64,000 nt of DNA from UHGV virus genome UHGV-1374671; one strand, given 5' to 3'. The notes beneath the pieces were generated by a model. It worked only from the letters and a program-made list of their open reading frames with translations. It was not told where the DNA came from and did no database searches. Below are positions 1-64,000 of this stretch, in pieces (positions within the stretch are counted from its first letter, which is position 1; every line of letters starts with the position of its first letter). The stretch is from a virus. The position numbers were made by a program, and so were the translations under genes.

Positions 1-20
1 ATGTTTCGTCCGGTACCAAG

Positions 21-716
21 ATGAAGGCCACTGCTTGGGGAATCTGTGCCGGCAACGGCGCTACGTTCGATGTGAAGATCTACTTCGTGCCCACTCCTGG
101 AGCTTCCTCTCCTGCTCAAATCCCGTCTTCTCCGAGCGCGACCACCACGTTGTCGTTCTCAGGGCAGTCAGGACAGCTTACCTATGCGGAGACTCCTGCG
201 GTGGTTGAATTTGAAGGTGACGGGATGCTGGTTGCCTCGGTGGCGATCCAGAGTGCGCCGAATACCGACATCAGGTTGCTGCGCGTGGGTTTCAAACTGG
301 ATATTGTGAAGGCCGAATCCGGAGACGACGAGGAAGAACCGCCTGTGGACACCACGAATGCGATTACCGGTACGCTGGCGTCCGGATACACGGCGTCCAA
401 GTACGATCTCGTGTACGTAGTGGACGGCAGGCTCGCACTGTGCAGAAGCAATAATGTGGCCAGTGCAAACAGCTGCGTCGGCATGGCGCTGGCGAACGCA
501 AGCACCGGTGACTCTCTGGAGTACATCATCACCGGCATTGTACAGGACCCGTCCTTTGCGTTCAATCCAGGGCAGCCTGTCTATGTCGGGCTGGACGGCA
601 AGATGACTCAGGCCGACCTGTCGCAGACTGCCGCGTACGTGCAGAAGGTCGGCATGGCGCTCACTGCGGTGGCCGTGCAGATCAGACTGGAAACCGCTGT
701 AATCACGGAGAAATGA
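21..716 (+). CDS. hypothetical protein, first gene of a packed + strand operon (possible virion module); reading frame is open to the window edge so the true start may lie upstream
   Basis: ATG at 21; 231 aa ORF; next gene starts 4 nt after stop; no recognisable catalytic motifs; Ser/Thr/Ala/Gly rich. Confidence 0.45.
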   Translation: MKATAWGICAGNGATFDVKIYFVPTPGASSPAQIPSSPSATTTLSFSGQSGQLTYAETPAVVEFEGDGMLVASVAIQSAPNTDIRLLRVGFKLDIVKAESGDDEEEPPVDTTNAITGTLASGYTASKYDLVYVVDGRLALCRSNNVASANSCVGMALANASTGDSLEYIITGIVQDPSFAFNPGQPVYVGLDGKMTQADLSQTAAYVQKVGMALTAVAVQIRLETAVITEK

Positions 717-719
717 TAA

Positions 720-1718
720 ATGGGTTGGAACGCGCTGGAATGGCTGAACGAGAATATGCACCGCAACTATCCCATTGTGGACGATGCGGTAGTGAACGGA
801 GTAACTGGAGAGTCCCTGCCGTCCAGCCTTATCGTTGACTTCTCATTGCTGATCCCTCCGCTGGACGATACGGACGCTGCGAACAGGTTCTACGTGTCCG
901 AGGTTAACCAGACCGGAGGCTACGTACAGATCGCCATCTCCTACTGCATGCCGTCCGGAGGAGTGTTCGTGGTGGCCAGAACCCAGAACATCTCGATCGA
1001 CGTGCAGTCCGGCGATCCGGTGGAATCCAGAACGTTCCCGTTGATCGCAGCCAATACGATTCCTGATGGATACTCCCAACTGCGGGATCTCACCGGGCGC
1101 CTTATCATAGGCACCTGTCAGGACATCATAGGCAAGGGATCTTTCACGTTCAACTACGAGAACTCCACGCTGCTGAGCACGTTGATCACACAGTCAATTG
1201 CCGGTATCCAGCATATCACAGTGGTGGACAAGGACGACAACTCCACGTTGCTTGCAGGAGATTTTGTCATTCGCGCCGGGGACGGCATCAACTTCGCCGT
1301 ATCGCAGGAATACAATTCAGAGGCCGGTGAGTACATGGACGTTCTTACGATCAGCCGTGTACCGACGGAGGCGGAGACCAGTGCGGAATTCAAATCCGTG
1401 GACGACATTTTGAGAGCGCTGGCTGAGGAATACGGGAATCCGATCAAGAGCATCAACGGAGCCACTCCGGACTCGTCAGGAGCCATCGTCATCCAGGGAG
1501 GCGACTGCACCAGCATCACCACCACGGAGAACGGTATCGCGATCTCAAATCCGTGTTCCAAACCCTGCTGCTCGGAAGCGTCCACATCAGACGCGCAGAT
1601 GGCCTTGCAGCTGCTGGAGGAAGCTCGTACACGCCTGACCGGGTACTTCGAGTCCGTATCGACCAACATAAACGCGATCCAGTCCCGTCTGGCCTCCCTG
1701 ATCGCCTCCAGGAGGTGA
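720..1718 (+). CDS. hypothetical protein (possible virion structural protein)
   Basis: 332 aa ORF tightly coupled to neighbours; no motif recognised. Confidence 0.45.
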   Translation: MGWNALEWLNENMHRNYPIVDDAVVNGVTGESLPSSLIVDFSLLIPPLDDTDAANRFYVSEVNQTGGYVQIAISYCMPSGGVFVVARTQNISIDVQSGDPVESRTFPLIAANTIPDGYSQLRDLTGRLIIGTCQDIIGKGSFTFNYENSTLLSTLITQSIAGIQHITVVDKDDNSTLLAGDFVIRAGDGINFAVSQEYNSEAGEYMDVLTISRVPTEAETSAEFKSVDDILRALAEEYGNPIKSINGATPDSSGAIVIQGGDCTSITTTENGIAISNPCSKPCCSEASTSDAQMALQLLEEARTRLTGYFESVSTNINAIQSRLASLIASRR

Positions 1719-1721
1719 CCA

Positions 1722-3071
1722 ATGGCCATCAGACGCATTTACATCCAGGACAACAACAAGAACAACCTCAAGACCATCGACGGAAACTTGACGCTGAAGG
1801 GCACCAAGTCGGACTGGGAAACGCAGGACCTTAATCTTGAAGTGAACCAGGTCACGAAAGAGATCACCATCTCCAGTCCCGGATACAGCGATATCTATAC
1901 CCAGGCTTACGATTCGTTCACCGCCACGCAGATGATCACCAACATCAACGGGGTTCACGCCACCGACGACGGAAACTTCTTTATGCTGGGGTCTGAGTGC
2001 ACCAGCTGGAGGTACGGGAATTCGGATTCCGATCTGGAAGGGGCGGGCAGCATTATCTCCGTACTGGATCTGTGTCCCACCTGCGTCAGCTGCGACGCCG
2101 CCATCAAACTGAAGAAGCAGATCGAGTATTACAAGATGGTGTTCAACGCGCTAAAGGACGCCCAGCTGTATTACGATGATATTCTTCAGCTCAGAACTCA
2201 GTACCTGGCTGCGAACAGACTGGCACTGCCTTCCAACTGCGCGGAAGCCGTGGCCACACTGGATCCGAAGTTCCTGGAGTCACCGGAGATCAAGGGATTG
2301 AGCCTGTTCCAGCAGTATGCCACGTTGGTCCACATGTGGAACTACGTGGTGAGTCAGAACAACGCTTCCATTGAGATTCACAACACTCCTGAGGACTCTG
2401 CCGGATTCTACGTACAGACGAAAAGGTCGCTGCCGAGCTGCAATCGTCAGAGCACCATCAAGTGCACGATTGAAGTCAGGCTGAACAGCGGACAGGCCGG
2501 GCTCAGCATGTATGTGCATGAACCGGTGACTGAGTTCAAACCCTTCAAGGACGAGGGAGGCGTAACCGAGCACCAGGCGACTGTTACCCATGTCGGGTTC
2601 ACGGAAAAGCGTGTCGAAACCAATTTCGCACCTGCATCATGCGCCGGCACCTATGTGCTTACTGTGAAGTTCCTGCCTTTCATTTACTCGTTCATGCTGG
2701 ACAAGTACGGGAACCAGATCAACATCCGCGATTTTGCATGGAGCATCTTATCAGAGGAAGGCTCTGTTCCTGGAAGCGGGGGCGAGGACACTGACTTTGA
2801 GAACACCACGTACAATCTCGGCGCCAAATACACCACGGCTCAGATCATGCAACCGACGGAGAAGAATTATAACGACGCCAAGACGTATCCGTCCAAATCA
2901 GTCGCCACCAGAAACATCTGGGAAGTGCGCATAACCTGGCAGCTGGAAGGCAGCATCAACAAGACGTTCGTCGACACGTACTATTACGCATGCAACGGCG
3001 TTCGTGAGTATATGGACGGCATCTTGAAAGACTCCGACCTGATCTCTATTGCGTCTGGGAGCTACTTATGA
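1722..3071 (+). CDS. hypothetical protein (possible virion structural protein)
   Basis: 449 aa ORF; 4 nt after preceding stop; overlaps next start. Confidence 0.45.
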   Translation: MAIRRIYIQDNNKNNLKTIDGNLTLKGTKSDWETQDLNLEVNQVTKEITISSPGYSDIYTQAYDSFTATQMITNINGVHATDDGNFFMLGSECTSWRYGNSDSDLEGAGSIISVLDLCPTCVSCDAAIKLKKQIEYYKMVFNALKDAQLYYDDILQLRTQYLAANRLALPSNCAEAVATLDPKFLESPEIKGLSLFQQYATLVHMWNYVVSQNNASIEIHNTPEDSAGFYVQTKRSLPSCNRQSTIKCTIEVRLNSGQAGLSMYVHEPVTEFKPFKDEGGVTEHQATVTHVGFTEKRVETNFAPASCAGTYVLTVKFLPFIYSFMLDKYGNQINIRDFAWSILSEEGSVPGSGGEDTDFENTTYNLGAKYTTAQIMQPTEKNYNDAKTYPSKSVATRNIWEVRITWQLEGSINKTFVDTYYYACNGVREYMDGILKDSDLISIASGSYL

Positions 3072-3850
3072 TCAACACGTACATCAACGACAACGTAAAC
3101 GTACCGTATCCGTTTTTCGGTATGGGGTCCCTGCCGTTCCCCATGTGCTGCATCGTCGGGTTCGGCATCTGCATTCACGGACCGCTTACCGGGCTGATCT
3201 TCATATCGTCGCTGGAGATCACCAACAGCTCGATCAAGGCTGTCGTTGTAATGGGAAGCACCATCCTGGGTACCGTGGAGTGCCGGTCGTATTCCGGAAA
3301 CAGGACTTCGGCTATCCAGGCAACGCAGTCCGACGTTCAGCTGTCAGGGTTCATGACCATCGGTGACATCCCGAAGACGGCTATCGGTCACTATGATGGG
3401 GTGTTCCCGATCGATCCGTCTTGTATAACCAACATGCCTGATGCAGTGTTCGGATACCACAGGGCTGTGGAGATCAACGGAACATCTTACACGATCGGAC
3501 AGCAGTTGGAGATCTCGGCGTCCGGTCTGTTGTCGATCTCCGGAAACACCATTCAGGGAACGAACCAGGTCACGAGCGCCAACCTGACGACGTTCGACTA
3601 CATGAACGACTACTCCATGGTGAAGACCGTAAACGGCATGTCCTTTCATCCTCACACGGAGTCCAACATACCGACGCTGACCTTCAAGACGGACTATCCT
3701 GATTGTGTGAAGTTCGACGTGATAGGCGGGGCCGGCATGCCCGAAGAAGGAGATGTGGATGAAGGCATCGGGGACGTTACGGTACTGGTGATCAATGGAA
3801 CCAAGAAGTTTCCGAACTGCTACAAGCAGGAAGATGACGAGGCCCTGTAA
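3068..3850 (+). CDS. hypothetical protein
   Basis: 260 aa ORF with ATGA start/stop overlap with previous gene. Confidence 0.45.
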   Translation: MINTYINDNVNVPYPFFGMGSLPFPMCCIVGFGICIHGPLTGLIFISSLEITNSSIKAVVVMGSTILGTVECRSYSGNRTSAIQATQSDVQLSGFMTIGDIPKTAIGHYDGVFPIDPSCITNMPDAVFGYHRAVEINGTSYTIGQQLEISASGLLSISGNTIQGTNQVTSANLTTFDYMNDYSMVKTVNGMSFHPHTESNIPTLTFKTDYPDCVKFDVIGGAGMPEEGDVDEGIGDVTVLVINGTKKFPNCYKQEDDEAL

Positions 3851-3865
3851 GGAGACCTGACAGAA

Positions 3866-4603
3866 ATGCTGAACTCATTCAACATAGACAGATCCGATTC
3901 CGAGATCAACACCAATTTCCCATTCCAGTGGCAGTGCAGGCTGCAGCTTGGATCCGTACAGCTGCCATCAGGTCTGATACGCTCCATTCGAGTGCATTGC
4001 ACGGAAGGCATACTGCCCCCTGTGAGGCTTCACAAGGTCCAGATCAACGGCGACAACGGAACGGCCGAGTTTCGTGATTCACAGGGCGTATCCGTCTGCT
4101 TCTGGAAATTTTCTTACAAGTCATCCGACACTCGTATCAGTGCGTTTCTGACGAACAGTTACAACGTGATCAGCGGACATATCGTGTGCTCGGAAGAATT
4201 GCCGGCCATGCTGTTCTCGATTGCGGCTGCCAATAATAACGAGGTGACCACAGAGAGCGACGATTTCCTGTTGCTGCCCCAGTGTCACACCTCCAGTTTG
4301 TCCGGGTACTGCAAGGCGTTCAAGATCGGTGATACTGTTTACAACAGCGATCTTACAATCAAGTCAGGTGCTTACACCAGTTCAGAATTCAAGGGCGGCG
4401 TGTACTCCATAAGCCTGCTTGGCAAATACGCAGTAGACACGGATTCCGCCATGAACAGGGACGGTATCATGCAGTTGAGCGTGAACGGTGAGACCTATTA
4501 CGTTGGTGGACGACACCTGCTTATCCGGGCGGGAATGACGTCGAACCTGAGAGTGGTGATGGCGAACTCCGCAATAACGCTGAAGGGGGTGCAGGATGAT
4601 TGA
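3866..4603 (+). CDS. hypothetical protein
   Basis: 245 aa ORF in operon context. Confidence 0.45.
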   Translation: MLNSFNIDRSDSEINTNFPFQWQCRLQLGSVQLPSGLIRSIRVHCTEGILPPVRLHKVQINGDNGTAEFRDSQGVSVCFWKFSYKSSDTRISAFLTNSYNVISGHIVCSEELPAMLFSIAAANNNEVTTESDDFLLLPQCHTSSLSGYCKAFKIGDTVYNSDLTIKSGAYTSSEFKGGVYSISLLGKYAVDTDSAMNRDGIMQLSVNGETYYVGGRHLLIRAGMTSNLRVVMANSAITLKGVQDD

Positions 4604-5330
4604 GGCTGTAAAGGATCTTGCGGTCAGCTACCCGTTTATCCCTGGAAGCACGGTGCCTGAGGCGCTGAAGCACATCAAGGACGCCAGGATCATCTTTGAG
4701 CTGCCGGCAAACACGTATCGACAAGGCGACAGCAATACGATGCAGTTCTACGCCGAGCTGGTCAGCATTGATCCGAGCAAGGCTGTGTTCCATGTTGTGT
4801 GCACACCGTTCTCGGTGGACGAGAACGTGACAGTGCCTGTCAACGTGGGAATCTTCAATGTTCCGATGGGCAACAATTACGTGCTGGTGGACGAGCCTGT
4901 GACTTATACCGGGTCTCACACGCTGCATCCGGATTGCCTGATCTTCTTCCAGAAAGCTCCCAAGCTCAGTGCGGCTGATAGGACCGCTGTACGGTCTGAT
5001 GATTCGTATTCTTCGGAAGTGTACGGTTTTGGGCCAACCATAGCCTTTGCGGACGGGTACAATGTGAACGTGTCCGGCAACGAAAGCACGGTGGTGTTCA
5101 ACGGAGGAGAAGGAAGCGGACTCGGCATCTGGCTGACGTCTCCGTGGGTCGACGTTAAGGACTCCACCTTGAGAGCCGCAGTAGGCCTTCGCACCATAAA
5201 CGGAAAGAACGGCAACGTCCAGATCAACGGAAGCCAGTCAGTCGGCGTCGAGGGTACCGGAGGCATCGAGCTGGTGATTAACCCGCTGCCTTATCCAGAA
5301 GACGATGAGGACGAAGAGGTCACCCCATGA
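4596..5330 (+). CDS. hypothetical protein with acidic C-terminus
   Basis: 244 aa ORF overlapping neighbours by 8 and 4 nt. Confidence 0.45.
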   Translation: MIEAVKDLAVSYPFIPGSTVPEALKHIKDARIIFELPANTYRQGDSNTMQFYAELVSIDPSKAVFHVVCTPFSVDENVTVPVNVGIFNVPMGNNYVLVDEPVTYTGSHTLHPDCLIFFQKAPKLSAADRTAVRSDDSYSSEVYGFGPTIAFADGYNVNVSGNESTVVFNGGEGSGLGIWLTSPWVDVKDSTLRAAVGLRTINGKNGNVQINGSQSVGVEGTGGIELVINPLPYPEDDEDEEVTP

Positions 5331-6487
5331 TCAGGATCAAAGAGAACAGGTGCGGTTACGCCGGATACAAGTGCGTCGGTATTGAAGAGCTGAAAGAACC
5401 GTTCCGGTATAAAAAACTGGTGTGCGACACCGAGATAAACCGTACCGAGTTCCCTGTGCAGGACTGGTCCGAGGATACGCCTGACGAGGCCAAGTATCAT
5501 CTCATAGACAACTACAAGAACATCCCGACCCTGCTGAAGGGTTTCATGATGACCAGCAGCACTCTGATCGATATGGACGTTGCCGTGTCCTACCCTGAGA
5601 AAGAGTGCCGCACCAATGTGAACCCGTTCCTTACCGTTAATGGCGAGGTCGGATTCCTGGACATGTTCAACGAGTACAGCGACCGGGTCAAGGGCCGCAC
5701 CGAGGGCAGCGAATACGTTGATTTGAAGACCAACATGCTGTGCTTCAACACGAATCCAGGAACGGCTGAAACAGAGGGCACTGACGGGGATGAGTTGATG
5801 TTCGAGCCTGGCATCATTGAGCCCATGCTCGACACGGAATTTTCTCCTGTCGGAATTGAACTCAGCACAGGTGTGGACGCCAGTCTGGACGGTATCATGC
5901 TCGCGATTGCCATGCTTACCAAGTGGCGTACTGTCATCGAGGGCAAGATCAACGATATCTACACCCGGCTCGGTCATATCACCGGGATCAGAAACATGCT
6001 CATCTCGATGCAGATGGAAAGTATCTGCGACGACTTCCGGATTGAACTGGTATCAGGAGATCCTATTCAGTGGACCGGATCCAAACGCGAACCTCGGTAC
6101 CGCGTAGGGGATGGTTACGTATATGTGAACGGCAATCCGATATACGTCAGTGGACGGTCAGCAGAGGGAGAGTTCTACATGTACATAAACCTGTACAAGG
6201 AAGGAACCGACCCGGAAGCGACAATCACTGCAGAGATGGAGACCGAGCCGAAAGGAGACTTCTCTCTTGGCATAGGCGGCGTCAAGATGACGTACAAGAC
6301 TCAGCGCGGAGTGCCTACCTATCGTGTATATCAAATTTGGCAGGAAGGCTGCATGTTTGAAATCGACATGGTACGCACCAATGACGAGGGCTTCCTGTTC
6401 CGTACACTATCCGGTGATTCCCCGTACAAGGCATATCCATACGGTACCTGTCCGAAGGAAGGCGATGAAGACAATCCGAGCTCGTAA
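5327..6487 (+). CDS. hypothetical protein
   Basis: 386 aa ORF, ATGA overlap with previous gene. Confidence 0.45.
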   Translation: MIRIKENRCGYAGYKCVGIEELKEPFRYKKLVCDTEINRTEFPVQDWSEDTPDEAKYHLIDNYKNIPTLLKGFMMTSSTLIDMDVAVSYPEKECRTNVNPFLTVNGEVGFLDMFNEYSDRVKGRTEGSEYVDLKTNMLCFNTNPGTAETEGTDGDELMFEPGIIEPMLDTEFSPVGIELSTGVDASLDGIMLAIAMLTKWRTVIEGKINDIYTRLGHITGIRNMLISMQMESICDDFRIELVSGDPIQWTGSKREPRYRVGDGYVYVNGNPIYVSGRSAEGEFYMYINLYKEGTDPEATITAEMETEPKGDFSLGIGGVKMTYKTQRGVPTYRVYQIWQEGCMFEIDMVRTNDEGFLFRTLSGDSPYKAYPYGTCPKEGDEDNPSS

Positions 6488-6561
6488 ATATTGATAGTTG
6501 TGCTACATTATTGGGTATACGGAGTATACGCAATTTGGCTTAACTAGCAAAGGACACAGCT

Positions 6562-7299
6562 ATGGCGATTCATGGGTGTCACAGTTGTGGGGTAGACATT
6601 TCACAGTACAAGAGCTATGAAGAAAGTCCATGCGCCACATGCAAGCTGACAAAAGAGCACAACAAGACTCACCGTCCGGAGCTGTTTGACAGCGGTATTG
6701 ACGTCTCCACGGCGGAAGAGCAGGAAAAACTCGAAGTACAAGAGGACAGCGACACTGTATTGCTGCTTCAGCGACTGGGATGCGGTAAAGAGGACAAAGA
6801 CAAGGCCATCCATCTCCTGATGGAGGTCATACAGAACCAGGTTTACATTACCGCGTCCAACATCATCATCAAGATGTTGAAGCTGGCGAAGATCAGTCCG
6901 ATCATGTTTGAAGTCGTTCTTAAGAAAATGCAGTTCCCGTACATGAGCTACTCGGAAATAGGGGACAGCATGAATCCGCCATGCAGTAAACAGAACGTGC
7001 TCTATCATCTTAAGCACGCGGTTGAACTGTTCCCCGACCTGAACAACGCGCTGCTGACTGACACCAGATTCAGCGCCGGCAGGTACGCACTTCAAACCGT
7101 AGCCAATCGTTACCGCCAGATACAGGGCAAACGAAAAATACACGGCTTGATTTACAGCAACGACCCGGCTATGCGTGCCCATGCCATGACTGAGTTGAAT
7201 GCGATACTGTCTGCTCCGTTCATGATAAGTGACGCCATTGTAGATTTTGATCTGTACACCAAAGACGAGGAACATAATGAGCGCACCGCTGCGAATTGA
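6562..7299 (+). CDS. hypothetical protein
   Basis: 245 aa ORF after 74 nt intergenic gap. Confidence 0.4.
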   Translation: MAIHGCHSCGVDISQYKSYEESPCATCKLTKEHNKTHRPELFDSGIDVSTAEEQEKLEVQEDSDTVLLLQRLGCGKEDKDKAIHLLMEVIQNQVYITASNIIIKMLKLAKISPIMFEVVLKKMQFPYMSYSEIGDSMNPPCSKQNVLYHLKHAVELFPDLNNALLTDTRFSAGRYALQTVANRYRQIQGKRKIHGLIYSNDPAMRAHAMTELNAILSAPFMISDAIVDFDLYTKDEEHNERTAAN

Positions 7300-8473
7300 C
7301 GTAAACCAGGAAGTATTCAAAATCAAAGACCCCAGGGTGGACAAGTTGAAGGCCGGGAAGCTGTCCGCAGAGGGGTTCTCTTTTCTGTTGTCCGACAGGG
7401 ATCCTTTCGTGCTGATCGGACACACCATCTATGTGCTGACAGAGCAGGAGTTCTATGCGCTGCGCGCCGTGTATCCGATTAATGAAATCACTGAGGAAGG
7501 GTTTCACAAGATTCTCGAAATTGAAGACCTGTCGTTCATGCACCAGGTGGACAGAGAATTCATGGAGCTCGTGAAGCGCGAGCTTCCTACCTGTCCCAAA
7601 TGCAAGTACAAGCGTTACCAGGACGCCGTGTACAAGCTGGCTAAGAAATACAACCTCAAAATGATCAACGAGGTGCCTGGCGAGGATGCTCCTGACATGA
7701 ACAGCTGGGCTCAATATCCTGAGACCACTGAACCTGTCATCTCATACGTGTCCGCCTTGCTGGATCACATGTACAGGGTTCCGAAACAGCAGCGTCGCGA
7801 CTGTCTGGACTGTGTGGAAAAGCATGTGTCGCAGGCCTGGATACTCGGCAACGAGGCCCTTATGGGGTATCCGTCCCACCTTGCACTTGCCGTCGGACAT
7901 CTAAGTGAGGCGCTGGATGAGATGCCGAAGGACTTCACCGCGCTGCACGACACCATTGAGTTCTGCTTGGGCAAGACCAACGTAATGCGCCAGGCCTTCA
8001 TCCCTGTCGGTCTGATCCTGCCTCTCATAAACGCCGCCAGGCAGCACCAGGGTACGGAGTTCGAGAAGGAATCCGACGACGTCACTGAAGCCCGCAGCGC
8101 AGTGATGGAGATCGATTTCACGTTCCATATGCGTGAGGAGCTGGTAAATGCAGACAGGAACACGTTGTCCAGAGTGACGACCATGATAGCAGACGCCGAC
8201 AAAATTATACTGGAGTATAAAACCTCTCCAAGCTACAAGAACAGAATCATTTGGGAAGGTGCGTTGTCCTGTGCCGCCGACAACCTGGCATCAGTTGCCC
8301 CGGAGTTTGCAAATATGCTTCGCAACCGCAGGCTGTTATTCGTTGCCGATCCCAGCATTGCACAGGACGCCGGCTACAGATTCACCGATGTGCTGATCTA
8401 TCTGAAAGAACTGATGGATCAGAATGACGTGGAACCCTCGGAGTTCAGCTCGTCGTCCTCGAAGTCATTGTAG
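7277..8473 (+). CDS. hypothetical protein
   Basis: ORF 7247-8473; internal ATG at 7277 preceded by GAGGA; start choice uncertain. Confidence 0.4.
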   Translation: MSAPLRIDVNQEVFKIKDPRVDKLKAGKLSAEGFSFLLSDRDPFVLIGHTIYVLTEQEFYALRAVYPINEITEEGFHKILEIEDLSFMHQVDREFMELVKRELPTCPKCKYKRYQDAVYKLAKKYNLKMINEVPGEDAPDMNSWAQYPETTEPVISYVSALLDHMYRVPKQQRRDCLDCVEKHVSQAWILGNEALMGYPSHLALAVGHLSEALDEMPKDFTALHDTIEFCLGKTNVMRQAFIPVGLILPLINAARQHQGTEFEKESDDVTEARSAVMEIDFTFHMREELVNADRNTLSRVTTMIADADKIILEYKTSPSYKNRIIWEGALSCAADNLASVAPEFANMLRNRRLLFVADPSIAQDAGYRFTDVLIYLKELMDQNDVEPSEFSSSSSKSL

Positions 8474-8796
8474 GCGTTAACCAGGGTGCGGATGTCGTGC
8501 TGCACCCTGTCCAACACGGCACTGGCCAACGTGACCGTATCGAAGATCATCGTTATGTCGTCAGTGCGGAAGTAGCAGTTGTCGCCTGGAATGCTGTCCG
8601 GGAATTCAACCATCTCCGACGGGGAACATACGTGACTGAACCGGTATAAGGGCTTCAACTTGTCAGCGCTCCTGGGAAGAAGTTCGATGGCGAAAATTTT
8701 TGGGGAAATGCCTTCAGCCTCCACATACAAGTGCAGCTTCGTGTATCCCTTGCGGGCAGTGGTGATCTTGTGATTGAGTTTTATAGAGACGCTCAT
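8419..8796 (-). CDS. hypothetical protein (convergent with previous gene, 55 nt 3' overlap)
   Basis: 125 aa minus-strand ORF. Confidence 0.35.
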   Translation of the reverse strand: MSVSIKLNHKITTARKGYTKLHLYVEAEGISPKIFAIELLPRSADKLKPLYRFSHVCSPSEMVEFPDSIPGDNCYFRTDDITMIFDTVTLASAVLDRVQHDIRTLVNAYNDFEDDELNSEGSTSF

Positions 8797-8803
8797 GACA
8801 TCC

Positions 8804-9037
8804 TCACTTTATCAAGACTCCGCCGATCATGCACGGAAGCGGAAACAGCTGTCGGCACGCTTCCACAAATATCGGATCGTTAGCATATTTAGTCGCTGCC
8901 AGTCTCAATGCGGCGTTCACGTTCACATTAGCGTGCCCGCACTTTCCGCAACGCTTCCAGGCTGCTGACGCGGCACTTATCATAGGAAAGCCCTGTAGAT
9001 TGGCGTTGAGAAGAGTTTTCTCGGCATTGCTTAACAT
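8804..9037 (-). CDS. small Cys/His-containing protein, possible zinc ribbon / HNH-like remnant
   Basis: 77 aa; CGKCGHANVNVN segment; weak. Confidence 0.25.
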   Translation of the reverse strand: MLSNAEKTLLNANLQGFPMISAASAAWKRCGKCGHANVNVNAALRLAATKYANDPIFVEACRQLFPLPCMIGGVLIK

Positions 9038-9095
9038 AAGAACCTTTCAACCCTGACTTTATCTTAAAAATACAGTTTCCAGAAGGGACAATAAC

Positions 9096-10013
9096 ATGAA
9101 CAACTTGAGTGACAGCTGTTTCGCATACCAGTCCATGCGAAAATATCCGATCCATACCAAAGAGGCCGCGTGTAACTCGTATCAGGAGTTTTCCAAAGAG
9201 GCGAGCTGCTATCCGAAAGCGCTGGCCGACTCCATTAAGAAGCGCTTTCAAAAGGCCGCAGAGTATCACGAGATCGATCTGGAGTCCCTCACCAAGGAGG
9301 CTTCAACCACTCCCAGGGAAACGATCACCTTCAAGGGCGTTGATGGCAACATTACGATGTCCAAAATCGCGTCCGCAAGCGACATTCCGGCTGCAATGGA
9401 GAAAATCCTGGAATACAGAGCGGTAACCAAGCGAGCCAACCTCCAGGAGGCTGCAAAGTACGTTATTTGGGCTGCTGCGAACACTGATTTCGACATGGAC
9501 TCCGATGACATGCGCAAAATTGCCCATATCGCAGGGCTGGGAGTCGGTGACCGGGAGCAGATCCAGGCAGAATTTGAGAAACGGGCCACTTTGAACATTC
9601 TGGATGGCGAATCCAAGGACGCGTTTTGGAAATTTGCTTCCGAATTGAAGGATCTCAGCGACGAGGACTTCTATTCCGAGGGCAATTTGAACAAAATGTG
9701 CTCGATTTTGGAAGAAATCGACACGCTGTACGACAATACGCACAAGTACGGAACCCAGCTCAAGCGGCCTGAGGATATTGTTTTTGCCCAGACCATGGAC
9801 GATCTCATCAAAGAAGCGCATGATCTGCTCCTGATCCCGTCCATCGACGCCACAATCAGCAAAACGGCGCTCCTGGAGCGTGCCGACAAGGCGAATTCCT
9901 TCTTCAAGACCTATCTTGGACAGGAAAAAGAACTCTCCGGAGACGATTTGTTCGGAAAAGTGGCGTCTCTGGATGCTGAAATCGCAGCCGCGCTGCTGGA
10001 AAGGATCGCATGA
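9096..10013 (+). CDS. hypothetical protein
   Basis: 305 aa ORF; divergent from the minus-strand ORFs upstream. Confidence 0.45.
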   Translation: MNNLSDSCFAYQSMRKYPIHTKEAACNSYQEFSKEASCYPKALADSIKKRFQKAAEYHEIDLESLTKEASTTPRETITFKGVDGNITMSKIASASDIPAAMEKILEYRAVTKRANLQEAAKYVIWAAANTDFDMDSDDMRKIAHIAGLGVGDREQIQAEFEKRATLNILDGESKDAFWKFASELKDLSDEDFYSEGNLNKMCSILEEIDTLYDNTHKYGTQLKRPEDIVFAQTMDDLIKEAHDLLLIPSIDATISKTALLERADKANSFFKTYLGQEKELSGDDLFGKVASLDAEIAAALLERIA

Positions 10014-10630
10014 GCGAGCTTCCGATCAACAAAGACACGTTTGTGACCACCATGGCGCTGCTCGGGGTGCGCGAACTGGGGCTGGAATCCCTGGACTGGG
10101 AGCCGGAAATCCTCAGAGACGCCTTCGAGGACGCCTATGGGATCAAAAAACTGTCCCAAAAGCTGTTCGACAAGCTGAACTGCGGGTATACGCTGATCGG
10201 TACTGACTCGTTCACGTCGTCCATAGAGGCGTTTCTGGCGGCTACGGCGGTTATGAACAACCGCGTGTTCGAGGCGGACGAGATTCCCTACTGTACTTTT
10301 GAGATGTGCGCCTGGAGCGTGTGGGAATACATCAACCTGATGGGCGACATCGAGGACGGGAAACCAACTGATCAGTTCAGTCCTGACATCATTGAGTACA
10401 TTCGCCAGGCCGCAAACGAGAACGGGATCTCCAGATTCCCCTTGTGGCTAAAGTTTGCGGAGCCAGAGAACAACCTTCCTGACCTGTCCGGCGACATCGA
10501 CCAATTCGAGATGTATCAGGAGCGACAAAACGACCGTATCAGTGACATGAATGGGTTCGTTACCAAGCGTCAGGAAGATCTTACAGCTGAACTTACGAAA
10601 ATGCAGGAACTTGGTTTTCTGGGGAACTGA
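10010..10630 (+). CDS. hypothetical protein
   Basis: 206 aa ORF, ATGA overlap with previous gene. Confidence 0.45.
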   Translation: MSELPINKDTFVTTMALLGVRELGLESLDWEPEILRDAFEDAYGIKKLSQKLFDKLNCGYTLIGTDSFTSSIEAFLAATAVMNNRVFEADEIPYCTFEMCAWSVWEYINLMGDIEDGKPTDQFSPDIIEYIRQAANENGISRFPLWLKFAEPENNLPDLSGDIDQFEMYQERQNDRISDMNGFVTKRQEDLTAELTKMQELGFLGN

Positions 10631-10631
10631 C

Positions 10632-11057
10632 ATGATCAAACTTACCTACACGAAAGTGGCTGCTCTCAGGAAGTTGGCTTATGGCGGGGATATGGGAGAC
10701 GGTTCCTATTACGACCGCACGTACATCCCGCTTCCAGGACTGGATGAGTGGGACCCGGAGCTGAACAAGGAGTATAACAACGCTGATGCGCTCATCAAGG
10801 AGCTGGACAGTTGGCTCCCGATGTACAAAAGACATCTCAAGTCCTTTGCCAAGGACCCGGACAACTCCGTCATGGTCAGTCAGCACGCATACAACGTGAA
10901 CGACAATGGGGACGTGGACGAAATCCCTCTGTCGGAGTGGGTGGCCCGCTACAATGCTGCCAAAAAGGCAAAAGATCCGAAAGCGCTGCGGGATATCGGC
11001 TCATACGCCTTCTACAGGTACGCTGAGCCCAGGAAGAAATTTCTGGGCATTTTCTAA
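10632..11057 (+). CDS. hypothetical protein
   Basis: In-frame ATG 2 nt after previous stop (ORF track gives 10551 as frame start). Confidence 0.4.
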   Translation: MIKLTYTKVAALRKLAYGGDMGDGSYYDRTYIPLPGLDEWDPELNKEYNNADALIKELDSWLPMYKRHLKSFAKDPDNSVMVSQHAYNVNDNGDVDEIPLSEWVARYNAAKKAKDPKALRDIGSYAFYRYAEPRKKFLGIF

Positions 11058-11146
11058 CGAAAATAGCTTAAAATCGCCCACTTTTAGGGCATAATAAGGT
11101 GGATGGAATTTAACATCCGGTTGCTGGGACCTTAACCGGCTGATCT

Positions 11147-11179
11147 GCTCCTTCTCATCGAAGGAGCGTTTTCATTTTT
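11147..11179 (+). terminator. putative Rho-independent terminator
   Basis: GCTCCTT-ctcatcg-AAGGAGC stem-loop followed by GTTTTCATTTTT, about 90 nt after the stop at 11057. Confidence 0.55.
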
Positions 11180-11249
11180 ACACTGGCTTGATTTGATCGG
11201 TGATTCGCCGACCGTGTTGATCGTCACAAAGCGGTACTGAAGTCGCAGC

Positions 11250-11430
11250 ATGACGAACTGGATCCTGGTCAGGAACCGTTCTGAGAATCAGACGCTCATC
11301 CTTCCCAGCCTCGCTTGCGGAGCTGGGAAGGAACATCGTCTCTCAAAGAGTAAACTCTTCGAGTGAACTCTTCGAGTGAAGCGACACGCTTCAGATTCCC
11401 AGAACTTACTTCCGACCAGGATCCATATTT
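11250..11430. repeat. imperfect ~30 bp inverted repeats flanking ~150 bp that contain a 10/12 bp hairpin and a 2.5x tandem 13-mer (GAGTGAACTCTTC)
   Basis: GGATCCTGGTC...GTTCTGAGAATC at the left end is mirrored by GATTCCCAGAAC...GACCAGGATCC at the right end; CCTTCCCAGC/GCTGGGAAGG hairpin; tandem repeat 11357-11392. Confidence 0.5.
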
Positions 11431-11465
11431 ATACTGCGTGAAGCCAGATTTTCTGATTTGAGTTG

Positions 11466-12683
11466 TCCTATGCTTCGTAGGATTGAATGTTTAGTGCGTG
11501 AATGCATTGAAATTACAATCGTTCTTTCACACGCAGCGAACGGGATCCCTTCGTTTCCTTCCTCGGTAACGGCACGCCGTTACCGGATACGTCAACGAAA
11601 GGGATCCCTCACGCTGCATTGTTCATTCTCAGACTGCAAGAAATCAGAACAGCCGGTACGTTGGGGCTGTAAATCCAATGAGCAAACTGGAACTTTGCAT
11701 ATGCTTCGTATGCTGATGAACCTGGTAACTGACACCAGTAAGTATCGATGTGACATGGGCTGCGCTCTGAGTCGCGATCTGTTCACCGGGCTTAAAACTC
11801 GCAGCCTGGCGGCTGCGTGTTCACAGCCACGTTCACAAACGCGACTCAGAGCGCTTTTCGCCCTTGTCTTGAATATGTCACCGCCATCAATAGCAGTTTG
11901 CATTTTCTACTCCAGATATAAAATCCTCTATGACCCGGTATGTGGTTCGCATACAAGCCCAGCAGTCAGATTTGCCTGTTGAAATGTGAAACCCTGCGAG
12001 AACCATGAACCTTCCTGGAAGTGGTTTTCCAGGAAGTTCATTTCGTCTCGCTGTCTCGGGTTTCAGATAGAGGTGTGTTTGTTGAATTTCTGTATGATTC
12101 GTACAGGTGATGTAGTGTACGACTGTCCATGTAAACAGCATGGTCGTTACCACTATTACGACTCAACTGGACCTACCGTCTGGCGCCCGCTACCTTAACC
12201 GGAATGCGAGGCGCCTGACGACGGTCCATTGAGTCTACATAGTTATAACAACCGCTTCAGAACAAACACCGTCCTTACTGATTTTGAATTTTGCCGTGCT
12301 TCGCGGCAATGTGTGCGGCACCAAATCCAGTGTCGGAAACAAGGTTCTGCATACAAACCGGCTCCCTCCTGAATTTCTGCCTTAGATGCGGGGATCGCCC
12401 CCGCATCTACAGCCAAAATTCAGCGGGTTCCGGCTTGACTTTGAACCATTAGAAAATCAGTCGATTACTTGAATTCTTTGGTGCTTCGCCAAAGTGCGCG
12501 TATGTCTGGAATACGTGTTTAAACAAGAATGAGCTTGCATCAGTACGACGACCAGTCATGCAGCGCCTTCGTCTTCTTTCAGAAGTACAAAGGACGCATG
12601 CAGACTGGCGTCTCCCTATCCCCAAGCATATTCTTCAGAAGTAATCAAATTACGCGAATTGACTAGGTCAGTGCTTCGCTGAC
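11466..12683 (+). repeat. array of five stem-loops with invariant 7-nt loop TGCTTCG and covarying 5-6 bp stems
   Basis: tccta-TGCTTCG-tagga (~11466-11482); gcata-TGCTTCG-tatgc (~11697-11713); ttgccg-TGCTTCG-cggcaa (~12291-12309); ctttgg-TGCTTCG-ccaaag (~12476-12494); gtcag-TGCTTCG-ctgac (~12667-12683). TTGAAT/TTGACT-like hexamers lie 4-8 nt upstream of three of the five. Confidence 0.7.
12384..12408. other. very stable 11-bp perfect hairpin (TAGATGCGGGG-atcgc-CCCCGCATCTA) without U-tract
   Basis: seen directly in sequence. Confidence 0.6.
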
Positions 12684-12858
12684 ACGGGAAAACGTAGCGG
12701 CATCCCTGATGGAGTAATGACGTTCATTTACCTGCAGGATACCAGCCTACACGAACACATCGATCCCTTGGCTTCCGTCGAGCTTCGACGAAGCTCAGAC
12801 TCCACCAAGGAGATCTTATGTTATTCGTTACGGCCTGGACACCTGCTGGCAATTCATC

Positions 12859-13239
12859 TCATTTTGAATTCGCGTTCTTTCCGGCTTCCCGTTTCTCGAA
12901 TTCAAGCGCGACAGCGGGAATCGGCATGTTCAGCTTTCTGCGTTGCTCACAGGCCTCCAGAATGCGTATGCGGAAGTCCTTGGCGATGTCCGCCAGCGTA
13001 TCCCATCCTCTGATCCCGTACCTGAAATAGTGTGAGACAGTGAGCTGGGTGTCGTTGTACTTCTCGATAGCCTTTCCAAGCGGGAAGATCACGTCCCGCT
13101 GGCCTTGCCTTCCACGAAGCACGATATCGCCGTTCACAGCCTCCAGTAAACCGATTCCACCAAAGGTCTGCGTGGAATCCTGCAGACTGGAATATCTGTC
13201 TGCTTTCGGCTTTCCTGCTTCTTTTTTTACATTGTCCAT
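12859..13239 (-). CDS. hypothetical protein, translationally coupled downstream of terminase large subunit
   Basis: 126 aa minus-strand ORF starting 11 nt after the TerL stop. Confidence 0.4.
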   Translation of the reverse strand: MDNVKKEAGKPKADRYSSLQDSTQTFGGIGLLEAVNGDIVLRGRQGQRDVIFPLGKAIEKYNDTQLTVSHYFRYGIRGWDTLADIAKDFRIRILEACEQRRKLNMPIPAVALEFEKREAGKNANSK

Positions 13240-13250
13240 GCTGGCGCTCC

Positions 13251-15086
13251 TTATATGAACTGGTTGTCAGGTGTTATTACGGATGCTCTCAAATCCACGG
13301 CTTCCTTGAAGCGCTCGAAATCCCCTCTGGGACCAAACACTTCGTCGTCCATGATCTTGTTGTGGTTCTCGTCGAAGTCCAGTACGGACGCGTCGTATCT
13401 GGAGCCGATTTTGGGATATGCTCCGAAGTGGTCCCATATCTGGGAGCATCCGAAGTTGACGGCATGCGCGAAGTCGTCAGGCGCTCCCGGCTTCTTGATG
13501 ATCAGCACGACGGTTTCGTTCCCCATGGACTTTCTGGGATCCTCCCGAAGGGCCAGCAAATCGCGCTGGAAGGCCTTCTCATCGGTTTCGGCGAATCCGG
13601 GCAGTCTGACCCGGGTTGCCTTGATCGACATCACTGTGATCGCCAGAGAGCGGCTTTTATCAAGGGTGTAGTAGTACAGGTCCGACTCACGCATCCCGGT
13701 ATGGGGAACCATCACATCCCCGGCACGGGGCCTGACGTAGTTGATGGGAATGACGATCAGCCCGGGAATGTCCCGCAGCCCCTGGTGGTTCATGATCTCC
13801 AGCCGGGCGAACCCGGCCCCGCCGTTGTCGTAAGTGAAGGCGTCGGCACCGGTTCCCCGTATCCAGTCCATGATCTCGTTCGCTTCATCGGTAGGAGTGA
13901 CGCCGTGCTTGATGCGCTTCCCGTACAGCACGTCGATCACGTCCGAATCCCGCCGCAGCCCCAGCACGGCATACGCGGTGTACGAATCGCTGACCATGGA
14001 ACCGCCTGACCAGTCCACCGCAACCGTGATGTACGAGTACAGATGCTTCAGCCCACGTACATCGGCAGGACGCTGCACGGAGATGTCATGCGTGGCCTTC
14101 TGCAGGTCGGACATGGTCAATGGGCTGGTGGCCGCATCGTAGGGCCACCCGAACACTTCGTTGTACAGCGCCAGCGGCGCATAGTTCTCGATCTTGTCCA
14201 GCAGCTTGTTCCACTTGTCCTGCGACAGGATGTGAAGCGGGTGCACTGTCTGCGAGATGTGATATCCGGGAAACGACAACTGGCGTTCCGGTCTGGCGTG
14301 CACGTATCCGCCGTTCTTGGGAAACACCGGCTTTCCGCAGTGGGCGCATACCGGGCCGTGCTTGCCGATCATCTTCAGCAGGTGCTGTTCCGGGTTCGGG
14401 ATGTTGAACTTGTTGCAGTGCTCGCAGCGGATCACCCACTCGGCCTGGCTGGAGCGGTTCCACAGCAGCGCCAGTGTGGTATCGGTGGTTTTGGGTGTTC
14501 CGGTGTACCGGGCGAAGCCCCAGAAAATCGAGGCCGACATCATCTCGTTACCGATGTCAATGAACTCGTACTCAATGTCTTGCACTTCATCCCACGTGGT
14601 GCTGGCCACGTTCGAGATACCGCGAGCCCGATCCGGTGACTCGAACATATGTTCTGCATAACACATGGATCCATTTTTAAATTCGCGTAAAGCCATTTTC
14701 TGCAATTCCGTGCTCTGAATGAACTGGGTTCGGATAGGGCAGGAGGAAAGGAGGGGTCTGTAAACAGTATTCACTAAACGCTGCACCTGGTCCGCTCTGG
14801 GCTGGATCAGCACTGTGTGGTAGTAGGGAATCAGCATGTTCCTGAGTCCGATATCGGCGGATATGCTGTACGACTTACCAAGCTGGCGGCCGCACATGTA
14901 AACAGAATGGGGAGACTGGACTGTGCTGAACATCGGTGCGAACTGATAGTGCAGATGCAGCGTCATGGGCTTTCCATTCAGCCGGAACAAGCATAGGAAA
15001 GGGATCAACGTCTTCAGTGATCCCTTCCTGATCTTATCGTAGGCATCCGCAAAGATGCTGTTCAGTTTTGTCGTTGAATTCGTCAT
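13251..15086 (-). CDS. terL: terminase large subunit (ATPase + nuclease)
   Basis: 611 aa; Walker A-like CGRQLGKSY; Walker B-like WDEVQD; ARYTGTP; C-terminal RNaseH-like nuclease region (VAVDWSGG, DNGGAG); CxxC...CxxC. Confidence 0.85.
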   Translation of the reverse strand: MTNSTTKLNSIFADAYDKIRKGSLKTLIPFLCLFRLNGKPMTLHLHYQFAPMFSTVQSPHSVYMCGRQLGKSYSISADIGLRNMLIPYYHTVLIQPRADQVQRLVNTVYRPLLSSCPIRTQFIQSTELQKMALREFKNGSMCYAEHMFESPDRARGISNVASTTWDEVQDIEYEFIDIGNEMMSASIFWGFARYTGTPKTTDTTLALLWNRSSQAEWVIRCEHCNKFNIPNPEQHLLKMIGKHGPVCAHCGKPVFPKNGGYVHARPERQLSFPGYHISQTVHPLHILSQDKWNKLLDKIENYAPLALYNEVFGWPYDAATSPLTMSDLQKATHDISVQRPADVRGLKHLYSYITVAVDWSGGSMVSDSYTAYAVLGLRRDSDVIDVLYGKRIKHGVTPTDEANEIMDWIRGTGADAFTYDNGGAGFARLEIMNHQGLRDIPGLIVIPINYVRPRAGDVMVPHTGMRESDLYYYTLDKSRSLAITVMSIKATRVRLPGFAETDEKAFQRDLLALREDPRKSMGNETVVLIIKKPGAPDDFAHAVNFGCSQIWDHFGAYPKIGSRYDASVLDFDENHNKIMDDEVFGPRGDFERFKEAVDLRASVITPDNQFI

Positions 15087-15316
15087 AATTGCCTGCCTGG
15101 TATGTGTTCACGCTCTGCTTACAGTAGACTTGAACACAAACCCAGGAGCACTAAGATGCTGGTACAGGCACAGAAGTATATGAGATCCAAACATGTGATC
15201 CCGGCAGACAGATACCTGAAGAAAGACTCTTTGGGAACGGACCGAACGCAGGAGACAAGGAGGCCTGACAGAACGGACGTCGTGTCTGTGCAGAAACCGA
15301 ACAAACAAAGATCACA

Positions 15317-15703
15317 TTGAGCAGAACACTCAACAACAAAGTATGGGCACTGATCGGTCTGCTGATCGCAGTGCCCGTTTTCATTTCACCGGTAACGGTT
15401 GTCCTGACCGTCGGAATCATGCTGTACTGCCGCGCCAACATGGCGCGCGCACTGAACCCGTGGATCAAATCCGGGCTCATGTTCGTACTGGCTGTTCTGA
15501 TGCTCAGCGTACTCAGCGCTTACGACCCGACGTGGAAGATCTGGTTCTGGACCGTGAACACGGCACTCATGCTGACCGTCTGCATGCACTTCATCGGGGG
15601 CATACTGGATGAAGCCAGGAACAGAAGGGAAACCAGAAGACTCGACTCGGAGGTCGTGGATCCTGAGTGGTACAATCCGAAGACCGGTAAGTGGGAACGA
15701 TAA
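15317..15703 (+). CDS. small integral membrane protein (3-4 predicted TM helices)
   Basis: 128 aa; long hydrophobic stretches then charged C-terminus. Confidence 0.45.
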   Translation: MSRTLNNKVWALIGLLIAVPVFISPVTVVLTVGIMLYCRANMARALNPWIKSGLMFVLAVLMLSVLSAYDPTWKIWFWTVNTALMLTVCMHFIGGILDEARNRRETRRLDSEVVDPEWYNPKTGKWER

Positions 15704-15929
15704 CCTGATTCAAATGCAGGGCTCTGGAGGCCGGGATAGGTCTTACCCATACAATGAGAGGGGTAACGACCTAAGTCGCGCCACAGGGCCCTTTCCGTTG
15801 AATTCTGGGCATTTTGGACGACTACTGACGAAATTCATTGCAACGACAGTATCCGATCATGTCATTTTCAACATGCCTGGCAACAGGCGGAGAACAACAA
15901 GAGAAAACCATGAAGAAATTCACTTAGTA

Positions 15930-16700
15930 ACGCCTAAATTAGACGCGTCTAAAAAATTTTTACAAGAAAGAAGTGATCAAGAAAGAACTGGGTGCGAGAA
16001 TCCCCGCACTGTCCACGGCAAATCATCTGAGGATCCTTGCGAGCACTGCTTGGTTCACGGGGCTTGAGGGCAGTTCCGGCATAGCCCGACAAGACCCCCA
16101 CAAGTACGGTATACCCGGCACGCCTAGTGTACTTAAATAAATTTAAGTACCTTAGTCGCGCCCGTGCATACGTACACGTGAGAGCCAGTCCAGCCATGGC
16201 GGAGCTCTCCCCTCCCCCATGACCAATCAGCGCCGCAGGCTCTCGAGACGATTTCCGCCGGGACGGCGGAAATTCTCGCCGCGTAGCGCGCGCTAGCGCG
16301 CTGAATGCGCACGCGCAGGCGCGATAGAAGATCGCGCGATCTTCTACGCGCGCCTCCCCGGCGCATACCTGCGGATCTGCGCACGCATTATGCGTGCGCT
16401 ACCCGCATCGCAGGACTTGCGCGTGCGCATTATGCCTGCCGCCCGAAATACCGCACGCCTTGTAACACGCGAAACTGGTGATGCGCTTGCGCATACCGCG
16501 CAGCGCGCGAGGATGAAGCCCGGTCCAGCGCCTGACGAAGCCTCCAACCTGCGGTATACCCACCCTTGCCCCTTCGGGCACAACCGCTAGCGCGGTTGCC
16601 AAGGCATTGGGGATAACGCAGGTTTCGGCTTCTAACCCAGCCATGCCTGCTGACGCAGGATAGCTGGGAGCCAGAGGGTGGTTGGAAGAGAAAACTGACG
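15930..16700. repeat. palindrome-rich, GC-rich non-coding region
   Basis: TTAGACGCGTCTAA (~15938); GTACTTAAAT-aa-ATTTAAGTAC (~16129-16150); TTTCCGCCG-gga-CGGCGGAAA (~16251-16271); GCGCGCTAGCGCGC; AGAAGATCGC/GCGATCTTCT 20-bp perfect palindrome (~16326-16345); GCGCACGCA-tta-TGCGTGCGC; ATGCGC-tt-GCGCAT; direct repeat CTTAGTCGCGCC at ~15767 and ~16146. Confidence 0.6.
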
Positions 16701-16717
16701 GTCACATCAGGTGAAAC

Positions 16718-17120
16718 GCAAATAGAGCGATTTTGAGGCCCACATAGCTGTCACCCCATGTCGTTGCCCGGTTTTGAGACCGATCGCCATCAGAAGGGCC
16801 TCAGAATTGATTTATCTGGTATTCGCACCGGATACCTGACCCGGCTTTCGCACCACCATCAGCTGATCCAGGTCTAAGCGCCGGTGAAAACACCGGATTC
16901 AGACGCCGGAAAACGACCGATTCAGCGCCAGGAGAACCACCGGATTCAGCGACCCTGTTCACGACTGTTAATCCCTGCGCCAGGTTTTCATGCCAGGTTT
17001 ATCGGGATTCAAATAGAGCGATTTTGAGGCCCACATAGATCGACCCCTAGTGAGAGCCCGTTTTCGACCACGTCGTCGATCAGAGACAGTCAGGAATCGA
17101 TTTATCGGGCATTTCCATCA
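16718..17120. repeat. two ~110 bp direct repeat units starting CAAATAGAGCGATTTTGAGGCCCACATAG, plus 3x ~21 bp tandem repeats and 3x GATTTATC(G/T)GG (iteron-like)
   Basis: units at ~16718-16830 and ~17010-17120; AACACCGGATTCAGACGCCGG / AACGACCGATTCAGCGCCAGG / AACCACCGGATTCAGCGACCC at ~16886-16952. Confidence 0.65.
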
Positions 17121-17286
17121 AGTTGTTGATCCGGCAACTGTCCATCAGACCCGTACCAGGATGAAACCGGGTCGCCGACATGCGCTTCTCAACCGGGTTC
17201 AGGTTGTAGTGTATGTGCACGTCCGACGACCAGGTTCACGAGCCTGGTTATTTAGTCATAAAAAGTTTAACATAAGGAGGTTATAC

Positions 17287-18420
17287 ATGTTCGAGAAGAT
17301 ACTGTTCATGGCTGACTGTCACATCAGGTCACGCACATGGACGAACTTCATGCAGCTCCAGGGAGACGCCTACTGCGCGCTGCAGAAAGTGTCCGATCAG
17401 CTGGCCGCCATGAAGAGCCCGCCGAAGGTGCTCGTAGTCGGAGGAGACTGGTTCGACGGAAACCGACCCAGTTCGTGGGACGTCAGGGAGACGTTCCGGT
17501 TTCTGAGTCAGTTCGAGCTGGTGTTGTTCGTGAACGGGAATCATGACAAGGTCGAGCCTTCGTTTCTGGAGATTCTCCAGGGACTGGGCTGTACGAACGT
17601 CAGGGTCGAGAATCTGCAGAACCAGCCCGGTCGCGTACTCCAGTTCGATAACCAGTTTTTCATAGCTGGACTGAATTGGGTGGAGAACGCTGATCAGCTG
17701 AAAGCGGCGATAAGGGAGATCGCCGTGGAGTACAAATCGCTCGGTACAGACCAGCCGCTGTACCTGGTTCTGCACACCAGCTTTCAGCATCTGCTCGGTT
17801 ACGAGGGCTCGTACAAGCTCACGATTCAGGACGTCGAGGAGATCTTCGGAGACAGCCAGGTTCGTGTGCTTGTGGGAGACATTCATACCCGTGACCTGAC
17901 TCACATCAGCAACATGAACGGAAGCTACGTTCACAGTCCAGGATCGCTGTATCCCAGGAGCTTCGACAAGGTGAACGAGGAGTACGCCGTGTCGTTGATC
18001 GACACGGGCACGGGAGAGATCAGGGACCTCGACTGTCGTGTCAGGCTCTACTACCGATACGATTACAAGAGCCGTGACGAGCTCGATCAGCTGGTCGAGA
18101 TCGCGAAGCAGGAAAGCAAGGACCTTCCACTGCCGCCGTTTATCAGGGTCGTCGTTCCGAAGGATTCTGAAGTCAAGATTCTTCAGACGGACTACGAGGA
18201 CGTCGTCATCCAGGTCGTAACCGAGGATGTTGAGGACCAGGAGGAAGTCACCGCCAGACAGCTCCAGGAACAGTACACGCTTGCCCAGGCCGTTGCCGAG
18301 GAGGCGAACGAGGACGACGACATCAGGGATCTCGCCGTGGCGCTGATTTCAGCAGACGACCCGCTGGCCGAGATCGAGGGCTGGTTGAAGTTCTGGAATG
18401 TCGTCAGATCAACGATATGA
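17287..18420 (+). CDS. sbcD: SbcD/Mre11-like metallophosphoesterase nuclease (T4 gp47-like)
   Basis: AGGAGG RBS; phosphoesterase motifs ADCH, GGDWFD, NGNHD; followed directly by Rad50-like gene. Confidence 0.8.
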   Translation: MFEKILFMADCHIRSRTWTNFMQLQGDAYCALQKVSDQLAAMKSPPKVLVVGGDWFDGNRPSSWDVRETFRFLSQFELVLFVNGNHDKVEPSFLEILQGLGCTNVRVENLQNQPGRVLQFDNQFFIAGLNWVENADQLKAAIREIAVEYKSLGTDQPLYLVLHTSFQHLLGYEGSYKLTIQDVEEIFGDSQVRVLVGDIHTRDLTHISNMNGSYVHSPGSLYPRSFDKVNEEYAVSLIDTGTGEIRDLDCRVRLYYRYDYKSRDELDQLVEIAKQESKDLPLPPFIRVVVPKDSEVKILQTDYEDVVIQVVTEDVEDQEEVTARQLQEQYTLAQAVAEEANEDDDIRDLAVALISADDPLAEIEGWLKFWNVVRSTI

Positions 18421-18429
18421 GGTCATAGC

Positions 18430-20439
18430 ATGTTCAAGTTATCGAGAGTGCGTTTGCACAACATCTGCCAGTACGACGATGCGGACATTCCGATAGAGGG
18501 CGGACTGACTGCTGTGTGCGGCAAAAACGGGGCTGGCAAGAGCAACTGCATCAGGGCCATCGCCTACGGGCTCACCGGATTGGTGGACGGTTCCTGGGGC
18601 AATCAGCAGAAGCTCCAGAAGGACGGCACCGCCGATCCTGGCTGGGTTGAGGTGTACCTGACAGGAACCGAGGATCTGGTCGTCAGGAGATTTTCTACTT
18701 CGAGTACAAAATTTCCGGATCGGATTCTGAAGACGGTCAACGGAGTGGTAACCGAGGTCGCTGTCCGCCGCAAGGAGGTGGACAAGTACATGACGGGCGT
18801 GTTCGGCATTCCAGTGCCGCTCATGTTCCAGATCATGTGGGGAAGACAGGGCAGGCTGGACGATCTGCTTACGTCTCCTCCGGCGCTGGTGAACACGTTC
18901 CTGGCTGCGGTGTTCGACACCAAGAAGCTGGACAAGCTCAGAGAGAAGCTCAAGATCCAGATCGACACGATAGCTAACATCCCGGCCGACAGCGTGACCC
19001 TGCTTGAGCGATACAAGGCCGAGCGGGAAGCGCTGCCGTCAGTGGAGAGCCTGGCGGCGTCACTGGAGTCCAGCAAGGCAGCTCTGCATGATGCGGAGGC
19101 CAGACTGGAGGAGCTGAACGACACGATGAAAGCCGGCATCACGAAAGCGTCCCTGGATGGGTGCATCGCGATGTACACAGAAGAGCTTCAGACGTCCGAG
19201 AACTGGCTTTCCAGCAATCCTGAGACGCCTGAACCGTCTGTGCCGTCCATAGACGCGGCAACCGTTGATGTCAGCCTTGCAGGCGCTTCCAACGAGCTTT
19301 CCCAGCTGCAGAACCGGCGTAACCACACTGAGCTCACGCTGCGCAACCTGGAGGCAGGTCTTCCGGTCAAGAAGACCAATCTGCAGGATCTTCGTGACAG
19401 CCATCAGTCTATTCTGGACAAGATGTCGGTGCACGACTCCGAGTGCCGGCTGTGCAAGGGCCATATCGTGGACCACGTCAGTTACGACGCAGCGCGCTGG
19501 AAGATGCTGACCGGGTACACTACCCAGGAACAGTACGAGAAGGCCTTCACGGGCAAGGAAAGCACCCTTCTGGCCGTTATAAGCGCGGACGAGGATGCCA
19601 TCCGGACAGCCAGCCAGATGATCGATGCCATGGATGTGGAGATCTCGAAGCAGCAGGAGCTGCTTCAGAACCTGTCGGAATTGAAGGCGGCACATGAGGC
19701 GCATGCAAGATGGTCTGCGACCAACGAGCTGCGAATCATGCACACCGAGAAATCTAAAGGTCTTAATGAAGCACTTGACAAGTACAGGTCGATGACTCCG
19801 ATAGACGACTCGATTCCTCAGGACATCGCCGAGCTTTCCAGCAGAGTCGACCAGCTCAGAACCGAGGTGGAGACCAGGCAGAAAGCACTGTTCAAAACAG
19901 AGGCGGATTTGAAGTATTACGACAGGTCCATCCAGGACTACGAGAAAGCGGCTCAGAGCTACCAGATCAACTCAGAGGCCCGCAGAGTGCTCACTACGAT
20001 CCGTGACATATACTCTCAGGGACGGGCCCAGGCCAGGTACCTGCGTTCCAAGATCCAGCAGCTGAACAGGCGGATCGGTTCCTACATGGAACAGACCGGC
20101 ATGCCTTTCAGCCTGTATTTGAACGAGGACACCCACGTGTTCGAGTATGTGACTGACAGCGGATTCACGCACCCGGCAGCCCACCTGTCCGGAGCTCAGA
20201 AAAGCATCTCGTCTGTCGTTCTTCAGATGGCTATGCTGTCTGTAATCGGGCCCCAGATGAACCTGTTTCTCGTTGATGAGCCATCCGAGGCTCTTGATGA
20301 TGAAAACAAGATTGTCATGAGTTCGTTGTTCCAGAGGCTCAACAACTTACTACCGTCCATGGACGGAGTGATGCTGATTGTGACCCGAGATTCGCTCATT
20401 ATTGAGAGTTGTGAAAATGTCATAAATGTAGGAGATTGA
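18430..20439 (+). CDS. sbcC: SbcC/Rad50-like SMC ATPase (T4 gp46-like)
   Basis: Walker A GKNGAGKS; long coiled-coil middle with CRLCKG zinc-hook-like CxxC; C-terminal signature LSGAQKS and Walker B LFLVDEPSEALD. Confidence 0.85.
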   Translation: MFKLSRVRLHNICQYDDADIPIEGGLTAVCGKNGAGKSNCIRAIAYGLTGLVDGSWGNQQKLQKDGTADPGWVEVYLTGTEDLVVRRFSTSSTKFPDRILKTVNGVVTEVAVRRKEVDKYMTGVFGIPVPLMFQIMWGRQGRLDDLLTSPPALVNTFLAAVFDTKKLDKLREKLKIQIDTIANIPADSVTLLERYKAEREALPSVESLAASLESSKAALHDAEARLEELNDTMKAGITKASLDGCIAMYTEELQTSENWLSSNPETPEPSVPSIDAATVDVSLAGASNELSQLQNRRNHTELTLRNLEAGLPVKKTNLQDLRDSHQSILDKMSVHDSECRLCKGHIVDHVSYDAARWKMLTGYTTQEQYEKAFTGKESTLLAVISADEDAIRTASQMIDAMDVEISKQQELLQNLSELKAAHEAHARWSATNELRIMHTEKSKGLNEALDKYRSMTPIDDSIPQDIAELSSRVDQLRTEVETRQKALFKTEADLKYYDRSIQDYEKAAQSYQINSEARRVLTTIRDIYSQGRAQARYLRSKIQQLNRRIGSYMEQTGMPFSLYLNEDTHVFEYVTDSGFTHPAAHLSGAQKSISSVVLQMAMLSVIGPQMNLFLVDEPSEALDDENKIVMSSLFQRLNNLLPSMDGVMLIVTRDSLIIESCENVINVGD

Positions 20440-20458
20440 TAATCATGGAGTTGCAAAA

Positions 20459-21736
20459 ATGAAAATTGTACTGGCCGATACAGTGATCACTGTGTTCGGG
20501 TGGCTCAATGTGATGGATCAGATCGGAAAGTACAAGCTGAAGATCCGCAAGACTCCTCAGGAGATCCGTGAGGAGAAGGAGATCAGACGACAGCGGTACG
20601 GAAGCGACGCCCATAAGGTGAATCCTATGCGGTACGAAGATCGCACCGTGATCGCCAAGAATCCGTCTGATCCTACCATCGCATACTTTCTCCCAGGGCT
20701 GTGGCCACGGGTGAAAGGCTATCTGGATACGCAGAAGATTACATACGAAATCGAGGACAAAAGGGATCCTTCCATCAGGCCTGACCCGGACTATTCAAAA
20801 CTGGCCGGAGCGACATTGAGACCAGGACAGGATACCGCCTTGGCCCTGATTACGTCGTTGGATTGTGGGCTAATAAATACCAGCACGGCATGGGGAAAAA
20901 GCCATCTAATATCTTTTATATGCAAGGTTTATCCCACGCTTAACATTGTCGTCACCACTGGATCCACCACGGTGGTCTCAACTCTGTACGAATATCTGTG
21001 CAAGCAGCTGCCCGGCCAGGTCGGTTACCTGTACGCCAGGGGCAACACCACGCATGGAAAACGGGTGATTGTGACCACGCTGAAGTCGTTGCCGAACATC
21101 TCTCCTGAGCGCGTCCAGTTGCTGTTGTGCGACGAGTGTCATGCCTGCGGAGACAACGAGGCCGGCAGGGCAGTGTCCAAGTTTGTGTTCAGCCGCAGAT
21201 TTGGATTCTCCGCCAGTCCGATCCGCAATGACGGCTCCAGAATCGTTATGGAGTCCATCTTCGGACCTGAGATCATGAAGATGACCTACCAGGAGTCTGT
21301 TGACGTTGGAAACATCGTTCCCATGAAGTACCTGATGCTGCCTTGTCACAAAGGGCCAACCAGCTTGTGCGACAAGCCGGGCATGGACGATGTATTCAAG
21401 AAGCGCTTCGGGTACTGGTGCAACTACAACAGGAACAGGGCTATTGTGGAACTGGTCTACGACATCAAGCAGGTGTATGAGGGCCAGATTTTGATAATGG
21501 TCGGTTCACTGGAACACGCAATTCAGTTGCACATTATGCTGCCCTGGTTCAAGGTCGCTCATTATGGCGCAACTGACTTGGACGAACTCAAGAAAAAGAA
21601 GTTCTCCAAAGACAAATACTCCGACATTGACTTTTCTCAGTACAAGATGAGCCAGAAGCAGCTGGACATTATGCGGGCCGCCTTTGCAAAAGGTACGCTC
21701 AGGTACGTGATCTGCACCAAAGTGTTTAAACAAGGT
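20459..21736 (+). CDS. SF2 DExH-box helicase, exon 1 (interrupted by group I intron)
   Basis: motif I TSTAWGKSH; motif II LLCDECHACG; motif III FSASP; ORF runs into a stop at 21760 before motifs V/VI, which resume in the ORF at 22024. Confidence 0.7.
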
Positions 21737-22023
21737 AAACATCAATGCCTCGCAGCATAGGAATGTGCTGTCGTGAGCCGCTTAATTGCTGGGAACTCCG
21801 ACCGGGTAATGCCGAGGACAATCAGCAGCGAAGTCCTGAAAAGTAGGAAACGTTCAACGACTATCCCTGCGGGGAGTACACGCAAGTGCGTGGAAACAGC
21901 GGCCACCCAGAACGGGTGAAGATATAGTCTGACCTTGCATGGTAACATGCAGCTGGATTAACAATCCGGGCTGAGCGTAACGAACTCAGTTGAACACAAA
22001 AGGTTGATTTTAAAGCACTTACG
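21737..22023 (+). ncRNA. group I self-splicing intron (ORF-less, ~290 nt) in helicase gene
   Basis: P/Q/R/S-like elements: TAATTGCTGGGAACTCC, AATCAGCAGCG, GTTCAACGACTATCC, GAAGATATAGTCTGACC; exon 1 ends on T (ggt); G immediately precedes exon 2. Confidence 0.7.
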
Positions 22024-22284
22024 GTGTTGTTCCGTGGAGACGGCGACGTGTCTGGTGTGGAATGTATCCAGATCCCTGGCCGAGTTGCCCGTCTGTCGGA
22101 AGGCAAGGACTGCGGTTACCTGATCGACGTCAATGACACGTTCAGCACTTGGTCCAGAGAGCGGTCACAGGCCAGAGAGAAGCAATATCAGGAGCAGAAA
22201 TGGACGAAGATAACAAGGGAGGATCTGCTGGATGATCTCCGTAGACTCACTGAAGGCAACCCTGACAGGGCTTCTGGGGAGTAG
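22024..22284 (+). CDS. SF2 helicase, exon 2 (motif VI QIPGRVAR)
   Basis: ECIQIPGRVARL matches helicase motif VI Q-x-x-G-R-x-x-R; exact 3' splice site among 22024/22027/22030 unresolved. Confidence 0.65.
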   Translation: MLFRGDGDVSGVECIQIPGRVARLSEGKDCGYLIDVNDTFSTWSRERSQAREKQYQEQKWTKITREDLLDDLRRLTEGNPDRASGE

Positions 22285-22756
22285 GGTTCCCAGTGGATTC
22301 CCGTTCGAGTTGGTTGCCAAATCCCTGTTGAAGCAGGAGAAGGCAAGGGACATCAAGCTCAGTTCCTATGGGTATCTGATGTATGCCATCGATCACTACG
22401 GCGCCGGCATCCTGTACCGGAACATACTGGCGTCCAACAAGACGATCGAGGGCTATGCAGCGGAGGCCGACAAGTACAGAACCGACATGCCTGTCATGCT
22501 GGTCAATGCGGCACAGTACGTGGAGCATATCTTCAATCTGATTCCTGACATGGAAACATGCTTCAGGAAGCTGGAGGATATGACATTCCCGTATGTGCTG
22601 TATGTGCTGTTCACAGCCGGAGGCCAAGAGGAGCTTGTCACAAAGTACAAGGAGGACTTCGAGGAGCATATGCACAGATACCCGTCCACGCTGGATCTGC
22701 TGCCTGAGTCCTATAAGAAAGTCGGTACGGAGGTCAGCGATGCAGACGTTAAGTAA
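22232..22756 (+). CDS. hypothetical protein
   Basis: 174 aa ORF between the two helicase genes. Confidence 0.4.
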   Translation: MISVDSLKATLTGLLGSRVPSGFPFELVAKSLLKQEKARDIKLSSYGYLMYAIDHYGAGILYRNILASNKTIEGYAAEADKYRTDMPVMLVNAAQYVEHIFNLIPDMETCFRKLEDMTFPYVLYVLFTAGGQEELVTKYKEDFEEHMHRYPSTLDLLPESYKKVGTEVSDADVK

Positions 22757-24215
22757 GGTTGAGCTGGCGTTCCTGTCCGTGATCGGATATCCTGAACTCA
22801 CTTCCAAGGCGCTGAAGCTGTGTGCTGACAAGGTGATCCTGTTCGATAAGAACACGCACCCTCATGTGAGCATGATGTGGTCTGTTTACCTGAACACGTT
22901 GAAGAAGTACAAGAAGAAGTTCGGGTTGAAGGTATCCCATGATCTCATTGCAGGCGACCTGGACGAGGCGATCAAGAACGACGAGGACATGCCTGAGGAG
23001 GTGTTGTCCAGTTGTGAGACCATTCTCAACCGACTGGTAACTGGTCAGCTGCCGTCCAGGGAGGAAGGCATCGCGTTGATCCAGTCTCTGGTGAACCTGG
23101 ATGCCAACCGCAAGATCAGCGCCCAGGTGCTGAAGAACGCGGATCTGGAGGCCATCCAGAAAACCCTGGATTCGTCGAAGCGGGTCATGACCATACTGGA
23201 CAACACAGAGGATCTGAACAAGGGCAGGATCCTGTTCAATCCGTTCAATGAGATCCAGAACCTGGCCAAGCACGTGGTGCGGATCCCGACAGGCATCAAC
23301 TTCCTGGACATCGCATCCAGCGGTGGAGGCCGGTCCCAGGAGCTGTGGCTTCTTCTTGGTCCGTCAGGAGGAGGCAAGTCGACGTTCTCTGTTCAGTATT
23401 CCGCATCGCAGGCTCTGATGGGCAACAATACGCTGTGGGTCACTTACGAGCAGAGCATGGAAGGAGACTTGGCCGAGCGACTTATCGCCAACGTGACGGA
23501 CTGCAGTCTGGATGACATCCGTGATATCGGGTTCGACAATTTGAGCCAGGATATCAGGAACAAGTTCTGGGCTGCTGTGAACGGCTCCGAGGAGCACCTG
23601 AAAGTGTTGGACATGACCAGAATGGAGTTCGACCAGGAAGATCCTGCCGATGACTCCGGCATCTACTCGGTATGGAAGCGCATCAAGGAGCTGAAAGCGG
23701 AGGGATGGAGCCCGAAGACGGTCCTCATAGACTGGTTCGGCGCAATGATGTCCATGATCGGAACTGTAACCGGTCAGGACTTGTCCAAGGCGTACAGGTT
23801 CCTGGCTCAGCATCAGATCGACATTGCCCGCAAGATGGTCAAGGACGAGGATATCATGTGCATCTTCACACATCAGACCGACATGCAGACACAGCATGCC
23901 AGGCCGACCTATCCTCCCGACAAGACCAACTCGAAGGACATGAAAGACCTGTGCAACTACATGGACATCGTTCTCACACTTGGAAACAGGGACAAGAACG
24001 ACATCCAGTATTTCAATGCGGCCAAAGCCCGTAAGGGCGCGTCCGTCCTGCAGACGGTGCAGCTCATTGGAGAGAAGGCCAGGTTCAAGAAAGCCGACGG
24101 CTGGCTTCCAAACCGGGATGGGAACTTCTACCGACCCTCGGATGAGTACACATCAGACGAGGACGACGATATACAAGACGAGACTGCAAGGTCGTATACA
24201 AGAGAGATCATGTAG
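22740..24215 (+). CDS. DnaB-like replicative helicase (RecA-fold ATPase)
   Basis: Walker A GPSGGGKST; Walker B-like VLIDWFGAMM; overall DnaB/gp41-like C-terminal domain layout. Confidence 0.7.
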   Translation: MQTLSKVELAFLSVIGYPELTSKALKLCADKVILFDKNTHPHVSMMWSVYLNTLKKYKKKFGLKVSHDLIAGDLDEAIKNDEDMPEEVLSSCETILNRLVTGQLPSREEGIALIQSLVNLDANRKISAQVLKNADLEAIQKTLDSSKRVMTILDNTEDLNKGRILFNPFNEIQNLAKHVVRIPTGINFLDIASSGGGRSQELWLLLGPSGGGKSTFSVQYSASQALMGNNTLWVTYEQSMEGDLAERLIANVTDCSLDDIRDIGFDNLSQDIRNKFWAAVNGSEEHLKVLDMTRMEFDQEDPADDSGIYSVWKRIKELKAEGWSPKTVLIDWFGAMMSMIGTVTGQDLSKAYRFLAQHQIDIARKMVKDEDIMCIFTHQTDMQTQHARPTYPPDKTNSKDMKDLCNYMDIVLTLGNRDKNDIQYFNAAKARKGASVLQTVQLIGEKARFKKADGWLPNRDGNFYRPSDEYTSDEDDDIQDETARSYTREIM

Positions 24216-24227
24216 TTTGGTTCGATT

Positions 24228-24256
24228 GTGACTTGACTTTTTTTCGTTTTGGTGTT
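24228..24256 (+). promoter_or_regulatory. possible sigma70-like promoter (TTGACT-17-TATGTT) followed by 10-bp hairpin GTTATGTTGC/GCAACATAAC
   Basis: hexamers and spacing read directly; hairpin at ~24250-24276 just upstream of the RBS of the 24300 gene. Confidence 0.3.
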
Positions 24257-24299
24257 ATGTTGCGAACGAGCAACATAACCTGAACGAAGGAGGTCGGTC

Positions 24300-24701
24300 A
24301 TGAAACAACCCGAGTTCGAGAAGCTCTGTAAGGATCTGGCCCGCATATGGACCAGAAAAGACGGGGCCCTGGCGAAGCTGGGCAGCTGCTCTGAGAGCAC
24401 TGGCTCGTACATCTTGTGCATCGGAGCGAAGAACAATACAGGGTTCTCCGCTCACTATTGCGTTGTGTGGGAAGGAGACAACAAGGCGTTTGAAGGCCGT
24501 CTCCATTCCATCGAACTCAGAAAATTCCTCACATCGAAACACCTCTGTTTCGCAGAGGTAACCACTTCACGCATGCTGGATCAGAACAAGAAAGGTCTGA
24601 TCAACTGCTACGGAAAGAAGGAGTCGTGCTGCAAGCTGAACTGCTCTGTACGCGACAGGAAGCCGTTCCAGGTGACTGAGACGGTGGCAACCACTCTGTA
24701 G
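24300..24701 (+). CDS. hypothetical protein (between helicase and primase; possible loader/accessory)
   Basis: 133 aa; GGAGG RBS. Confidence 0.4.
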   Translation: MKQPEFEKLCKDLARIWTRKDGALAKLGSCSESTGSYILCIGAKNNTGFSAHYCVVWEGDNKAFEGRLHSIELRKFLTSKHLCFAEVTTSRMLDQNKKGLINCYGKKESCCKLNCSVRDRKPFQVTETVATTL

Positions 24702-24747
24702 CGCTCCCGGTATTGCCGGGCAGCGTGCATGTCCGGGAGGAAAGCAA

Positions 24748-25878
24748 GTGTTGAACAAACCACTCTATGACACGCTTGTGCGCATGTTCAAGCGTGTCGA
24801 AATCGCCAACGAAGGGCAGCATGCACGGGTCAGCAGGAAAGCGGGTACCGTGTCGGCGTGGTGTATTGAAAGGAACAACGAACACGGTGAGCAGTACCGT
24901 GTGAATTGTCCTTTCTGCGACGACCGGAACAAGCACCTCTACATTTCGTATCTGTCCTACATTCGTCCAGTCGTGAACGGTCAGGTGCTTCAGGTAGGCA
25001 AATTGAGAGCCCAGTGCTTTCGCAGAGGCTGTCTGAAGAAGATTGAGAACAGAGAATGGCTCGAAGGGCAGATCGCTATGTACAGGTTAGCTCTTGGAGC
25101 AGGTGCGGAAATTCCAAACATTGAAATCTCGGAAACAGACTCGGAAACCCTTCCCAGATACGAGGTGTCGGACGACATTTCCGTGGATGGGTTCAAGACA
25201 TGGGTACCTGATTATGAGCCGATCACAGCGCAGTCCAGGAGTGACATTCTGGAGTACCTGGCGGCTCGTCGTGTGTCCATGGATGACGTGGAATGGATGA
25301 GACTCGGCTGGGGGCCTGTCAAGTCCCCGCGTTCAGGCAACTACCTGAACAACGGCAGTCCGTTCATTCTGATTCCGATGATACAGAACAACCAAGTGAA
25401 GGGCATCCAGGGCAGGTGCCTTCCCCAGTACCTGAAGGAGGACGGCATCAAATACTGGATTCACCCTGCCTGCAGAAAACGTACTGTTGTGCTGAACATC
25501 GACATTGCCAGACAGCTCGGCCTTGGTGTCGTCTGTGAAGGCGCTTTCGATGTGCTCAGCATTGGTAAACCGGGCGTATGCACCTTTGGACATACACCAT
25601 CAGAAACGCAAAGGCGGTTGCTTACCACGTTCTCACAGGGCATCATATGGTGTCCTGACACGGACGTGACGCCGAGGCTGAATCCTATTCAGATCGCCAG
25701 GGAGCATGTTGCTGTCTGGAACGCGTCCAATGCGTTTCCGAAAGGTGCGCACGTCGTAGAACTGTCCCAGAAAGATGCCGGCAGTATGTCCCGGCAGCAA
25801 GTATGGGAGGAGATCGTTTCCCAGGTTCCTGCTCATATGCAGGACTTCCTGCTGGAGAGGATCATCCCAAACCTATAG
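24748..25878 (+). CDS. DNA primase (zinc-binding + TOPRIM)
   Basis: GTG start with GGAGG RBS; N-terminal CPFCDD...C..C zinc motif; TOPRIM acidic motif VVCEGAFDVLS. Confidence 0.7.
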   Translation: MLNKPLYDTLVRMFKRVEIANEGQHARVSRKAGTVSAWCIERNNEHGEQYRVNCPFCDDRNKHLYISYLSYIRPVVNGQVLQVGKLRAQCFRRGCLKKIENREWLEGQIAMYRLALGAGAEIPNIEISETDSETLPRYEVSDDISVDGFKTWVPDYEPITAQSRSDILEYLAARRVSMDDVEWMRLGWGPVKSPRSGNYLNNGSPFILIPMIQNNQVKGIQGRCLPQYLKEDGIKYWIHPACRKRTVVLNIDIARQLGLGVVCEGAFDVLSIGKPGVCTFGHTPSETQRRLLTTFSQGIIWCPDTDVTPRLNPIQIAREHVAVWNASNAFPKGAHVVELSQKDAGSMSRQQVWEEIVSQVPAHMQDFLLERIIPNL

Positions 25879-25895
25879 GAACAGAGGAGATCGAG

Positions 25896-26921
25896 ATGCA
25901 AGACTTAGGCGTCGTCGACGTCAGCATGCGGCACTTTGTCGGGCCGGTTCACATCCGGGTATGGGAGCCCGGAGATCCGTTCCCGACACTGGGGCCTTCC
26001 GTTGGCGTTGACACAGAAACCGAGCTGATCACGGACACGGTGAAGGACCCGCCGGTAGTTGTTACCGGCGTGTTCGACCCTGCGAACTCGAATTGCTGGA
26101 TCGTTTACTGGCAGCATACCGCAGCGTTCATGCGGGAGCTGAACAAGCGCGACATCCAGCAGAGGTACTTCAACGTCGGGTTCGACGAACAGGTGCTCGA
26201 CAACGAGGACGAGGAGAAGAGCCTTCTGACGGCTGTCGACGCAAGGCGGGTGCGTGATATGCAGATCCGCATTCACCTGCACGAGATCGCCACGCTGGGT
26301 TGGATCCGAGGCAATCTGTACAACCTGGCGGACTGTGCTCTGCACTTCCTGAATGTGACGCTGGACAAGGGTGATCCGGACGACTACGAGAACTCTGCAC
26401 GAATGACGTTTCGGCGGCATAATAAAGATGGGAGCGTTTATCGCATAACGGATGAACAGGCCAAATACCTGTGTTATGACTGCGCTTCCACCTGGGGTCT
26501 CGGAGAATCGGTACCGGAACAGCCAACCGAGGTGGAACATACCAAGGGCATGATCGTCCTGGCACACATCAGCACCAACGGCATTCAGGTCGACCCTGTA
26601 GTGTTCGACGCCATGGAGGAGAAGCTGTTCAAAGCCAGGGACGAGGCCAGGCTTCGTCTGCTGGCGTTTGGATTCCCAGATCCGTACAAGGACGTCAAGA
26701 AGGAGGCCGCAGCCGAGCGTCAGCTTTTCTACTCGGAATACAAAAAGCTGTGTGAATCGGCAGGACTGGAGTGCCATCTCGGCATGGAGGAACAGACACT
26801 CGATGACGAAGACGAAACCGTCATTCAGGTTCCTAAAATACCAAAGAAGGACTCTCTCAGGCTGATGGTCTGCTACCTGTATCGATGCTTCACGTTCGTA
26901 CACAATACCAAGAACGCGGCG
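25896..26921 (+). CDS. polA: family A DNA polymerase, exon 1 (3'-5' exonuclease domain)
   Basis: Exo I VGVDTETE; Exo II/III-like YLCYDCAS; frame hits a stop at 26924 immediately before an intron core. Confidence 0.7.
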
Positions 26922-28478
26922 TAGGTACCTTTGCGGCGTGAGCCGCATCGAAGAAGAAAGTGAATTGCTGGAAGCCTAAACCGGGAGTGTAGCCCGGCAT
27001 GGTAATCAGCAGCCAATCAACCGGATCGCTAAACTGGATTCAACCATCCAGCATGCACCGGGGAAAAGGTTCAACGATCATCGGGGTGTCCACCTGATAA
27101 GCGGCCCCGTTAGCGTGCAAGCGTGCGCGAAGTGCTCCGTGACGGGAAACCGTCACGATGATATGATCTGTGCTACCCGAAAGGGATAGGAAGCCCCAGC
27201 CTGATCAGCTGGATAAGCCGGGTGAGCGTAGCGAACTCACTTGAACAAGAACCATGAGGTCTTATGAATCGACGTAAATTCTCACATTTACGCTTGATAT
27301 TGTTGACGTACATGCTATATTAGAACCAGGTACTATAATACACGGAAGTTTTGAAGTGATAAGCAGAGCTCATACAATCAAGCTGAAACCCAATAAAGCA
27401 CAGGCGATCATGCTGGCCAAGACGGCCGGTACTGCCAGGTATGCCTACAACTGGGGATTGGCCAAGTGGAATGAGCTGTACGAAGCCGGTGAGAAGTGCA
27501 GTGCTTACAGCCTGATGAAACTTTGGCAAGAAGGCAGACCTGACTGGGCATTGGAAGTGGGCGCTGCGTGTTTGCAGCGCCCGTTCATGCACCTGGAAGG
27601 CGCCTTCAAAGCGTTCTTCAGAGGACAGCGTAAGCACCCAACCTTTCACAAGAAGGGTTTGCGGGACGGGTTCTACGTCCCGAATACTCATTTCAAACTC
27701 CGTGGTAACAAGGTTCAGCTACCCAAGTGCGGACTTGTCAGAATGACCGAGCGTATTCGTTACGCGGATGTGAAGGTTGTTTCTTCGGCAGTCAAGCACC
27801 AGGCAGACGGCTGGTATGTCGTAATCCAGGTCGAGCTTGAAGAGGAACACAGAACCGAATCCGACTCTTTTGTCGGAGTCGATGTCGGATGTACCCAGCT
27901 CGCAACAGCGAGCGACGGTACGACCTGCTGCTCACCGGCCAAGCTCAAAGACCTGGAACGTCAGCTGAAACGTAGACAGCGCTTGCTGGCACGCAAAGCC
28001 AAGGGCTCCAACAATCGAGCGAAAGCGAGATTGAAGGTAGCCCGTACCTGGCAACGAATCAACAATATCAAACAAGACACAGCTCACAAGTTCACTGCAC
28101 TCATTGCCAAGAACCACGGCACTGTTTGCATTGAAAAGCTGGATGTGAAGAGTATGCAATCAGGAGACAACGCCCTCGTAAGAAAGGGCGTGCATAACTC
28201 CTGCATGTCGGAAATCCTGAGACAACTCAAGTACAAGTGTAACAACTTTATTGAAGTTGACAAGTATTTCCCGTCCAGTAAGACTTGTTCGAACTGTGGG
28301 CACATAAACGCTGAACTGACCCTTGGGGATCGCACGTATAATTGTCCGGGCTGCGGACTGAAAATCGACAGGGATCTGAACGCAGCGTTGAACCTCCGTA
28401 AGGAGGGTCTGAGGATTTACACGGTGGGTCACACCGGCAGTGCCTGTGGAGTTGCCCGGTAACGGGCGGCGCTGAAGC
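26922..28478 (+). mobile_element. IStron-like element: group I intron ribozyme core fused to an IS605-family (TnpB-only) module, inserted in the DNA polymerase gene
   Basis: ribozyme core ~26950-27290 shares P/Q/R/S elements with the helicase intron (GAATTGCTGGAAGCC, AATCAGCAGCC, GTTCAACGATCATC, GATATGATCTG); IS left-end-like hairpin CGTAAAT-tctcac-ATTTACG (~27268-27289); tnpB 27356-28462; right-end hairpin GCCCG-gtaa-CGGGC spanning the tnpB stop; the polymerase frame reopens right after a TGA at 28473-28475. Confidence 0.7.
27356..28462 (+). CDS. tnpB: TnpB (IS605 OrfB-family RuvC-like RNA-guided nuclease)
   Basis: 368 aa; RuvC-I GVDVG; CSNCG...CPGCG zinc finger; RuvC-III DRDLNAALNL. Confidence 0.85.
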   Translation: MISRAHTIKLKPNKAQAIMLAKTAGTARYAYNWGLAKWNELYEAGEKCSAYSLMKLWQEGRPDWALEVGAACLQRPFMHLEGAFKAFFRGQRKHPTFHKKGLRDGFYVPNTHFKLRGNKVQLPKCGLVRMTERIRYADVKVVSSAVKHQADGWYVVIQVELEEEHRTESDSFVGVDVGCTQLATASDGTTCCSPAKLKDLERQLKRRQRLLARKAKGSNNRAKARLKVARTWQRINNIKQDTAHKFTALIAKNHGTVCIEKLDVKSMQSGDNALVRKGVHNSCMSEILRQLKYKCNNFIEVDKYFPSSKTCSNCGHINAELTLGDRTYNCPGCGLKIDRDLNAALNLRKEGLRIYTVGHTGSACGVAR

Positions 28479-29453
28479 AGGAAGATTCATAAGAATCGTG
28501 AACAGAACCACTCGGACGAGCCTGACGAGCTCCAGCTGTGTGCCGAGAACGTCAAAATCGTGTGCGAAATGGAGAAACCGTCACTGCGGAAAGACGCCAG
28601 GAACATGTACTCGAAGCTCCTGGAGGACTACGAGATCATGGCGTTCGACCAGGCCACCAAGGGAATCGTCATGCCGTCGTTTGTGGCGCATCTGATGGAG
28701 CACTACAACAAGCAGCGTGATTCCGGAGAGGTCGCAGCAAAGGGCTACGACTTCGGAGCCGCAGTCAAGTACGCCAGCGAGTACATCGACGATCATCCTG
28801 AATGGCTGTCGAAATCCGAGCAGATAGGTCCCAGCAAATTCTTCCAGAATCATGTGAAGGGCATCATGGAGGCCAATCCGAAGCTGGAGCTGGAGACCAC
28901 TCCCAAGAGTGGGGCAGTCAAGCTGACACTCAAGGACAAGTGGCGGTTGGAGGACAACGGCATCAAGGACAAGTTCTTGGATGCTTACATTGACTTCAAT
29001 CATTGCCAGAAATATTTAAGTACCTATATGAACCGTTTGTTCATCAAAGGGGATAATCGGATACATGCCAGGTTCACAAATATTTTGCGGACCGGACGTA
29101 CCAGCTGCACCGGACCTAACTTGCAGAATTATCCCAGCAGGGACAAGGTGTTTCCGTTGAAGAACATCTTCTGTCCTTACGATGGCATGCTGTTGTGTGC
29201 TACCGACTTCTCGTTTATTGAGTTGTGTGGCTTTGCCCAGTCCTGTTACAGCAGGTTTGGGTTCAGCGTTATGCGCGACGTCATCAACGCAGGTCTGGAT
29301 CCGCACCGCTGGTTCGCAGCGGTGATGGACAAGCTGATCAAGCCGGACCTGACGCACAAGGACGACCCGAAATGGGTCGCGGAACTGAAAGGATTTTTGA
29401 AAGCAAATGTAGACGATTCAAGACGACAAAAGGCCAAAATGGCCAATTTCGGT
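28479..29453 (+). CDS. polA: family A DNA polymerase, exon 2 (fingers/palm, motifs A and start of B)
   Basis: RTGRTSCTGPNLQNYP and DFSFIELC (motif A); RRQKAKMANFG (motif B start); frame then breaks after NFG. Confidence 0.7.
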
Positions 29454-29680
29454 CGACCATCAAGGCCGAATTAAAACTGCGGAATTAAGCGGGGAACTCT
29501 CATTGAGACGATCCGAACCGAAGCCTGGAAGGGATTCCAGTCAGGGACAGAGCATACCGGCAGGGGAAGAACTCCCATCAGCCGACACGAGGCCGCAGCA
29601 ACTGGAGAAACAACTCTGGTTGAAAAGATATGCCGAGCTGTGTGGCGACATACAGAAGTGCTGGATAAAAAGCCGGCACG
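29454..29680 (+). ncRNA. putative small group I-like intron (~227 nt) splitting polA motif B
   Basis: exon ends TTCGGT; GCCGAA 12 nt downstream can form a 6-bp P1 with a G-U pair at the splice site; GAATTAAGCGGGGAACTCT resembles the P element of the other introns; AAAGATATGCC is S-like; a G at 29680 precedes an in-frame continuation ITKLFPGALGV...EEAEF. Confidence 0.5.
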
Positions 29681-30328
29681 ATAACAAAACTGTTTCCAGG
29701 AGCACTGGGTGTCAAGACTTTCTACAGGAACTGCAGGGAGTCCGGCGTACACCTGACCATGGAAGAAGCTGAATTCATGCGGGATGCGTGGATCAGCACT
29801 TTCAAGGAAATGAAGTTCCACATGAAGCCAGAGAAGTTGCGTAACTCGACAGGGTTCGGCAACCAGTTCGGCTTCAGGGACGACGAAGAAGAGTACATCG
29901 ACCCGTCCGAGCAGGACAGGCAGTTGTACAGGGCAAAATTAATTAATGGAATGGTTAGAAACAGGTGCAGTTTCAATGCGGCCTGTAATATGCAATTCCA
30001 AGGGCTCGTGGCATTTGGCGCGAAGCTGGCAGGCTGGAATCTAGTAACTCACGGATACGAACATAGAGTAGTCAATTTCGTACACGACGAATTTCTGTAC
30101 TGCCTGTATCCGGAGGAGCTCAAGGTCCACATCCCTGTCATTGAGCGCCTGATGATCGACGGGATGAGAGTTGCCATCCCGGATGTTAAAGTAGGAGTGG
30201 AATCCAGCGTCATGCGTCATTGGGACAAGAAGGCGACGGAATTCCACGACGTGAAGTGGGACGAGCAGGGAAGACCGCTCATTGAAGAGCCGCTGTTCGT
30301 CCAGAGTGTTCTCAAAATGGCCCAGTAG
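29681..30328 (+). CDS. polA: family A DNA polymerase, exon 3 (motif C, C-terminus)
   Basis: ESGVHLTMEEAEFMRDAW (post-motif-B helix); NAACNMQFQG; NFVHDEFLY (motif C HDE). Confidence 0.7.
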   Translation: MTKLFPGALGVKTFYRNCRESGVHLTMEEAEFMRDAWISTFKEMKFHMKPEKLRNSTGFGNQFGFRDDEEEYIDPSEQDRQLYRAKLINGMVRNRCSFNAACNMQFQGLVAFGAKLAGWNLVTHGYEHRVVNFVHDEFLYCLYPEELKVHIPVIERLMIDGMRVAIPDVKVGVESSVMRHWDKKATEFHDVKWDEQGRPLIEEPLFVQSVLKMAQ

Positions 30329-30356
30329 GGCGAACGAAAACGAAAGGTACGCAAGA

Positions 30357-31862
30357 ATGAAAACGACAATTGGTGCAACCACCCGCAGCAACCGCAGCGA
30401 GTACGTATCCATCGTCAAGAAGGAGTTCCGCAAGGGCTACACCATCCCCATGATTCCCTATCAGACGAACGGCATCATCAGCAAGTCGCTGTGGCCGTCC
30501 CGGGATCAGATGGTCCGGATCGTTCCAGGATACGATCCCGTCACCGGCCAGGTGTTCAGCCAGAACATCAACGCCAACGAATACTGCACGGACGCCAACC
30601 TGCAGGACTACCTCAGCGACACGTTTATCCTGTCCACCGTTGTGAACGGATTCGGCGCTTCCCGTCAGACCTTCATCACTGACTTCGCTCCCGGTTCCCC
30701 GGACGAGGAGAAGTGGGGAGGCGACACTCCGATTCACTGGTTTATCCGTAACATGTTCTACAGCGTGAACAGCAAGAGTAAACGGAAACCCAAGTACCAG
30801 CCCATCAATGAATGGAACATCTGGTGCGGCAAGAACGGGACCATTTCGTTCGACAAGGCTGCCCTCATGTTCCAGGCGCTGATGTACAAGATCAACGGCA
30901 AGGAGATGCAGGACGAGAACGAGCAGCCGCTGGTGGACGAGTATGGCAATGCGTTGCCGCTGTTCGGCATTGTGACCATCGACAACGTGGCATCGATCAA
31001 CCTGCTGATGCAGGCGCTGGTCGAGCCTACGAATCCTGCCCTGCCGCTGGATGCCATCAACAATAACAAGTATGGGGGTCTCGCTGAAATGAACGGCAAT
31101 ATGTTGTTCCTGAACAGCGTGAAGGATCCGGAATCCGGCAAGAGCATGATGCGCCCGTCCGTTCAGCTTCCCGGCAAGGGCTGGACTGCGACACCGCTCC
31201 CGTTGTCCGAGGATAATGTTAAGGCGCTGTGGCGTCCGTGGGAGCAGATCCTGCACTACATGACCGCTGAGGAACAGCTGAAGCTGCTGGCTGCGGAATT
31301 CGGAGCTGACACCGTGAACTATCTGATCGGTACTGATCCGAAGTTCGCGGATCTGCAGATGCCGGATGAAATTGCCAAGGCAGGTTTCGGCCGGTATGCG
31401 CAGTTCTGCGGCGGTGTGTCTGTACCGCAGAAGATCACGCTCCAGCAGAACACTGCTCCGGCTGCGAATGGCGGACTTGCTGCTCCCGGGATTGCGATGC
31501 CTGGTGCCAGTGTGGCTATTCCCGCCGTTCCTGCTGCTCCTGCCGCTCCTGCTGCTCCGGCAGTTCCCAAGGCTGCTGGCTTGGCTGCTCCCAGGCCGGC
31601 CGTTCCGGTGCCTCCATCCCCGGTTGCAAAGCCGGCGGTATCGGTGCCCGGTATGGCTGTGAGTAACGCAGTCGATCCCAAGAAGATCGCCGAGGAGGTC
31701 AGGAAGATGAAGGCGGCTGGAATCAATACCCCGGTTACCCCGGCCTCCAGAGAGCTCGAGGATCAGGCTGCCGCAGCTGCCACGCTGCTCGAAGGAGATG
31801 ACGAGGATCTGGAACAGGTTGTTCCCGAGTTTGTAGAAGACCCCACTGAAACCGAGGAATGA
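30357..31862 (+). CDS. hypothetical protein with Ala/Pro-rich linker and strongly acidic C-terminal tail; possible ssDNA-binding protein
   Basis: 502 aa; AVPAAPAAPAAPAVP repeats; C-terminal EGDDEDLEQVVPEFVEDPTETEE; position in replication module. Confidence 0.3.
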   Translation: MKTTIGATTRSNRSEYVSIVKKEFRKGYTIPMIPYQTNGIISKSLWPSRDQMVRIVPGYDPVTGQVFSQNINANEYCTDANLQDYLSDTFILSTVVNGFGASRQTFITDFAPGSPDEEKWGGDTPIHWFIRNMFYSVNSKSKRKPKYQPINEWNIWCGKNGTISFDKAALMFQALMYKINGKEMQDENEQPLVDEYGNALPLFGIVTIDNVASINLLMQALVEPTNPALPLDAINNNKYGGLAEMNGNMLFLNSVKDPESGKSMMRPSVQLPGKGWTATPLPLSEDNVKALWRPWEQILHYMTAEEQLKLLAAEFGADTVNYLIGTDPKFADLQMPDEIAKAGFGRYAQFCGGVSVPQKITLQQNTAPAANGGLAAPGIAMPGASVAIPAVPAAPAAPAAPAVPKAAGLAAPRPAVPVPPSPVAKPAVSVPGMAVSNAVDPKKIAEEVRKMKAAGINTPVTPASRELEDQAAAAATLLEGDDEDLEQVVPEFVEDPTETEE

Positions 31863-33259
31863 AAATGGCCGTGAGCTTCATTGACTCATTGATGGACGAT
31901 CTTGTCAAGGACGACAAGGAAGGCGCCATCATGACAGTTCAGGAGCTCCGTGAGCATCAGTACGGGATACCGTTGCGTTACTATGCGCAGCGGTATCTTT
32001 TTGGAGCTACCGGACTCCGTTTGAAAGTCTTTCACTCCATCTCAGGATTGCCTCAGTCGTGCAAGAGTCCCCTGTTGTTCGATCTCATGGGACATGTCTG
32101 CGCGGACTCTGAGCATCATGGGATGGGTGGAATCGGGTTCATCTACGAGCTCGAGGACAAGATCAGCCCCACGCTGCTTGCCAGCATCATGAGCCAGTAC
32201 GGGGATATCGTCGGGAACTCCTTTCGCGTGGTCAAGAACATGACCATCGAGGAAGCGTTCTCGCATATCTGCAGAAAGCTGATTCCGATGTATAACAAGC
32301 ACATGCGGGATTACGACATCCCGATCATCGTCGGGTTGGACTCCATTGGAGGAGCCGCAGCCAAGGATACCGTCGCCAAGCTCAGGGAGGACGGCGTAGC
32401 AGGCAAGGGCTTCTACGACAAGGCGCACTTCATGAAGTATTTCTGTGAGAACGCAGGCCAGGTGATCGGGGACATCCCGATGGTGGTAATCTGCATCAAT
32501 CAGGAAAAGGAGGCTGCAGCCACTACTCCAGGATCCTATGGTCCTCCCCAGAAGAAGATCACTGGGGGAGCGAGCCAGGTCTTCAAGGACGGGCACATGA
32601 TCAGCGCGTCGTTCCGAACTCTGGCGTCCGGCGACGGGAAGATCATCACCCTGCGCACCACCAAGACCTCCTTCAGCGACGCAAGAAAGCTGGAGGTCGA
32701 GTTCAGGTGGAACAAGTTCGGGTCCAGTCTTGCGGATTCCTATGGGCATCACTTCGAGTGGGCCCTGGCGTCTGCTAAGTGTCTGGCAGCCCCGGACAAG
32801 GGCGTGGGTGATCTTAGGGATATCGCCAATGTGTCCGTCAGCGAGAAGAATCTGGTTACATGTCCTCAGCTGGACTGCAGGTCGGTCCCGCCGGAGGAGT
32901 TCGAGGCCGCGCTCAATGCTCCCGAGTATGAGAAGGTCCTGAATGATCTGTACATGTACCAGAAGATCGAGCGCATCAAGGACATGGCCGCCTACGGGGA
33001 ATACATGAAGACCCGCAAGGAGCGCATGAAGACCAAGAAGGAAAAGGAAGAGGAAGAGAAAGCGAGCAAGGTGAAGGTAACCAAGGTCAAGGCCGCAGCC
33101 AAGCCTGCGAAGACCACCAAGGTCAAGACCGTGAAGGTGGCTAACCAGCCTGTCAAGTTTTCTCAACCGTTACTGGGAGGAATGAAGGATGGGGGACAGG
33201 AATCAGCTGAAGGCGTTTCTGGACTCGATACCTCAGCAGGCGAAACGACAGAGTCGTAA
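31859..33259 (+). CDS. RecA-superfamily ATPase (recombinase-like) with Lys-rich C-terminal tail
   Basis: Walker A-like GLPQSCKS; Walker B-like IIVGLDSIGG; ICINQ; tail KKEKEEEEKASKVKVTKVKAAAKPAKTTKVKTVKV. Confidence 0.45.
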   Translation: MKMAVSFIDSLMDDLVKDDKEGAIMTVQELREHQYGIPLRYYAQRYLFGATGLRLKVFHSISGLPQSCKSPLLFDLMGHVCADSEHHGMGGIGFIYELEDKISPTLLASIMSQYGDIVGNSFRVVKNMTIEEAFSHICRKLIPMYNKHMRDYDIPIIVGLDSIGGAAAKDTVAKLREDGVAGKGFYDKAHFMKYFCENAGQVIGDIPMVVICINQEKEAAATTPGSYGPPQKKITGGASQVFKDGHMISASFRTLASGDGKIITLRTTKTSFSDARKLEVEFRWNKFGSSLADSYGHHFEWALASAKCLAAPDKGVGDLRDIANVSVSEKNLVTCPQLDCRSVPPEEFEAALNAPEYEKVLNDLYMYQKIERIKDMAAYGEYMKTRKERMKTKKEKEEEEKASKVKVTKVKAAAKPAKTTKVKTVKVANQPVKFSQPLLGGMKDGGQESAEGVSGLDTSAGETTES

Positions 33260-33707
33260 TCGCAAGAGCGACGACATTATCGAGTTCATAAAGAAATACT
33301 GGCGGCTGTTCTGCTCCAGCCGGTATGATATGCGGAATGCCGTGGAGCAGCTTGGCACCACGGTTCCGTACTCGGTGGACGCGCTGTGCGATCTGCTCGG
33401 GGTACCTACCAACGTGCTGTTCAAGAAAGTCAAGGTCATCGACACCAGCGCCGCTCTTCTTGACTTCGAGAAGAGCGAGCTGTTCAACCAGTTCGTGAAC
33501 TTGTGCCAGTCGTTCAAGAGCGGAGAGGTGTGCCTGTTCGCTGTTGCAGGACAGAGGTCGCTTATCATTACGAACATGCAGACCGACTATGTTGAAGGTC
33601 GAATGCATCTGCTGTTCAAATCCATGGGGAATCTGCCTGACATCCACGTGTTCAGACCGGAGGACGCTCCTCTCAGAATCCCCACGTTATTCGATCATAC
33701 AATCTGA
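33189..33707 (+). CDS. hypothetical protein
   Basis: 172 aa ORF; start choice uncertain (overlaps previous gene by 71 nt). Confidence 0.35.
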   Translation: MGDRNQLKAFLDSIPQQAKRQSRNRKSDDIIEFIKKYWRLFCSSRYDMRNAVEQLGTTVPYSVDALCDLLGVPTNVLFKKVKVIDTSAALLDFEKSELFNQFVNLCQSFKSGEVCLFAVAGQRSLIITNMQTDYVEGRMHLLFKSMGNLPDIHVFRPEDAPLRIPTLFDHTI

Positions 33708-33721
33708 AAGGAAACAATAAA

Positions 33722-34744
33722 ATGGAAGAATTACAGGAAGTATCCGTTGAGAACGAACTTCCGGCTATTCTGGAAGAGGGCGAGGACCGCGATCTTGTTG
33801 TCGGCATCTCGCTTCCGTCCTATGACGACGTAGACGACAAGAAGGCCGCAGGATACATCAAGGACGTGTTCAAGGGTTTCACGTTCGACGCATCAGCGGA
33901 CTTCGCCAAGAAGTTCTCGAGCATGGACATGCTTGCCAACTACGTGCAGGAGTCCCTGACCGACATCCGCAAGGTGCGTAATCAGGCGGAGATGTCCGAG
34001 GTGCTTCAGCGCGGAGCCTGCCTGGCCCGTTTCTGGTGCCTCGGCAAGGCGTTGTCCAAAGCGCTGAACGAGGGTGAATACGGTACCGGCGCCGGCAGCC
34101 GTCTGGCCACCCAGCTCGGCAAGTCGGTTCCGTACATCTACCAGATCAAGGCAGTTGGCGAGCGTCTCACGCTGACCGACTGCTTCCTGCTCGGCGTTCG
34201 TGGATGCGACACCACAACGCTGAGAGGGCTGGCCCAGATCAAGGACGACGACACCAGAAAGAACATCATCCAGGCGTTCGTGGACAGCTTCATGGAATAT
34301 ACGGACGAGGCTTCCCGTATGCGGGCTAAGGCCAGCCTGGTGGCATCCATCAACATGAACCGCAAGGCGAAGGCCGGGTATATTGAGGAAGCGAACTCGG
34401 ACCCGGCTACCGGCGCGTCACCGGTGATGGTGAGCGAGATCTACCAGGAGACGATGGAGAACATCAACGCCTGGAAGAAATACTTGCTCAAACCATCCAA
34501 CGCCTCCGTGACGGAGGCGCTTATCCGGGCGCTTACCAACTTCTTCATCACGGAGTCTACACCGGATGCGCAGTCCCACCTGACTGCGATCAAGGGAGAG
34601 GCCGACCAGCTCAAGGTCACTATCCAGGCAGTCAAGAACAACCTGGACGATATCCTGATCCAGCTGGACAGCTTTGCTGCCAATGAAGTCCTGGTGGATA
34701 CGGACGACGAAGGAGAGCTCGAAGATGAGGGAGCCGAGCAGTAA
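33722..34744 (+). CDS. hypothetical protein
   Basis: 340 aa ORF. Confidence 0.45.
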   Translation: MEELQEVSVENELPAILEEGEDRDLVVGISLPSYDDVDDKKAAGYIKDVFKGFTFDASADFAKKFSSMDMLANYVQESLTDIRKVRNQAEMSEVLQRGACLARFWCLGKALSKALNEGEYGTGAGSRLATQLGKSVPYIYQIKAVGERLTLTDCFLLGVRGCDTTTLRGLAQIKDDDTRKNIIQAFVDSFMEYTDEASRMRAKASLVASINMNRKAKAGYIEEANSDPATGASPVMVSEIYQETMENINAWKKYLLKPSNASVTEALIRALTNFFITESTPDAQSHLTAIKGEADQLKVTIQAVKNNLDDILIQLDSFAANEVLVDTDDEGELEDEGAEQ

Positions 34745-35465
34745 GGTCATTGCTGCCAGGCTTTCCAATGTGCTGACCAGCGTGTCAGACCTGAATGGCA
34801 GTGTCTGTGATGAGCGGGCACTGTCATTTTTGTCCGGACGCATACGAGATGCCAGCCTTACCAGGGGAAAGCATCTGACAGCGGAACAGGAAACTGCCCT
34901 TTACAACAGCTTGAGCCACCTGCTTGGCAGAATACTTTCACCAGAACTACTGAGAGCCAACGTCCACCGTGTGGTTGCCAACTGGCACTTCATCATGGAA
35001 GGCATGGATATCCCGGAGTGGGGCGGTGAAAGGATCGACGCCAAGATCATATTCATCGGCGTTCGCAGGGCCAAAGTCAAGGATGGTGATCGTCCCAGGT
35101 ACCATGTTCGATTCAAATTAAAAAGCGGGCTTGGGGCTGGCATAATACTGTGTGCAGTGCTTTATGAGGCGGCCATGTACAGGTTCCTGGACAAGTTCTC
35201 AGGGGCCAGATCCTTCAACTGTCCGGCCGAGGAGATCGCCGGAATGGAGGCCAGAGTCCAGTTGTCCATCACCGAGAAGACGGTGACGATACACGACTGG
35301 AACTGTACAGCGGAGCAGCGTAAGCATAATGCAGAGCTTGCCACCCTTCGCAGCAATGTAGCGAAGTGCCGGCTGGGCGTTCCATGTAACACATGTCGAA
35401 AGAACATACTTCAATGCAACCTGGCGGTATGGCTGCCGGCTGCAAGAAAGGAATCAAATGAGTGA
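34725..35465 (+). CDS. hypothetical protein
   Basis: internal ATG chosen to limit overlap; frame start 34674. Confidence 0.35.
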   Translation: MREPSSKVIAARLSNVLTSVSDLNGSVCDERALSFLSGRIRDASLTRGKHLTAEQETALYNSLSHLLGRILSPELLRANVHRVVANWHFIMEGMDIPEWGGERIDAKIIFIGVRRAKVKDGDRPRYHVRFKLKSGLGAGIILCAVLYEAAMYRFLDKFSGARSFNCPAEEIAGMEARVQLSITEKTVTIHDWNCTAEQRKHNAELATLRSNVAKCRLGVPCNTCRKNILQCNLAVWLPAARKESNE

Positions 35466-36207
35466 AAAGACGAAACTTCACTTCACAAGGATCAGGGCCA
35501 AAGGGGAACCGTCGTTCTTCGATCCACAGACCGATATCAGGCAGCTGTTTCCTGCTGTGGCCAAAGCGGCGATCATGACGCTGCAGGACCAGAACCCAGG
35601 GGACAAGGAACTGCAGCACGACCTGACCTACATTCACAACTGTCTCTGCATTTTCCAGATCAGGATTGCTGAGGACACCGCTCCGGTTGCCGATCAGGTT
35701 GCCGCGTTTTGCAAGGCGCTGGACAAGTGCCGCAGCTCGACCGTGTCATTGTTGAAGTCCAGATTCTTCACGATGATCATGATGCTGTTCGCGTTGTTCT
35801 GCCGGCGTGACGCCAAGGTGGATAAGGACCAGCTGTCAACCATGATGTCCATGATCCAGCTCGCACCGCTGTCCACCATGATCAGCAAGGAGCTGTTTCA
35901 GCAGGTGCAGGAGGAGCTGACGGCCAATGCTCCGGCAAAGCTGCATGACGTCTGTTATCCGGACGGGTGCAACATCATGTGCGAGGAGACCCAACAGCAG
36001 CTCAAGGGAGCAAAAGACATTATTCGTCTTTTCGTCTCTGCTTCCGGTGACACCAGCTGGGAGGCCCTGGCTGCGGCCTGTGACGAGGCATTTTCTACTC
36101 CGGGTATAAAATCCGACGCCCAGAACATTGCTCTGGCGTTGGCGTATCCGGATTACGAACACCCGTCCCTGTCTGTTGAAGTGGAGGCGGAGCATGACTC
36201 TCTATGA
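35458..36207 (+). CDS. hypothetical protein
   Basis: 249 aa ORF. Confidence 0.4.
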   Translation: MSEKTKLHFTRIRAKGEPSFFDPQTDIRQLFPAVAKAAIMTLQDQNPGDKELQHDLTYIHNCLCIFQIRIAEDTAPVADQVAAFCKALDKCRSSTVSLLKSRFFTMIMMLFALFCRRDAKVDKDQLSTMMSMIQLAPLSTMISKELFQQVQEELTANAPAKLHDVCYPDGCNIMCEETQQQLKGAKDIIRLFVSASGDTSWEALAAACDEAFSTPGIKSDAQNIALALAYPDYEHPSLSVEVEAEHDSL

Positions 36208-37003
36208 CAAGTTGCAAAGACTGAAACGGATGCAGGACCTGGTGCTGTTCAAGTGGGTTTGCGGTCAGAAACGAGTGGCCAGCAATTTCATCATGCTCAG
36301 CGATCTCAGGCTGAATACGCTTACCTGTCACGCCGGTCGCGTCGTGTTCTCCAGTGCGGCTCCTATTCTGTTCATGGAGAAAGGCAGACCGGTGATCCAG
36401 TTCCGTGACTCGGACATCATGACTGTACTGAACGGACCAAGAAAGGGGATCAACATCCTTAGCCGTTTTTTGCAGCCTGGTGAGGAGGCTTCTGCTTGCA
36501 GATATTGCGACTGGCGTGAGGTCGTGGATTCCAGCTACTGTCCTAAGTGGTTGGAAGATAAGATCATGTCCATGGGAAACAGCCCGACGTATCCGGTCAG
36601 CAAGATCATCATGCCGGAACTGTTTCGCATCAGTAAGAAGCCGGAGACTCTGAAACCGATCTTCAGCTCCAGTTTCATCGAGGACATTGGAGGCTCCAAA
36701 ACGGACTCGATGCAGGAGCTGCTGCAGAAGTTCTACAACAATTTGGACCTGTTTGGATATCACACCGACGAGGGTTATGTGATCAGCAACGATTACATCG
36801 CCACTGGAGGATGCTGCGTAGCCGCCTCCAAGGGAATCAACGCACGTACAGGAAGCAGCGTGCACATGATGACCTTGAGAGCGTTCGCAGCGGACGTAGC
36901 CAGACGTCATTGGAGTATCCAACTGGCCAGACAAACCAAGCAATCAGGAGGCAACAACAATGGAGATGTGGAAAGATCTGATACTGTCCGTAACACCAGG
37001 TGA
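36194..37003 (+). CDS. hypothetical protein
   Basis: frame start 36128; ATG at 36194 gives 14 nt overlap. Confidence 0.35.
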   Translation: MTLYDKLQRLKRMQDLVLFKWVCGQKRVASNFIMLSDLRLNTLTCHAGRVVFSSAAPILFMEKGRPVIQFRDSDIMTVLNGPRKGINILSRFLQPGEEASACRYCDWREVVDSSYCPKWLEDKIMSMGNSPTYPVSKIIMPELFRISKKPETLKPIFSSSFIEDIGGSKTDSMQELLQKFYNNLDLFGYHTDEGYVISNDYIATGGCCVAASKGINARTGSSVHMMTLRAFAADVARRHWSIQLARQTKQSGGNNNGDVERSDTVRNTR

Positions 37004-37586
37004 TATCTGTTTCCTGGCTACTGCCACCACAGGACTGAATCCGGGGCCTGACAAGCTGTTGGGAGTGTCCTTGTGCAGATACAGTCCCCAGGAAGAGGCA
37101 GGGCAGACACTGCAGTTGATTCACAGCGTGGATCGGCTGCTGCTTTTGAAAGGCGAACGGTATCACAAGATATCGGAGAGCCTGATGCAGTCCGACGGAC
37201 TCGATACACGGGAGTTCAGCGACCGATTCGACGAGTTCACCCAGGACTGTACGTTCCTGTCGTACAATCCGGAGTTCCAGGAGAAGTTCCTGAACACCAT
37301 ACTCAGGAATCCTGTCCACATCTACGATCTGCCGTTGCTGCTGCGCGGCGCGGAGACCAGGATGGTGTGGGACAGGGAAGAACTGTCGTCCCTGGACGAG
37401 ATCACCAAGACGTTCTCGAAGGTGGTCGGAAAGGTTCCCAGCTTGAAGCAGTTGCTCAGACTGAACAACATGGTTGCCGAGCCGCCGTTCAACATGCTGC
37501 CTATGACCTACTTTTGCGCAGCCCTGTCCGGGCTCTGGGAGAAGTTCGACCTGATCCCTTTGGCAGTGCAAGAGTCGTTGGCTTGA
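36960..37586 (+). CDS. DnaQ-like 3'-5' exonuclease-fold protein with substituted catalytic residues (predicted inactive)
   Basis: FLATATTGLNPGPDKLLGVSL versus canonical FDTETTGLNP..D (Asp and Glu replaced by Ala); Exo II-like YNPEFQEKFL. Confidence 0.35.
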   Translation: MEMWKDLILSVTPGDICFLATATTGLNPGPDKLLGVSLCRYSPQEEAGQTLQLIHSVDRLLLLKGERYHKISESLMQSDGLDTREFSDRFDEFTQDCTFLSYNPEFQEKFLNTILRNPVHIYDLPLLLRGAETRMVWDREELSSLDEITKTFSKVVGKVPSLKQLLRLNNMVAEPPFNMLPMTYFCAALSGLWEKFDLIPLAVQESLA

Positions 37587-38061
37587 CGAGGTTGCGCATG
37601 CCTGCGGCAGCGGCCAGCAGATTGGCCCGGTTCACAAAACCGATCGCAGGCACGGCTTCCTTCGTTATGACCAGGCACTTGTTGGACTGCTTGCGGTTCA
37701 GCAACCCTGTGCTGGCGCCGGCAGGATAGTACAGCAGTACCTTTCCTCCCAGCCCGCACGGGTCGATGGCGCAGGATTTGTCGTCAGGTCCTGAGAGCTG
37801 CCATTTGGTCATGTCCACGGCAATGAATACGCCTTGCCTCTTTGTTCTTGGTGGTTTGCTGCAAGCGAGCAGGAAGCACAGGGATATCGGGGCAAGGTCT
37901 TCTATTTCCGTGTCCTTTGTCTCAAACAGAGGGCATGTCTGCAGAGTAGCGTACCGAATCACATCCGTTCCGGTTGCCTCTGTTATAATGCTCTCAAAGT
38001 CAGCTACACGGATTCCTTTTGTGAGCTGATCCGCAAGCGTATAACACTCTAAACAATCCAT
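37501..38061 (-). CDS. hypothetical protein, convergent with and overlapping the previous gene by 85 nt; weak LOG/nucleoside-deoxyribosyltransferase-like segment
   Basis: 186 aa minus-strand ORF; DPCGLGGKVLLYYPAGASTG; diverse composition argues against a spurious ORF. Confidence 0.35.
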   Translation of the reverse strand: MDCLECYTLADQLTKGIRVADFESIITEATGTDVIRYATLQTCPLFETKDTEIEDLAPISLCFLLACSKPPRTKRQGVFIAVDMTKWQLSGPDDKSCAIDPCGLGGKVLLYYPAGASTGLLNRKQSNKCLVITKEAVPAIGFVNRANLLAAAAGMRNLVKPTTLALPKGSGRTSPRARTGLRKSRS

Positions 38062-38070
38062 GAGGTCCCA

Positions 38071-39024
38071 ATGTTCGATTTTGACATGCCGCCCCTTGAC
38101 TGGAGAACGGCATTTATCCCAAAAAAGTCAGGAGGGATGCGTAAGCTGCGAATCCCCAATGACGAGCTCAAGCGCGTTCAGCGCGACATCTTAAACTACC
38201 TGTACACTGTAAAGGAGTTGAGGCCGTCAGGCTTCGCTCACGGCTTTGTTCCGTTCAGAAGTACCTGTACAGGAGCCATGCGACATGATAGAAAGGCCGA
38301 GGTCATCCTGTGTATGGACGTACAGGATTTCTTTGACAACTTCCCGGTGGAACCGGTAAGGCAGGCCTTGCTGAATGCCCATATCGGTCGGGTTCTCACT
38401 GACAAGATCATCACAGCCTGCACCTGTGACGGGTCCTTTCCGCAAGGTGGACCGTGCAGTCCGTACCTGACCAACATCGGCATGAAGGAAGTGGACTTGT
38501 TGATCTCCGCGTATGCGGCCAACAACGGGTTCAATTACTCAAGGTATGCCGATGACATCGCCCTCAGTCGTGATCCGCATACGACAGTTCCAGAGAAGCG
38601 CAACTACAAGCACATTTTCTTCGGAGTCGAAAAGATTCTGAAGGAACGACTGGGGCTTCACCTGAAGCACAAGAAAGATCACACGATCTGGCTTCACAGC
38701 AAGAAGGCGCCCAGACGTATCACAGGTGTGGTGATCCGGAAAGACGGCACAGGCTACAACGCTCCGATGAAGATGCGCAAGCTGGGCCGTGCCATGTTGC
38801 ACCGTCTGTATCAGAGAATCTCGGACCGCAACGGTGTGGTGCTGGATTCGGACTGGGCGGACTGGAGAAAGGTGCTGGGCTATGTCCAGTATTTCGACCG
38901 TATCCGTGCTTACAGCGAACCGGAGTCCGCCACTGCGGATCCCAAGATACCGGAGAATCAATTCAACTATATGGCAGCCAGATTTGGCATGAAGAGGAGA
39001 ACAAACAATGAAAACATACAGTGA
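38071..39024 (+). CDS. reverse transcriptase, retron-type (no maturase/endonuclease domains)
   Basis: FIPKKSGGMRKLRIP (RT1/2); HGFVPFRSTCTGAMRH; LCMDVQDFFDNF (motif A, retron-like DFF); FPQGGPCSPYLTNI (motif B'); YSRYADDIALS (YADD); RRITGVVIR (retron VTG-like); N-terminal patterning close to retron-Ec86 RT. Confidence 0.8.
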   Translation: MFDFDMPPLDWRTAFIPKKSGGMRKLRIPNDELKRVQRDILNYLYTVKELRPSGFAHGFVPFRSTCTGAMRHDRKAEVILCMDVQDFFDNFPVEPVRQALLNAHIGRVLTDKIITACTCDGSFPQGGPCSPYLTNIGMKEVDLLISAYAANNGFNYSRYADDIALSRDPHTTVPEKRNYKHIFFGVEKILKERLGLHLKHKKDHTIWLHSKKAPRRITGVVIRKDGTGYNAPMKMRKLGRAMLHRLYQRISDRNGVVLDSDWADWRKVLGYVQYFDRIRAYSEPESATADPKIPENQFNYMAARFGMKRRTNNENIQ

Positions 39025-40981
39025 ACTCCTGCAGGAAGCCTGGGACGCCGACCGGGACTACTACGTCCTGGACAAGCCCACGCTCACCGACGAGGAGTAC
39101 GACAAACTCATTCGCAGCATAGAGGCCTATGAGATGCAGCACCCGGACGAGATCGATCCCAACAGCCCGACTCAGCGCATCGGCGGCAAGGTCTCAGGCG
39201 CGTTCCAGAAGGTAAAGCATCCGCAGAAGATGTTAAGCCTGAACAACGCGTTCACGCTGACAGAGCTTCAGCTGTTCGCCACCAAGGCCAACAGGACGGC
39301 GCCAGATGGTGTGACGTTCCTGGTGGAGCCGAAGCTGGACGGGCTCACGTTGGTCTGCTTCTACGAGGAAGGAAAGCTGATCAGGGCGGTAACCCGTGGC
39401 AACGGCGTAGAAGGAGAGGACGTCACCGCGACAGCCAGGACGATCCGCAATCTTCCGTTGACAGTTCCGTATGCCGAATCGTTCCAGGTGCGCGGCGAGT
39501 GCGTCATGCCCATCCAGGTGTTCATGGAGCTGAATGCGAAACTGACGGACGCCGGTGAGGAACCGTTCGCCAATCCCAGGAACGCGGCTGCCGGCAGCAT
39601 TCGGCAGAAGGATCCGGCATTGGCTGCCGAGCGCAGGTTGTCCGTGTGCTTCTACGATCTCATCAACGGACCGGCAGACCGGATTTATACTGAATCCGAC
39701 AAGCTGGACTGGATGGAGGAGATCGGACTGCCCACCGTGAGATCAGCGTCCGAGGCGTTCGAGGACATCGAGGGCGCCTTCGAGTTCTGCACCCAGTGTG
39801 GAAAGGTTCGCTCCGATATGCCTATCGAAATCGACGGCATGGTTATCAAGGTGAATCGCATCTTCGTACAGGACAAGATGGGAGTCGGAACCAAGTTCCC
39901 GAACTGGGCCGTGGCTTATAAGTTCCCTGCGGAGCACAAGGCGACCAGCCTGACCTCAGTCGAGTGGCAGGTGGGGCGCACCGGAAAGGTGACTCCCGTG
40001 GCAGTGGTGGACGCCGTCAACATGAACGGCATCTTGCTCACTCACGCCAGCCTTCACAACCCGGCCTACATTGAAGCCCTGGACCTTCGTATCGGGGACA
40101 AGGTGACGGTGTACAAGGCGGCTGAGATCATCCCGCAGGTAGGCACGGTACTGGAACACGGCGACGGGCAGAAGGTGAAGATCGCGGATCAGTGTCCCAG
40201 CTGCGGAACCAAACTGGTGCAGGACGGTGCCGATCTCATGTGCACGAATCCGAAGTGCATTGGACGCCTGGTCACCTGGCTGTACTATTTCGGAGCCAGG
40301 GCCAACATGTACATCAAGGGTCTCGGTGTTGCCGTTATCAAGCAGCTGGTGGACTCAGGTATGTGCAAGGATCCTGCAGATCTGTACGCGCTGACCAGGG
40401 ATCAGCTGCTGAAGCTGGACGGGTTCAGCGACAAGAAAGCTGACTCGCTGCTGGCCTCCATCCAGGAGTCCAAGGCGCGTCCGTACCACAGAGTGCTCGC
40501 ATCCCTGGGCATCGAGATGCTGGGCGATTCCACTGCCGTTGACGTGGCTGCCCAATTTCCCACCATGGAGGCCCTTCTGGCTGCGACTGTGTCCGACCTG
40601 ATGGAAATACCTGGGATCGCACAAAAGACAGCCACAGCGATCTATGCGGGCCTGCATGACGATTCCATGGAGGACATCATAACCAGACTCGGAAAACAGG
40701 GTCTGTCGATGGTCAGCGAGTCGTCCAAGGAGCCGCAGACGCTGTCCGGGCTTTCCATCTGCATCACCGGAACTCTCACCAGGGATCGTGATTCCTACAA
40801 GGACGAGATCCAGTCGCATGGTGGAAAATTCGCAACCTCGGTGTCATCCAAGACCAGCTACCTGGTCGTAGGCGAGAACGTTGGTGAAACAAAACTGACA
40901 AAAGCAAGGAAGCTCGGCATCCCGATGATATCGGAGGACCAGCTTCAGGAGTTGATCAAACATGGAAAACAACAAAATTGA
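39008..40981 (+). CDS. ligA: NAD-dependent DNA ligase (LigA), full length with C-terminal BRCT
   Basis: EPKLDGL (KxDG adenylation lysine); RGNGVEGEDVT; OB, Zn (CPSCGTKL...C..C), HhH and BRCT regions; start overlaps RT stop by 17 nt. Confidence 0.9.
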   Translation: MKTYSELLQEAWDADRDYYVLDKPTLTDEEYDKLIRSIEAYEMQHPDEIDPNSPTQRIGGKVSGAFQKVKHPQKMLSLNNAFTLTELQLFATKANRTAPDGVTFLVEPKLDGLTLVCFYEEGKLIRAVTRGNGVEGEDVTATARTIRNLPLTVPYAESFQVRGECVMPIQVFMELNAKLTDAGEEPFANPRNAAAGSIRQKDPALAAERRLSVCFYDLINGPADRIYTESDKLDWMEEIGLPTVRSASEAFEDIEGAFEFCTQCGKVRSDMPIEIDGMVIKVNRIFVQDKMGVGTKFPNWAVAYKFPAEHKATSLTSVEWQVGRTGKVTPVAVVDAVNMNGILLTHASLHNPAYIEALDLRIGDKVTVYKAAEIIPQVGTVLEHGDGQKVKIADQCPSCGTKLVQDGADLMCTNPKCIGRLVTWLYYFGARANMYIKGLGVAVIKQLVDSGMCKDPADLYALTRDQLLKLDGFSDKKADSLLASIQESKARPYHRVLASLGIEMLGDSTAVDVAAQFPTMEALLAATVSDLMEIPGIAQKTATAIYAGLHDDSMEDIITRLGKQGLSMVSESSKEPQTLSGLSICITGTLTRDRDSYKDEIQSHGGKFATSVSSKTSYLVVGENVGETKLTKARKLGIPMISEDQLQELIKHGKQQN

Positions 40982-41945
40982 ACTGGACGACATCACGCCG
41001 GCCTCGTTCGCGCATCTGATCGAGCGACGTGACGACATCCTCCTTCAGCACGGAGGTGTGGTTACCCGCATGTATTTCGACAAGGTCGAGCTGATGGATC
41101 TGGACGCTTTCCTTCAGCAGGAGGTGCCCAGGCTGAAGCGACAGCAGCAGGAGCTCACGATCATACGTGACTCCGTCAGCAAATCCGTCAGCCTGATTAC
41201 CGGAGACCAGGTGATCAAGTACCACCTCACGAACATGGAGGAGTGCTTCGCGGACGAGCTGGCCAAGCTGATCAAGGTGGATGAGGTGAAGACGTTCATC
41301 CCGGACATTCACTATCCGTTGATCGGGTATGTGGACAAGGCCGATTACAAGGTGATAACTGTTCTTATCGAGAACAAATCGTTCACGTACAGAACCAAGA
41401 TGTTCGGCGGCGATCAGAAGGAATACGCCACGCGTGTTCACCTTCCACCGATATGGCTGGCTGTCCGCGTCAACAGGGCCGGTACGGTTCTCGGGGCCAG
41501 GATCGCTGCAGTACCGGAGAAGTCGTTGAAGACGGAGGACACGGTGCTGTACCGGCTCCCGCTTCCGAACATACACGTCAACGGAGAACTGTGTCTTGGC
41601 ACAGCTGCAGTAAAGGACGCATTTGCGCACGTGGAGCAGCCTACTGATGGCATGATTATTCAGGTCGTTGTTGATCAGATCTTCAACAGTCTGTGGAACT
41701 ATGACCTTATAGATCGCGATCTCGCCGAAGTGGTGAATGACGCCTACAGGAAAGCGCGTGTCAACAACCGTGACGCGTTCGACTCGTTTATTTCATATGC
41801 TGCTGGTAACCAGGCTGTTGCGATGCAGATCCGTATTGTTGGAATCCTGACCGATCCCAATGGTTGGAAGTTATTGAAGTACCGCAAGATGAACAAATAC
41901 GGCGGTGGAGACAGGATGCCTGTTACGCAGTTTCTGGAGGGCTGA
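40962..41945 (+). CDS. hypothetical protein
   Basis: 327 aa ORF overlapping ligA end by 20 nt. Confidence 0.4.
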   Translation: MENNKIELDDITPASFAHLIERRDDILLQHGGVVTRMYFDKVELMDLDAFLQQEVPRLKRQQQELTIIRDSVSKSVSLITGDQVIKYHLTNMEECFADELAKLIKVDEVKTFIPDIHYPLIGYVDKADYKVITVLIENKSFTYRTKMFGGDQKEYATRVHLPPIWLAVRVNRAGTVLGARIAAVPEKSLKTEDTVLYRLPLPNIHVNGELCLGTAAVKDAFAHVEQPTDGMIIQVVVDQIFNSLWNYDLIDRDLAEVVNDAYRKARVNNRDAFDSFISYAAGNQAVAMQIRIVGILTDPNGWKLLKYRKMNKYGGGDRMPVTQFLEG

Positions 41946-41948
41946 CAG

Positions 41949-42188
41949 ATGCGGGAACCCTTGTTTAAAAGGAAGCGGCCGATCAGGGTCGTCCTGCAGC
42001 GCGCCCCGTATTACGGGTACGCTCCGATCGGCAAAGAGGGGAACAGCGGAATGAACGCGTTCAACGCAGCCTTCGAGCAGGCTGTGAAAGCCACCAAGAT
42101 GACGGTGATGGCCAACGCCATGAAACAAATCCAAAAAGAGGCCGAGCATGTAGACTCGGATCTCGATATCCGAACAATTGAGGTGTAA
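41949..42188 (+). CDS. small hypothetical protein
   Basis: 79 aa ORF filling the gap between neighbouring genes. Confidence 0.3.
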   Translation: MREPLFKRKRPIRVVLQRAPYYGYAPIGKEGNSGMNAFNAAFEQAVKATKMTVMANAMKQIQKEAEHVDSDLDIRTIEV

Positions 42189-43344
42189 GATGAGAAGTTA
42201 TCTGATTGGGAGCGACAGGTGTCTTGTGCACACCAAATCTCCCATGCTGGAAGGGTGGGAGCCTTGCAAGGACCTGGAGGTCATCAAGGCGTTCGCCCCC
42301 AAGTGCAACCCCAAGTACCAGCCTGGGATGGTCTGGGTAGGCAGCAAGATGCCGTCCGAGCTCTTCCAGAAGGTGCTTGGCACGTTTGCGCAGTTCCCGA
42401 AGATGGAAACAGCGTACTCGATCTATTACCGGCTCAGCGACAGAAGCTGGCACATTAAAGTTCCTTCCCAGTGCGGGGCAGGGGCGTCCGTGCAGTTCGA
42501 GGACAAGGGGGATGGCGTACCGGCAGGCTATGCTCTGATCGGGTCCATTCATACGCATCCAGAAATGGGTGCGTTCTGGAGCGGTACCGACATGAACGAC
42601 CAGAAAAGCAAGTACGGGCTGCATATGGTATTCGGTCTCAAGGACGGAAAGGTGGCTCATCACAAGTGCTCCATCTTCACTCCCACGGACAAGTATGACC
42701 AGGAGATCTGGAACGTGGTCGAGGAAACCGACTTGGACGCCGACTATGAAGCTCCCCCGGAGTGGGTCGAGAAGATCAGGGCCCAGGATTACAAGCCGGT
42801 GAGGCAGTCCTGGGTGCAGCCTCTTCCGTACGACGTTTCCGGCAAGTACAGGTCTCCGGGTCAGTTTATGCGACCCCGTTACAACGTCCTCAGGCCTGTC
42901 ACGTACACCTGGGATGCCGGCAGCGGCTGGCACAAGAATGATCCAGACGTGGCACAGCCCACTTGGGAAGCCGGCACTTTCTCTTATCATGAGCCTGACG
43001 TCAATGCCCAGGAGCAAGTGTCCGACGCTGTTCTGAAAGCGCGTAAGGAATTTGAGAACGCACTGGACGTCCTTGTATGCGAGGCCGACTCCGAATACGT
43101 TCAGGAACTTCTGGACAGCTACGGGTTCTCCACGATGGACATGGAAACCGGCGCCATTGCCGGCGACGACGAGGACATCTCCTGGGAGGAGTCCCTGGAC
43201 GAAGCTCTGGCAGTGGCTGCGGAGTTCGCCGACGCGGACCCCAACCCGGAGACCAGGGATACTATGCGGGCCATCCTGCAGAAGTACGGGTTTGTCAGTG
43301 TCCATGCTCTGGATGAACAGGAAGAGGAGGCTCCATCATGCTGA
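42178..43344 (+). CDS. JAB/MPN (JAMM) metallopeptidase-domain protein with acidic C-terminal region
   Basis: IGSIHTHPEMGAFWSGTDMND matches H-x-H-x7-S-x2-D JAMM zinc motif. Confidence 0.6.
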   Translation: MRCKMRSYLIGSDRCLVHTKSPMLEGWEPCKDLEVIKAFAPKCNPKYQPGMVWVGSKMPSELFQKVLGTFAQFPKMETAYSIYYRLSDRSWHIKVPSQCGAGASVQFEDKGDGVPAGYALIGSIHTHPEMGAFWSGTDMNDQKSKYGLHMVFGLKDGKVAHHKCSIFTPTDKYDQEIWNVVEETDLDADYEAPPEWVEKIRAQDYKPVRQSWVQPLPYDVSGKYRSPGQFMRPRYNVLRPVTYTWDAGSGWHKNDPDVAQPTWEAGTFSYHEPDVNAQEQVSDAVLKARKEFENALDVLVCEADSEYVQELLDSYGFSTMDMETGAIAGDDEDISWEESLDEALAVAAEFADADPNPETRDTMRAILQKYGFVSVHALDEQEEEAPSC

Positions 43345-44234
43345 ACATCTATGTGATCGGCTGTGGAGGCATCGGAGGGTACCTGACTGAGATGCTGCCG
43401 ATGGCGATCGCCAGTCTGTCCCTGGACATTCTCCAGAGCAAGGGCATGTCCATTCAGGCGTACTTGGACAAGGCCGGCAACATCGCACTGCCTTGTGTCG
43501 CTGACCGGCTCACTCTGGTAGACGGGGATATCTTCAACGCCAGGAACTCCCTGCGACAGGGAGCAGGCGCCGGCAGCAAATTGGCCCAGCGAATGCAGGA
43601 CATCCAGCACTCCGTGGTCAGGCTCAGCTATCTGCAGAACATGAAGCTAGTCGGGTATAACGCCTATGTGAACCCGGCCAACATGTCACAGATCATACCT
43701 GAGCATCCGGAAATCAACCCGGACAACGCGGACGCCGCCATGAAGTACGGTAGCGATAGGCCTGCAGACTGTCCGAGACTGTTGGACAACTCGGTAGTGT
43801 TCCTGTGCGTGGACAACCTCAAGACCAGGTACGAGGTTTCCAAGTACATGGAAAACTTCCAGAACTGCCTTGTCATCAATGGCGGGAATGAGAAGACCTC
43901 AGGACACGTCACTCTCTATGAGCGCCGGAACGGGGAAGCACTTGATCCCAACATCTACGACGTGTATCCCAACATCACACCGGACGCGGACAAGCGTCCC
44001 GACGAGGAGGCATGCACCGAGATGTCTCCCAAACACGATCAGATTGCGGTGACGAACAGCATCGTCGCCAACATCATGATAGCCAGCTTCAACCGGTGGG
44101 CCAGATCAGGACTGACCCAGACGGAGGGAACCGGCGAAAGAAAGCGCACGGTGCGCAAAAACGAGGTGATCATTGACACTGACAGGATGTCCATGATTTC
44201 CGTGTATCACCCGCTGGGAACGCCCAGCAAGTAA
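43338..44234 (+). CDS. ThiF/MoeB/E1-like adenylyltransferase
   Basis: Rossmann VIGCGGIGGYL; E1 signature LTLVDGDIFNARNSLRQ (h-D-x-D-x-V-x-x-S-N-L-x-R-Q). Confidence 0.65.
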   Translation: MLNIYVIGCGGIGGYLTEMLPMAIASLSLDILQSKGMSIQAYLDKAGNIALPCVADRLTLVDGDIFNARNSLRQGAGAGSKLAQRMQDIQHSVVRLSYLQNMKLVGYNAYVNPANMSQIIPEHPEINPDNADAAMKYGSDRPADCPRLLDNSVVFLCVDNLKTRYEVSKYMENFQNCLVINGGNEKTSGHVTLYERRNGEALDPNIYDVYPNITPDADKRPDEEACTEMSPKHDQIAVTNSIVANIMIASFNRWARSGLTQTEGTGERKRTVRKNEVIIDTDRMSMISVYHPLGTPSK

Positions 44235-44260
44235 CCAGGCAAACGAAAGGAAAAACAATC

Positions 44261-44689
44261 ATGCCTACCACCCTGTTCAACGTCTATTCCGACCGTACCC
44301 GTGACATCCAGCTGAATCCCGGCACCACTGTCGGGCAGCTTCGTCGCATTCTCAAGGAGGGCGGATACGACGTCGTCGAAGCAACCGCCCACGTGGATCG
44401 TGCCGACGGCAGCGTCCTGCATGGCTACGTGGACAACTACGTACTCAAGGAGGGCGATGGCGTTCGCTTCAACACCGTCGTTCATGAGTACCCCGCCGAG
44501 GACTACCTCCAGAAGCAGGAGGAAGCCCGCAAGGCGGCTCATGCCTGCACCTGCCACGAGTGCAAGTGCGACGCCGCCGAGCAGTCCGTCAGCGTCGATA
44601 CGCTGAAGTCCGGTGACCGCACCATTGTCGTCGGCAAGGCCAAGATCACCATGAACGGTGATACGGTCACCATCGTTATCGGCAAGTAA
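44261..44689 (+). CDS. ThiS/MoaD-like beta-grasp (ubiquitin-like) protein with Cys-rich C-terminal extension
   Basis: N-terminal ~75 aa follows a ThiS-like pattern (YVLKEGDGVRFNTVV); then CTCHECKC; no terminal GG. Confidence 0.4.
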   Translation: MPTTLFNVYSDRTRDIQLNPGTTVGQLRRILKEGGYDVVEATAHVDRADGSVLHGYVDNYVLKEGDGVRFNTVVHEYPAEDYLQKQEEARKAAHACTCHECKCDAAEQSVSVDTLKSGDRTIVVGKAKITMNGDTVTIVIGK

Positions 44690-44794
44690 ATGTCAGTCGA
44701 TAGAGTAAAAACAACGTCAACAACAAACAATCAAGTCATGGAGACGGGTATGGTATCCGTCTCCGAATCCAAAAACAAAGAAGGAAACAGTATC

Positions 44795-45382
44795 ATGAAA
44801 GAGATCATCATCAACGGCATCAACGGCGCTTCCATCAACTTCGCGGCGGAGGACAACACCACTCTGGCTCAGATCTGCGAGCACGAGACGGTCATGGCGT
44901 TCTTCGACGAGGAAGCCGATACCATCAAGGAGAGCCTGCTGGAGATGAACGGCGGTGACGTCAGCGCGTTCCGCTCCTCCCTGCTCACCGCTCAGCCGTC
45001 GGACGGTGACTCTCTCCTGTTCGATCTGGACGGAGAGGTTGAGGAGGATAACTCCGATGAGGACGGCGAGGATGGCGTGGTCGTCGTGGCCACCAGCGGC
45101 GGTCTGCAGACCACCAACGTGGACATCGTCTGCGGCCGCACCACGGTCCATGACGCGATTTACTGTGACGTGGTCCGTGCCCGCAGCGGTATGACCGACG
45201 CCCAGCTGTCGAACTGCACCATCCTCCTGAACGAGGAGGAGATCTCCGACGAGGTGTCCCGTACCCGCACTCTGCGCAACGGCGACACCATTACGCTGTC
45301 CGCCCGTGCTGCGTCTTCCAAGGGCAAGACCTCGAAGAAGGTCGGGTTGCTGAAGGCCTTTGTCAAGGTCGTCTGCCGGTAA
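44795..45382 (+). CDS. tandem ThiS-like beta-grasp protein (two Ubl domains, internal Gly-Gly sites)
   Basis: MKEIIINGINGASINFAAEDNTTLAQI (ThiS-like start); internal GG at LEMNGG and VVVATSGG; second domain ...TLRNGDTITLSARA; hairpin GGAGACGG/CCGTCTCC just upstream. Confidence 0.4.
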   Translation: MKEIIINGINGASINFAAEDNTTLAQICEHETVMAFFDEEADTIKESLLEMNGGDVSAFRSSLLTAQPSDGDSLLFDLDGEVEEDNSDEDGEDGVVVVATSGGLQTTNVDIVCGRTTVHDAIYCDVVRARSGMTDAQLSNCTILLNEEEISDEVSRTRTLRNGDTITLSARAASSKGKTSKKVGLLKAFVKVVCR

Positions 45383-45388
45383 CCAACC

Positions 45389-45907
45389 ATGGAGGACAGT
45401 CGGATGAGAACGTGGAAGATTGAGATCCCTTTGAGGGTTCGCTGTGTTCAGAGCACCAGAGGAGGGCGAGGTCATTTTCACGTCGATCCGGCTGTCCGCA
45501 AGTGGAAGGAAGCCATTGCTCCGTACATCCGTGCCTGCAGTCCTGGACGACCGTCCAAGATGCCTATCCGGGTGAAATCCTTCGTGTACTACTTCCGCTG
45601 CCCGAAATCGGCAAAGGCTCCCGTCGTCCGCTACATCAAGGACGGCGGCGAGGTCCCGTACATGGGCGTTGCAGACATCACGGACAACATGAACAAAGGT
45701 GTTGTGGACGTCTGCAAGGGAGTGGTGTTCGAGGACGATTCTCAGATATGGCACGTCTGCGGCATCAAGAAGTTGTATGGACTTACCGATCACATCTTGC
45801 TGGAGTTCGAGGAAACACCTGACGTTGTCCTGATCAACGGCAAAAGAGGAAGTTCTCTCAGTGACGATCAAGACGAGATTCAAGACGACACCTGCTCTCT
45901 TATCTGA
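45389..45907 (+). CDS. hypothetical protein (member of Ubl/E1/JAB gene cluster)
   Basis: 172 aa ORF directly after the Ubl genes. Confidence 0.4.
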   Translation: MEDSRMRTWKIEIPLRVRCVQSTRGGRGHFHVDPAVRKWKEAIAPYIRACSPGRPSKMPIRVKSFVYYFRCPKSAKAPVVRYIKDGGEVPYMGVADITDNMNKGVVDVCKGVVFEDDSQIWHVCGIKKLYGLTDHILLEFEETPDVVLINGKRGSSLSDDQDEIQDDTCSLI

Positions 45908-46343
45908 GAGAGGTGCGTTGCATGTCCTGGTTGACATGCTTTGGAAAAACGGAGAGTACACCCGATCAGAAGTGTACTCGCTCCTGTCCCGTATTCTGCA
46001 GCAAGACAACCCGGTGCACATCTCTGATCTTGATCACAGCGAGATGTTGAAGGTAAGCCTGCGGATACAGAGGATGTTGGAGCAGGACGGGATAGCGCCC
46101 TGCCGTCAGTGCAAGTTTTGCGGCGCCGAGTGCACAACGCTCGGTATGCGGATCTGCGCACTGACCGGCAGGCCTTTCTGCTATCGGTATCAGAACAGTG
46201 AATTGATGCTCGCTCCTTGCGAGCGATACACAGAGGCCAGACATGCGAAGATTCTGCAATCTGAAGAAGCCGTCATTTTCCGAGAGGAAAATCGTGTATA
46301 TGAACGTAATGGGGATACCGCTACCTGTTGCCGTTCCCAGTGA
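45861..46343 (+). CDS. Cys-rich hypothetical protein (zinc-ribbon-like CRQCKFCGAEC)
   Basis: start uncertain (45861 or 45936). Confidence 0.3.
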   Translation: MTIKTRFKTTPALLSERGALHVLVDMLWKNGEYTRSEVYSLLSRILQQDNPVHISDLDHSEMLKVSLRIQRMLEQDGIAPCRQCKFCGAECTTLGMRICALTGRPFCYRYQNSELMLAPCERYTEARHAKILQSEEAVIFREENRVYERNGDTATCCRSQ

Positions 46344-47469
46344 AAGAGAATTGGCCAAATACCAGGAGCAGGACTGCACGCTGGAAGATCTGCTGATTTT
46401 TCAGGTGTCAGAGCTCAATGCGACATTCCCCAATAACCCGTACCAGCTGCTGTGCAAGGCAATGGATCCGGTGCGTGATTCTTACTGGCTGCTCGGTAAA
46501 ACAGACTGTGAAGCTACACGCCGAATAAGGGGCGAGGTCGAGGCTTCCTGCGTGCGCAAATACAGAAGTTTCGTCCACATCTTTGATGGGCGTCTCTGGG
46601 GCAACGACCACATAGTGCGGGTAGACCGCACCTTAAGTGTGGCCGACTTCCGGGAGATGCTGAACCGGACGATTTACTACATCGACGGTAAGAGCGACCT
46701 GCCGAAGTGCGATCAGTTGCTTGGGTTGCCGTACAACGTCTCTCCGTCTACTGGAGATACATCTGCCGATGACATGCTGGATCAATCTTTCGTGTTCGTC
46801 GTTGACTGGTTTAAAGCCTGGTTCAGTTACCTGCAGATCGATGCGGTAAGCATGATGTGCGATTCCTTCAGCTCAAACGTGAAGTACGACGACCGTTATG
46901 TCAAGTCCTTTATCGGGCATTATCTGCTCGGTATCAAAGAGCCTGAACCTGATCCTGAGGCTGAGCCAGTCGAAGAGATCAGGACAGACGCTGAGGTACC
47001 GGAGGTTGAGAACCAACCCCAGGAGCCTGTTATTCAGCAGGAAGAAGAGGAAGTGCTCGATCCGGTTGTCTACCCGGATGGAATCCACATGCTGGAGACC
47101 ATGTCCGGCCAGGAACAGCAGTTCTTCCGGGTCAAGGCCGAGGCCACAGTCAACTTCAGCATGCAATTCAGCTTCACGGAGCACTACCTGAAGCAGTACG
47201 TCGACACATTCAACGCAACGCTCGCTCCGGCAGGAGTCACAGTCAGGGCGACAGGCGCGAACTTCGCCTGTGTCGAGTTCGATCGCCTGGAGGTGTGCGA
47301 CGGATATCCGACAGCCGAGTCCATGAACTTTGAGAGCATCAAGGAGAAGGCGGCGTTGGTGGACATGATCTACAAGATTTTGGTCGACATGCACCGGCGC
47401 AACCGGCTGTACAAGCAGGTCGTAGCCACAGGCAAAACCCAGTTGCTCGATGGAGCACAGAAAGGATGA
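46300..47469 (+). CDS. hypothetical acidic protein
   Basis: ATG at 46300 with GAGGAAAA RBS; frame start 46243. Confidence 0.4.
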   Translation: MNVMGIPLPVAVPSERELAKYQEQDCTLEDLLIFQVSELNATFPNNPYQLLCKAMDPVRDSYWLLGKTDCEATRRIRGEVEASCVRKYRSFVHIFDGRLWGNDHIVRVDRTLSVADFREMLNRTIYYIDGKSDLPKCDQLLGLPYNVSPSTGDTSADDMLDQSFVFVVDWFKAWFSYLQIDAVSMMCDSFSSNVKYDDRYVKSFIGHYLLGIKEPEPDPEAEPVEEIRTDAEVPEVENQPQEPVIQQEEEEVLDPVVYPDGIHMLETMSGQEQQFFRVKAEATVNFSMQFSFTEHYLKQYVDTFNATLAPAGVTVRATGANFACVEFDRLEVCDGYPTAESMNFESIKEKAALVDMIYKILVDMHRRNRLYKQVVATGKTQLLDGAQKG

Positions 47470-47470
47470 G

Positions 47471-47926
47471 ATGATTCTTCTGTTCACAGATGGAAGCGCC
47501 ATCCGGAATCCTGGGCCGTCAGGTTGGGCGTGGGTCGCCGTCCGGGAAGGACAGCGACTCGCCTATCATGCCGGCTACATTCCGAACGGCACCAACAACC
47601 GGGGAGAGCTCACGGCCGCCATCAACGCATTGAAGTTCGTTTCCGGCATCCGTGGGCAGTACCCGAATGAGCGCATCGTTCTGGTGTCTGACAGCCGGTA
47701 TGTCATCGGCGGGCTCAGTCAGTGCGACGAATGGGCTGTGGAGCCGGGAAAGCCGAACTCCGATCTGTGGGAGCAGGCCTACGATGCGCTTTTGAATGTC
47801 GGATGCCCGATCTCCATGAAATGGGTGAGAGGGCATACCGGAAACAAGAACAACGAACTTTGTGACCGGCTGGCCAGGAACGCGGCCAAGACCGGTGAGG
47901 AGGATCAATGGCGGCTTTCCAAATGA
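47471..47926 (+). CDS. rnhA: ribonuclease HI
   Basis: TDGSAIRNPGPSG (Asp); NRGELTA (Glu); VSDSRYV (Asp); WVRGHTGNKNNELCDRLA (His/Asp). Confidence 0.8.
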   Translation: MILLFTDGSAIRNPGPSGWAWVAVREGQRLAYHAGYIPNGTNNRGELTAAINALKFVSGIRGQYPNERIVLVSDSRYVIGGLSQCDEWAVEPGKPNSDLWEQAYDALLNVGCPISMKWVRGHTGNKNNELCDRLARNAAKTGEEDQWRLSK

Positions 47927-49308
47927 CAGCTGCAGAGAAGGAAAAGGACGACGCCATGCGTCAACTTTTCCACGGGGTGGCGATGCGGACGGCCGGTGTG
48001 CGGGGTGCCTGCAAGGTACTGGTTCAGGGTGAGATTTACCACCTGTGCCCGGCCTGCGTTTACAAGGGCATCCCGAACGAGGAAGAAATCAACCAGGCGG
48101 AGGACAAGTTCGTTCCATACGATGACGAGCTCCCCTGCCTGACAACGTCCGAGTTGTCCAGCTTTCGACCGGAGGTGCTTCTGGATTACGGGTCCATTCC
48201 CGTAACGCAGGAAACCTGCCCGGAGCTGCTTACCGTGCCTGAAGACGTCTTTCTTGTTCCGTGCAGGAAAGCGCCGTCAGGTGTACCTGGCGTCGTGGTT
48301 GTGAAGAAGTCCACAAGGGCACAATACGAGCTCCTGCGTGAGATCCCGTACCCTGAGGGAACGTTCTTTCACACTCTGCCGGTTCGCGTCGTGTCGATGC
48401 CGTCCGAAATAAGCTCCACTTTGAAGGACTTCAATCTCACATTGCAGGACTTCAAGGCCGAACTTCGTAGAGCCAAGCTGAAAGACTTTATAGTGCTCAT
48501 GCTGCGTTCCGAGACCAGTATGGTGTACGTAACCACAAGCCACATGAACGAACCAAACTCACTTGACTCAGTATTTGATCCTGCAAGCGGGATCACGTAC
48601 TGCGGTGATGGGTGGGACGATAAATCGAGATCATACAAAAATCTTGTCAAGAAGAAAGGAACGAAGAAAGTGAAAGGATTGGCGAATCCGTTAATCGGGG
48701 CTCGTAGCGCGAAGGCTGCCCCGCTGCCCTCTCCGAAAGCGACTGTGGAAGCACAGCCCGCAGAGAGCATTCCCATGGGACCCAAAGCCGACGCCAATGC
48801 AGCTGCTCAGGCTGCTGAAACCAAAGCTGTTCCGGCAGTGCCGGCGGCCGCGCTGGCAGTCGAGGTCCCGGATACTGACGCGGAAGTGAACAAGGCCATG
48901 GAACAGGCGTCTGCTGCTCCGGAACCCGCTGTTCAGGGGTCAGTGGCTGTCCCTCAGGAAGCCACTGCTCAGGAGACCGCTCCCCAGGAGGAACCTGTCA
49001 AGGAGGAGCCGGTGCAGGAACCTAAACAGGAAGATCCTGCCCAGCTGCGCAAGCCCTCCAGGCGCCGCAAGGAGCCTGCCAAGGTCGGCTACGACTTCAC
49101 CACCGTCATGGAGTACATAGGTGCTCCGGTGGATGAGATCAAGGCCGAGGACATCGAGAAGGCCGAGACCGAGATGCGCAACCTGCGTGATCTGATGATC
49201 GCGGCAGCCAGGCGAATGGCCAATATCTCCCTGAAGATCACCGAGTCTTCCAAGGACGCTGTCATCAGCATGGCCAAGGTTCAGGAACTTCTTGGTGGGC
49301 GCAAGTAA
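47908..49308 (+). CDS. hypothetical protein with long Ala/Pro/Glu-rich disordered region
   Basis: 466 aa ORF. Confidence 0.4.
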   Translation: MAAFQMTAAEKEKDDAMRQLFHGVAMRTAGVRGACKVLVQGEIYHLCPACVYKGIPNEEEINQAEDKFVPYDDELPCLTTSELSSFRPEVLLDYGSIPVTQETCPELLTVPEDVFLVPCRKAPSGVPGVVVVKKSTRAQYELLREIPYPEGTFFHTLPVRVVSMPSEISSTLKDFNLTLQDFKAELRRAKLKDFIVLMLRSETSMVYVTTSHMNEPNSLDSVFDPASGITYCGDGWDDKSRSYKNLVKKKGTKKVKGLANPLIGARSAKAAPLPSPKATVEAQPAESIPMGPKADANAAAQAAETKAVPAVPAAALAVEVPDTDAEVNKAMEQASAAPEPAVQGSVAVPQEATAQETAPQEEPVKEEPVQEPKQEDPAQLRKPSRRRKEPAKVGYDFTTVMEYIGAPVDEIKAEDIEKAETEMRNLRDLMIAAARRMANISLKITESSKDAVISMAKVQELLGGRK

Positions 49309-49329
49309 ACAGTCAACCATTAACAAACG

Positions 49330-49372
49330 AGAACGCTGGATTCCTTTCTGGGTTTCCGGCGTTCTCTTTTTG
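49330..49372 (+). terminator. putative Rho-independent terminator
   Basis: GAGAACGC...GCGTTCTC stem followed by TTTTTGA. Confidence 0.5.
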
Positions 49373-49379
49373 AGGGATT

Positions 49380-50480
49380 ATGCTCACATTTTTACACAGG
49401 AACACAAGGAGATACATAGCGGCCATCCAGCATGCTATCACTACTCATTTGAAGTATCCAGACTGTTCCGGGCGCTTCTCTGACGATCCTATGGTGATCG
49501 TAGGAGAGGACGGCAGACTGGACAAGGCCCCGTCCGCTAAAGTGACGAACTGCACGATATGGGGAACGCTGATCGTCGAAGACGATTGCACCGTGTCCAA
49601 CATCGTTGTTCAGAACAACACGACAGTCATTGTCAAAAGAGGGTCCACGGTGCTTGGCGCCGCGTTTTCCGGAGTCAGTGATACACCTGCCGTCCATATC
49701 ATAGACGAGAACTCGTTTGTGATGCACTTCATTGTCGTGGCAACCGGAGCGCACATCAGACGAGACGCTCTTATCCTGGAGGGTGTGGTGCAGGGAGGCT
49801 GCATTGATCTCGGAGAGCACTGCGTCATGCTGGCAGGGCAGTTGCAGTCAACAAACATGACTGTAGGGAAAGAGTTCGTGTTGTACAGCAGTCGGCTGGT
49901 GACGTGTCGTGGGTGCGACCATGCCTGCGTTGGAGATAATGTGTGCATAGCACCATATGCCAACGAGTCCTATGAAAAGCCTGCTGCCAGGGCGGATCAG
50001 ATCATTACTGCGGTGTCCCATGGCGAAGGAGTCGCAGCCAGTATGAACACGACCTGTCAGTTTGAAGCGTCATCTGTTTATGTAGCGAATTCAGTGGTCA
50101 TGACCACAGGTTGCTGCATGATGGCGCACAAGCAGATCGTCGTCGGGGAAGGCAGTGTGATCACGAGCAGCACGCACGGCATCGGAGGCTCGTTCTCGTT
50201 ACGGCTGATATCCGGAGACATTCGTATCGGCAAGAAGAACCAGCTGATCAAACAAAGCACTGGCAATTACACTGCTTACCATCTCGGCAACACGGAGGTG
50301 GAACGTTTCTCCTGTCTCCATACAGGCGATAACGTAACCGTGTTGGACTGCGGAGCCTACAGAAACTTGACCGATTCGCTGTATTTTCAGTACGGAGCGA
50401 AGAGCCGCAGCGTCCGCTTGCGACCCATATCCCAGGTGTGCAGGATCAAGGTCAATCCTGGTGGCACAATCATTTTGTAG
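49380..50480 (+). CDS. hypothetical protein, beta-helix-like repeats
   Basis: repetitive T/V/N/G-rich short segments (TNCTIWGTLIVEDDCTVSNIVVQNNTTVIV...). Confidence 0.4.
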   Translation: MLTFLHRNTRRYIAAIQHAITTHLKYPDCSGRFSDDPMVIVGEDGRLDKAPSAKVTNCTIWGTLIVEDDCTVSNIVVQNNTTVIVKRGSTVLGAAFSGVSDTPAVHIIDENSFVMHFIVVATGAHIRRDALILEGVVQGGCIDLGEHCVMLAGQLQSTNMTVGKEFVLYSSRLVTCRGCDHACVGDNVCIAPYANESYEKPAARADQIITAVSHGEGVAASMNTTCQFEASSVYVANSVVMTTGCCMMAHKQIVVGEGSVITSSTHGIGGSFSLRLISGDIRIGKKNQLIKQSTGNYTAYHLGNTEVERFSCLHTGDNVTVLDCGAYRNLTDSLYFQYGAKSRSVRLRPISQVCRIKVNPGGTIIL

Positions 50481-50489
50481 GAGGTAGAA

Positions 50490-51074
50490 ATGGCACTGAC
50501 TGAACAGGCCAGAAAGTCTTTGAATGCCAAGATAGTCGGGCATGAAGGCGTCGCCAACGGCGTCGTCCTTGCATCAGGACTGACAAAGATATCAGGAGGT
50601 CTGGTTGCCAGACCTTCCACGGATACCACGAACACCAGAACCGGTGCATTAGTGGACGCTTCCGACCAGCCCATAGCGGAGCAGCCGGAGGCGCAACCCC
50701 AGCCGCAGCAGCCGGTGATTGAGACTGTTCCTGTCGAACAGTCCAGGAAAAAGACAAGAGGCGGCAGGAAGACCTCGGAACCGGCAAGGGCAGTGAGGGT
50801 AGAGCTGGAGATCCAGGGGATTGGAATCCTGCCTTCCCAGTACACGCACTGCTATGTCGGAACCGGAGTGGTCGTGCTGGGGCTGAACGAGTATTCGTAT
50901 GTGCCGGCGGAAGCCCACTATGAAGGTGACCGGCTGATGGGAGTCATTCAGCTCAAGATCGTCCCGGGGCGTTACGGATACCTGGGGAATTCATTCACGG
51001 ATTCGTCAGGAATCCGCAATATCATCCTGGCCGAAATCAAGGAGGAAAGCTATGATGGAGAAGAACTCGGCTGA
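50490..51074 (+). CDS. hypothetical protein
   Basis: 194 aa ORF. Confidence 0.4.
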   Translation: MALTEQARKSLNAKIVGHEGVANGVVLASGLTKISGGLVARPSTDTTNTRTGALVDASDQPIAEQPEAQPQPQQPVIETVPVEQSRKKTRGGRKTSEPARAVRVELEIQGIGILPSQYTHCYVGTGVVVLGLNEYSYVPAEAHYEGDRLMGVIQLKIVPGRYGYLGNSFTDSSGIRNIILAEIKEESYDGEELG

Positions 51075-51190
51075 GAACAAGGTGTGCACTTACTGTGACC
51101 GGGACGCGCTCCCGGACACGTACCCGCCGGTGTGCGAAGAGCACATTCATACCAAGCAGGCCGCCGGAGAGGCCACTACGTTGAAGGAGC

Positions 51191-52219
51191 TTGAGACCAA
51201 AGATGAATAAACCACAGGAAATGCTCCTGTGGCTGTTGTCCTGCATGGTACCCCGGTTTGATCAGTATTTTCTGGTCAAGCTGGGGTGCCCGGCAATAAC
51301 ACCACAGGTGGTGTCTGCTTCAGGGGTCCGGGTTCCGGACTCCTTTTCTGTTTCTGATGACAAGGAGGACGATGGCGCCGTCATTGCCGGCATGTTCAAC
51401 AAGACGAGCACGGAGCCTTGTTCTGCATCCAGATACAAGGCATTGCTGCATCTTATGGAATGTGGCAGCACCCCGTCCGCCGTGCTGCGTCAGGTGCAGA
51501 CTGTTTACAACAACTTCTTTGGGAACTCCACAATCTGTGACAGTAACCAAAGACCGGCAGAGAGCCTGAATGTGATCACTTATCCCAGCTTTGACAGGGA
51601 TGGCAATTCACTGGCCTACACGATTCCCAGGGACAAGATCCTGAGCACGGACTGGGTCACTACCGGAATCAAAACGGCAGACCTGGCGTTTGTCTGGTAT
51701 GTGCGCATGATGCTGGAACTGTGCCCGTCCATGTGCACTTTTCAGGTGATCGCGCATATCTGGGACGGCGCACTCAAGCAGGTGGCGGTATCTATCGTCA
51801 GGCTGTATCCGTACATGGAAGAGGACTCCGACGGTGTTCAGGATCTTACACTGGACAGGAATGCGCAGATCACATGTTATCAGAGGACCATAAACGGCAT
51901 GTTGGATCATCTCGGAAATCTTGCCGTTTTCGCGGACTTCTCCAGAAACGACAAATACATCAGAGACCACAATCCCTGGTCCATGGATTCCTTCCTGCCA
52001 ATGCTTAACCAGATGAAGAACAACAAGGCCTTCGCTTATATGTGGCTGCAGCAGTTCGATAATCTGGGATCAGGCTTGTGGTCAGGTTTCAATGGCTTCC
52101 TGGATACTGCCGACCGTTTGGCGGCTGTTGTCAAGCGCGGCAGCAAAGTACCTGAAGTGCAGTCCTTGCTGGACGACGTGAAGCAACAGTTCAACGCATT
52201 CGCTGCACATGCTGAATAG
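51191..52219 (+). CDS. hypothetical protein
   Basis: 342 aa ORF. Confidence 0.4.
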   Translation: MRPKMNKPQEMLLWLLSCMVPRFDQYFLVKLGCPAITPQVVSASGVRVPDSFSVSDDKEDDGAVIAGMFNKTSTEPCSASRYKALLHLMECGSTPSAVLRQVQTVYNNFFGNSTICDSNQRPAESLNVITYPSFDRDGNSLAYTIPRDKILSTDWVTTGIKTADLAFVWYVRMMLELCPSMCTFQVIAHIWDGALKQVAVSIVRLYPYMEEDSDGVQDLTLDRNAQITCYQRTINGMLDHLGNLAVFADFSRNDKYIRDHNPWSMDSFLPMLNQMKNNKAFAYMWLQQFDNLGSGLWSGFNGFLDTADRLAAVVKRGSKVPEVQSLLDDVKQQFNAFAAHAE

Positions 52220-52228
52220 GAGGGTGTC

Positions 52229-52351
52229 ATGTCATTCTGGGAATTTTGTCAGATGCTGTTCGGATTCTGGCTTGCTTTCGTACTGTTGGGTATTCCGGCA
52301 GGTATTCTGAAGTCATTGCTGGAGTCTATCGGAAGAAAATCAAAGATATGA
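52229..52351 (+). CDS. possible 40-aa single-pass membrane peptide
   Basis: GGAGGG RBS 5 nt upstream of ATG; MSFWEFCQMLFGFWLAFVLLGIPAGILKSLLESIGRKSKI; below the ORF-track size cutoff. Confidence 0.3.
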   Translation: MSFWEFCQMLFGFWLAFVLLGIPAGILKSLLESIGRKSKI

Positions 52352-52359
52352 GGTTACAA

Positions 52360-53331
52360 ATGAACATCATAGATCAGAGCGTCGAATCTGTGTTGATGGA
52401 CAACGCCATGGAGCGCATCGAGTTCGCCGGCCGGGTGTGTTACAACAGCACGGATCGGATCAAGAAAGGCGAGACAGCCCTTCCGTTTGTGAAAGGGCTT
52501 ATCCAGGCAGGGCACGGTACACCGCTGGAGGCGGCCCGTGTCGGGATCGTTGTTTCCGATCTGCTGGAGTTTGTGCGCTGGCACAAAGGGGACGAGGCCG
52601 CCAAGGTGGCGGACACTATCATTCAAGACTTCCGTGTAAACAGGAACCATCGTGTGTACTTTGTGTGCGACGATGCTTTGTCCATCACGGTGCGCGACTA
52701 CCTGATGGAAGGGTTTCCGTTGGAGTTCCTGGAGAATCCGGATAACTACTGCATGGACCCGTCGTTCGCCACAGTGGTGATTGTCACGGATCGAGGCATA
52801 GCCAATGAGTGCGTCAGGCATCGTGTGCTGCACTATGACGATGACGGGTATCCGACTGTCTGGAACGATCCTCCTGCCGGAAACCAGGAGGACATGTCCA
52901 TGGTGCAGGCCAGTACGCGGTACATCAATTACGGCAAGAAGCCGTTCAGTCTTGTGCGCCCGTCTCCGGCTCCCTGGGCCACTCAGGAGGACAGCAAGGA
53001 GTACCAGCTTTGGTATGCATCCTGCAAGCAGTCGTTCGACACCTACAAGATCATGCTTGAGTCCGGTGTTCCCCAGCAGTTCGCCAGAAACGTGCTTCCT
53101 CTCAGTACCGCCACTACGGTAGTGATGTCAGGAACTAGCACACAATGGACCGATTTCCTGAAACTCAGACTGGATACGGCTGCGCATCCGCAGATGATCG
53201 TACTTGCAAATATGATTCTCAGATCTGAGGCCGTGAAGCAGGCAATCCCCACCCTGGTGTATGCGGATTTGCTGGAGCTCGCCAAGCCAGGAATTGAAAA
53301 GGTAAACAAGATACAGGAAGGACTGTTATGA
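52360..53331 (+). CDS. thyX: FAD-dependent thymidylate synthase (ThyX), with insertion inside the RHR motif
   Basis: ECVRHRVLH ... SMVQASTRY (RHR-x-S...Q-x-S-x-R-Y with ~25 aa insert); GAGG RBS before ATG 52360; frame open from 52246. Confidence 0.55.
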   Translation: MNIIDQSVESVLMDNAMERIEFAGRVCYNSTDRIKKGETALPFVKGLIQAGHGTPLEAARVGIVVSDLLEFVRWHKGDEAAKVADTIIQDFRVNRNHRVYFVCDDALSITVRDYLMEGFPLEFLENPDNYCMDPSFATVVIVTDRGIANECVRHRVLHYDDDGYPTVWNDPPAGNQEDMSMVQASTRYINYGKKPFSLVRPSPAPWATQEDSKEYQLWYASCKQSFDTYKIMLESGVPQQFARNVLPLSTATTVVMSGTSTQWTDFLKLRLDTAAHPQMIVLANMILRSEAVKQAIPTLVYADLLELAKPGIEKVNKIQEGLL

Positions 53332-53600
53332 GCGCAAAAGGATATGGCGGATTCAACAGAATCCCCATGCATGGAGCCGCCGGCACGGTGATCGCCGGCA
53401 AACACGTCGTCGAGGAACCCAAACCGGTGGAGTCTCCCACGGTCGTGGATACGCCTACTAAGGCGACCAATACGCTGTTGGTTCCGTACGAAGACCGGCA
53501 GAGCCGGATTCGGTATCTGCGGCACATCAAGGACTATCTCACGGTTCAGCTTGCGATTGTGGAGCAGCAGCTCACGTTTGAGGAGGAACACGTGGGCTGA
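53328..53600 (+). CDS. hypothetical protein
   Basis: 90 aa ORF. Confidence 0.35.
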   Translation: MSAKGYGGFNRIPMHGAAGTVIAGKHVVEEPKPVESPTVVDTPTKATNTLLVPYEDRQSRIRYLRHIKDYLTVQLAIVEQQLTFEEEHVG

Positions 53601-53649
53601 GATTTTCTACTTGAAGTAGAAAACCGAGGCTATACTAAGGGAGCCCCGG

Positions 53650-53720
53650 GCCGAATGGATCAGCGGTGTGACCGACCTCTGCTCTTGTTCAGCGGCCCGG
53701 GGCTCTTTATGTAAGGAGGC
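53650..53720 (+). terminator. strong stem-loop (13-bp perfect GC-rich stem GAGCCCCGGGCCG / CGGCCCGGGGCTC, ~36 nt loop) followed by CTTTATGT; possible terminator/attenuator
   Basis: read directly; lies between the stop at 53600 and the RBS of the 53725 gene; preceded by palindrome TTTTCTAC-ttgaa-GTAGAAAA at ~53594-53614. Confidence 0.4.
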
Positions 53721-53724
53721 CACC

Positions 53725-54255
53725 ATGGCATCAAAGAAACCAATATCAGGAAGGAAATCCTTTCCGATCAAAAAACACGAGCTTGACCTGGTGATGAGCT
53801 TCCCGACTGCCGAGCACGCCGCCAGTGCCCTGAATATCAGCCTGGCCAAGGCCAAGCGCATCCGGCACGACAAGGAAAACACCAGGCTCAGCTGGGACAC
53901 CAAACTGTGGCTGAAGATGACCTCAACCACCACCAGGTACAGATATCTGGAACGGTACCTGATGCGTATTGCCCCGTTCAACTACGGAAACATCGTGTTC
54001 CAGAGGTTGAACGCGTTGGCCAGAATCGTTGATCAGTACGATGGCGTCTTCCGGTTCACCACCAAGCGACAGGGCAACCTTGACCAGCCTCGAAAGGAGT
54101 TCAAGGTTATGGACGATGCCATCCGAACTGCCAGGAGGCTGCTCAAGAAAGCATACTTTGGGTGTCCTACGTTGCGTGACCGCATCTTCTATGACACCAG
54201 GCTGCCGGAACAATTCGAGCAGGAGCAGAGCGACGACGATGACGACAATTCTTAA
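53725..54255 (+). CDS. hypothetical protein
   Basis: GGAGG RBS then ATG 53725. Confidence 0.4.
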   Translation: MASKKPISGRKSFPIKKHELDLVMSFPTAEHAASALNISLAKAKRIRHDKENTRLSWDTKLWLKMTSTTTRYRYLERYLMRIAPFNYGNIVFQRLNALARIVDQYDGVFRFTTKRQGNLDQPRKEFKVMDDAIRTARRLLKKAYFGCPTLRDRIFYDTRLPEQFEQEQSDDDDDNS

Positions 54256-54487
54256 GTTCGAGCTGCCGTCGTGCAGAGACTGCAGAGAGCTGGACAAATT
54301 GGTGGACAGTCTTGTCAGGAAGCATCCGGACATCAAGGTGGAAACGCATAACCTGATGCTGAGCCTGGAGGCCAGGCAAAGGCGCGTTCGGGTGGTTCCC
54401 ACAGTTATCGTGTTGAAGGAGGGCCTTGAGATCGTCCGCATCGAAAGACTTCCTTCCATGGAGGAGCTGGAAGCCTCATGCACGTGA
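54239..54487 (+). CDS. thioredoxin/glutaredoxin-fold small protein (CxxC)
   Basis: 82 aa; ELPSCRDCREL (CxxC) and VVPTVIVLKEG (cis-Pro region). Confidence 0.4.
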   Translation: MTTILKFELPSCRDCRELDKLVDSLVRKHPDIKVETHNLMLSLEARQRRVRVVPTVIVLKEGLEIVRIERLPSMEELEASCT

Positions 54488-55416
54488 ACGTATTGAATTC
54501 TGCTGTCGGAGTCCAGGAGGATCTTCCTCTCAGTGGTGCCACTGTCAGGACGACCAGCAGAGGCATTTTCGGCATCGAGCATTACGTCGGTGTCAGTGAA
54601 CAACTTAAACAGGATCAGAAAATGAAGACATTCGCATATAAACTCGAGATGGTGCCTGGAGTAGAAGATCCGGACAAGTACATACTCGATATTCATTGCG
54701 CTTGGTGCGGGATGAAATGCCCGCACTGCAACGACTGGGAAAAGAGATCGGACGACCCGTTTCGCTGCAATATCAGGGCGTCGCTTATCGGCAACTACAT
54801 ACGGGACCACGCGCATGAGCTGGAGGCTGTTCGTATCATTGGTCCCCGCGTTTTTGAGATACCCACCATGTATCTCAGAGAGATCTATTATTGGACTTCC
54901 GAGAACAACCTGCGTCTGTTCGGCGAGTCCAATGGCATTGGCTATCAAAACTTATACAACTCGTTTACAGATGCGGTTACTGACTTCTGTGTACATATCC
55001 ATGGTCCTGCCGGCACCTATTACAAGTGGTTCGGATACACGCTGGAACAGTACACAAACAACGGACTGGCTGCGCACCTGGTGAATGATACAGTTTCCAA
55101 TTTGGACTCGATGCTGCGCGTCATTGACACTGTATTCGCGGCCCGGGAGACTGAAGCCAATCTGCCTATGCACTTCCGTGGATTGAGGAATCTCAGGATA
55201 CAGACAAGGGTGAGCAAGGCGCTGCATCCTACGTGTGATCTGGAGAGAATCAAGACTGACTGGATTCCTGACAGATTACTGAAGTACTGGGTTCTAGTGC
55301 CGGCGTCTGCTGAGGAAGGCCAAGACGAATATACCCATGACGAGCTTCAGATCATTGCTGATGCTCTGGGTTGCAAAGTAGAATTCCAAATAAAGAAAGG
55401 AAATCAAAATGAGTGA
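54478..55416 (+). CDS. hypothetical protein with Cys cluster CAWCGMKCPHCNDW (possible Fe-S / radical-SAM-like)
   Basis: 312 aa; C-x3-C-x2-C reading WCGMKCPHC; otherwise no clear motifs. Confidence 0.3.
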   Translation: MHVNVLNSAVGVQEDLPLSGATVRTTSRGIFGIEHYVGVSEQLKQDQKMKTFAYKLEMVPGVEDPDKYILDIHCAWCGMKCPHCNDWEKRSDDPFRCNIRASLIGNYIRDHAHELEAVRIIGPRVFEIPTMYLREIYYWTSENNLRLFGESNGIGYQNLYNSFTDAVTDFCVHIHGPAGTYYKWFGYTLEQYTNNGLAAHLVNDTVSNLDSMLRVIDTVFAARETEANLPMHFRGLRNLRIQTRVSKALHPTCDLERIKTDWIPDRLLKYWVLVPASAEEGQDEYTHDELQIIADALGCKVEFQIKKGNQNE

Positions 55417-55858
55417 ACAGGAACAGTTCAAGTTCTGCGTGACCGACCCCGGTCTCGATCAGCTTACCCGCAAGCGCGTGGACGATGCTGGATACGACAT
55501 TCGCTGCGCCGAGCACAACGTCGTGGTTCCGGCACGGGAATCGGCTGCCGTCAGCACCGGCCTGTACGTGGCTATTCCGCATGGTTATGTCGGTCTGGTG
55601 AAGAGCCGTTCCGGTTCCGCGTTCAACTACTGCGTGGAAGCAGGTGCCGGTGTCATCGACGCGTCCTATCGCGGAGAGGTGAAGGTGTTGCTGCACAATC
55701 ACGGCGACGTGGACTTCAACATCGGCTACGGTGAGCGCATTGCCCAGCTGGTGCTCATGCGGGTCTATACTGACGATCCTGTGGCAGTCGCCAGTGTGGA
55801 TGCTCTGGGAACCACTGATCGCGGAGACAAGGGCTTTGGAAGCTCCGGAACCAAGTAA
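55409..55858 (+). CDS. dut: dUTP diphosphatase
   Basis: AGYDIR; KSRSGSA; IDASYRGEV; TDRGDKGFGSSG. Confidence 0.85.
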   Translation: MSEQEQFKFCVTDPGLDQLTRKRVDDAGYDIRCAEHNVVVPARESAAVSTGLYVAIPHGYVGLVKSRSGSAFNYCVEAGAGVIDASYRGEVKVLLHNHGDVDFNIGYGERIAQLVLMRVYTDDPVAVASVDALGTTDRGDKGFGSSGTK

Positions 55859-55888
55859 TCATACGAAATCAGCAACAAACACAAGGGC

Positions 55889-55918
55889 GCCATTATGGCG
55901 CCCTTTCTTAATCCTAAG
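55889..55918 (+). terminator. putative Rho-independent terminator after dut
   Basis: AAGGGCGCCA-tta-TGGCGCCCTT followed by TCTTAAT. Confidence 0.5.
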
Positions 55919-55929
55919 GAGAATACATC

Positions 55930-56298
55930 ATGAACGAACTCAAAGCAATCCTGATCGATCCCACCACCAGAACCATCAAAGACACAGTCGTTGACTATGA
56001 TCTGCAGGCCTGGTACGACAAGCTGGACTGTGACGCTGTCCAGATTACTACTCTTCCGCTCGAAGCTGGACGGTTCCAGATGATTATCGATGAGGAAGGA
56101 CTGTTCAAGCCGGAGCTGGACCAGTTCAGGTTTGAAGAGGTGTTCGCCCAGCAGTACGCCGGCAAAGCACTGCTGGTTCAGTTCGACGAGACTGAGGACG
56201 AGGACGGCAACGTGATCATCAAGGACCGTATGGAGGCCACGGCAGAGGACGTCGAGGATTCCGTCATCTGGTGCGATACCAAGATGGTGCTGGAATGA
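55930..56298 (+). CDS. hypothetical protein
   Basis: 122 aa ORF. Confidence 0.4.
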   Translation: MNELKAILIDPTTRTIKDTVVDYDLQAWYDKLDCDAVQITTLPLEAGRFQMIIDEEGLFKPELDQFRFEEVFAQQYAGKALLVQFDETEDEDGNVIIKDRMEATAEDVEDSVIWCDTKMVLE

Positions 56299-56369
56299 GC
56301 GCGGTTGCAACCGGTTTCTTGATAGGCGTCATCGTACTGTTCCTGTACACGGTAACGGAGGGCTGGTAA

Positions 56370-57317
56370 ATGGTTATAGTGCCAAAGCCTGAAGTCAGTG
56401 ATCTTACGTGCAATACGTTCGCTGATTTCGATACGTTCGATCTCCGCCGGGTGGAATGTCCACCCCTTCCGGTTTCGGACCTCGGCAACAGAAAGATATT
56501 GGGCATTCACAAGGTGCACAAGCAGTGGAGACTCAGCACGGAGGAACAGCAGTGGACAGATCCTGCCGCATCTGTTGACCATATGCTTGCACCTATCCGG
56601 ATCGAGTATCTGCTGGGGATGCCGAAGGATCTCAACGGGAAGTGGCAGCTGCTGTCTACCTGCGAGCTGCAGTCCGTCAGCGAGAAAAGCGCTACGATAT
56701 CCTGGACGGGTCTGAACGGAAGCAAGCACAGCTACACCAGTAACGCGATGGATGTGGTGCTGAAGATCCAGCAATACCTAAGCGCCGGACTCAATATTTG
56801 TCAGTACACTTCCCATGCACATGACGTCGAGTCGCATGTCGAGAGACTCAAGGCGTTCCGGGAAAAGATCGGATACAAGTTGGAAGGGGTGCCTCCTTCC
56901 GCGTATGTCAACAGAAACGCGTCTCTTCAGGTTTCCGGCATGCTGACTGCTGGAGTCACAATTCCCTGTGACCTGCTTTCAGAATATGGGCTGTTCGACG
57001 CTGATCGGCTGCATGTGCCGTGTTCGACCCCGTTCCGCGCGGCCGCTGCGTTCAAGACGCGCAACGTGGTGCTTGACATCATCCCGTTCAAAGATCTGAA
57101 CAAGTTGGACAGCACCACGCTGCCTCTTACCAGGCTCCCTGATGAGACCGACGAGCAGTACGCTGCTCGCAGACAGGAACGGTTTTCCGATCTGCTTACG
57201 AATATCGTACATGGCGGGTTGGTTGCGGTGGTCAAGGTGGAAACCAGGACCATCGACAATGAGCTCATTCTTCGCAGATTGAAACGCCAGGACGAGCGGA
57301 GCGACGACTGGGAATGA
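56370..57317 (+). CDS. hypothetical protein
   Basis: 315 aa ORF. Confidence 0.4.
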   Translation: MVIVPKPEVSDLTCNTFADFDTFDLRRVECPPLPVSDLGNRKILGIHKVHKQWRLSTEEQQWTDPAASVDHMLAPIRIEYLLGMPKDLNGKWQLLSTCELQSVSEKSATISWTGLNGSKHSYTSNAMDVVLKIQQYLSAGLNICQYTSHAHDVESHVERLKAFREKIGYKLEGVPPSAYVNRNASLQVSGMLTAGVTIPCDLLSEYGLFDADRLHVPCSTPFRAAAAFKTRNVVLDIIPFKDLNKLDSTTLPLTRLPDETDEQYAARRQERFSDLLTNIVHGGLVAVVKVETRTIDNELILRRLKRQDERSDDWE

Positions 57318-57808
57318 GCTGTCCGTGGCTTTCCCATTACCTGACTCTGGTCAGGAACAAAGGTCAGTGCAAACGTCCACGAGGGTGTTACTACAACAGG
57401 CTTCAGGGCTACTGTCCTGACAGATGCACTCTGGGACTATGCACTGACTACGATGGCATCATGTGGAACGGGGAGCTGTTCGTAGCCCTCGAATCGCAGT
57501 CCGTGTATCACAATGCCGACGGCACTTACCGATTGATCCAACCTTATGCCAGTGAACGCAAGGCATTGCGTACGCTGTCCTGGAGGCTCCTCCCAGGAGA
57601 GGATGCCTTCAAGGACACCTTTGAGCTGCTGCAGTTCATTGCCCGCAAAAGCGGGTGCAACCTGTATACCCGTCATGGCGCGGTCATGTACGCCGACTGG
57701 CAGAACAGACACAGCAAGCTGGAAATCGGCAAGTGGTACCGCTGTTTCAACTACATGTTCGAGGAGCGCAGTGACGCTCCCAACTATCCAACCTCAAGGA
57801 GAATATGA
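57314..57808 (+). CDS. hypothetical Cys-rich protein
   Basis: 164 aa ORF, ATGA overlap. Confidence 0.4.
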   Translation: MSCPWLSHYLTLVRNKGQCKRPRGCYYNRLQGYCPDRCTLGLCTDYDGIMWNGELFVALESQSVYHNADGTYRLIQPYASERKALRTLSWRLLPGEDAFKDTFELLQFIARKSGCNLYTRHGAVMYADWQNRHSKLEIGKWYRCFNYMFEERSDAPNYPTSRRI

Positions 57809-58449
57809 TGAGTGAATTCATTACCGGGCAAACCGTGTTTGTGCCAGACGACACTGGCGGGTCCATCAAACAGGGAACGTTGCTCGCAATCAGAGGCGAG
57901 GTGGCGCTCGTTGCCTATCCTCAGGAGAGCAAGCCAGTATGGGTCTCCACTGACCAGCTTCGCAATCAGGTTCCTGTTACAGTTTCACAGGAGGAAACCG
58001 AACAGGAAACTGAGCAGGAAACAGATGCGAATGGTCTCGATGTCGAACGGCTTTCGTTCATGGTGATGTACGACGGGCAACCGGATCAGGTGTTGATAGT
58101 TGATCATGACGGGTTCAAATTGAAGGAACATGGCTGGGTGTATGCCGAGGATCCGAAGCTGGCTCCGTATGTTCAGCCTGCTTTAGAGTCTCCTGCATCG
58201 GAGCCCGACAGCGGCAGCTATCTTGACGGCACCGACTACCTCGGCCTTATGGCAGTGTCCAAAGACAACATGAACTATGCCTGGATCATCACCGGTGCGT
58301 CATTTATGTCCGTCAATAAGAAGCGCAAGCAGTGGTACTTCTCGTTCGGCAGCCGGAAGGCAGTGTCGTTGCAGCTCTTGCTGAAGGACTTCAACTTGTA
58401 TCGCAGAAACGCGGACGGGTACTGGGTACTTGTTCATGTAAATCCTTAA
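57805..58449 (+). CDS. hypothetical protein
   Basis: 214 aa ORF. Confidence 0.4.
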   Translation: MMSEFITGQTVFVPDDTGGSIKQGTLLAIRGEVALVAYPQESKPVWVSTDQLRNQVPVTVSQEETEQETEQETDANGLDVERLSFMVMYDGQPDQVLIVDHDGFKLKEHGWVYAEDPKLAPYVQPALESPASEPDSGSYLDGTDYLGLMAVSKDNMNYAWIITGASFMSVNKKRKQWYFSFGSRKAVSLQLLLKDFNLYRRNADGYWVLVHVNP

Positions 58450-58530
58450 TCTTAAATGGATTACGTGGCAAAATACAGTAGAATATAAAAATAAACTCGT
58501 AGATTTTCTACGGGTGTTCAGGAGGACAGA

Positions 58531-58740
58531 ATGGAAAACAACCGTTCACGCAACTTGGAAGAGAAAGCCAAGTACGCTCATCTTGTCGGCCAGGCGGTGA
58601 GACCGTCAAGCGACCCCACAGCCGACTGGCTGGTCGTCACTGCATGCACCGACGTCGGTATCACGTTGATCACAGATGCCGTGATTCCGTGGAACGAGCT
58701 CAACAAATGGTCAACATTGAAAGGGCCCATTCATGGATGA
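58531..58740 (+). CDS. small hypothetical protein
   Basis: 69 aa; GGAGG RBS. Confidence 0.3.
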   Translation: MENNRSRNLEEKAKYAHLVGQAVRPSSDPTADWLVVTACTDVGITLITDAVIPWNELNKWSTLKGPIHG

Positions 58741-59239
58741 CGAGTTTGGAACCTGCAGTGTCTGCGGCCAGTGCAAGGACACTGCCGACGGCTGCTACGA
58801 CTGGTTCATGTTCGAGGAGCTGACTGAAGATCGGTATCCAGCCGTTCGTGTCGGTGACGAGGATCGTGGAGACTTCTGCAAAGGGCAGTGCCCGGAATGC
58901 GGAGCAAAAGAAGGCTACGTTCATCACCATGAATGTCGCAACGAGGTGTGCCCGTACTGCGGTGAATTGCTTAATGTCGGCAATCACCAGCACACACAGG
59001 TGACCGCTGAGTTCCGTCATCGCAGCGGTCTTCCGCTTCCGTTGACGAGCCCGGTCAGGTGCTGTCTGAACTGCAAGTACGCCAGGAACATCGTAGCCTA
59101 CATCTGGGACCAGGGACGCTGGGCCTGCTATCTGGATCAGTCCAGGAACCTGGAGCCTGCGGAGCTGATCGAACAGAACAGGCTTCGCGGAGACGGCTTG
59201 TTTGTCTGCTCTCATTGGGATCCGAAACCCATTGATTGA
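58733..59239 (+). CDS. Cys-rich hypothetical protein (multiple CxxC)
   Basis: 168 aa; CSVCGQC, CPECG, CPYCG, CLNC. Confidence 0.4.
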   Translation: MDDEFGTCSVCGQCKDTADGCYDWFMFEELTEDRYPAVRVGDEDRGDFCKGQCPECGAKEGYVHHHECRNEVCPYCGELLNVGNHQHTQVTAEFRHRSGLPLPLTSPVRCCLNCKYARNIVAYIWDQGRWACYLDQSRNLEPAELIEQNRLRGDGLFVCSHWDPKPID

Positions 59240-59366
59240 GCTTATCCGATAATCACGCAACCCACGCCGGCGTAGGAGGACCGGCGTGACCAGTATCCGA
59301 ATGTGTACAGGGACAGCGATGAGATATCCTGTCCGACCCAATCCAATAACATCATAGGAAAAGTAA

Positions 59367-60020
59367 ATGGCTGAAGAATTCAAGTCCGAACTCGAAGCTG
59401 GCATTGCCCAGTTCAATCTTCTGTACAAGAAATCCACAGAGACCCGCAAGAAGGCCTGTGAGATCTACGCCACGCTCTCAAATGGTGATCCGGTTGCTGA
59501 TGCCGCGTTTCGTGCTCAGCATCCGGAATGGACGACCACTCAGTGGCGCATTCTGTTTCTGGTCGGCACCGGTGTGCTGTACGAGGAGTATTTGAATCTG
59601 CATGTGTTCTCGGTGTCGCTGTATATCAGCAAGCTGCCGATCGATCAGCAGAAGAAATACTACCACGAGGGAGTTCCCTGTCTGCTTCCCGCCGGCTCCG
59701 TGCGCAATATCAAGATCGGCAACGTGCACGGTGAGATGATCCGTCAGCTCTTTTGCGATGACGGTCATTTGCGCACTGTCAAGGAGCAGGAGGCGTATCT
59801 CAACGAGCTGGAGGAGCACAAGAAGGCCGCCATCAAGAACGACGTCAACTGGACGGTGTACAACGGCGGCATCCTGGTGCGCCGCGCCAACATCAAGCTC
59901 ACTCCTGATGATCTCAGGGAAGCGCTGATGCGCCGGCGCAAGAAGCCGTTGCTGTCTCCTGCCGTGCTGCGCGAGATTGCGGACTTCTGGGAAGAACGCG
60001 AAAGAAAGGCCAATCGGTAA
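59367..60020 (+). CDS. hypothetical protein
   Basis: 217 aa ORF. Confidence 0.4.
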   Translation: MAEEFKSELEAGIAQFNLLYKKSTETRKKACEIYATLSNGDPVADAAFRAQHPEWTTTQWRILFLVGTGVLYEEYLNLHVFSVSLYISKLPIDQQKKYYHEGVPCLLPAGSVRNIKIGNVHGEMIRQLFCDDGHLRTVKEQEAYLNELEEHKKAAIKNDVNWTVYNGGILVRRANIKLTPDDLREALMRRRKKPLLSPAVLREIADFWEERERKANR

Positions 60021-60029
60021 GGGCATGCT

Positions 60030-60308
60030 ATGAACAATGATGCTGTGTGGTTGCAGCAGAATTGGTCCAGCATGCCTCTGGCGTTACAGGCAAAGGCGAG
60101 AGCGCTCCAACGAACGGAGGAGCGCTTTTCTCCTGAAGCCTGGTACGCCCTGATGCAGGAGGGTAGGAAGGAATTCAACCTCCCTCCGATCCATCCCTGG
60201 TCCAACTTCTGCATTCTGATGATGAAGTCCCTGTCGTCCGGTCAGGAAAAGCAGGTGGCCCCTGCCGCACTGCTCGACTCGTTAGGAGGCGACAATGGCG
60301 CATCATAA
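60030..60308 (+). CDS. hypothetical protein
   Basis: 92 aa ORF. Confidence 0.3.
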   Translation: MNNDAVWLQQNWSSMPLALQAKARALQRTEERFSPEAWYALMQEGRKEFNLPPIHPWSNFCILMMKSLSSGQEKQVAPAALLDSLGGDNGAS

Positions 60309-60900
60309 ATCACCAATCAGGATGCTCTCCACGTGGGAGCCTCCTGACTACATCCAGGAGGAAGTCTGGTACTACCTGGAGGTGGAAGGCGTCCAGCTGT
60401 GTTACCGGTACATGGTGTCCGACCACGGTCGGGTGTACAATCCTCAAACTGAGAGACTGGTCAGGGCTGAAGGTCTTGCCTGGGGCGTGGAGATGTACCG
60501 GCTGCGCGCTGTGAACGTGGACACTTACGGGTCCGTAGTCACTATCAGCCAGGGACCGCTCCGCAGGATGCTGCGAACTCAGAAGCCCAAGCCGTTCGAC
60601 ACGGTGGTGTACCCGTATCGACCAAACAAGCCTCGCATGGCTCAGTCCCGTACTCAGGTGCAGGAACCGCAGGTAGAGGTAAAACCTAAACCTGAGGTGT
60701 TGAAGGAACGCACCGAACAACTGGCTGCAAAGGTCGCTTTTCCGGATCCTCATTCACAGGACCTTCCGTGGATGAAAATCACCCCGGAGGAACTTACCGT
60801 GGTGCGGATGATGCTGGCCTCGCTTGAAGATCATGAAGCTGTGCACGTCGTTCAGGCAGCCAGACAGGGGCTGAAGCGATTACTGGAGGAAAATCCATGA
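60295..60900 (+). CDS. hypothetical protein
   Basis: 201 aa ORF. Confidence 0.4.
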   Translation: MAHHKSPIRMLSTWEPPDYIQEEVWYYLEVEGVQLCYRYMVSDHGRVYNPQTERLVRAEGLAWGVEMYRLRAVNVDTYGSVVTISQGPLRRMLRTQKPKPFDTVVYPYRPNKPRMAQSRTQVQEPQVEVKPKPEVLKERTEQLAAKVAFPDPHSQDLPWMKITPEELTVVRMMLASLEDHEAVHVVQAARQGLKRLLEENP

Positions 60901-61427
60901 CAGGACAGAATAAACTCAGACTGGTGATGACGTTGGCGTGTCCCAGGCAGTGCGCCGGGTGTTGTAACAAGCAATGGGACTGGAACCAGGTGCCGACGTT
61001 CGACGGCGACTACTCCAAGTTCGACATGGTTATGTTCACGGGTGGAGAACCCATGCTTATACAGGACAGGATCATGGAGGAAGCATTGAAGGCCCGTAAG
61101 CAGAATCCCGACATCCGGCTCGTTCTTTATACGGCCAAGCTGGATGATCCTGTTGCCATTCGTGATGTGATGAACGTCATGGACGGGCTCACTGTCACGC
61201 TGCACGACCCGCAGGACGTGCCGTTGTTCCGTGAACTGGACGCATATCTCAGCCACAATTTGAATTACGTCTTGGAGAAATATCTGAGATGTAACGTATT
61301 CAAGGAGGCCGGCAAGATTGAGTCCAGCTCGTTGTGGCATCTCAAGACTGACATGGAGTGGATCCCTGATTGTCCGCTGCCTGCCGGCGAGGCGTTGATG
61401 AAACACGAGAAATTCTACTCGAAGTAG
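60897..61427 (+). CDS. radical SAM enzyme, NrdG/QueE-like small activase
   Basis: CPRQCAGCCNK (C-x3-C-x2-C) and FTGGEP SAM-binding motif; 176 aa. Confidence 0.6.
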   Translation: MTGQNKLRLVMTLACPRQCAGCCNKQWDWNQVPTFDGDYSKFDMVMFTGGEPMLIQDRIMEEALKARKQNPDIRLVLYTAKLDDPVAIRDVMNVMDGLTVTLHDPQDVPLFRELDAYLSHNLNYVLEKYLRCNVFKEAGKIESSSLWHLKTDMEWIPDCPLPAGEALMKHEKFYSK

Positions 61428-61444
61428 AAAACAGGAGGACACAC

Positions 61445-61669
61445 ATGACTTGGGTATGGTGGTATCTGGGCGTCGGCCTGTCACTTGGACTGCTTCGTGG
61501 GATTCTGCACAGGAGCTTCTGGGCAGTTCCCCTGGTCATGGTGTTCTGGCTCCCGTTTGTGCTGGCCGTCATGGGGCTGGCCCTGTTGTTTCTTCTGGCT
61601 GACTCGTTTCAGGCTGAGGAAACTTACAAAGACATCGAAGAAGGAGATTACGATGGACGAGATCAATAG
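61445..61669 (+). CDS. small membrane protein (2 TM)
   Basis: AGGAGG RBS; hydrophobic core then acidic tail; palindrome TTCTAC-tcga-GTAGAA immediately upstream. Confidence 0.35.
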   Translation: MTWVWWYLGVGLSLGLLRGILHRSFWAVPLVMVFWLPFVLAVMGLALLFLLADSFQAEETYKDIEEGDYDGRDQ

Positions 61670-62030
61670 TCAGATCCCCAGCGGGGAGTTCTGTGAGAAG
61701 CTCATCAAAGGAGACGACTTTCAGGATTCAGCTCTGATCTGGATTAAGGATCCGAAAGGAAATCATTACCAGGCGCGTCTGAGAGAGTCGGTGCACAAGC
61801 GCACGTTGGAGGTCTTTCAGGCGTTTCCTGCGCCGTTACCGTTCGAGATCATGGACGCATTGCACAAGCTGGGCTGTGCGATCAGGATCGAACAGAACGA
61901 GAGCTTATCAGCGTACCGCATCGAGGCTGAGAGAGGGGACCGCGTGTTCACCGCATACACACAGCGAGGAGCTGAAGGGCTTCTCGAAGTGTGGAGCGAT
62001 GTTAAGCAGGCCATCACCGAAGTCCAGTGA
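61653..62030 (+). CDS. hypothetical protein
   Basis: AAGGAG RBS then ATG 61653. Confidence 0.4.
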   Translation: MDEINSQIPSGEFCEKLIKGDDFQDSALIWIKDPKGNHYQARLRESVHKRTLEVFQAFPAPLPFEIMDALHKLGCAIRIEQNESLSAYRIEAERGDRVFTAYTQRGAEGLLEVWSDVKQAITEVQ

Positions 62031-62090
62031 GCATACCGTATGCAAGGACCCTGTCGCAAGGCAGGGTCTTTTTGCGTCTTCAAAACAACA

Positions 62091-62300
62091 ATGGAGGTGC
62101 TCGTGCACAAGATGACAAAAACCAAAATGGTTGTTGAGCTCGCGTTCAGCAACGAAGACTGGAATAAGATGGTCCAGAAAGAATCCGACAGCGAAACGAC
62201 AGCGCTGCTCAAACTGGGATCCAAGATAGAGTGGCTGCTGGAAGATGCCGCTATTGCCGAAGACGTCACGGTCAGCATGCCGTATGTCGATCACGAATAA
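62091..62300 (+). CDS. small hypothetical protein
   Basis: start uncertain. Confidence 0.25.
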   Translation: MEVLVHKMTKTKMVVELAFSNEDWNKMVQKESDSETTALLKLGSKIEWLLEDAAIAEDVTVSMPYVDHE

Positions 62301-62329
62301 TCCAACCAATCAAAACAAAGGAAATCAAA

Positions 62330-62809
62330 ATGAACAGAGAACAGCGCAAGTATTTCTTCAATCGTCTTGAGAGCACCTATATGAAGGCTGTCAATGAGAT
62401 CAACAAAAAGGCCAACGAGGCGATCGAGAAGCTGGAAGGACCGAACATCAGAATCGCCCGCCTCATGCTGGATCCCGACATTCAGCGTAGGATGATCCAG
62501 TGCATGGCCGAGTTCTTCTCCAATAAGGATCACCAGCAGGATCCCATTCGTATGGGCGTGAATCTGGATCGCTATTACAGGGGCCTGGATTTCATGCTTT
62601 ACATTCCGGAGATCCGGGAGGCGTTCGAGGATCACCAAAAGGAAATGGACAGCATCAACGCCAGGCGCAACTCGATGTCAGAGCAGCTGCATCGTGAACA
62701 GCAGCGGATCAAGGACAACGTTATGTTCGGTGAAGATGCGAAAGAACTTCTGAACGCAATCCAGTCATTTTCAAAGCTGGCCACGGAGTTGGTAGGTCGT
62801 TTCGAGTAA
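62330..62809 (+). CDS. hypothetical protein
   Basis: RBS context AAAGGAAATCAAAATG, identical to that of dut. Confidence 0.4.
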   Translation: MNREQRKYFFNRLESTYMKAVNEINKKANEAIEKLEGPNIRIARLMLDPDIQRRMIQCMAEFFSNKDHQQDPIRMGVNLDRYYRGLDFMLYIPEIREAFEDHQKEMDSINARRNSMSEQLHREQQRIKDNVMFGEDAKELLNAIQSFSKLATELVGRFE

Positions 62810-62884
62810 ACAACTTCATGAAGCAGGGCGGCGCGCAATGCTGCTCTGTTTTCAGAAAACAACAATCAACATGGAGGAAACAAA

Positions 62885-63577
62885 ATGATCCAATTGTCGA
62901 AAGAACTGATGCACAGCTTTGTCTCCGCAGCCGTGCAACCCATGAAGCCGTATTACCAGCTCACACCCGGAAAGCACTACCACACGCTTCAGCACATCCA
63001 GAACATGCTGGAGTTTTGTCTGGAGCATGCCGACACCCTGGGAAAGTTGTACCCCGTGCTTACCGCTGCGGACGGCTTCAAGCAGCTCATCACCGCCATC
63101 CTGTGGCATGATGCGGATTACAGACCAGGAGATCAGGGCAACGAGATTCGGGCTGCCGCCTTGTACATGGAGCACAACGGCAAGGACGCCGACATTGTAG
63201 TCGGCAAGGCTGTTCTCAGTACCATGATCGGCAACAGCACTTTCAACAACGCCGTGGAGCTGGTGCTGCACGATCTTGACTACAGCAACTTCCTGGACGA
63301 GATCAAAATGGCGGAAGCCGAGGAGCAGCTGTATCAGGAATATCTGGATACGGTTCATCCGGACGGATCTGATCCGACTCTGGAAGATCGCAGGGACTTC
63401 CTGAAACGTCAGCGTGCATTTTACCACACCATGTGCGGGCCCTGCATATTTGTGTCCTTGTTTGCGGAGCACGATGAGCAGGCCCAGGTCAACGTAGCCA
63501 AGCGCATTGACAGCCTGTCAGATGCTATTAAACTGTGCGAGGAAGCCATTGCCACGTGCAGCAATGGACCGTTCTGA
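62885..63577 (+). CDS. hypothetical protein, possible HD-domain phosphohydrolase
   Basis: HYHTLQH ... WHDADY (H..H...HD..D spacing); weak. Confidence 0.3.
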   Translation: MIQLSKELMHSFVSAAVQPMKPYYQLTPGKHYHTLQHIQNMLEFCLEHADTLGKLYPVLTAADGFKQLITAILWHDADYRPGDQGNEIRAAALYMEHNGKDADIVVGKAVLSTMIGNSTFNNAVELVLHDLDYSNFLDEIKMAEAEEQLYQEYLDTVHPDGSDPTLEDRRDFLKRQRAFYHTMCGPCIFVSLFAEHDEQAQVNVAKRIDSLSDAIKLCEEAIATCSNGPF

Positions 63578-63580
63578 CGA

Positions 63581-64000
63581 TGACAGCTAAAGCCAGAGAC
63601 AGGATGCTGTCCACCAAACGGCATCTCTACGTCACAGCCAGGGACGTGCGCGGCATACTGAGCGGAGAGCTGACAGCGCTCCTTCAGCCGTTGCGCGGCC
63701 CCAGGCTGATCCCTGGAGCAGTTCAAAGAGCTCCGGACAAAGACAAGAAGCGCTGGATGGCCTTTGCAGACGGCAGCGAGGTTTTGATTACTTCTGGCAA
63801 GGATCTGCAGTGGTACTCCCTGGTGGAACCTGTCATGCTGGACGCCGGAAACGGGAATCCCGTGTACGAGGCTGACTATCCGGCCGGAGGACTGCCCATA
63901 CAGCGGTTTGGAGGTGCCGCACGCAGAGTGGTAGCGCAGCCGGAAGCGTACGTCAGGTTGCAGGTGCAGCTTGCCGCTCCTCGTTATTTCCCAATCTCCG
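63581..64000 (+). CDS. hypothetical protein, 3' end truncated by window
   Basis: ORF open to the window end. Confidence 0.35.

Follow-up and report, generated by a model that had tools for sequence, protein, structure and literature searches.

A probable transposase-less IStron of the IS200/IS605 type in the family A DNA polymerase gene of an uncultured phage

The locus studied raises the question how the family A DNA polymerase gene of a large uncultured phage (UHGV virus genome UHGV-1374671; the window, i.e. the whole stretch of DNA analysed, comprises 64,000 nt) can be interrupted by more than 1.6 kb of foreign sequence. The polymerase ORF (25803-26924) is closed by a TAG codon (26922-26924) and its frame is open again past a TGA codon (28473-28475), as had been predicted originally, but the borders then proposed (26924 and 28479) were displaced with respect to the true exon borders (26882 and 28506). 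As was foreseen, the ends could be defined by comparison with relatives lacking the insertion. Indeed, two empty-site alleles (L001, reading TTAC/AACCATTCGGACGCGC, and L106, reading GTAC/AACCATTCGGATGCTC; a slash marks the junction) lack precisely the 1,623 nt between 26883 and 28505, without any target duplication. Similarly, uninterrupted homologues of about 860 aa, which are common, span the joint as CYLY/NHSD (protein alignment with P0001, P0003, and the empty-site relative P0002), placing the insertion point between the Tyr and the Asn codon; exon 1 terminates in C-Y-L-Y (last codon taT), whereas its start codon was chosen after homologues beginning with MQDLG. In addition, the similarity between copies at other sites sets in at 26883 and ends at 28505. 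Based on the homologue alignment, the empty alleles, the copy breakpoints, and the Rfam alignment, the 5' splice site was placed after T26882 and the 3' splice site after G28505. The splice sites are thus the element ends, as the protein junction, the empty sites, and the similarity breakpoints all fall at 26882/26883 and 28505/28506. Exact removal of the element restores conserved protein sequence in the polymerase and at other sites, where long ORFs reappear, including the conserved motifs of a second polymerase family (L004). A spliced host mRNA in which 26882 is joined to 28506 would restore the polymerase of about 860 aa, which would make the insertion tolerable in an essential gene. The features of the locus are listed in Table 1.

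Table 1. Positions in the window of the features of the interrupted polymerase gene and of its insertion
Feature	Position	Strand	Basis
Polymerase (family A) exon 1, 3'-5' exonuclease part	25896..26882	+	Homologue alignment (P0001, P0003, P0002), DNA alignment to L001
GTAT, last 4 nt of exon 1, exon strand of P1, predicted transposon-adjacent motif (TAM) of TnpB	26879..26882	+	24-copy comparison
Whole putative IStron, intron and mobile unit in one, 1,623 nt	26883..28505	+	Absent from L001/L106; limits of copy similarity
Group I ribozyme	26883..27250 (end approximate)	+	RF00028 match, RNAalifold/pair counts
Long hairpin in P1 loop (P1 extension), conserved TACACA loop motif	26887..26922	+	Pair counts
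Internal guide sequence GGTAC	26924..26928	+	Rfam alignment, P1 pair counts
Small hairpin CGTAAAT/ATTTACG	27273..27292	+	Alignment with intron-less copies L006, L008, L010
Putative sigma-70-like promoter (TTGATA, 16-nt spacer, TATATT with TG), 5' of tnpB	27294..27321	+	10/12 matches
tnpB, 368 aa, GTG start (most relatives ATG)	27356..28462	+	Pfam and ISDra2 homology
Omega-RNA-like scaffold	28393..28505 (start approximate)	+	Covariation of hairpins
Polymerase exon 2, N-H-S-D to A-N-F-G (motif B)	28506..29453	+	Protein and DNA alignments
Predicted omega-RNA guide, first 16 nt of exon 2 (AACCACTCGGACGAGC)	28506..28521	+	Inference from IS605/IStron biology (PMC10690162, PMC10097598)
Second, ORF-less intron, 239 nt, polymerase motif B, outside IStron	29454..29692	+	Protein alignment ANFG/FPGALG
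Polymerase exon 3	29693..30328	+	ORFs, domains, homologue alignment

The 5' part of the insertion contains the group I core that was expected there, as indicated by covariation far above the controls. A match to the Rfam family RF00028 was found as well (26873-27189), but it scored only 26.3 bits (E = 0.002), below the gathering score of 50; the sister copies L014, L015, and L016 reached 51-64 bits, above that score. Across 24 distinct copies, 97.1% of the cells were paired, versus 35-41% after sliding (RNAalifold and pair counts), and 55 of the 88 pairs had changed on both sides; the covariation score amounted to 0.572, versus 0.06-0.09 after sliding, and none of 500 shuffles scored as high. 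The helices encompass P1, a P1 extension, P2, P4-P6, P7, P8, P9, and P9.1/P9.2. Two extra covarying hairpins (P7.1/P7.2-like) separate P7 from P8, an arrangement known from subgroup IA; the ribozyme may belong to subgroup IA2, to which IStron ribozymes are assigned. P3 did not emerge from the covariation analysis of the 24 copies, since both of its strands are invariant. In P1, GGUAC is paired with a strand made up of the final GUAU of the exon and the base that opens the intron. According to the Rfam alignment, the splice-site U is U26882, which forms a U.G wobble with G26925, next to the pair of C26883 with G26924; both the U.G and the C-G pair occur in 24 of 24 copies and the remaining three pairs covary. 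The stop codon of the exon-1 ORF overlaps the internal guide sequence, and the terminal base of the intron (G28505) is a G in all copies. No consistent P10 pairing of the guide sequence with exon 2 was found at the polymerase site or at other sites. The hairpin in the P1 loop (11 pairs, with two-sided change in 9) is possibly the left-end hairpin of the transposon; a ribozyme-deleted copy (L030) retains this hairpin, P1, and P2. A nucleotide search of cultured-phage records with the ribozyme returned no match.

Two further introns without ORF are present in the window, namely one in the helicase gene (21737-22002) and one farther downstream in the polymerase gene. These introns, noticed already in the original prediction, are real, but they are not the close relatives that they were taken for, as a profile of the IStron ribozyme misses both. 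Near-identity with the helicase intron did not hold either, the common sequence being limited to the short core elements that are universal and to a single patch of 34 nt (27215-27247 versus 21963-21996, 88%). The idea of the same intron occurring three times was rejected, neither BLAST nor an nhmmer profile of the IStron ribozyme revealing a second copy in the window. The 239 nt of the downstream polymerase intron are absent from L003 and had no Rfam match. A stretch of 69 nt of this intron is about 81% identical to Staphylococcus phage records, where it sits at the terminase large subunit gene in an annotated record; this was the sole match for the polymerase region in a nucleotide search of cultured-phage records.

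The gap between ribozyme and tnpB is only about 100 nt, and tnpB is the only ORF of the element, which encodes no LAGLIDADG, GIY-YIG, HNH, or His-Cys box endonuclease. The TnpB protein is complete, in agreement with the first reading of the locus. It matches ISDra2 TnpB (8BF8/8EXA/8H1J) over its full length (E = 1.6e-44), contains the Pfam domains HTH_OrfB_IS605, OrfB_IS605, and the zinc-ribbon Cas12f1-like_TNB above their cut-offs, and possesses an N-terminal HTH/WED-REC region as well as a catalytic RuvC triad (D176, E260, D340) and four Cys residues, the triad and the Cys residues being invariant in 26 copies. In all 26 copies examined, the ORF (367-368 aa) is intact; dN/dS values range from 0.09 to 0.18. 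TnpB is under purifying selection and, judged from its sequence, would be an intact nuclease. Among cultured phages, none of its homologues exceeds 36% identity. The hexamers of the putative promoter are conserved in other copies. Hairpins do surround tnpB, at 27273-27292 and 28484-28497, as had been claimed, but the left end of the transposon is the 5' end of the intron and not the hairpin upstream of tnpB. At the position of the latter hairpin, most other copies contain a palindrome (CTCTTGAAGA...TCTTCAAGAG) that marks the left-end region in the intron-less IS form.

The last 113 nt or so of the element constitute a conserved multi-hairpin RNA, with hairpins at 28393-28407, 28422-28436, 28443-28481, and 28484-28497, the third of which is in two parts and holds the stop codon of tnpB in its loop. 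Pairing was found in 99.6% of the cells, versus 38-54% after sliding, and the covariation score was 0.477, versus 0.04-0.11, a value reached by none of 500 shuffles. Only 8 nt separate the last hairpin from the junction, and the tail GTGAACAG reaches the 3' splice site, its last G being the terminal G of the intron. A guide RNA overlapping the intron's 3' end, as supposed beforehand, is consistent with this covarying scaffold, which may represent an omega-RNA-like guide RNA of TnpB. No two insertion sites have the same 3' flank, and a guide length of 16 nt was assumed from ISDra2. Rfam contained no matching omega-RNA family; the only other weak Rfam hit, a mir-67 match of a hairpin at 24228-24303, was ascribed to chance. 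A lone candidate pseudoknot partner of the tail, TGTTC within the zinc-finger codons, was discarded, as it is not conserved.

On their 5' side, the elements are flanked by only a few 4-mers, GTAT, GGAT, GGTT, GAAT, GAGT, CTAT, and GTGT being found in 24 copies, and each change of the 4-mer is matched by a compensating change of the internal guide sequence. In addition, the TnpB positions aligned to Y52/S56, K76/F77/Q80, and T123/N124 of ISDra2, which are the contacts of the latter protein with its target motif (TAM; PMC10097598), shift with the flanking 4-mer. Among the 7-aa windows of TnpB, the segments concerned rank first, second, and fourth in variability, with an identity of 0.23, 0.43, and 0.47, versus 0.77 overall. 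Whereas K76 of ISDra2 reads a G at position -3, the aligned residue of the phage TnpB is Ala and its position -3 is a T. Among the intron-less copies, the relationship between 4-mer and TnpB residues is clear for L008 and L010, and less so for L006, the left boundary of which is uncertain. Two copies (L036 and L040) combine the 4-mer of one group with the TnpB type of another and are either recombinants or a sign that the TAM rule has exceptions. Common descent of linked parts may account for some of the association. By analogy with ISDra2, TnpB is predicted to cleave DNA in a TAM-dependent and guide-dependent way.

Relatives of the element, with a TnpB identity of 49% or more, were found at over 35 sites, counted as distinct 3' flanks, in phage contigs of about 110-200 kb, with up to four copies per contig, as is the case for each of two contigs of about 190 kb. 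One relative (L003) carries an element of about 85% identity in the same codon of a far more divergent polymerase. Intron-less IS copies occur too (L006, L008, and L010), with clear left boundaries for L008 (GGAT/CCACG) and L010 (GAGT/TTAAATT) and an ambiguous one for L006, whereas in L001 a GIY-YIG endonuclease takes the place of TnpB beside a ribozyme core that is closely related. The existence of both forms indicates that the fusion arose from separate parts. A conserved internal sequence, AAG/AACCA(C/T)GAGG, resembles the start of polymerase exon 2 (CAG/AACCACTCGG) and might be an exon 2 remnant, although a 6-nt match may be due to chance and the sequence is partly the IS left end. The element has no space for tnpA and does not contain it, and a scan of the 64-kb window with Pfam and PHROGs (best 25 of 30 families, the rest having E > 1e-4) gave no transposase hit among 70 ORFs of at least 70 aa; a genuine Y1 transposase among the families with E > 1e-4 is unlikely. 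A gene for a retron-type reverse transcriptase was found at 38071-39024.

Taken together, the stretch 26883-28505 is very probably an IStron of the IS200/IS605 type that resides in the family A polymerase gene and, lacking tnpA, is non-autonomous. In transcripts from the polymerase promoter, the ribozyme would fold and join 26882 to 28506, restoring the polymerase, whereas transcripts from the internal promoter, which lack the ribozyme, would supply TnpB and unspliced omega RNA, the guide being the first 16 nt or so of exon 2. The TnpB-omega RNA complex would then recognise GTAT followed by AACCACTCGGACGAGC, a combination present only in the intron-less allele. The resident copy would be spared because its target is preceded by ACAG and not by GTAT. 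Cleavage of the intron-less allele of a co-infecting relative, which is extrapolated from ISDra2 and from the C. botulinum IStron, and repair templated by the occupied allele would insert the element, amounting to RNA-guided intron homing. Colonisation of new sites beside the same 4-mer would need another agent, most likely a Y1 TnpA that the host or another element would provide in trans.

Instead of one functional unit, the insertion might consist of nested, independent elements, i.e. an ordinary group I intron hit near its 3' end by a tnpB-carrying IS, without joint function or movement. The intron-less IS copies with their own left-end palindrome, the related ribozyme core with a GIY-YIG endonuclease, and the presence at 27237-27244 of TGAACAAG, which is similar to the genuine 3' end GTGAACAG as well as to the terminus of the helicase intron without ORF, are in line with such a history. 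However, 33 of the 42 copies that could be used have the ribozyme next to tnpB in one and the same arrangement, the similarity between unrelated sites runs from the first base of the intron to the right end of the IS, and the polymerase frame is restored only when the 3' splice site is that right end. Moreover, the internal IS palindrome is gone from the copy in the window, the close relatives of which are nevertheless found at several sites. Nesting without cooperation is therefore quite improbable.

Two other explanations are both very improbable. If the polymerase were naturally split, its halves would be made separately (the exonuclease from 25803-26924) and the 1.6 kb in between would be intergenic and never spliced, which would agree with the in-frame stop that ends the exon-1 ORF 14 codons past the joint. 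Downstream of the element, however, translation could start in frame no earlier than at a GTG (28560), the use of which would drop 18 residues matching the homologues (NHSDEPDELQLCAENVKI), and uninterrupted homologues are common. Compensatory change maintains the ribozyme, including the exon-pairing P1, and the same element interrupts many other genes from which its exact removal restores the frame. Alternatively, the element may be a decaying relic that is inherited vertically only, with a ribozyme that still splices and an inactive TnpB and RNA. The dN/dS of about 0.1, the retention of ORF length, catalytic triad, and zinc-binding cysteines in 26 of 26 copies, and the compensatory changes that keep the omega-RNA helices argue against decay, as do the concentration of change in the motif-reading segments of an otherwise conserved TnpB and the fact that relatives differ in whether the same codon carries the element. 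The absence of tnpA does fit a relic, and CseIStron-1 provides an example of high splicing combined with undetectable DNA cleavage (PMC13521648).

A more far-reaching idea, which builds on the IStron reading and is considered unlikely, is that this phage IStron family is a self-sufficient mobile system that does not need a transposase of its own. One 4-nt motif would then be read by the guide sequence as RNA, by TnpB residues as protein, and by the agent that inserts the DNA; the three seem to have undergone a joint diversification, giving at least five specificities. Reverse splicing into transcripts that match the 4-5-nt guide sequence, followed by copying by a phage reverse transcriptase such as the retron-type one, might give access to new sites. 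TnpB would fix each new insertion via RNA-guided homing and would act as a weapon that cuts essential genes of co-infecting intron-less relatives.

If the IStron reading is correct, the endonuclease slot of a phage intron is filled by an RNA-guided nuclease with whatever adjoins the element as its guide. The spread of a single intron family through dozens of genes of a clade of large phages, where DNA polymerase genes are hit at three different positions, would be accounted for in this way. Target motif, intron guide sequence, and motif-reading residues of TnpB changed together in this family, which forms a natural series and, with TnpBs of about 77% average identity and five motif types, provides material to study the evolution of TnpB target-motif specificity. 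In addition, the published conflict between splicing and guide-RNA formation becomes testable in a lytic-phage setting, in which mixed infections allow homing to be quantified. In annotation, a phage polymerase that looks 'split' by a 'transposase' would be better treated as a single spliced gene.

The 5' ribozyme, the downstream tnpB, the omega-like 3' end, the coincidence of element ends and splice sites, and the many unrelated sites bear out the IStron architecture inferred originally, and these five features agree with the published definition of IStrons (PMC4227781, PMC10690162; see also PMC13565253). The architecture is close to the TnpB-only type of Clostridioides difficile. As in CdISt1/CdiIStrons (group A, IS200/IS605), a group I ribozyme with IA-like extra hairpins after P7 is followed by an ISDra2-like tnpB, the splice sites are the element ends, the last exon base is a T paired in P1 with a G, the 3' end reads CAG, and target specificity is restricted to the 5' side, without target duplication. 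Many C. difficile copies lack a working TnpA (PMC4227781, PMC10690162), indicating that tnpA is not universal in IStrons, but published ones without a full tnpA retain fragments of it (PMC10690162), whereas the phage element has no remnant at all. Further differences are the host, a large uncultured phage the replication genes of which are among the targets, the 4-mer targets listed above instead of T-rich pentamers (TTGAT, ATTAT, TTTAT), and a 3' end reading ACAG instead of TCAG. Insertion in a phage gene is uncommon, as was stated originally, yet not unprecedented. Indeed, the group B IStrons (IS607 type; CboIStron, CbISt3, and CbISt4), which are likewise chimeras of a group I intron, tnpB, and omega RNA, include CbISt3 and CbISt4 in the Clostridium botulinum phages c-st and D-1873, and in the CboIStron type splicing competes with guide-RNA formation for one 3' end (PMC4227781, PMC10690162). 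Group B members have a serine TnpA, insert after GG (TGGG), terminate in CGG, and show G-C pairing at the 5' splice site; the phage element differs by its U.G pair and its IS605-type TnpB. The likeness to ISDra2 concerns full-length TnpB homology with RuvC triad and zinc finger, a structured RNA over the 3' end of tnpB, a guide taken from the flank, and a TAM directly 5' of the left end (PMC10097598), although the phage TnpB is only a distant relative, and ISDra2 possesses tnpA, lacks a ribozyme, and has TTGAT as its TAM.

Like the T4 td/I-TevI, Twort, and SPO1 polymerase introns, the element is a predicted self-splicing intron in an essential phage gene of DNA metabolism. It also shares with phage homing introns the presence/absence polymorphism, an intron-carried endonuclease gene with its own (here putative) promoter, and a predicted spread by double-strand-break repair during co-infection. 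In the classical case, a phage group I intron owes its spread to a protein homing endonuclease, by which it is tied to one site. In contrast, the endonuclease of the present element would be RNA-guided, so that every new insertion would automatically gain a guide for its own site, with which the many unrelated sites occupied by this family are consistent.

The anatomy of the element is directly supported by comparison with uninterrupted alleles. A search with the joined polymerase retrieved many uninterrupted homologues of about 860 amino acids, such as P0001 and P0003 (61-62% identity), and a 92%-identical relative, P0002. All uninterrupted homologues read ...LRLM(I/L)CYLY-NHSD..PDEL... across the joint in the protein alignment; in the window, CYLY is followed by 14 intron-encoded residues and a stop, and NHSD is preceded by ten extra residues. 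L001, the related contig encoding P0002, aligns to window positions 24214-26875 and 28506-29223 with 7 bases between the blocks, and hence lacks exactly the element, without duplication. L106, a second relative, is empty at the same codon, so that the element is polymorphic for presence and absence. The last base of the 5' exon is T26882 and that of the intron G28505; independently, 26882 is also the position of the conserved P1 splice-site U in the Rfam alignment, where its partner is G26925. Together, these positions delimit an element of 1,623 nt whose ends are the splice sites. The borders of the original prediction (26922 and 28479) hold as limits of reading frames; the homologue alignment, the empty alleles and Rfam indicate that they are not splice sites. 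The empty alleles read TAC| (C at -1) followed by AACCAT..., and the two occupied alleles TAT|AAC.... In addition, L001 displays three synonymous differences within the nine bases before the joint, the gene being otherwise about 95% identical. These differences fit either escape from TnpB and insertion or co-conversion of the flank at the arrival of the element, two alleles being only suggestive.

Positions of the features in the window and in related contigs (L numbers)
Feature	Sequence	Positions
Element (IStron)	window	26883-28505
Flanking GTAT	window	26879-26882
Polymerase ORF pieces	window	25803-26924; 28560-29474; 29759-30328
Rfam group I match, element	window	26873-27189
tnpB ORF (368 aa), between first two polymerase pieces	window	27356-28462
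Sigma-70-like promoter	window	27294-27321
3'-end RNA	window	28393-28505
Internal TGAACAAG|AACCATGAGG	window	27237-27254
3' junction GTGAACAG|AACCACTCGG	window	28498-28515
Helicase exon 1	window	20459-21736
Helicase intron	window	21737-22002
Rfam RF00028 match, helicase intron	window	21727-21952
Helicase exon 2 (probable)	window	22003-22284
ORF overlapping DnaB/KaiC-like helicase ORF (174 aa)	window	22232-22756
DnaB/KaiC-like helicase ORF	window	22593-24215
Motif B intervening sequence (239 nt)	window	29454-29692
RT ORF (317 aa)	window	38071-39024
NAD-dependent DNA ligase gene	window	39008-40981
GIY-YIG-gene intron, polymerase motif A	L001	3380-4610
Core-deleted derivative	L030	2317-3645
Solo right-end module	L006	2612-2718
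Solo right-end module	L048	4606-4712
Solo right-end module	L035	2286-2395
Solo right-end module	L032	339-427
DnaB-like helicase with intein	L106	1-1322

Both parts of the predicted chimera, a group I core and TnpB, were retrieved, the former as a weak Rfam match and the latter as three Pfam domains. As the Rfam match (relaxed threshold; 26.3 bits, E = 0.002) lies below the gathering score of 50, independent support was needed; three sister copies pass this threshold. An alignment of 24 distinct copies, from 12 nt of exon through position 27250, yielded 91 pairs predicted by RNAalifold, 55 of them with changes on both sides. In an 88-pair version of this structure, 97.1% of the cells formed a standard pair versus 35-41% when the partner was slid by 1-3 columns, with a covariation score of 0.572 versus 0.06-0.09, values reached by none of 500 shuffles. 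The ribozyme is therefore real and under selection. Its helices comprise P1, a long P1 extension, P2, P4/P5, P6, P7, P8, P9 and P9.1, two hairpins between P7 and P8 that are P7.1/P7.2-like, as in subgroup IA, and an additional covarying P9.2-like hairpin seen by eye; invariance of both candidate strands precluded an assignment of P3. P1 forms between a guide sequence and five bases spanning the 5' splice site, the last four of the exon and the first of the intron, and its U.G wobble is invariant (24/24 copies). A GIY-YIG-gene intron without tnpB in polymerase motif A (DFSFIE|) of the closest relative, L001, has a ribozyme core 78% identical to that of the IStron (window 26954-27073), so that two kinds of nuclease are associated with a single ribozyme lineage. 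This polymerase clade has four or more intron sites.

The TnpB protein carries the domains HTH_OrfB_IS605, OrfB_IS605 and Cas12f1-like_TNB and aligns over its full length with ISDra2 TnpB (8BF8, 8EXA, 8H1J; E = 1.6e-44). Among 26 copies, D176, E260, D340 and four zinc-binding cysteines are invariant and the length is always 367-368 amino acids; a dN/dS of 0.09-0.18 likewise reflects selection. The last ~113 nt of the element form four main hairpins, the third being a bipartite stem (32 distinct copies), and are under selection too: 99.6% of the cells formed a standard pair versus 38-54% when slid, the covariation score was 0.477 versus 0.04-0.11, and 0/500 shuffles reached these values. Several compensatory changes fall within the tnpB coding sequence, the stop codon of which lies in the loop of the third hairpin. 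The scaffold terminates at GTGAACAG|, beyond which the flank varies freely. By sequence, this layout is that of an IS605 omega RNA, with a putative guide from the flank, here the first bases of exon 2. The putative sigma-70-like promoter ahead of tnpB (10/12 matches, with TG) is conserved among copies. Solo modules of ~107 nt, ending in the same terminus without adjoining tnpB, also occur; that of L006 lies within a tRNA gene array and has its downstream flank in common with the L048 copy. They could be guide-only satellites or remnants.

More than 6,000 TnpB relatives were found in databases; nearly all of those listed with 68-88% identity have a length of 350-384 amino acids, most of them exactly 368, and many occur several per contig on 110-200-kb contigs. 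Scans of IMG/VR and metagenomes gave about 100 loci, including four copies in each of two phage contigs of 190 and 194 kb. The element occupies multiple sites: copies elsewhere resemble the window copy from 26883 through 28505, beyond which every locus differs, with more than 35 distinct 3' flanks. Exact removal restores long reading frames at most sites. One copy (L004) resides in a second polymerase family, its junction (...FLEAY|VAYKH...) lining up with conserved residues, another (L039) in the same polymerase family at ...RTARTG|, and two (L007 and L015) at different codons of the same 231-aa gene. A ~85%-identical element occupies the same Tyr|Asn codon in L003, in which the polymerase exons are only patchily similar (75-84%), a sequence pattern expected of homing between diverged phages. 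Among 42 distinct copies with TnpB at least 49% identical and enough upstream sequence, a full ribozyme lies directly upstream of tnpB in 33, a partial one in two and none in seven. In L030, a derivative still located directly after GTAT has lost its entire catalytic core; what is left comprises the initial 76 nt of the intron, with P1, the long hairpin and P2, together with tnpB and the 3' end. Its structure points to a role of these ~76 nt as the left end of the transposon.

The 4 nt directly 5' of the element behave, as judged from these alignments, as a transposon-adjacent motif (TAM). In ISDra2, TnpB reads TTGAT through Y52, S56, K76, F77, Q80, T123 and N124 (PMC10097598), aligned with Y51, S52; A70, A71, Q74; and P109, N110 in the window. 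Within the family, the three segments co-vary with the 4-mer. Indeed, 69-75 is the most variable 7-residue window among five representatives of 77% mean identity (23% identity), 49-55 ranking second and 108-114 fourth. The GTAT group keeps the counterparts of Q80 and Y52, readers of -2A and -1T in ISDra2, and the counterpart of K76, reader of -3G, is Ala where -3 is T. A mere splicing requirement is contradicted by intron-less copies obeying the same rule (L008 after GGAT, L010 after GAGT); intron-less L006 follows GGTC or AGGT, its boundary being uncertain. Two copies (L036, L040) break the rule; recombinants are expected, given clear shuffling of modules (helices) between copies. Common ancestry of linked parts accounts for some of the association. 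However, change is concentrated in precisely the segments that read the motif, which favours selection on specificity.

Flanking 4-mers, P1 guide sequences and TnpB segments (main pattern per group; single residues differ in few copies)
Exon 4-mer	Guide sequence	TnpB 51-52	TnpB 69-75	TnpB 109-112
GTAT	GGTAC	YS (YG in two copies)	GAACLQR	PNTH
GGAT	GGTCC	YM	YNGSARK	SNDK
GGTT	GGACC	YM	FSGAGFK	SNDK
GAAT	GGTTC	ME	YRGSQTT	DSFH
GAGT	GGCTC	ME	YRGSQTT	DSFH
CTAT	GGTAG			
GTGT	GGCAC	YK	FSGSPRK	DNQH

By analogy with characterised IStrons and IS605 elements (PMC10690162, PMC13565253, PMC10055086), polymerase transcripts would be spliced, restoring the gene, and TnpB with unspliced omega RNA would cut the GTAT plus exon-2 sequence of intron-less alleles, repair of which would copy the element in. 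The resident allele would escape cleavage, its target being preceded by ACAG instead of GTAT. Ribozyme-free transcripts from the internal promoter would, we infer, be a simple source of unspliced guide RNA. No tnpA was found in the element, in which ribozyme and tnpB are only ~100 nt apart, or among 70 ORFs of the window. By default, new sites may be reached through a Y1 TnpA acting in trans, which the long covarying 5'-end hairpin, kept in the ribozyme-deleted L030 derivative, and the subterminal 3' hairpin would suit. Alternatively, reverse splicing guided by the 4-5-nt pairing could provide the route.

The replication module of the phage encodes an SbcCD-like pair, an SNF2/ResIII helicase, a DnaB-like helicase, a primase and the family A polymerase and, further along, an NAD-dependent ligase, dUTPase, ThyX and RNase H. 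The SNF2/ResIII-type helicase gene is split after ...KQG by a strong ORF-less group I intron (88 bits), which has only a 34-nt 3' tail patch in common with the IStron ribozyme (21963-21996 versus 27215-27247, 88%). A conserved internal TGAACAAG|AACCATGAGG in the element resembles both the true 3' junction and the 3' end of the helicase intron (TTGAACACAAAAG|); it may represent the ancestral 3' splice site of an ORF-less intron and the point of IS fusion, or a chance match. Polymerase motif B (ANFG|FPGALG) contains an ORF-less intervening sequence without any Rfam match even at E = 10; it is absent from L003, and L001 has a larger version with an ORF at this site. A 69-nt part (29621-29689) has a counterpart of ~81% identity in Staphylococcus phages (6ec, vB_SepS_BE02 and others), which in annotated records lies at the gene for the terminase large subunit. 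The DnaB/KaiC-like helicase ORF is overlapped by an ORF ahead in another frame; in L106, the DnaB-like helicase upstream of primase bears an intein (Pfam Hom_end_hint, Hom_end), a further mobile element within this module. Directly upstream of the ligase gene, and overlapping it, lies a reverse transcriptase (RT) ORF (Pfam RVT_1, E = 1.5e-21; YADD motif) with a retron-like ...RRITGVVI... motif close to the C-terminus. Pfam matches to ThiF (E1-like, E = 3.9e-8) and Prok-E2_D (E = 3.1e-5) suggest a phage-encoded ubiquitin-like conjugation pair.

IStrons have been known from C. difficile since 2000, and a survey of 2014 covered two IS607-type IStrons of the C. botulinum phages c-st and D-1873 (PMC4227781). 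How TnpB, omega RNA and splicing interact was worked out in studies of 2023-2026 (PMC10690162, PMC13521648). A search of the open-access literature retrieved no description of an IStron family in large phages or of natural co-variation of motif, guide sequence and TnpB residues. The interpretation of the element as an IStron was essentially right, in view of ends that are splice sites, a covarying ribozyme, TnpB and an omega-RNA-like 3' end, and its architecture is in itself unsurprising to a specialist. It matches the design of IS605-type 'group A' IStrons and has the TnpB-only state of C. difficile copies, but differs from these in host, target motif, terminal bases, sequence and the lack of any tnpA remnants. 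The element thus belongs to a known kind, within which its relatives make up a large, new clade carried by phages. Novel aspects, open to direct testing, are the phage setting, the number of sites and the three-way co-variation.

Follow-up and report, generated by a model that had tools for sequence, protein, structure and literature searches.

A probable 239-nt group I intron without an open reading frame in motif B of a phage family-A DNA polymerase gene

The window analysed here is the whole 64,000-nt stretch of the UHGV virus genome UHGV-1374671. On its plus strand, the ORF at 28560-29474 encodes a family-A polymerase that reads …RRQKAKMANFG and then RPSRPN*, with the stop seven codons past the break. 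The frame breaks directly after the GGT codon (29451-29453) of the motif B sequence NFG, and another frame holds the remaining fingers and the palm (ESGVHLTMEEAEF…, NAACNMQFQG, VHDE). A reading of the sequence alone, made before this analysis, had described this interruption, and ORFs and homologs agree with it. Pfam DNA_pol_A matches lie on both sides of a 239-nt gap, and the gene is laid out as follows (the sign ↓ marks insertion or splice junctions throughout).

25896-26882, plus strand: polymerase exon 1, located by tblastn with P0001 and P0004
28506-29453, plus strand: polymerase exon 2, thumb and fingers up to motif B, located by tblastn with P0001 and P0004 and by Pfam DNA_pol_A
29454-29692, plus strand: intron, 239 nt, whose last base is G29692 (omega-G), directly before TTT CCA GGA
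29693-30328, plus strand: polymerase exon 3, starting TTT CCA GGA (FPGALGV…), with the remainder of the fingers and palm motif C (VHDE)

The three exons together encode 856 aa, and the spliced ORF is in frame. They are intact, 63-68% identical to uninterrupted homologs, and retain all catalytic motifs. The local tblastn alignment of exon 2 with queries P0001 and P0004 extends to 29462, and that of exon 3 with uninterrupted homologs covers 29693-30337. When the spliced C-terminal part was used as a protein query, 162 homologs were returned, the best 120 of which were listed. Every one of 25 full-length homologs (836-875 aa, 46-66% identity) carries K..NFG[FL][PG]G, as in AKAANFGFPGALGVKTF, and none of these uninterrupted proteins has a four-residue insert after NFG. 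The polymerase is one gene of three exons, not three fragments, and its correct junction is NFG↓FPG. No isolated phage gave a tblastn match to the polymerase above 31% identity, which leaves no cultured relative for comparison.

The 3' end of the interruption had been placed by the sequence-only reading at G29680, for a length of 227 nt. This is 12 nt too early, since the 25 uninterrupted homologs read NFG↓[FL][PG]G and the tblastn alignment resumes at 29693, both giving G29692 and 239 nt. The joined sequence proposed at that time, NFG↓ITKLFPGALGV, has to be replaced by NFG↓FPGALGV, the residues ITKL being intron sequence and not protein. An alternative shifted by one base (29453-29691) would give an identical protein; 29454-29692 is preferred because only there does the exon end in U and the intron in G, which is the group I rule. 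The 3' tail GAUAACAAAACUG ends in the omega-G, the sequence GATAACAAAAYTG is a 3' tail common to introns in unrelated genes, and the introns of relatives at the same site all end in …YUG. The predicted spliced junction is …AATTTCGGT↓TTTCCAGGA…, that is, GGU↓UUU, and an intron-less motif B reads …GCCAATTTCGGTTTTCCAGGAGC… at the insertion site.

Structural modelling makes it very probable that the 239 nt constitute a complete group I intron, devoid of an ORF, placed in an essential family-A DNA polymerase gene after the Gly codon that closes the motif B sequence …ANFG and before the next Phe codon. With the window and three relatives as input, P1, P3 to P9.1 and the P7 pseudoknot were drawn, all in canonical order. 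The elements, with pairing frequencies among relatives, are the following.

29448-29453 and 29465-29470, plus strand: P1, UUCGGU/GCCGAA, from complementarity and the minimum free energy (MFE) fold, with the wobble U29453·G29465 at the exon end
29462-29464 and 29693-29695, plus strand: possible P10 of 3 bp, AAG/UUU
29477-29482 and 29593-29598, plus strand: P3, CUGCGG/CCGCAG, 89% paired, all six pairs changing on both sides
29490-29493 and 29512-29515, plus strand: P4, CGGG/UCCG, 96% paired, all pairs covarying, in the RNAalifold consensus
29498-29501 and 29505-29508, plus strand: P5, inside P4, UCUC/GAGA, 78% paired, all pairs covarying, in the RNAalifold consensus
29518-29519 and 29544-29545, plus strand: P6, CC/GG, 89% paired
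29525-29540, plus strand: P6a, CUGGAA-GGGA-UUCCAG, 95% paired, in the MFE fold
29552-29556 and 29629-29633, plus strand: P7, GCAUA/UAUGC, a pseudoknot, with 98% of cells pairing
29558-29584, plus strand: P7.1 (CGGC/GCCG) and P7.1a (GGGA/UCCC), a compound hairpin between P7 and P3', helices 99% and 96% paired, all pairs covarying
29585-29598, plus strand: junction ACACGAGG, then the P3 3' strand CCGCAG (29593-29598), CACGAGG being near-invariant in the seed alignments
29599-29622, plus strand: P8 hairpin, CAACUGGAG-AAACAA-CUCUGGUUG, in the MFE fold, its base covarying
29623-29628, plus strand: J8/7, AAAAGA, conserved in relatives
29638-29655, plus strand: P9, CUGUGUG-GCGA-CAUACAG, GNRA-capped
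29658-29679, plus strand: P9.1, GUGCUGG-AUAAAAAG-CCGGCAC, the P9 and P9.1 helices being 92-96% paired

The last six nucleotides of exon 2, TTCGGT (29448-29453), form the 5' strand of P1, with U29453 as the 5' splice-site U, and the internal guide sequence GCCGAA forms its 3' strand, leaving a P1 loop of 11 nt (29454-29464). This 6-bp pairing with a G-U at the splice site had been noticed from the sequence, and it is borne out by complementarity, by the MFE hairpin and by the retention of GCCGAA in introns at the same site. Both a P-like and an S-like element had also been pointed out correctly: AATTAAGCGGGGAACTCT corresponds to J3/4-P4-J4/5-P5, and AAGATATGCC to J8/7 plus the 3' strand of P7. 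The Q and R elements, described then as not obvious, are present as well, as GAUCCGAACC (3' strand of P4) and GAGCAUACC (J6/7 plus the 5' strand of P7), so that the P4 and P5 region (29490-29515) is the counterpart of the classic P and Q elements and the P7 3' strand UAUGC belongs to the classic S element AAGAUAUGC. The odd look of R and S is due to P7, which is GCAUA/UAUGC and not the textbook GACUA/UAGUC.

The MFE fold recovers P1, P5, P6a, P7.1a, P8, P9 and P9.1 and is more stable than those of shuffled sequences (z = -3.5). It favours an alternative P7, CGGCA/UGCCG, which was rejected since it is not conserved in relatives, where GCAUA/UAUGC covaries instead. Several helices are short (4 bp in P4, 2 bp in P6 and 3 bp in P10). 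P10 has 5 bp and covaries by eye between two same-site relatives, GGGAA/UUCCC in L114 and GGCAA/UUGCC in L009. P3 appears among relatives as UCACGG/CCGUGA, GAGCGG/CCGCUC or UCCCGG/CCGGGA, and the inner helix of P7.1a is 57% paired family-wide and covaries among same-site relatives. Both the loop of P9.1, AUAAAAAG, and the tail CACGAUAAC (29656-29692 in the window) are almost invariant across unrelated genes and hosts, the surrounding stems covarying freely; this implies some function, perhaps a tertiary contact or the positioning of the 3' splice site.

Statistical support was obtained with two covariance models (CMs). The first, R1, has 208 positions, was seeded with the window and three relatives, and deliberately omits P7. 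It gave 108 matches in 79 sequence sources, 80 of them distinct, and scored the window copy at 226.9 bits. In these 80 distinct rows 91.2% of cells pair, compared with 32-43% after shifting the partners by 1-3 columns and 60% after shuffling, where none of 500 shuffles reached the observed value, and changes on both sides occur in 48 of the 51 pairs; the alignment was fitted to the structure of the model, which biases these counts towards pairing for every helix except P7, absent from it. P3, P4, P6, P6a, P7, P7.1, P8, P9 and P9.1 are each 89-99% paired. In P7, three of the five pairs covary among GCAUA/UAUGC, GCGUA/UACGC, GACUA/UAGUC and GCGCA/UGCGC, the first variant being the most frequent in the family, with 32 distinct rows, and the first pair, G29552-C29633, is G-C in all 53 distinct relatives, which fits the predicted guanosine-binding pair.

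As the window was a seed of R1, a second model, R2, was built without it from six relatives and an automatic RNAalifold structure. R2 gave a single match in the 64-kb window, at 29472-29692, full length, with 159 bits and an E value of about 1e-39. In addition, with the guide sequence offset fixed at -12 to -7 from P3 and the P1 partner sought up to 75 nt upstream, 13 of 63 distinct relatives proved to have a fully paired 6-bp P1 that ends in U·G, versus 2.3±1.3 (maximum 6) in shuffled upstream sequence. The guide sequences differ (GACAUC, GGCAUC, GCGGGU, GUCGAU, GCCGCA, GGGGAU and others), each matching its own exon. A loosely constrained automatic P1 search, in which the offset was not fixed, gave 30% vs 21% in controls.

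The sequence-only reading had proposed a group I-like intron inside motif B, and the covarying P3-P9.1 core and the R2 match uphold it. Its suspicion that the intron may be degenerate or depend on trans-acting parts finds no backing, as the P3-P9.1 core is complete and shows compensatory changes in every helix among 80 distinct relatives. Our own models R1 and R2 match the element, and the Rfam model RF00028 (Intron_gpI) does not. RF00028, with a gathering threshold of 50 bits, was run on the whole window and on the 551-nt region 29300-29850 and found no match at the site in either, in the latter even at E<=10. The same model also missed the T4 td intron (L157) in a 2.9-kb search at E<=10, although the 738-nt ORF of td may itself defeat it; the failure at the polymerase site is thus weak evidence, and it bears on a detector rather than on a property that defines the class.

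The family is tied to curated group I introns by elements that both R1 and RF00028 match. Above the gathering score of RF00028 are the R1-matched relatives L101 (103 bits), L091 (55.9 bits) and L148 (53.5-67.5 bits), and an Rfam-certified intron elsewhere in the window (RF00028, 21727-21952, 88 bits) is weakly matched by R1 at 21773-21969 (19.4 bits). By blastn against isolated phages, the match is confined to the last 69 nt (29621-29689, 81%). A first DNA pattern, TGGCGACATAYAGAAGTG, proved too narrow, finding three loci, and a pattern of P9.1 plus tail, GAAGTGNNNGATAAAAARNNNNCACGATAA, was used instead, which recovered 32 stretches in viral and 40 in metagenome sequences; the 57 distinct ones lie in a wide range of genes. 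By eye these stretches share …GCAUAG…CACGAG…(A)AAGAUAUGC…, with P7 varying. A polymerase-based search of viral contigs gave mostly distant, uninterrupted genes, L009 alone being useful. Multiple copies of the family were seen within 1-2 kb in several sequences: two in L121 (443-658 and 786-1006), three each in L144, L117 and L148, and two each in L147 and L097. Neighbouring copies have different guide sequences, so that neighbouring sites are each occupied, probably within one gene.

The insertion site lies after what we take to be Gly763 in E. coli Pol I numbering, from our own mapping of RRSAKAINFG in motif B. The same intron family interrupts seven other phage polymerases at NFG↓ (L086, L114, which is identical to L133, L009, L158, L159, L160 and L161), with R1 scores of 189-217 bits, and none of the tested copies of this lineage is above threshold with RF00028. 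In all five same-site introns read (window, L158, L086, L114 and L009), GCCGAA lies 6 nt 5' of P3. In each of the seven relatives the P1 loop, from the 5' splice site to the guide sequence, contains an ORF that extends into the core; its length is 301-343 aa in L086, L158, L159, L160 and L161. Of the four examined, L158 and L086 gave weak Pfam zinc-ribbon and HNH matches, and in L009 and L114 an HNH-type motif was recognised by eye. In contrast, the window intron, with its 11-nt P1 loop, contains no credible ORF and is the only ORF-less copy among the eight. It looks minimal because the ORF of its same-site relatives is absent; the earlier suggestion that it would be among the smallest group I introns is not borne out, 239 nt being small but unexceptional and reflecting the missing ORF.

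Comparison of these sequences suggests that the window copy has most likely lost its endonuclease gene rather than never having gained it, in which case it would no longer be able to home unaided. Between L158 and the window the exons are 92-95% identical and the intron core 72%, and the two introns share their first three nucleotides (CGA) and GGCCGAAUUAAAA. Among the best 120 polymerase homologs, at least 16 are ORFs whose stop follows NFG by no more than a few codons, and all eight loci examined at NFG↓ carry the same intron family. We consider it an even chance that the position after Gly763 is an undescribed homing site of family-A polymerases, occupied by one long-lived intron lineage across a broad clade of uncultivated phages.

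Three other explanations of the interruption were weighed. The intron could be a dead or crippled relic that keeps the group I shape but splices poorly unaided, the polymerase being a pseudogene or a host or phage splicing factor being needed. P4 and P6 are indeed short, the sequence of P7 is non-canonical, Rfam gives no match and the endonuclease ORF is apparently gone, and in the homing cycle endonuclease loss tends to precede intron decay. However, every core helix is intact in the window copy, its P7 variant is the commonest in the family, and the exons, with their catalytic motifs, are intact, as expected if splicing still expresses the gene; we regard a relic as improbable. A genuinely split polymerase, in which two separately translated polypeptides assemble and the 239 nt are a mere spacer, is suggested by the exon 2 frame stopping seven codons into the gap and by an ATG at 29759 in the downstream frame. 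However, the break falls inside the motif B helix, and the downstream product would lack FPGALGV…HLT, which precedes the first ATG. Exact removal of the 239 nt recreates the sequence of uninterrupted homologs; moreover, the supposed spacer is a conserved, covarying RNA present in unrelated genes. A split polymerase is thus very improbable.

Even less credit can be given to translational bypass or frameshifting, to a mobile insertion other than an intron (a miniature insertion sequence or a group II fragment) or to an assembly artefact, which share the observation that the reading frame differs on the two sides of the gap. To our knowledge, 239 nt far exceeds known translational bypass lengths, and on that count bypass is hard to accept. 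Eight independent assemblies carry this element at the same position, which rules out an artefact. We also considered whether the GNRA hairpin at 29638-29655 could be a group II domain V and rejected this by eye, as its flanks form no lower helix with a 2-nt bulge.

For the group I intron that we favour, a splicing pathway can be proposed, with catalysis and in vivo splicing inferred from its homology with group I introns already characterised. P1 would form between the exon end UUCGGU and the guide sequence GCCGAA, with the wobble U29453·G29465 marking the splice site. The invariant G-C pair in P7 (GCAUA/UAUGC) would bind an external guanosine, which would attack after U29453, the terminal G29692 would then take over the guanosine site, and the freed exon would attack after G29692. 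The product would read …AAU UUC GGU↓UUU CCA GGA…, that is, …ANFG↓FPGALG…, restoring the fingers helix.

Other insertions were observed in the same gene, elsewhere in the window and in relatives. Upstream in the polymerase gene, a 1623-nt insertion occupies 26883-28505 of the plus strand, between …CYLY (TAT ending at 26882) and NHSD… (AAC starting at 28506). RF00028 weakly matches its start (26873-27189, 26.3 bits, E 3.7e-4) as group I, and the insertion contains a TnpB/OrfB_IS605 ORF (27356-28462) and a weak RAGATH-18 match (28443-28483). The preceding exon ends in T, the insert ends in …AACAG, and L158 is without it. It looks like an IStron, a group I intron fused to an IS200/IS605 element; for comparison, in group A IStrons a T-rich pentanucleotide precedes the insertion and the element ends with TCAG (PMC4227781). 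The third group I intron of the window (21727-21952, plus strand, RF00028, 88 bits), which probably runs from about 21738 to 22003, splits a superfamily-2 helicase-like gene (ORF 20459-21760, with ResIII and SNF2 matches), the frame of which resumes near 22004. The exon ends in …GGT, and td-like P9, P9.1 and P9.2 appear to pass the end of the Rfam match.

In L158, a 1231-nt insertion (3380-4610) with a GIY-YIG/NUMOD endonuclease ORF lies in motif A (…CATDFSFIE↓L), and no intron core was found in it by R1 or by Rfam at the gathering threshold. The equivalent position of the window, 29223↓29224, is without it, and thus the two phages carry different sets of insertions in one gene. A second group I intron in the L086 polymerase (6323-6619) scores 59.5 bits with RF00028 and 32.6 bits with R1; it lies downstream of the motif B intron, at a distance of about 250 nt. 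Among metagenomic homologs, many are cut short at two further conserved motifs, ending in …RTGRTSCSxPN↓ (P0054, P0067-P0070, P0083, P0084 and P0089) or in …CATDFSFIE↓ (P0063, P0066, P0073, P0077 and P0081), and a few end 1-6 residues before NFG (P0037, P0046, P0052, P0057 and P0059). Such truncation of homologs at conserved motifs suggests that this polymerase clade may have several more hot spots for intron or endonuclease insertion.

Regarding annotation, the three polymerase fragments merge into one three-exon gene of 856 aa. Phage intron surveys that rely on RF00028 will undercount this family, for which the 3' signature GAAGUG-N3-GAUAAAAAR-N4-CACGAUAA is a cheap detection handle. If the position after Gly763 is indeed a homing site, the window copy is a natural 239-nt ORF-less form of its lineage. 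Together with the ORF-bearing copy in the 92-95% identical relative, the window copy makes a clean natural pair for the study of endonuclease loss.

In the Michel-Westhof classification, subgroup IA introns are defined by an additional helix region that separates P7 from P3' and consists of P7.1 together with either P7.1a or P7.2. The window intron is filed under subgroup IA and is not narrowed to IA2, because it has a single compound hairpin instead of P7.1-GUA-P7.2. Phage family-A polymerase genes are well-documented hosts of subgroup IA2 introns, which splice in vitro, with examples in SPO1, SP82, Bastille, ΦI/W31, phiL7 and Pf-WMP3 and with insertion sites at 674, 676 and 881 in E. coli numbering (PMC3428280). 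In IA2, separate P7.1 and P7.2 hairpins are joined by G-U-A, and a P2-less intron with P7.1 and P7.2 has been described (PMC3428280). In Bastillevirinae, polymerase genes commonly contain two or three introns (PMC11878797). The window intron resembles the phage IA2 polymerase introns in its host gene, in its insertion into a highly conserved fingers/palm motif, in the presence of several introns per gene, in the extra pairing between P7 and P3', in the absence of P2, as in Pf-WMP3, and in the ORF of its relatives, which shows weak HNH matches or an HNH-type motif. Unlike them, the window copy is ORF-less, the ORF of its relatives is in the P1 loop and not in P6a, and the insert between P7 and P3' is one compound hairpin without a GUA linker. 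The site after Gly763 is not among the 674, 676 and 881 of PMC3428280, the one paper compared for sites, and is a fourth intron site in family-A polymerases beside those three.

The T4 td intron, the textbook IA2 intron that carries I-TevI, offers another comparison, drawn by eye and not scored. It resembles the window intron in the P4-P5 region (ACGGGGAACCUCUCUAGUAGACAAUCCCG in td, GCGGGGAACUCUCAUUGAGACGAUCCG in the window) and in P9 and P9.1, which in td are CUGCAUG-GUGA-CAUGCAG and CUGGAUAUAAUUCCGG. Both introns are missed by RF00028. In contrast to the window intron, td has P2, P9.2, a GIY-YIG ORF in P6a and a canonical P7 (GACUAU/AUAGUC), and R1 gave no match to it at E<=0.01.

Finally, the terminase insertion of Staphylococcus phage 6ec-type genomes (Sextaecvirus) and Arcanobacterium phage TPWB06 is 81% identical to the window intron over the last 69 nt (P9, P9.1 and tail), with compensatory changes in both hairpins and an R1 match of 65-68 bits. 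It differs in splitting the terminase large-subunit gene, in carrying a GIY-YIG endonuclease ORF and in its P7.1 region. The records annotate two terminase fragments and no intron, and the window-like stretch is the 3' end of the insertion. In conclusion, the intron in motif B is an ordinary kind of phage element, with nothing conceptually new.

Follow-up and report, generated by a model that had tools for sequence, protein, structure and literature searches.

Retron reverse transcriptases (RTs) are encoded in chromosomal and prophage defence islands. Phage-borne examples are found in P2/P4-like prophages and Pf phages (the Ec67/Ec73 'retronphages' and Klebsiella phage 4LV2017), in which the retron is accessory cargo with a non-coding RNA and an effector. 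Group II intron RTs carry a maturase domain and are associated with an intron RNA, and group II-like RTs provide a precedent for RT function in DNA repair. Compact E1/E2/JAB operons, including the PRTRC systems, are also known from prokaryotes. An RT is not mentioned in the description of such operons by Iyer et al. 2006 (PMC1779556); our literature searches combining retron or RT with ThiF or ubiquitin-like terms reported no such link, and papers retrieved for the PRTRC cassette made no mention of an RT.

We analysed a window of 64,000 nucleotides from a virus (UHGV-1374671), in which an RT gene precedes a DNA ligase gene and a cassette of E2-like, JAB-domain and ThiF/E1-like genes. We estimate at about one in two the probability that this is a stand-alone retron-clade RT, domesticated as a vertically inherited core replication/recombination gene of large (~150-195 kb) uncultured gut/rumen phages. 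The best explanation is that the locus is neither a retron nor an RT-ligase two-gene system.

Classification of the reverse transcriptase

The RT gene (38071..39024, + strand) encodes a stand-alone protein of 317 aa with an intact YADD, which by sequence probably belongs to the retron clade. All the motifs quoted as a retron set in an earlier description of this DNA (hereafter the sequence-only reading) were located in the ORF, namely IPKKSGGMRKL, HGFVPFRSTCTGAMRH, DFF, QGGPCSPYLTNI, YSRYADDIALS and RRITGVV, and no maturase, endonuclease or extra domain was detected in the 317 aa, as that reading had stated. The protein matches Pfam RVT_1 at 1.5e-21. The HMM classification proposed there gave retron RTs as the best matches in both PADLOC, where the top matches were all retron RT models (~1e-41), and NCBIfam (retron St85, 7e-42, versus group II intron, 1e-23, and Drt2, 1e-11). 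All curated cut-offs were missed, St85 scoring 143.6 bits for a cut-off of 235 (NCBIfam), and no one retron type stands out. The closest solved structures are those of retrons Ec67 (2e-44) and Ec86 (1e-38). Of the first 25 codons compared, 22 encode identical amino acids, and 10 of these 22 differ synonymously. These sequence data identify the RT as retron-type and indicate that it is catalytically intact and under purifying selection.

Other RT classes were also considered. As a group II intron RT the protein scores 83.7 bits with TIGR04416 (1.3e-23) versus a cut-off of 300 and lacks the maturase (X) domain, and Rfam detected no group II intron RNA in the window. A diversity-generating retroelement (DGR) RT was rejected, since no template/variable repeat pair was found and motif 4, QGxxxSP, is of the retron/group II type; direct repeats of at least 30 nt did not exceed chance in 30000-48000. 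As a UG/Abi defence RT it reaches 44 bits versus 390 for Drt2, 42 versus 200 for Drt3a, and 6e-6 for AbiK.

Distribution and synteny of the RT family

The RT family comprises ~80 homologue clusters (E 1e-215 to 1e-51), followed by a gap to 1e-27. Many of these clusters lie on phage contigs of 148-196 kb, and no member was found among 185,579 bacterial/archaeal species genomes. Genes for a terminase and a helicase, SbcCD-like genes and a group I intron are present in the window itself, and the relatives are on phage contigs of 150-195 kb, corroborating the earlier suggestion of a phage-borne RT. These sizes agree with the 150-210 kb reported for clades of stop-codon-recoded large gut phages (Borges et al., bioRxiv 10.1101/2021.08.26.457843), a paper in which no RT is mentioned.

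The gene order up5..up1, ORF-m, RT, (LigA), E2, JAB, ThiF was kept in all loci examined. The RT occupies the same syntenic position in 18 dereplicated lineages, within a replication/recombination module. PolA, a DnaB-like helicase, SbcCD-like proteins, a DEDDh-like exonuclease, RusA and RNase H are further members of this module, joined in some lineages by LigA. Between loci, the RTs are 36-60% identical and diverge in step with the neighbouring genes, which suggests vertical inheritance within the phage clade. In one relative lineage (L013 and L086), the RT gene is interrupted by a group I intron with a TnpB element, inserted within a conserved motif between IPKKDGS and LRYLLIPND. Phage introns usually occupy conserved sites of important genes.

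The DNA ligase and the E2-like/JAB/ThiF cassette

The RT is followed by LigA (39008..40981, + strand), a complete NAD-dependent DNA ligase of 657 aa identified by its Pfam domains and TIGR00575. It scores 682.5 bits with TIGR00575 (NCBIfam cut-off 444), and the adenylation, OB, Zn-finger, HhH and BRCT domains are all above the Pfam cut-offs; the N-terminal Ia domain gave a sub-threshold match only (PF22745, 20 bits versus 27). PADLOC returned only weak matches for this protein, to the candidate family PDC-S48, over the C-terminal BRCT region. The 5' end of LigA overlaps the 3' end of the RT gene by 17 nt (39008-39024), so the overlap between the RT stop and the start of a full-length ligase, described before, is correct. 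The pairing of RT and ligase as a unit, proposed in the same reading, did not hold: counting this position only, 9 of the 18 dereplicated lineages have LigA as the gene that directly follows the RT, and in the remaining 9 the RT is followed directly by the E2-like gene. From this distribution, LigA is a neighbour in half of the lineages and apparently no dedicated partner of the RT. The shared strand and the overlapping ORFs suggest that the two genes are co-transcribed, and LigA would be the ordinary nick-sealing replication ligase of the phage, merely sharing the operon.

The next conserved gene after RT or RT-LigA is always the E2-like gene (40962..41945, + strand), which overlaps the preceding gene by ~20 nt and encodes a Prok-E2_D/PRTRC_B-like protein (Pfam 3.1e-5; NCBIfam PRTRC_B 6e-4). 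It is followed by a small ORF of 79 aa (41949..42188, + strand), then by a PRTRC_A-like JAB-domain protein (42178..43344, + strand; Pfam Prok-JAB 2.3e-5, NCBIfam PRTRC_A 1.6e-6) and a ThiF/E1-like adenylyltransferase (43338..44234, + strand; Pfam ThiF 3.9e-8, NCBIfam PRTRC_ThiF 5.2e-6). Genes of 68-86 aa occupy the small-ORF site in L001, L002, L003, L168, L170 and L171, and a 178-aa gene or a gap is found there in other relatives. No ThiF homologue was detected in GenBank phages at E<=1e-5. The comparison indicates that the constant neighbours of the RT are ORF-m upstream and the E2-like/JAB/ThiF cassette downstream, not the ligase. Assignment of the cassette to a true PRTRC system was rejected (PRTRC_A 27.8 versus 101.8, PRTRC_B 19.2 versus 131, PRTRC_ThiF 26 versus 145), and neither PRTRC_C nor ParB was matched in NCBIfam; by these profiles the resemblance to PRTRC appears distant only.

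In more distant phages with ~30% identical RTs the adjacency to an E2/JAB/E1 cassette recurs, and the RT may perhaps be part of a dedicated system and not of general DNA metabolism. RT, E2-like protein, small ORF product, JAB and ThiF would then form one system, coupling a retron-clade RT to ubiquitin-like conjugation. The conjugation would modify, for example, the RT itself, the RT product or a target in the host, and the phage would employ the system in takeover, in counter-defence or to exclude competitors. We consider this rather unlikely. The invariable overlap with the start of the E2-like gene and the presence of the cassette in 18/18 lineages argue for it, as do a distant 183-kb phage contig (L069/L350) with a 30% identical RT and the order RT, E2-like, x, ThiF, and the JAB and/or ThiF-like genes located 1-5 kb from 30-32% identical RTs in L051 and L030. 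Additionally, ThiF of this type is nearly confined to RT-bearing contigs in IMG/VR. However, synteny is high across the whole module, and therefore the RT-cassette adjacency alone is weak evidence. Furthermore, the cassette matches are far under the curated cut-offs, one contig with ThiF and JAB (L349) has no RT within 15 kb, L172 and L174 apparently lack ThiF, and neither the literature searches nor Iyer et al. 2006 (PMC1779556) link an RT to such a cassette.

The minus-strand gene and the RT leader

Five syntenic + strand genes precede the RT, the nearest being up1 (36960..37586, + strand; 208 aa), which is weakly DEDDh-exonuclease-like (PADLOC DEDDh 6.5e-6) and was recovered by tblastn at the same place, with 26-35% identity, in family loci with enough upstream sequence. 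Between up1 and the RT lies ORF-m (37501..38061, - strand; 186 aa), with an all-beta model and a basic C-terminal tail. The convergent minus-strand ORF of the sequence-only reading exists and converges on up1, the two 3' ends overlapping by 86 nt, but it is divergent relative to the RT: the two genes are head-to-head, with 9 nt between the ORF-m ATG at 38061 and that of the RT. The spacer (38062..38070) reads CAT-GAGGTCCCA-ATG and leaves no room for promoters; for the RT it offers GAGG, a Shine-Dalgarno-like sequence, and the near-palindromic complement of the spacer could act likewise for ORF-m. In relatives the ORF-m/RT spacers are of the AAGGAGTCCT type and measure 0-12 nt.

The ORF-m protein is conserved in relatives (24-36% identity, E 7e-5 to 1e-24), and 72 representative homologues were found among 1.84e9 proteins; judged by this conservation, ORF-m is a real, clade-specific protein gene. 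No similarity was detected in Pfam, PHROGs, PADLOC or NCBIfam. The AF2 model is all-beta (pLDDT 90.5), and a fold search with it gave no significant match to known folds. Since the model is confident and all-beta and resembles no known fold, ORF-m is not LOG/nucleoside-deoxyribosyltransferase-like, and the segment of that kind suggested previously can be withdrawn. An Ec86-type effector of this class on the opposite strand was likewise rejected, the model pointing to a novel all-beta protein.

In six relatives the ORF-m frame is interrupted 5-12 times by TAG alone and never by TGA or TAA. The count in L164 is 12 in-frame TAGs in ORF-m versus 0 in 17 + strand genes, and in the TAG-recoded relatives ORF-m is the sole TAG-bearing gene of the module. 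The window itself uses the standard code, and the RT gene is in standard code, as are early or middle genes. In recoded gut phages the late genes are recoded (Borges et al.), resembling the use of TAG in the ORF-m of the relatives and its avoidance in replication genes. The restriction of TAG to ORF-m in these relatives is thus a probable late-gene signature.

The upstream space of the RT is filled by this protein gene on the other strand, and the earlier statement that no msr/msd can be recognised is supported by our data. Rfam served for the search with RNA models suggested for this region; neither the scan of 36500-39200 (E<=10) nor that of 33000-47000 (E<=0.1) returned anything resembling a retron RNA. 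Nevertheless, the 400 nt 5' of the RT have a more stable fold than shuffles in every locus, with a mean z of -4.8 versus -2.1 (SD 1.6) in neighbouring windows. The + strand is more stable than the - strand in the window (z -6.0 versus -3.5) and in 11 of 15 loci. The window leader also contains a 14-nt inverted repeat (37689-37702/38025-38038), which is lost in L171, a 68% identical lineage. The folds of the window and L171 have just 16 pairs in common, and of 100 window MFE pairs changed in L171, 31 remain canonical, which is the chance level. No covariation was found in the leader (RNAalifold covariation term +0.64), the highest mean pair probability over 15 loci was 0.33 with no positionally conserved pairs, and long-range duplexes equalled shuffled controls. 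In 37500-38070 there was no nucleotide-level conservation beyond what coding explains. The leader structure is therefore unusually stable but not conserved. As it is more stable than shuffles, a fast-evolving structured leader may still be present.

These results bear directly on whether the locus is a true retron, with an msr/msd formed by the RT leader antisense to ORF-m, a dual-use sequence that evolves too fast for comparison. The leader is at the usual site of a retron ncRNA, directly 5' of the RT and on the same strand, it has an excess of + strand stability, and its inverted repeat resembles a1/a2. However, the loss of repeat and MFE fold in L171, the lack of conserved pairs in the 15 loci, the ordinary long-range duplexes, the Rfam result and the absence of leader conservation beyond coding all stand against it. 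In addition, PADLOC found no retron effector of a described type among the four genes scanned (RT, LigA, ORF-m and up1), and we regard a true retron as improbable.

Proposed role of the RT

The sequence-only reading had offered three options, a phage-borne retron variant, a defence-associated RT relative, or an RT recruited with the ligase for replication or repair. The last fits best, but the ligase part was not sustained, and the companions are the downstream cassette and a head-to-head late gene. The gene neighbourhood suggests a role in replication or repair. During the early or middle phase of infection, the RT would synthesise cDNA on a template other than a classical msr/msd. The cDNA would be used in phage DNA metabolism, whether for priming, for the repair of gaps or breaks or for takeover, and the neighbouring E2/JAB/E1 cassette may take part. 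Transcription of the late gene ORF-m through the RT 5' end could then shut off RT expression late. The more specific version, in which the RT has become an indispensable, intron-hosting core gene that has no msr/msd and acts with the cassette in replication, repair or takeover, is put forward only tentatively. If true, it would place a reverse-transcription step within the life cycle of a tailed dsDNA phage.

That the RT is an accessory gene for abortive infection or superinfection exclusion, carried by the phage as defence cargo like the P2/P4-type prophage retrons, is quite improbable. GenBank phages do have retron-type RTs of this kind (Klebsiella P2-like and Pseudomonas Pf phages), and the best sequence matches are defence retron RTs; however, defence cargo is typically variable, whereas this RT is fixed in position in every lineage, diverges along with its neighbours and has its place among the replication genes instead of in a hotspot. 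The self-splicing intron in the RT gene and the lack of an effector in the PADLOC scan of the four genes also argue against cargo. Finally, by analogy with DRT2 'neo', the RT might copy its own leader into ORF-m-sense DNA as extra late-gene templates, but this is very improbable, since only geometry (ORF-m exactly antisense to the leader, with the 0-12 nt spacing in all lineages) and leader stability speak for it, while a replicating phage has no obvious need of it, ORF-m is a complete, ordinary reading frame that has a Shine-Dalgarno-like sequence of its own, repeats or template-jump signatures were not found, and the RT is only weakly Drt2-like (1e-11).

Comparison with known systems

The cassette is similar to PRTRC and prokaryotic E1/E2/JAB operons in its compact organization and in its matches to PRTRC_A, PRTRC_B, PRTRC_ThiF and Pfam Prok-E2_D, Prok-JAB and ThiF. 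It differs from PRTRC in having no ParB and no recognisable ubiquitin-like protein, and in its phage location beside an RT. Group II intron and intron-like RTs, including G2L4, are the next-best class for the RT (TIGR04416 1.3e-23; GsI-IIC RT 2e-24), but in contrast to group II intron RTs the phage protein has no maturase or endonuclease domain and no detected intron RNA.

The highest similarity of any RT class is to retron RTs (Ec67/Eco2, Ec86/Eco1, St85/Ec78). The phage RT has nearly the size of the Ec86 RT (317 versus 320 aa) and, like retron RTs, is stand-alone and has YADD, the QGxxxSP motif 4 and an xTG-like segment after motif 7; of the retron 'NAxxH', only an invariant H is left in the phage family. 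Unlike retrons, it has no detected msr/msd or known effector. The RTs of P2/P4-like and Pf phage retrons are likewise phage-borne, but they are just 25-26% identical to it, and their retrons are accessory cargo comprising both an ncRNA and an effector, neither of which was found here. In contrast to the retron RTs of defence islands, the RT described here is conserved throughout its clade and placed within the replication module, among the syntenic core genes of large phages of lytic type.

Identity and distribution of the reverse transcriptase

The open reading frame at 38071-39024 (+) encodes a reverse transcriptase (RT) of 317 aa, in which all the motifs quoted in the sequence-only reading are present. 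The protein matched Pfam RVT_1 at 1.5e-21, and its 25 best matches in PADLOC were all retron RT models, with types XIII, III-A and II-A tied at ~1e-41. Among the NCBIfam models, retron St85 (7e-42) and Ec67 (1e-36) scored better than the group II intron RT (1e-23), Drt2 and Drt3a, all curated cut-offs being missed. When the family profile was compared with solved structures, retron Ec67 (2e-44) and Ec86 (1e-38) came out best and the group II RTs reached 2e-24. Rfam detected no group II intron RNA in the window, and a DGR reading was rejected, since no TR/VR repeats were found. By sequence, the RT appears to represent a new clade of a known kind of enzyme.

A search of 5.8 billion proteins recovered ~80 clusters of this RT at E values of 1e-215 to 1e-51, all of 285-398 aa except for one fragment of 185 aa, and many of them located on contigs of 148-196 kb. 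A gap in E values separates the family from generic retron-type RTs, which begin at 1e-27. No family member was found in 185,579 bacterial and archaeal species genomes, where the best matches were ordinary retron RTs, 32-34% identical. Our literature searches found no paper on the present RT family.

The window is nearly all plus-strand coding, with a GC content of ~0.54, and no near DNA match to it was found among GenBank phages. The large terminase (GpA_ATPase-like, 13251-15086) is on the minus strand, and its best cultured relative is that of Salmonella phage Arash, at 26% identity. It is adjoined by SbcD-like (Metallophos) and SbcC-like (SMC_N/AAA_23) genes at 17161-20439 (+), and helicase-like genes are also found in the window. 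We compared the region with 31 related loci, which together with the window represent 18 dereplicated lineages. All loci share a gene order that starts with five plus-strand genes of unknown kind (the last, 36960-37586 in the window, is weakly DEDDh-exonuclease-like), a minus-strand ORF, the RT and, in some lineages, a DNA ligase. Next come an E2-like gene, a small ORF, JAB and ThiF, followed by a few small genes and RusA; PolA lies upstream of the RT module and RNase H downstream.

The adjacent DNA ligase

The NAD-dependent DNA ligase gene (LigA, 39008-40981, +) is complete, as first described (TIGR00575, 682 bits), and overlaps the RT by 17 nt. As a headline, however, an RT-ligase system is unsupported, because a LigA gene separates the RT from the E2-like gene in only half of the 18 lineages (the window with L003, L171-176, L177-179, L002, L084, L006/008, L007, L012 and L344). 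It is absent from this position in the other nine (L001, L004, L005, L009/010/013/086, L011, L164-166, L167, L168/169 and L170). In most of these the end of the RT gene runs ~20 nt into the E2-like gene, an overlap that LigA makes in the window; the exceptions are L004 and L170, with gaps of ~135 and ~38 nt, respectively. In a scan of IMG/VR limited to exact peptide patterns, large phages often encoded NAD-dependent ligases, and no contig of the lineages without LigA at this position was returned. Literature searches found no paper describing an RT-LigA pair. We read LigA as the probable replication ligase, encoded in one operon with the RT. A false lead is thus removed, in that the adjacency represents no conserved two-gene system.

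An unrelated metagenome contig of 104 kb and GC 0.71 (Ga0172373_10000150; locus L163, 8001-12000) carries matches to a retron-type RT (30% identical) and to LigA (36%) that are about 1.4 kb apart or less, and the two matches may share a single 1119-aa ORF (8906-12265).

The E2/JAB/E1 companions

Directly after LigA, the window carries a PRTRC-like ubiquitin-type cassette (40962-44234, +) composed of the E2-like gene, a 79-aa ORF, JAB and ThiF/E1. The genes that follow the RT or LigA have distant similarity to Prok-E2_D/PRTRC_B, Prok-JAB/PRTRC_A and ThiF/PRTRC_ThiF, with every score far below the cut-offs, and no GenBank phage homologue of the ThiF protein was found at E<=1e-5. The cassette is kept in all loci of the RT family and partly in more distant phages: a 183-kb contig (L069/L350) whose RT is 30% identical has the order RT, E2-like, x, ThiF, and in L051 and L030 JAB and/or ThiF-like genes lie 1-5 kb from RTs that are 30-32% identical. 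A ThiF/JAB contig showing no RT within 15 kb was also seen (L349), and no ThiF was detected in L172 and L174 where L171 has it, beside a TnpB insertion. Literature searches found no link of RTs to E1/E2/JAB cassettes. A dedicated system formed by the RT and ubiquitin-like conjugation is a possible but rather unlikely explanation.

Search for an msr/msd in the leader

No recognisable msr/msd had been reported upstream of the RT, and our search for conserved structure in the leader, the region 5' of the RT and antisense to the minus-strand ORF, likewise found none. The plus-strand RNA of 37587-38070 is unusually stable, with a z score of -6.0 against -3.5 on the minus strand. Compared with dinucleotide shuffles, the leader of the window and the matching 400-nt stretches of 14 relatives gave z scores of -3 to -6.8; over eight loci, the 400 nt before the RT had a mean z of -4.8, against -2.1 (SD 1.6) in neighbouring windows. 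Although the leader exceeds the coding windows around it in stability, none of its base pairs is kept from one lineage to another. The only a1/a2-like inverted repeat (37689-37702 and 38025-38038) is lost in the L171 lineage, which is 68% identical. Of the minimum-free-energy pairs of the window that are changed in L171, 31/100 stay canonical, a proportion equal to that in slid controls, and 16 pairs are common to the two minimum-free-energy folds. RNAalifold gave a covariation term of +0.64 for five sequences from the subclade of the window and an empty consensus for a codon-anchored alignment of 15 loci, in which averaged pair probabilities reached a maximum of 0.33. Long-range duplex energies between the 5' and 3' parts, calculated by unrestricted duplexfold, equalled those of shuffled controls; the stretch showed no conservation at the nucleotide level, and no retron ncRNA was matched by Rfam at permissive thresholds on either strand. 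By these comparisons, the RT lacks a defining feature of retrons. The stability of the leader would suit a genuine retron whose antisense ncRNA evolves fast, but given these results we consider such a retron distinctly improbable.

Selection and insertions in the RT gene

RT identities to the window range from 36 to 60%, in step with those of the neighbouring genes, and codon comparison revealed many synonymous changes over conserved residues. These data point to vertical inheritance and purifying selection and not to mobile defence cargo; an RT carried for exclusion or defence is very unlikely, since its divergence follows that of its neighbours, unlike mobile cargo. On sequence evidence, the RT is inherited vertically as part of the replication module in a widespread group of large gut and rumen phages.

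In two independent assemblies (L013 and L086) the RT is split inside the motif IPKKDGS|LRYLLIPND by a 1.6-kb element (6400-7999 in L013). The element opens, precisely at the junction, with a group I intron (Rfam 43 bits, E 3.5e-9; the gathering score is 50), which is followed by a 361-aa TnpB/IS605-OrfB-like ORF (6823-7908), an organisation that identifies the insertion as an IStron-like element in the reverse transcriptase gene. A natural RT knockout was considered and rejected, because the insertion starts with a group I intron. Self-splicing phage introns typically occupy conserved sites of important genes, and we take this insertion, in a conserved motif, as support for an RT that is expressed and functional.

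The window itself contains a group I catalytic intron (21727-21952, +; Rfam RF00028, 88 bits, E 4e-21), which sits between a ResIII/SNF2-like ORF (20459-21760) and a DnaB_C/KaiC-like ORF (22593-24215). TnpB (OrfB_IS605/Cas12f-like) genes occur at varied places of the module in several relatives, one of which also has a Hom_end_hint (intein-type) protein; the positions concerned are in L164 (2121-3218 and 14676-15806), L165 (3520-4641), L171 (15906-16564) and L172 (1040-2146 and 1-673).

The minus-strand ORF and TAG recoding

The minus-strand ORF (ORF-m, 37501-38061, 186 aa) is a real gene: its product is alignable across all lineages, with Gly16-Ile17, Pro44, Trp87, Asp100 and Pro138 conserved, and tblastn found homologues at E values of 7e-5 to 1e-24. 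The proposed LOG/nucleoside-deoxyribosyltransferase identity was rejected by four HMM libraries and by the predicted structure (AF2 pLDDT 90.5 with a 55-sequence alignment, 38 with a 7-sequence alignment). Its description as convergent holds toward the upstream plus-strand gene, with an 86-nt overlap, but toward the RT it is divergent. In every lineage, 0-12 nt separate the start codons of the two genes (38059-38073 in the window, and equivalents), so that the 5' UTR of each gene must be antisense to the coding sequence of the other. A neo-like process in which the leader is copied into ORF-m DNA, which this antisense geometry would invite, is scarcely credible. The spacer between the start codons is short and often palindromic, Shine-Dalgarno-like (AAGGAGTCCT type), and could serve both strands. 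A scan of 36800-39300 for sigma-70 promoters and terminators gave results at chance level. No suppression of synonymous change was seen in the 5' end of the RT, on which ground an embedded element there, such as an ORF-m promoter, was rejected.

The ORF-m frame is broken 5-12 times in L010 (7295-7951), L011 (275-868), L164 (7366-7989), L167 (7379-7999), L168 (7403-7999) and L170 (7393-7989), all on the minus strand, and always by TAG; TGA and TAA do not interrupt it. With about ten stops, such a pattern would arise by chance with a probability of roughly (1/3)^10 per locus, so TAG is read as a sense codon in these six relatives. Their RT and all other module genes are free of in-frame TAG; L164 has 12 in ORF-m against none in 17 plus-strand module genes. 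The window uses the standard code, and its own ORF-m ends with TAG. In recoded phages, recoded stops occur in late genes and their use in replication genes is variable (Borges et al., bioRxiv 10.1101/2021.08.26.457843). The restriction of TAG to ORF-m, considered with this pattern, makes ORF-m most probably a late gene within an early/middle module. The ORF-m/RT pair would then be a compact natural case of an early/late antisense arrangement tied to stop-codon recoding.

Proposed role and comparison with described retrons

The RT is intact, under selection, phage-only and syntenic; it uses the standard code, has no conserved ncRNA, overlaps the gene that follows and has the probable late gene ORF-m head-to-head beside it. 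Our confidence is high as regards its identity and low as regards its role. The best explanation as a package, to which we give a probability of about 0.5, is a stand-alone RT of the retron clade in a phage replication module, acting early or in the middle of infection on a template other than an msr/msd. According to this proposal, the RT would be produced early or mid infection by read-through of the replication operon, would synthesise cDNA from a template different from the classical msr/msd, and would function in DNA metabolism of the phage or in takeover, possibly with the E2/JAB/E1 genes; the RT would later be silenced when late transcription of ORF-m passes through the RT 5' end. A specialist would find this reading, which replaces the RT-ligase system, surprising. 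If the RT does act in phage DNA metabolism or with the E2/JAB/E1 genes, the known roles of prokaryotic RTs would widen, and retron-like enzymes could be regarded as tools of phage replication or takeover, beyond host defence.

Described retrons are bacterial or prophage defence modules of an RT, an ncRNA and an effector, whereas the RT of the window has neither partner. It differs from every described retron type in belonging to the core genes of a phage, in lacking both ncRNA and effector, in having E1/E2/JAB genes as neighbours and in serving as host to an intron.
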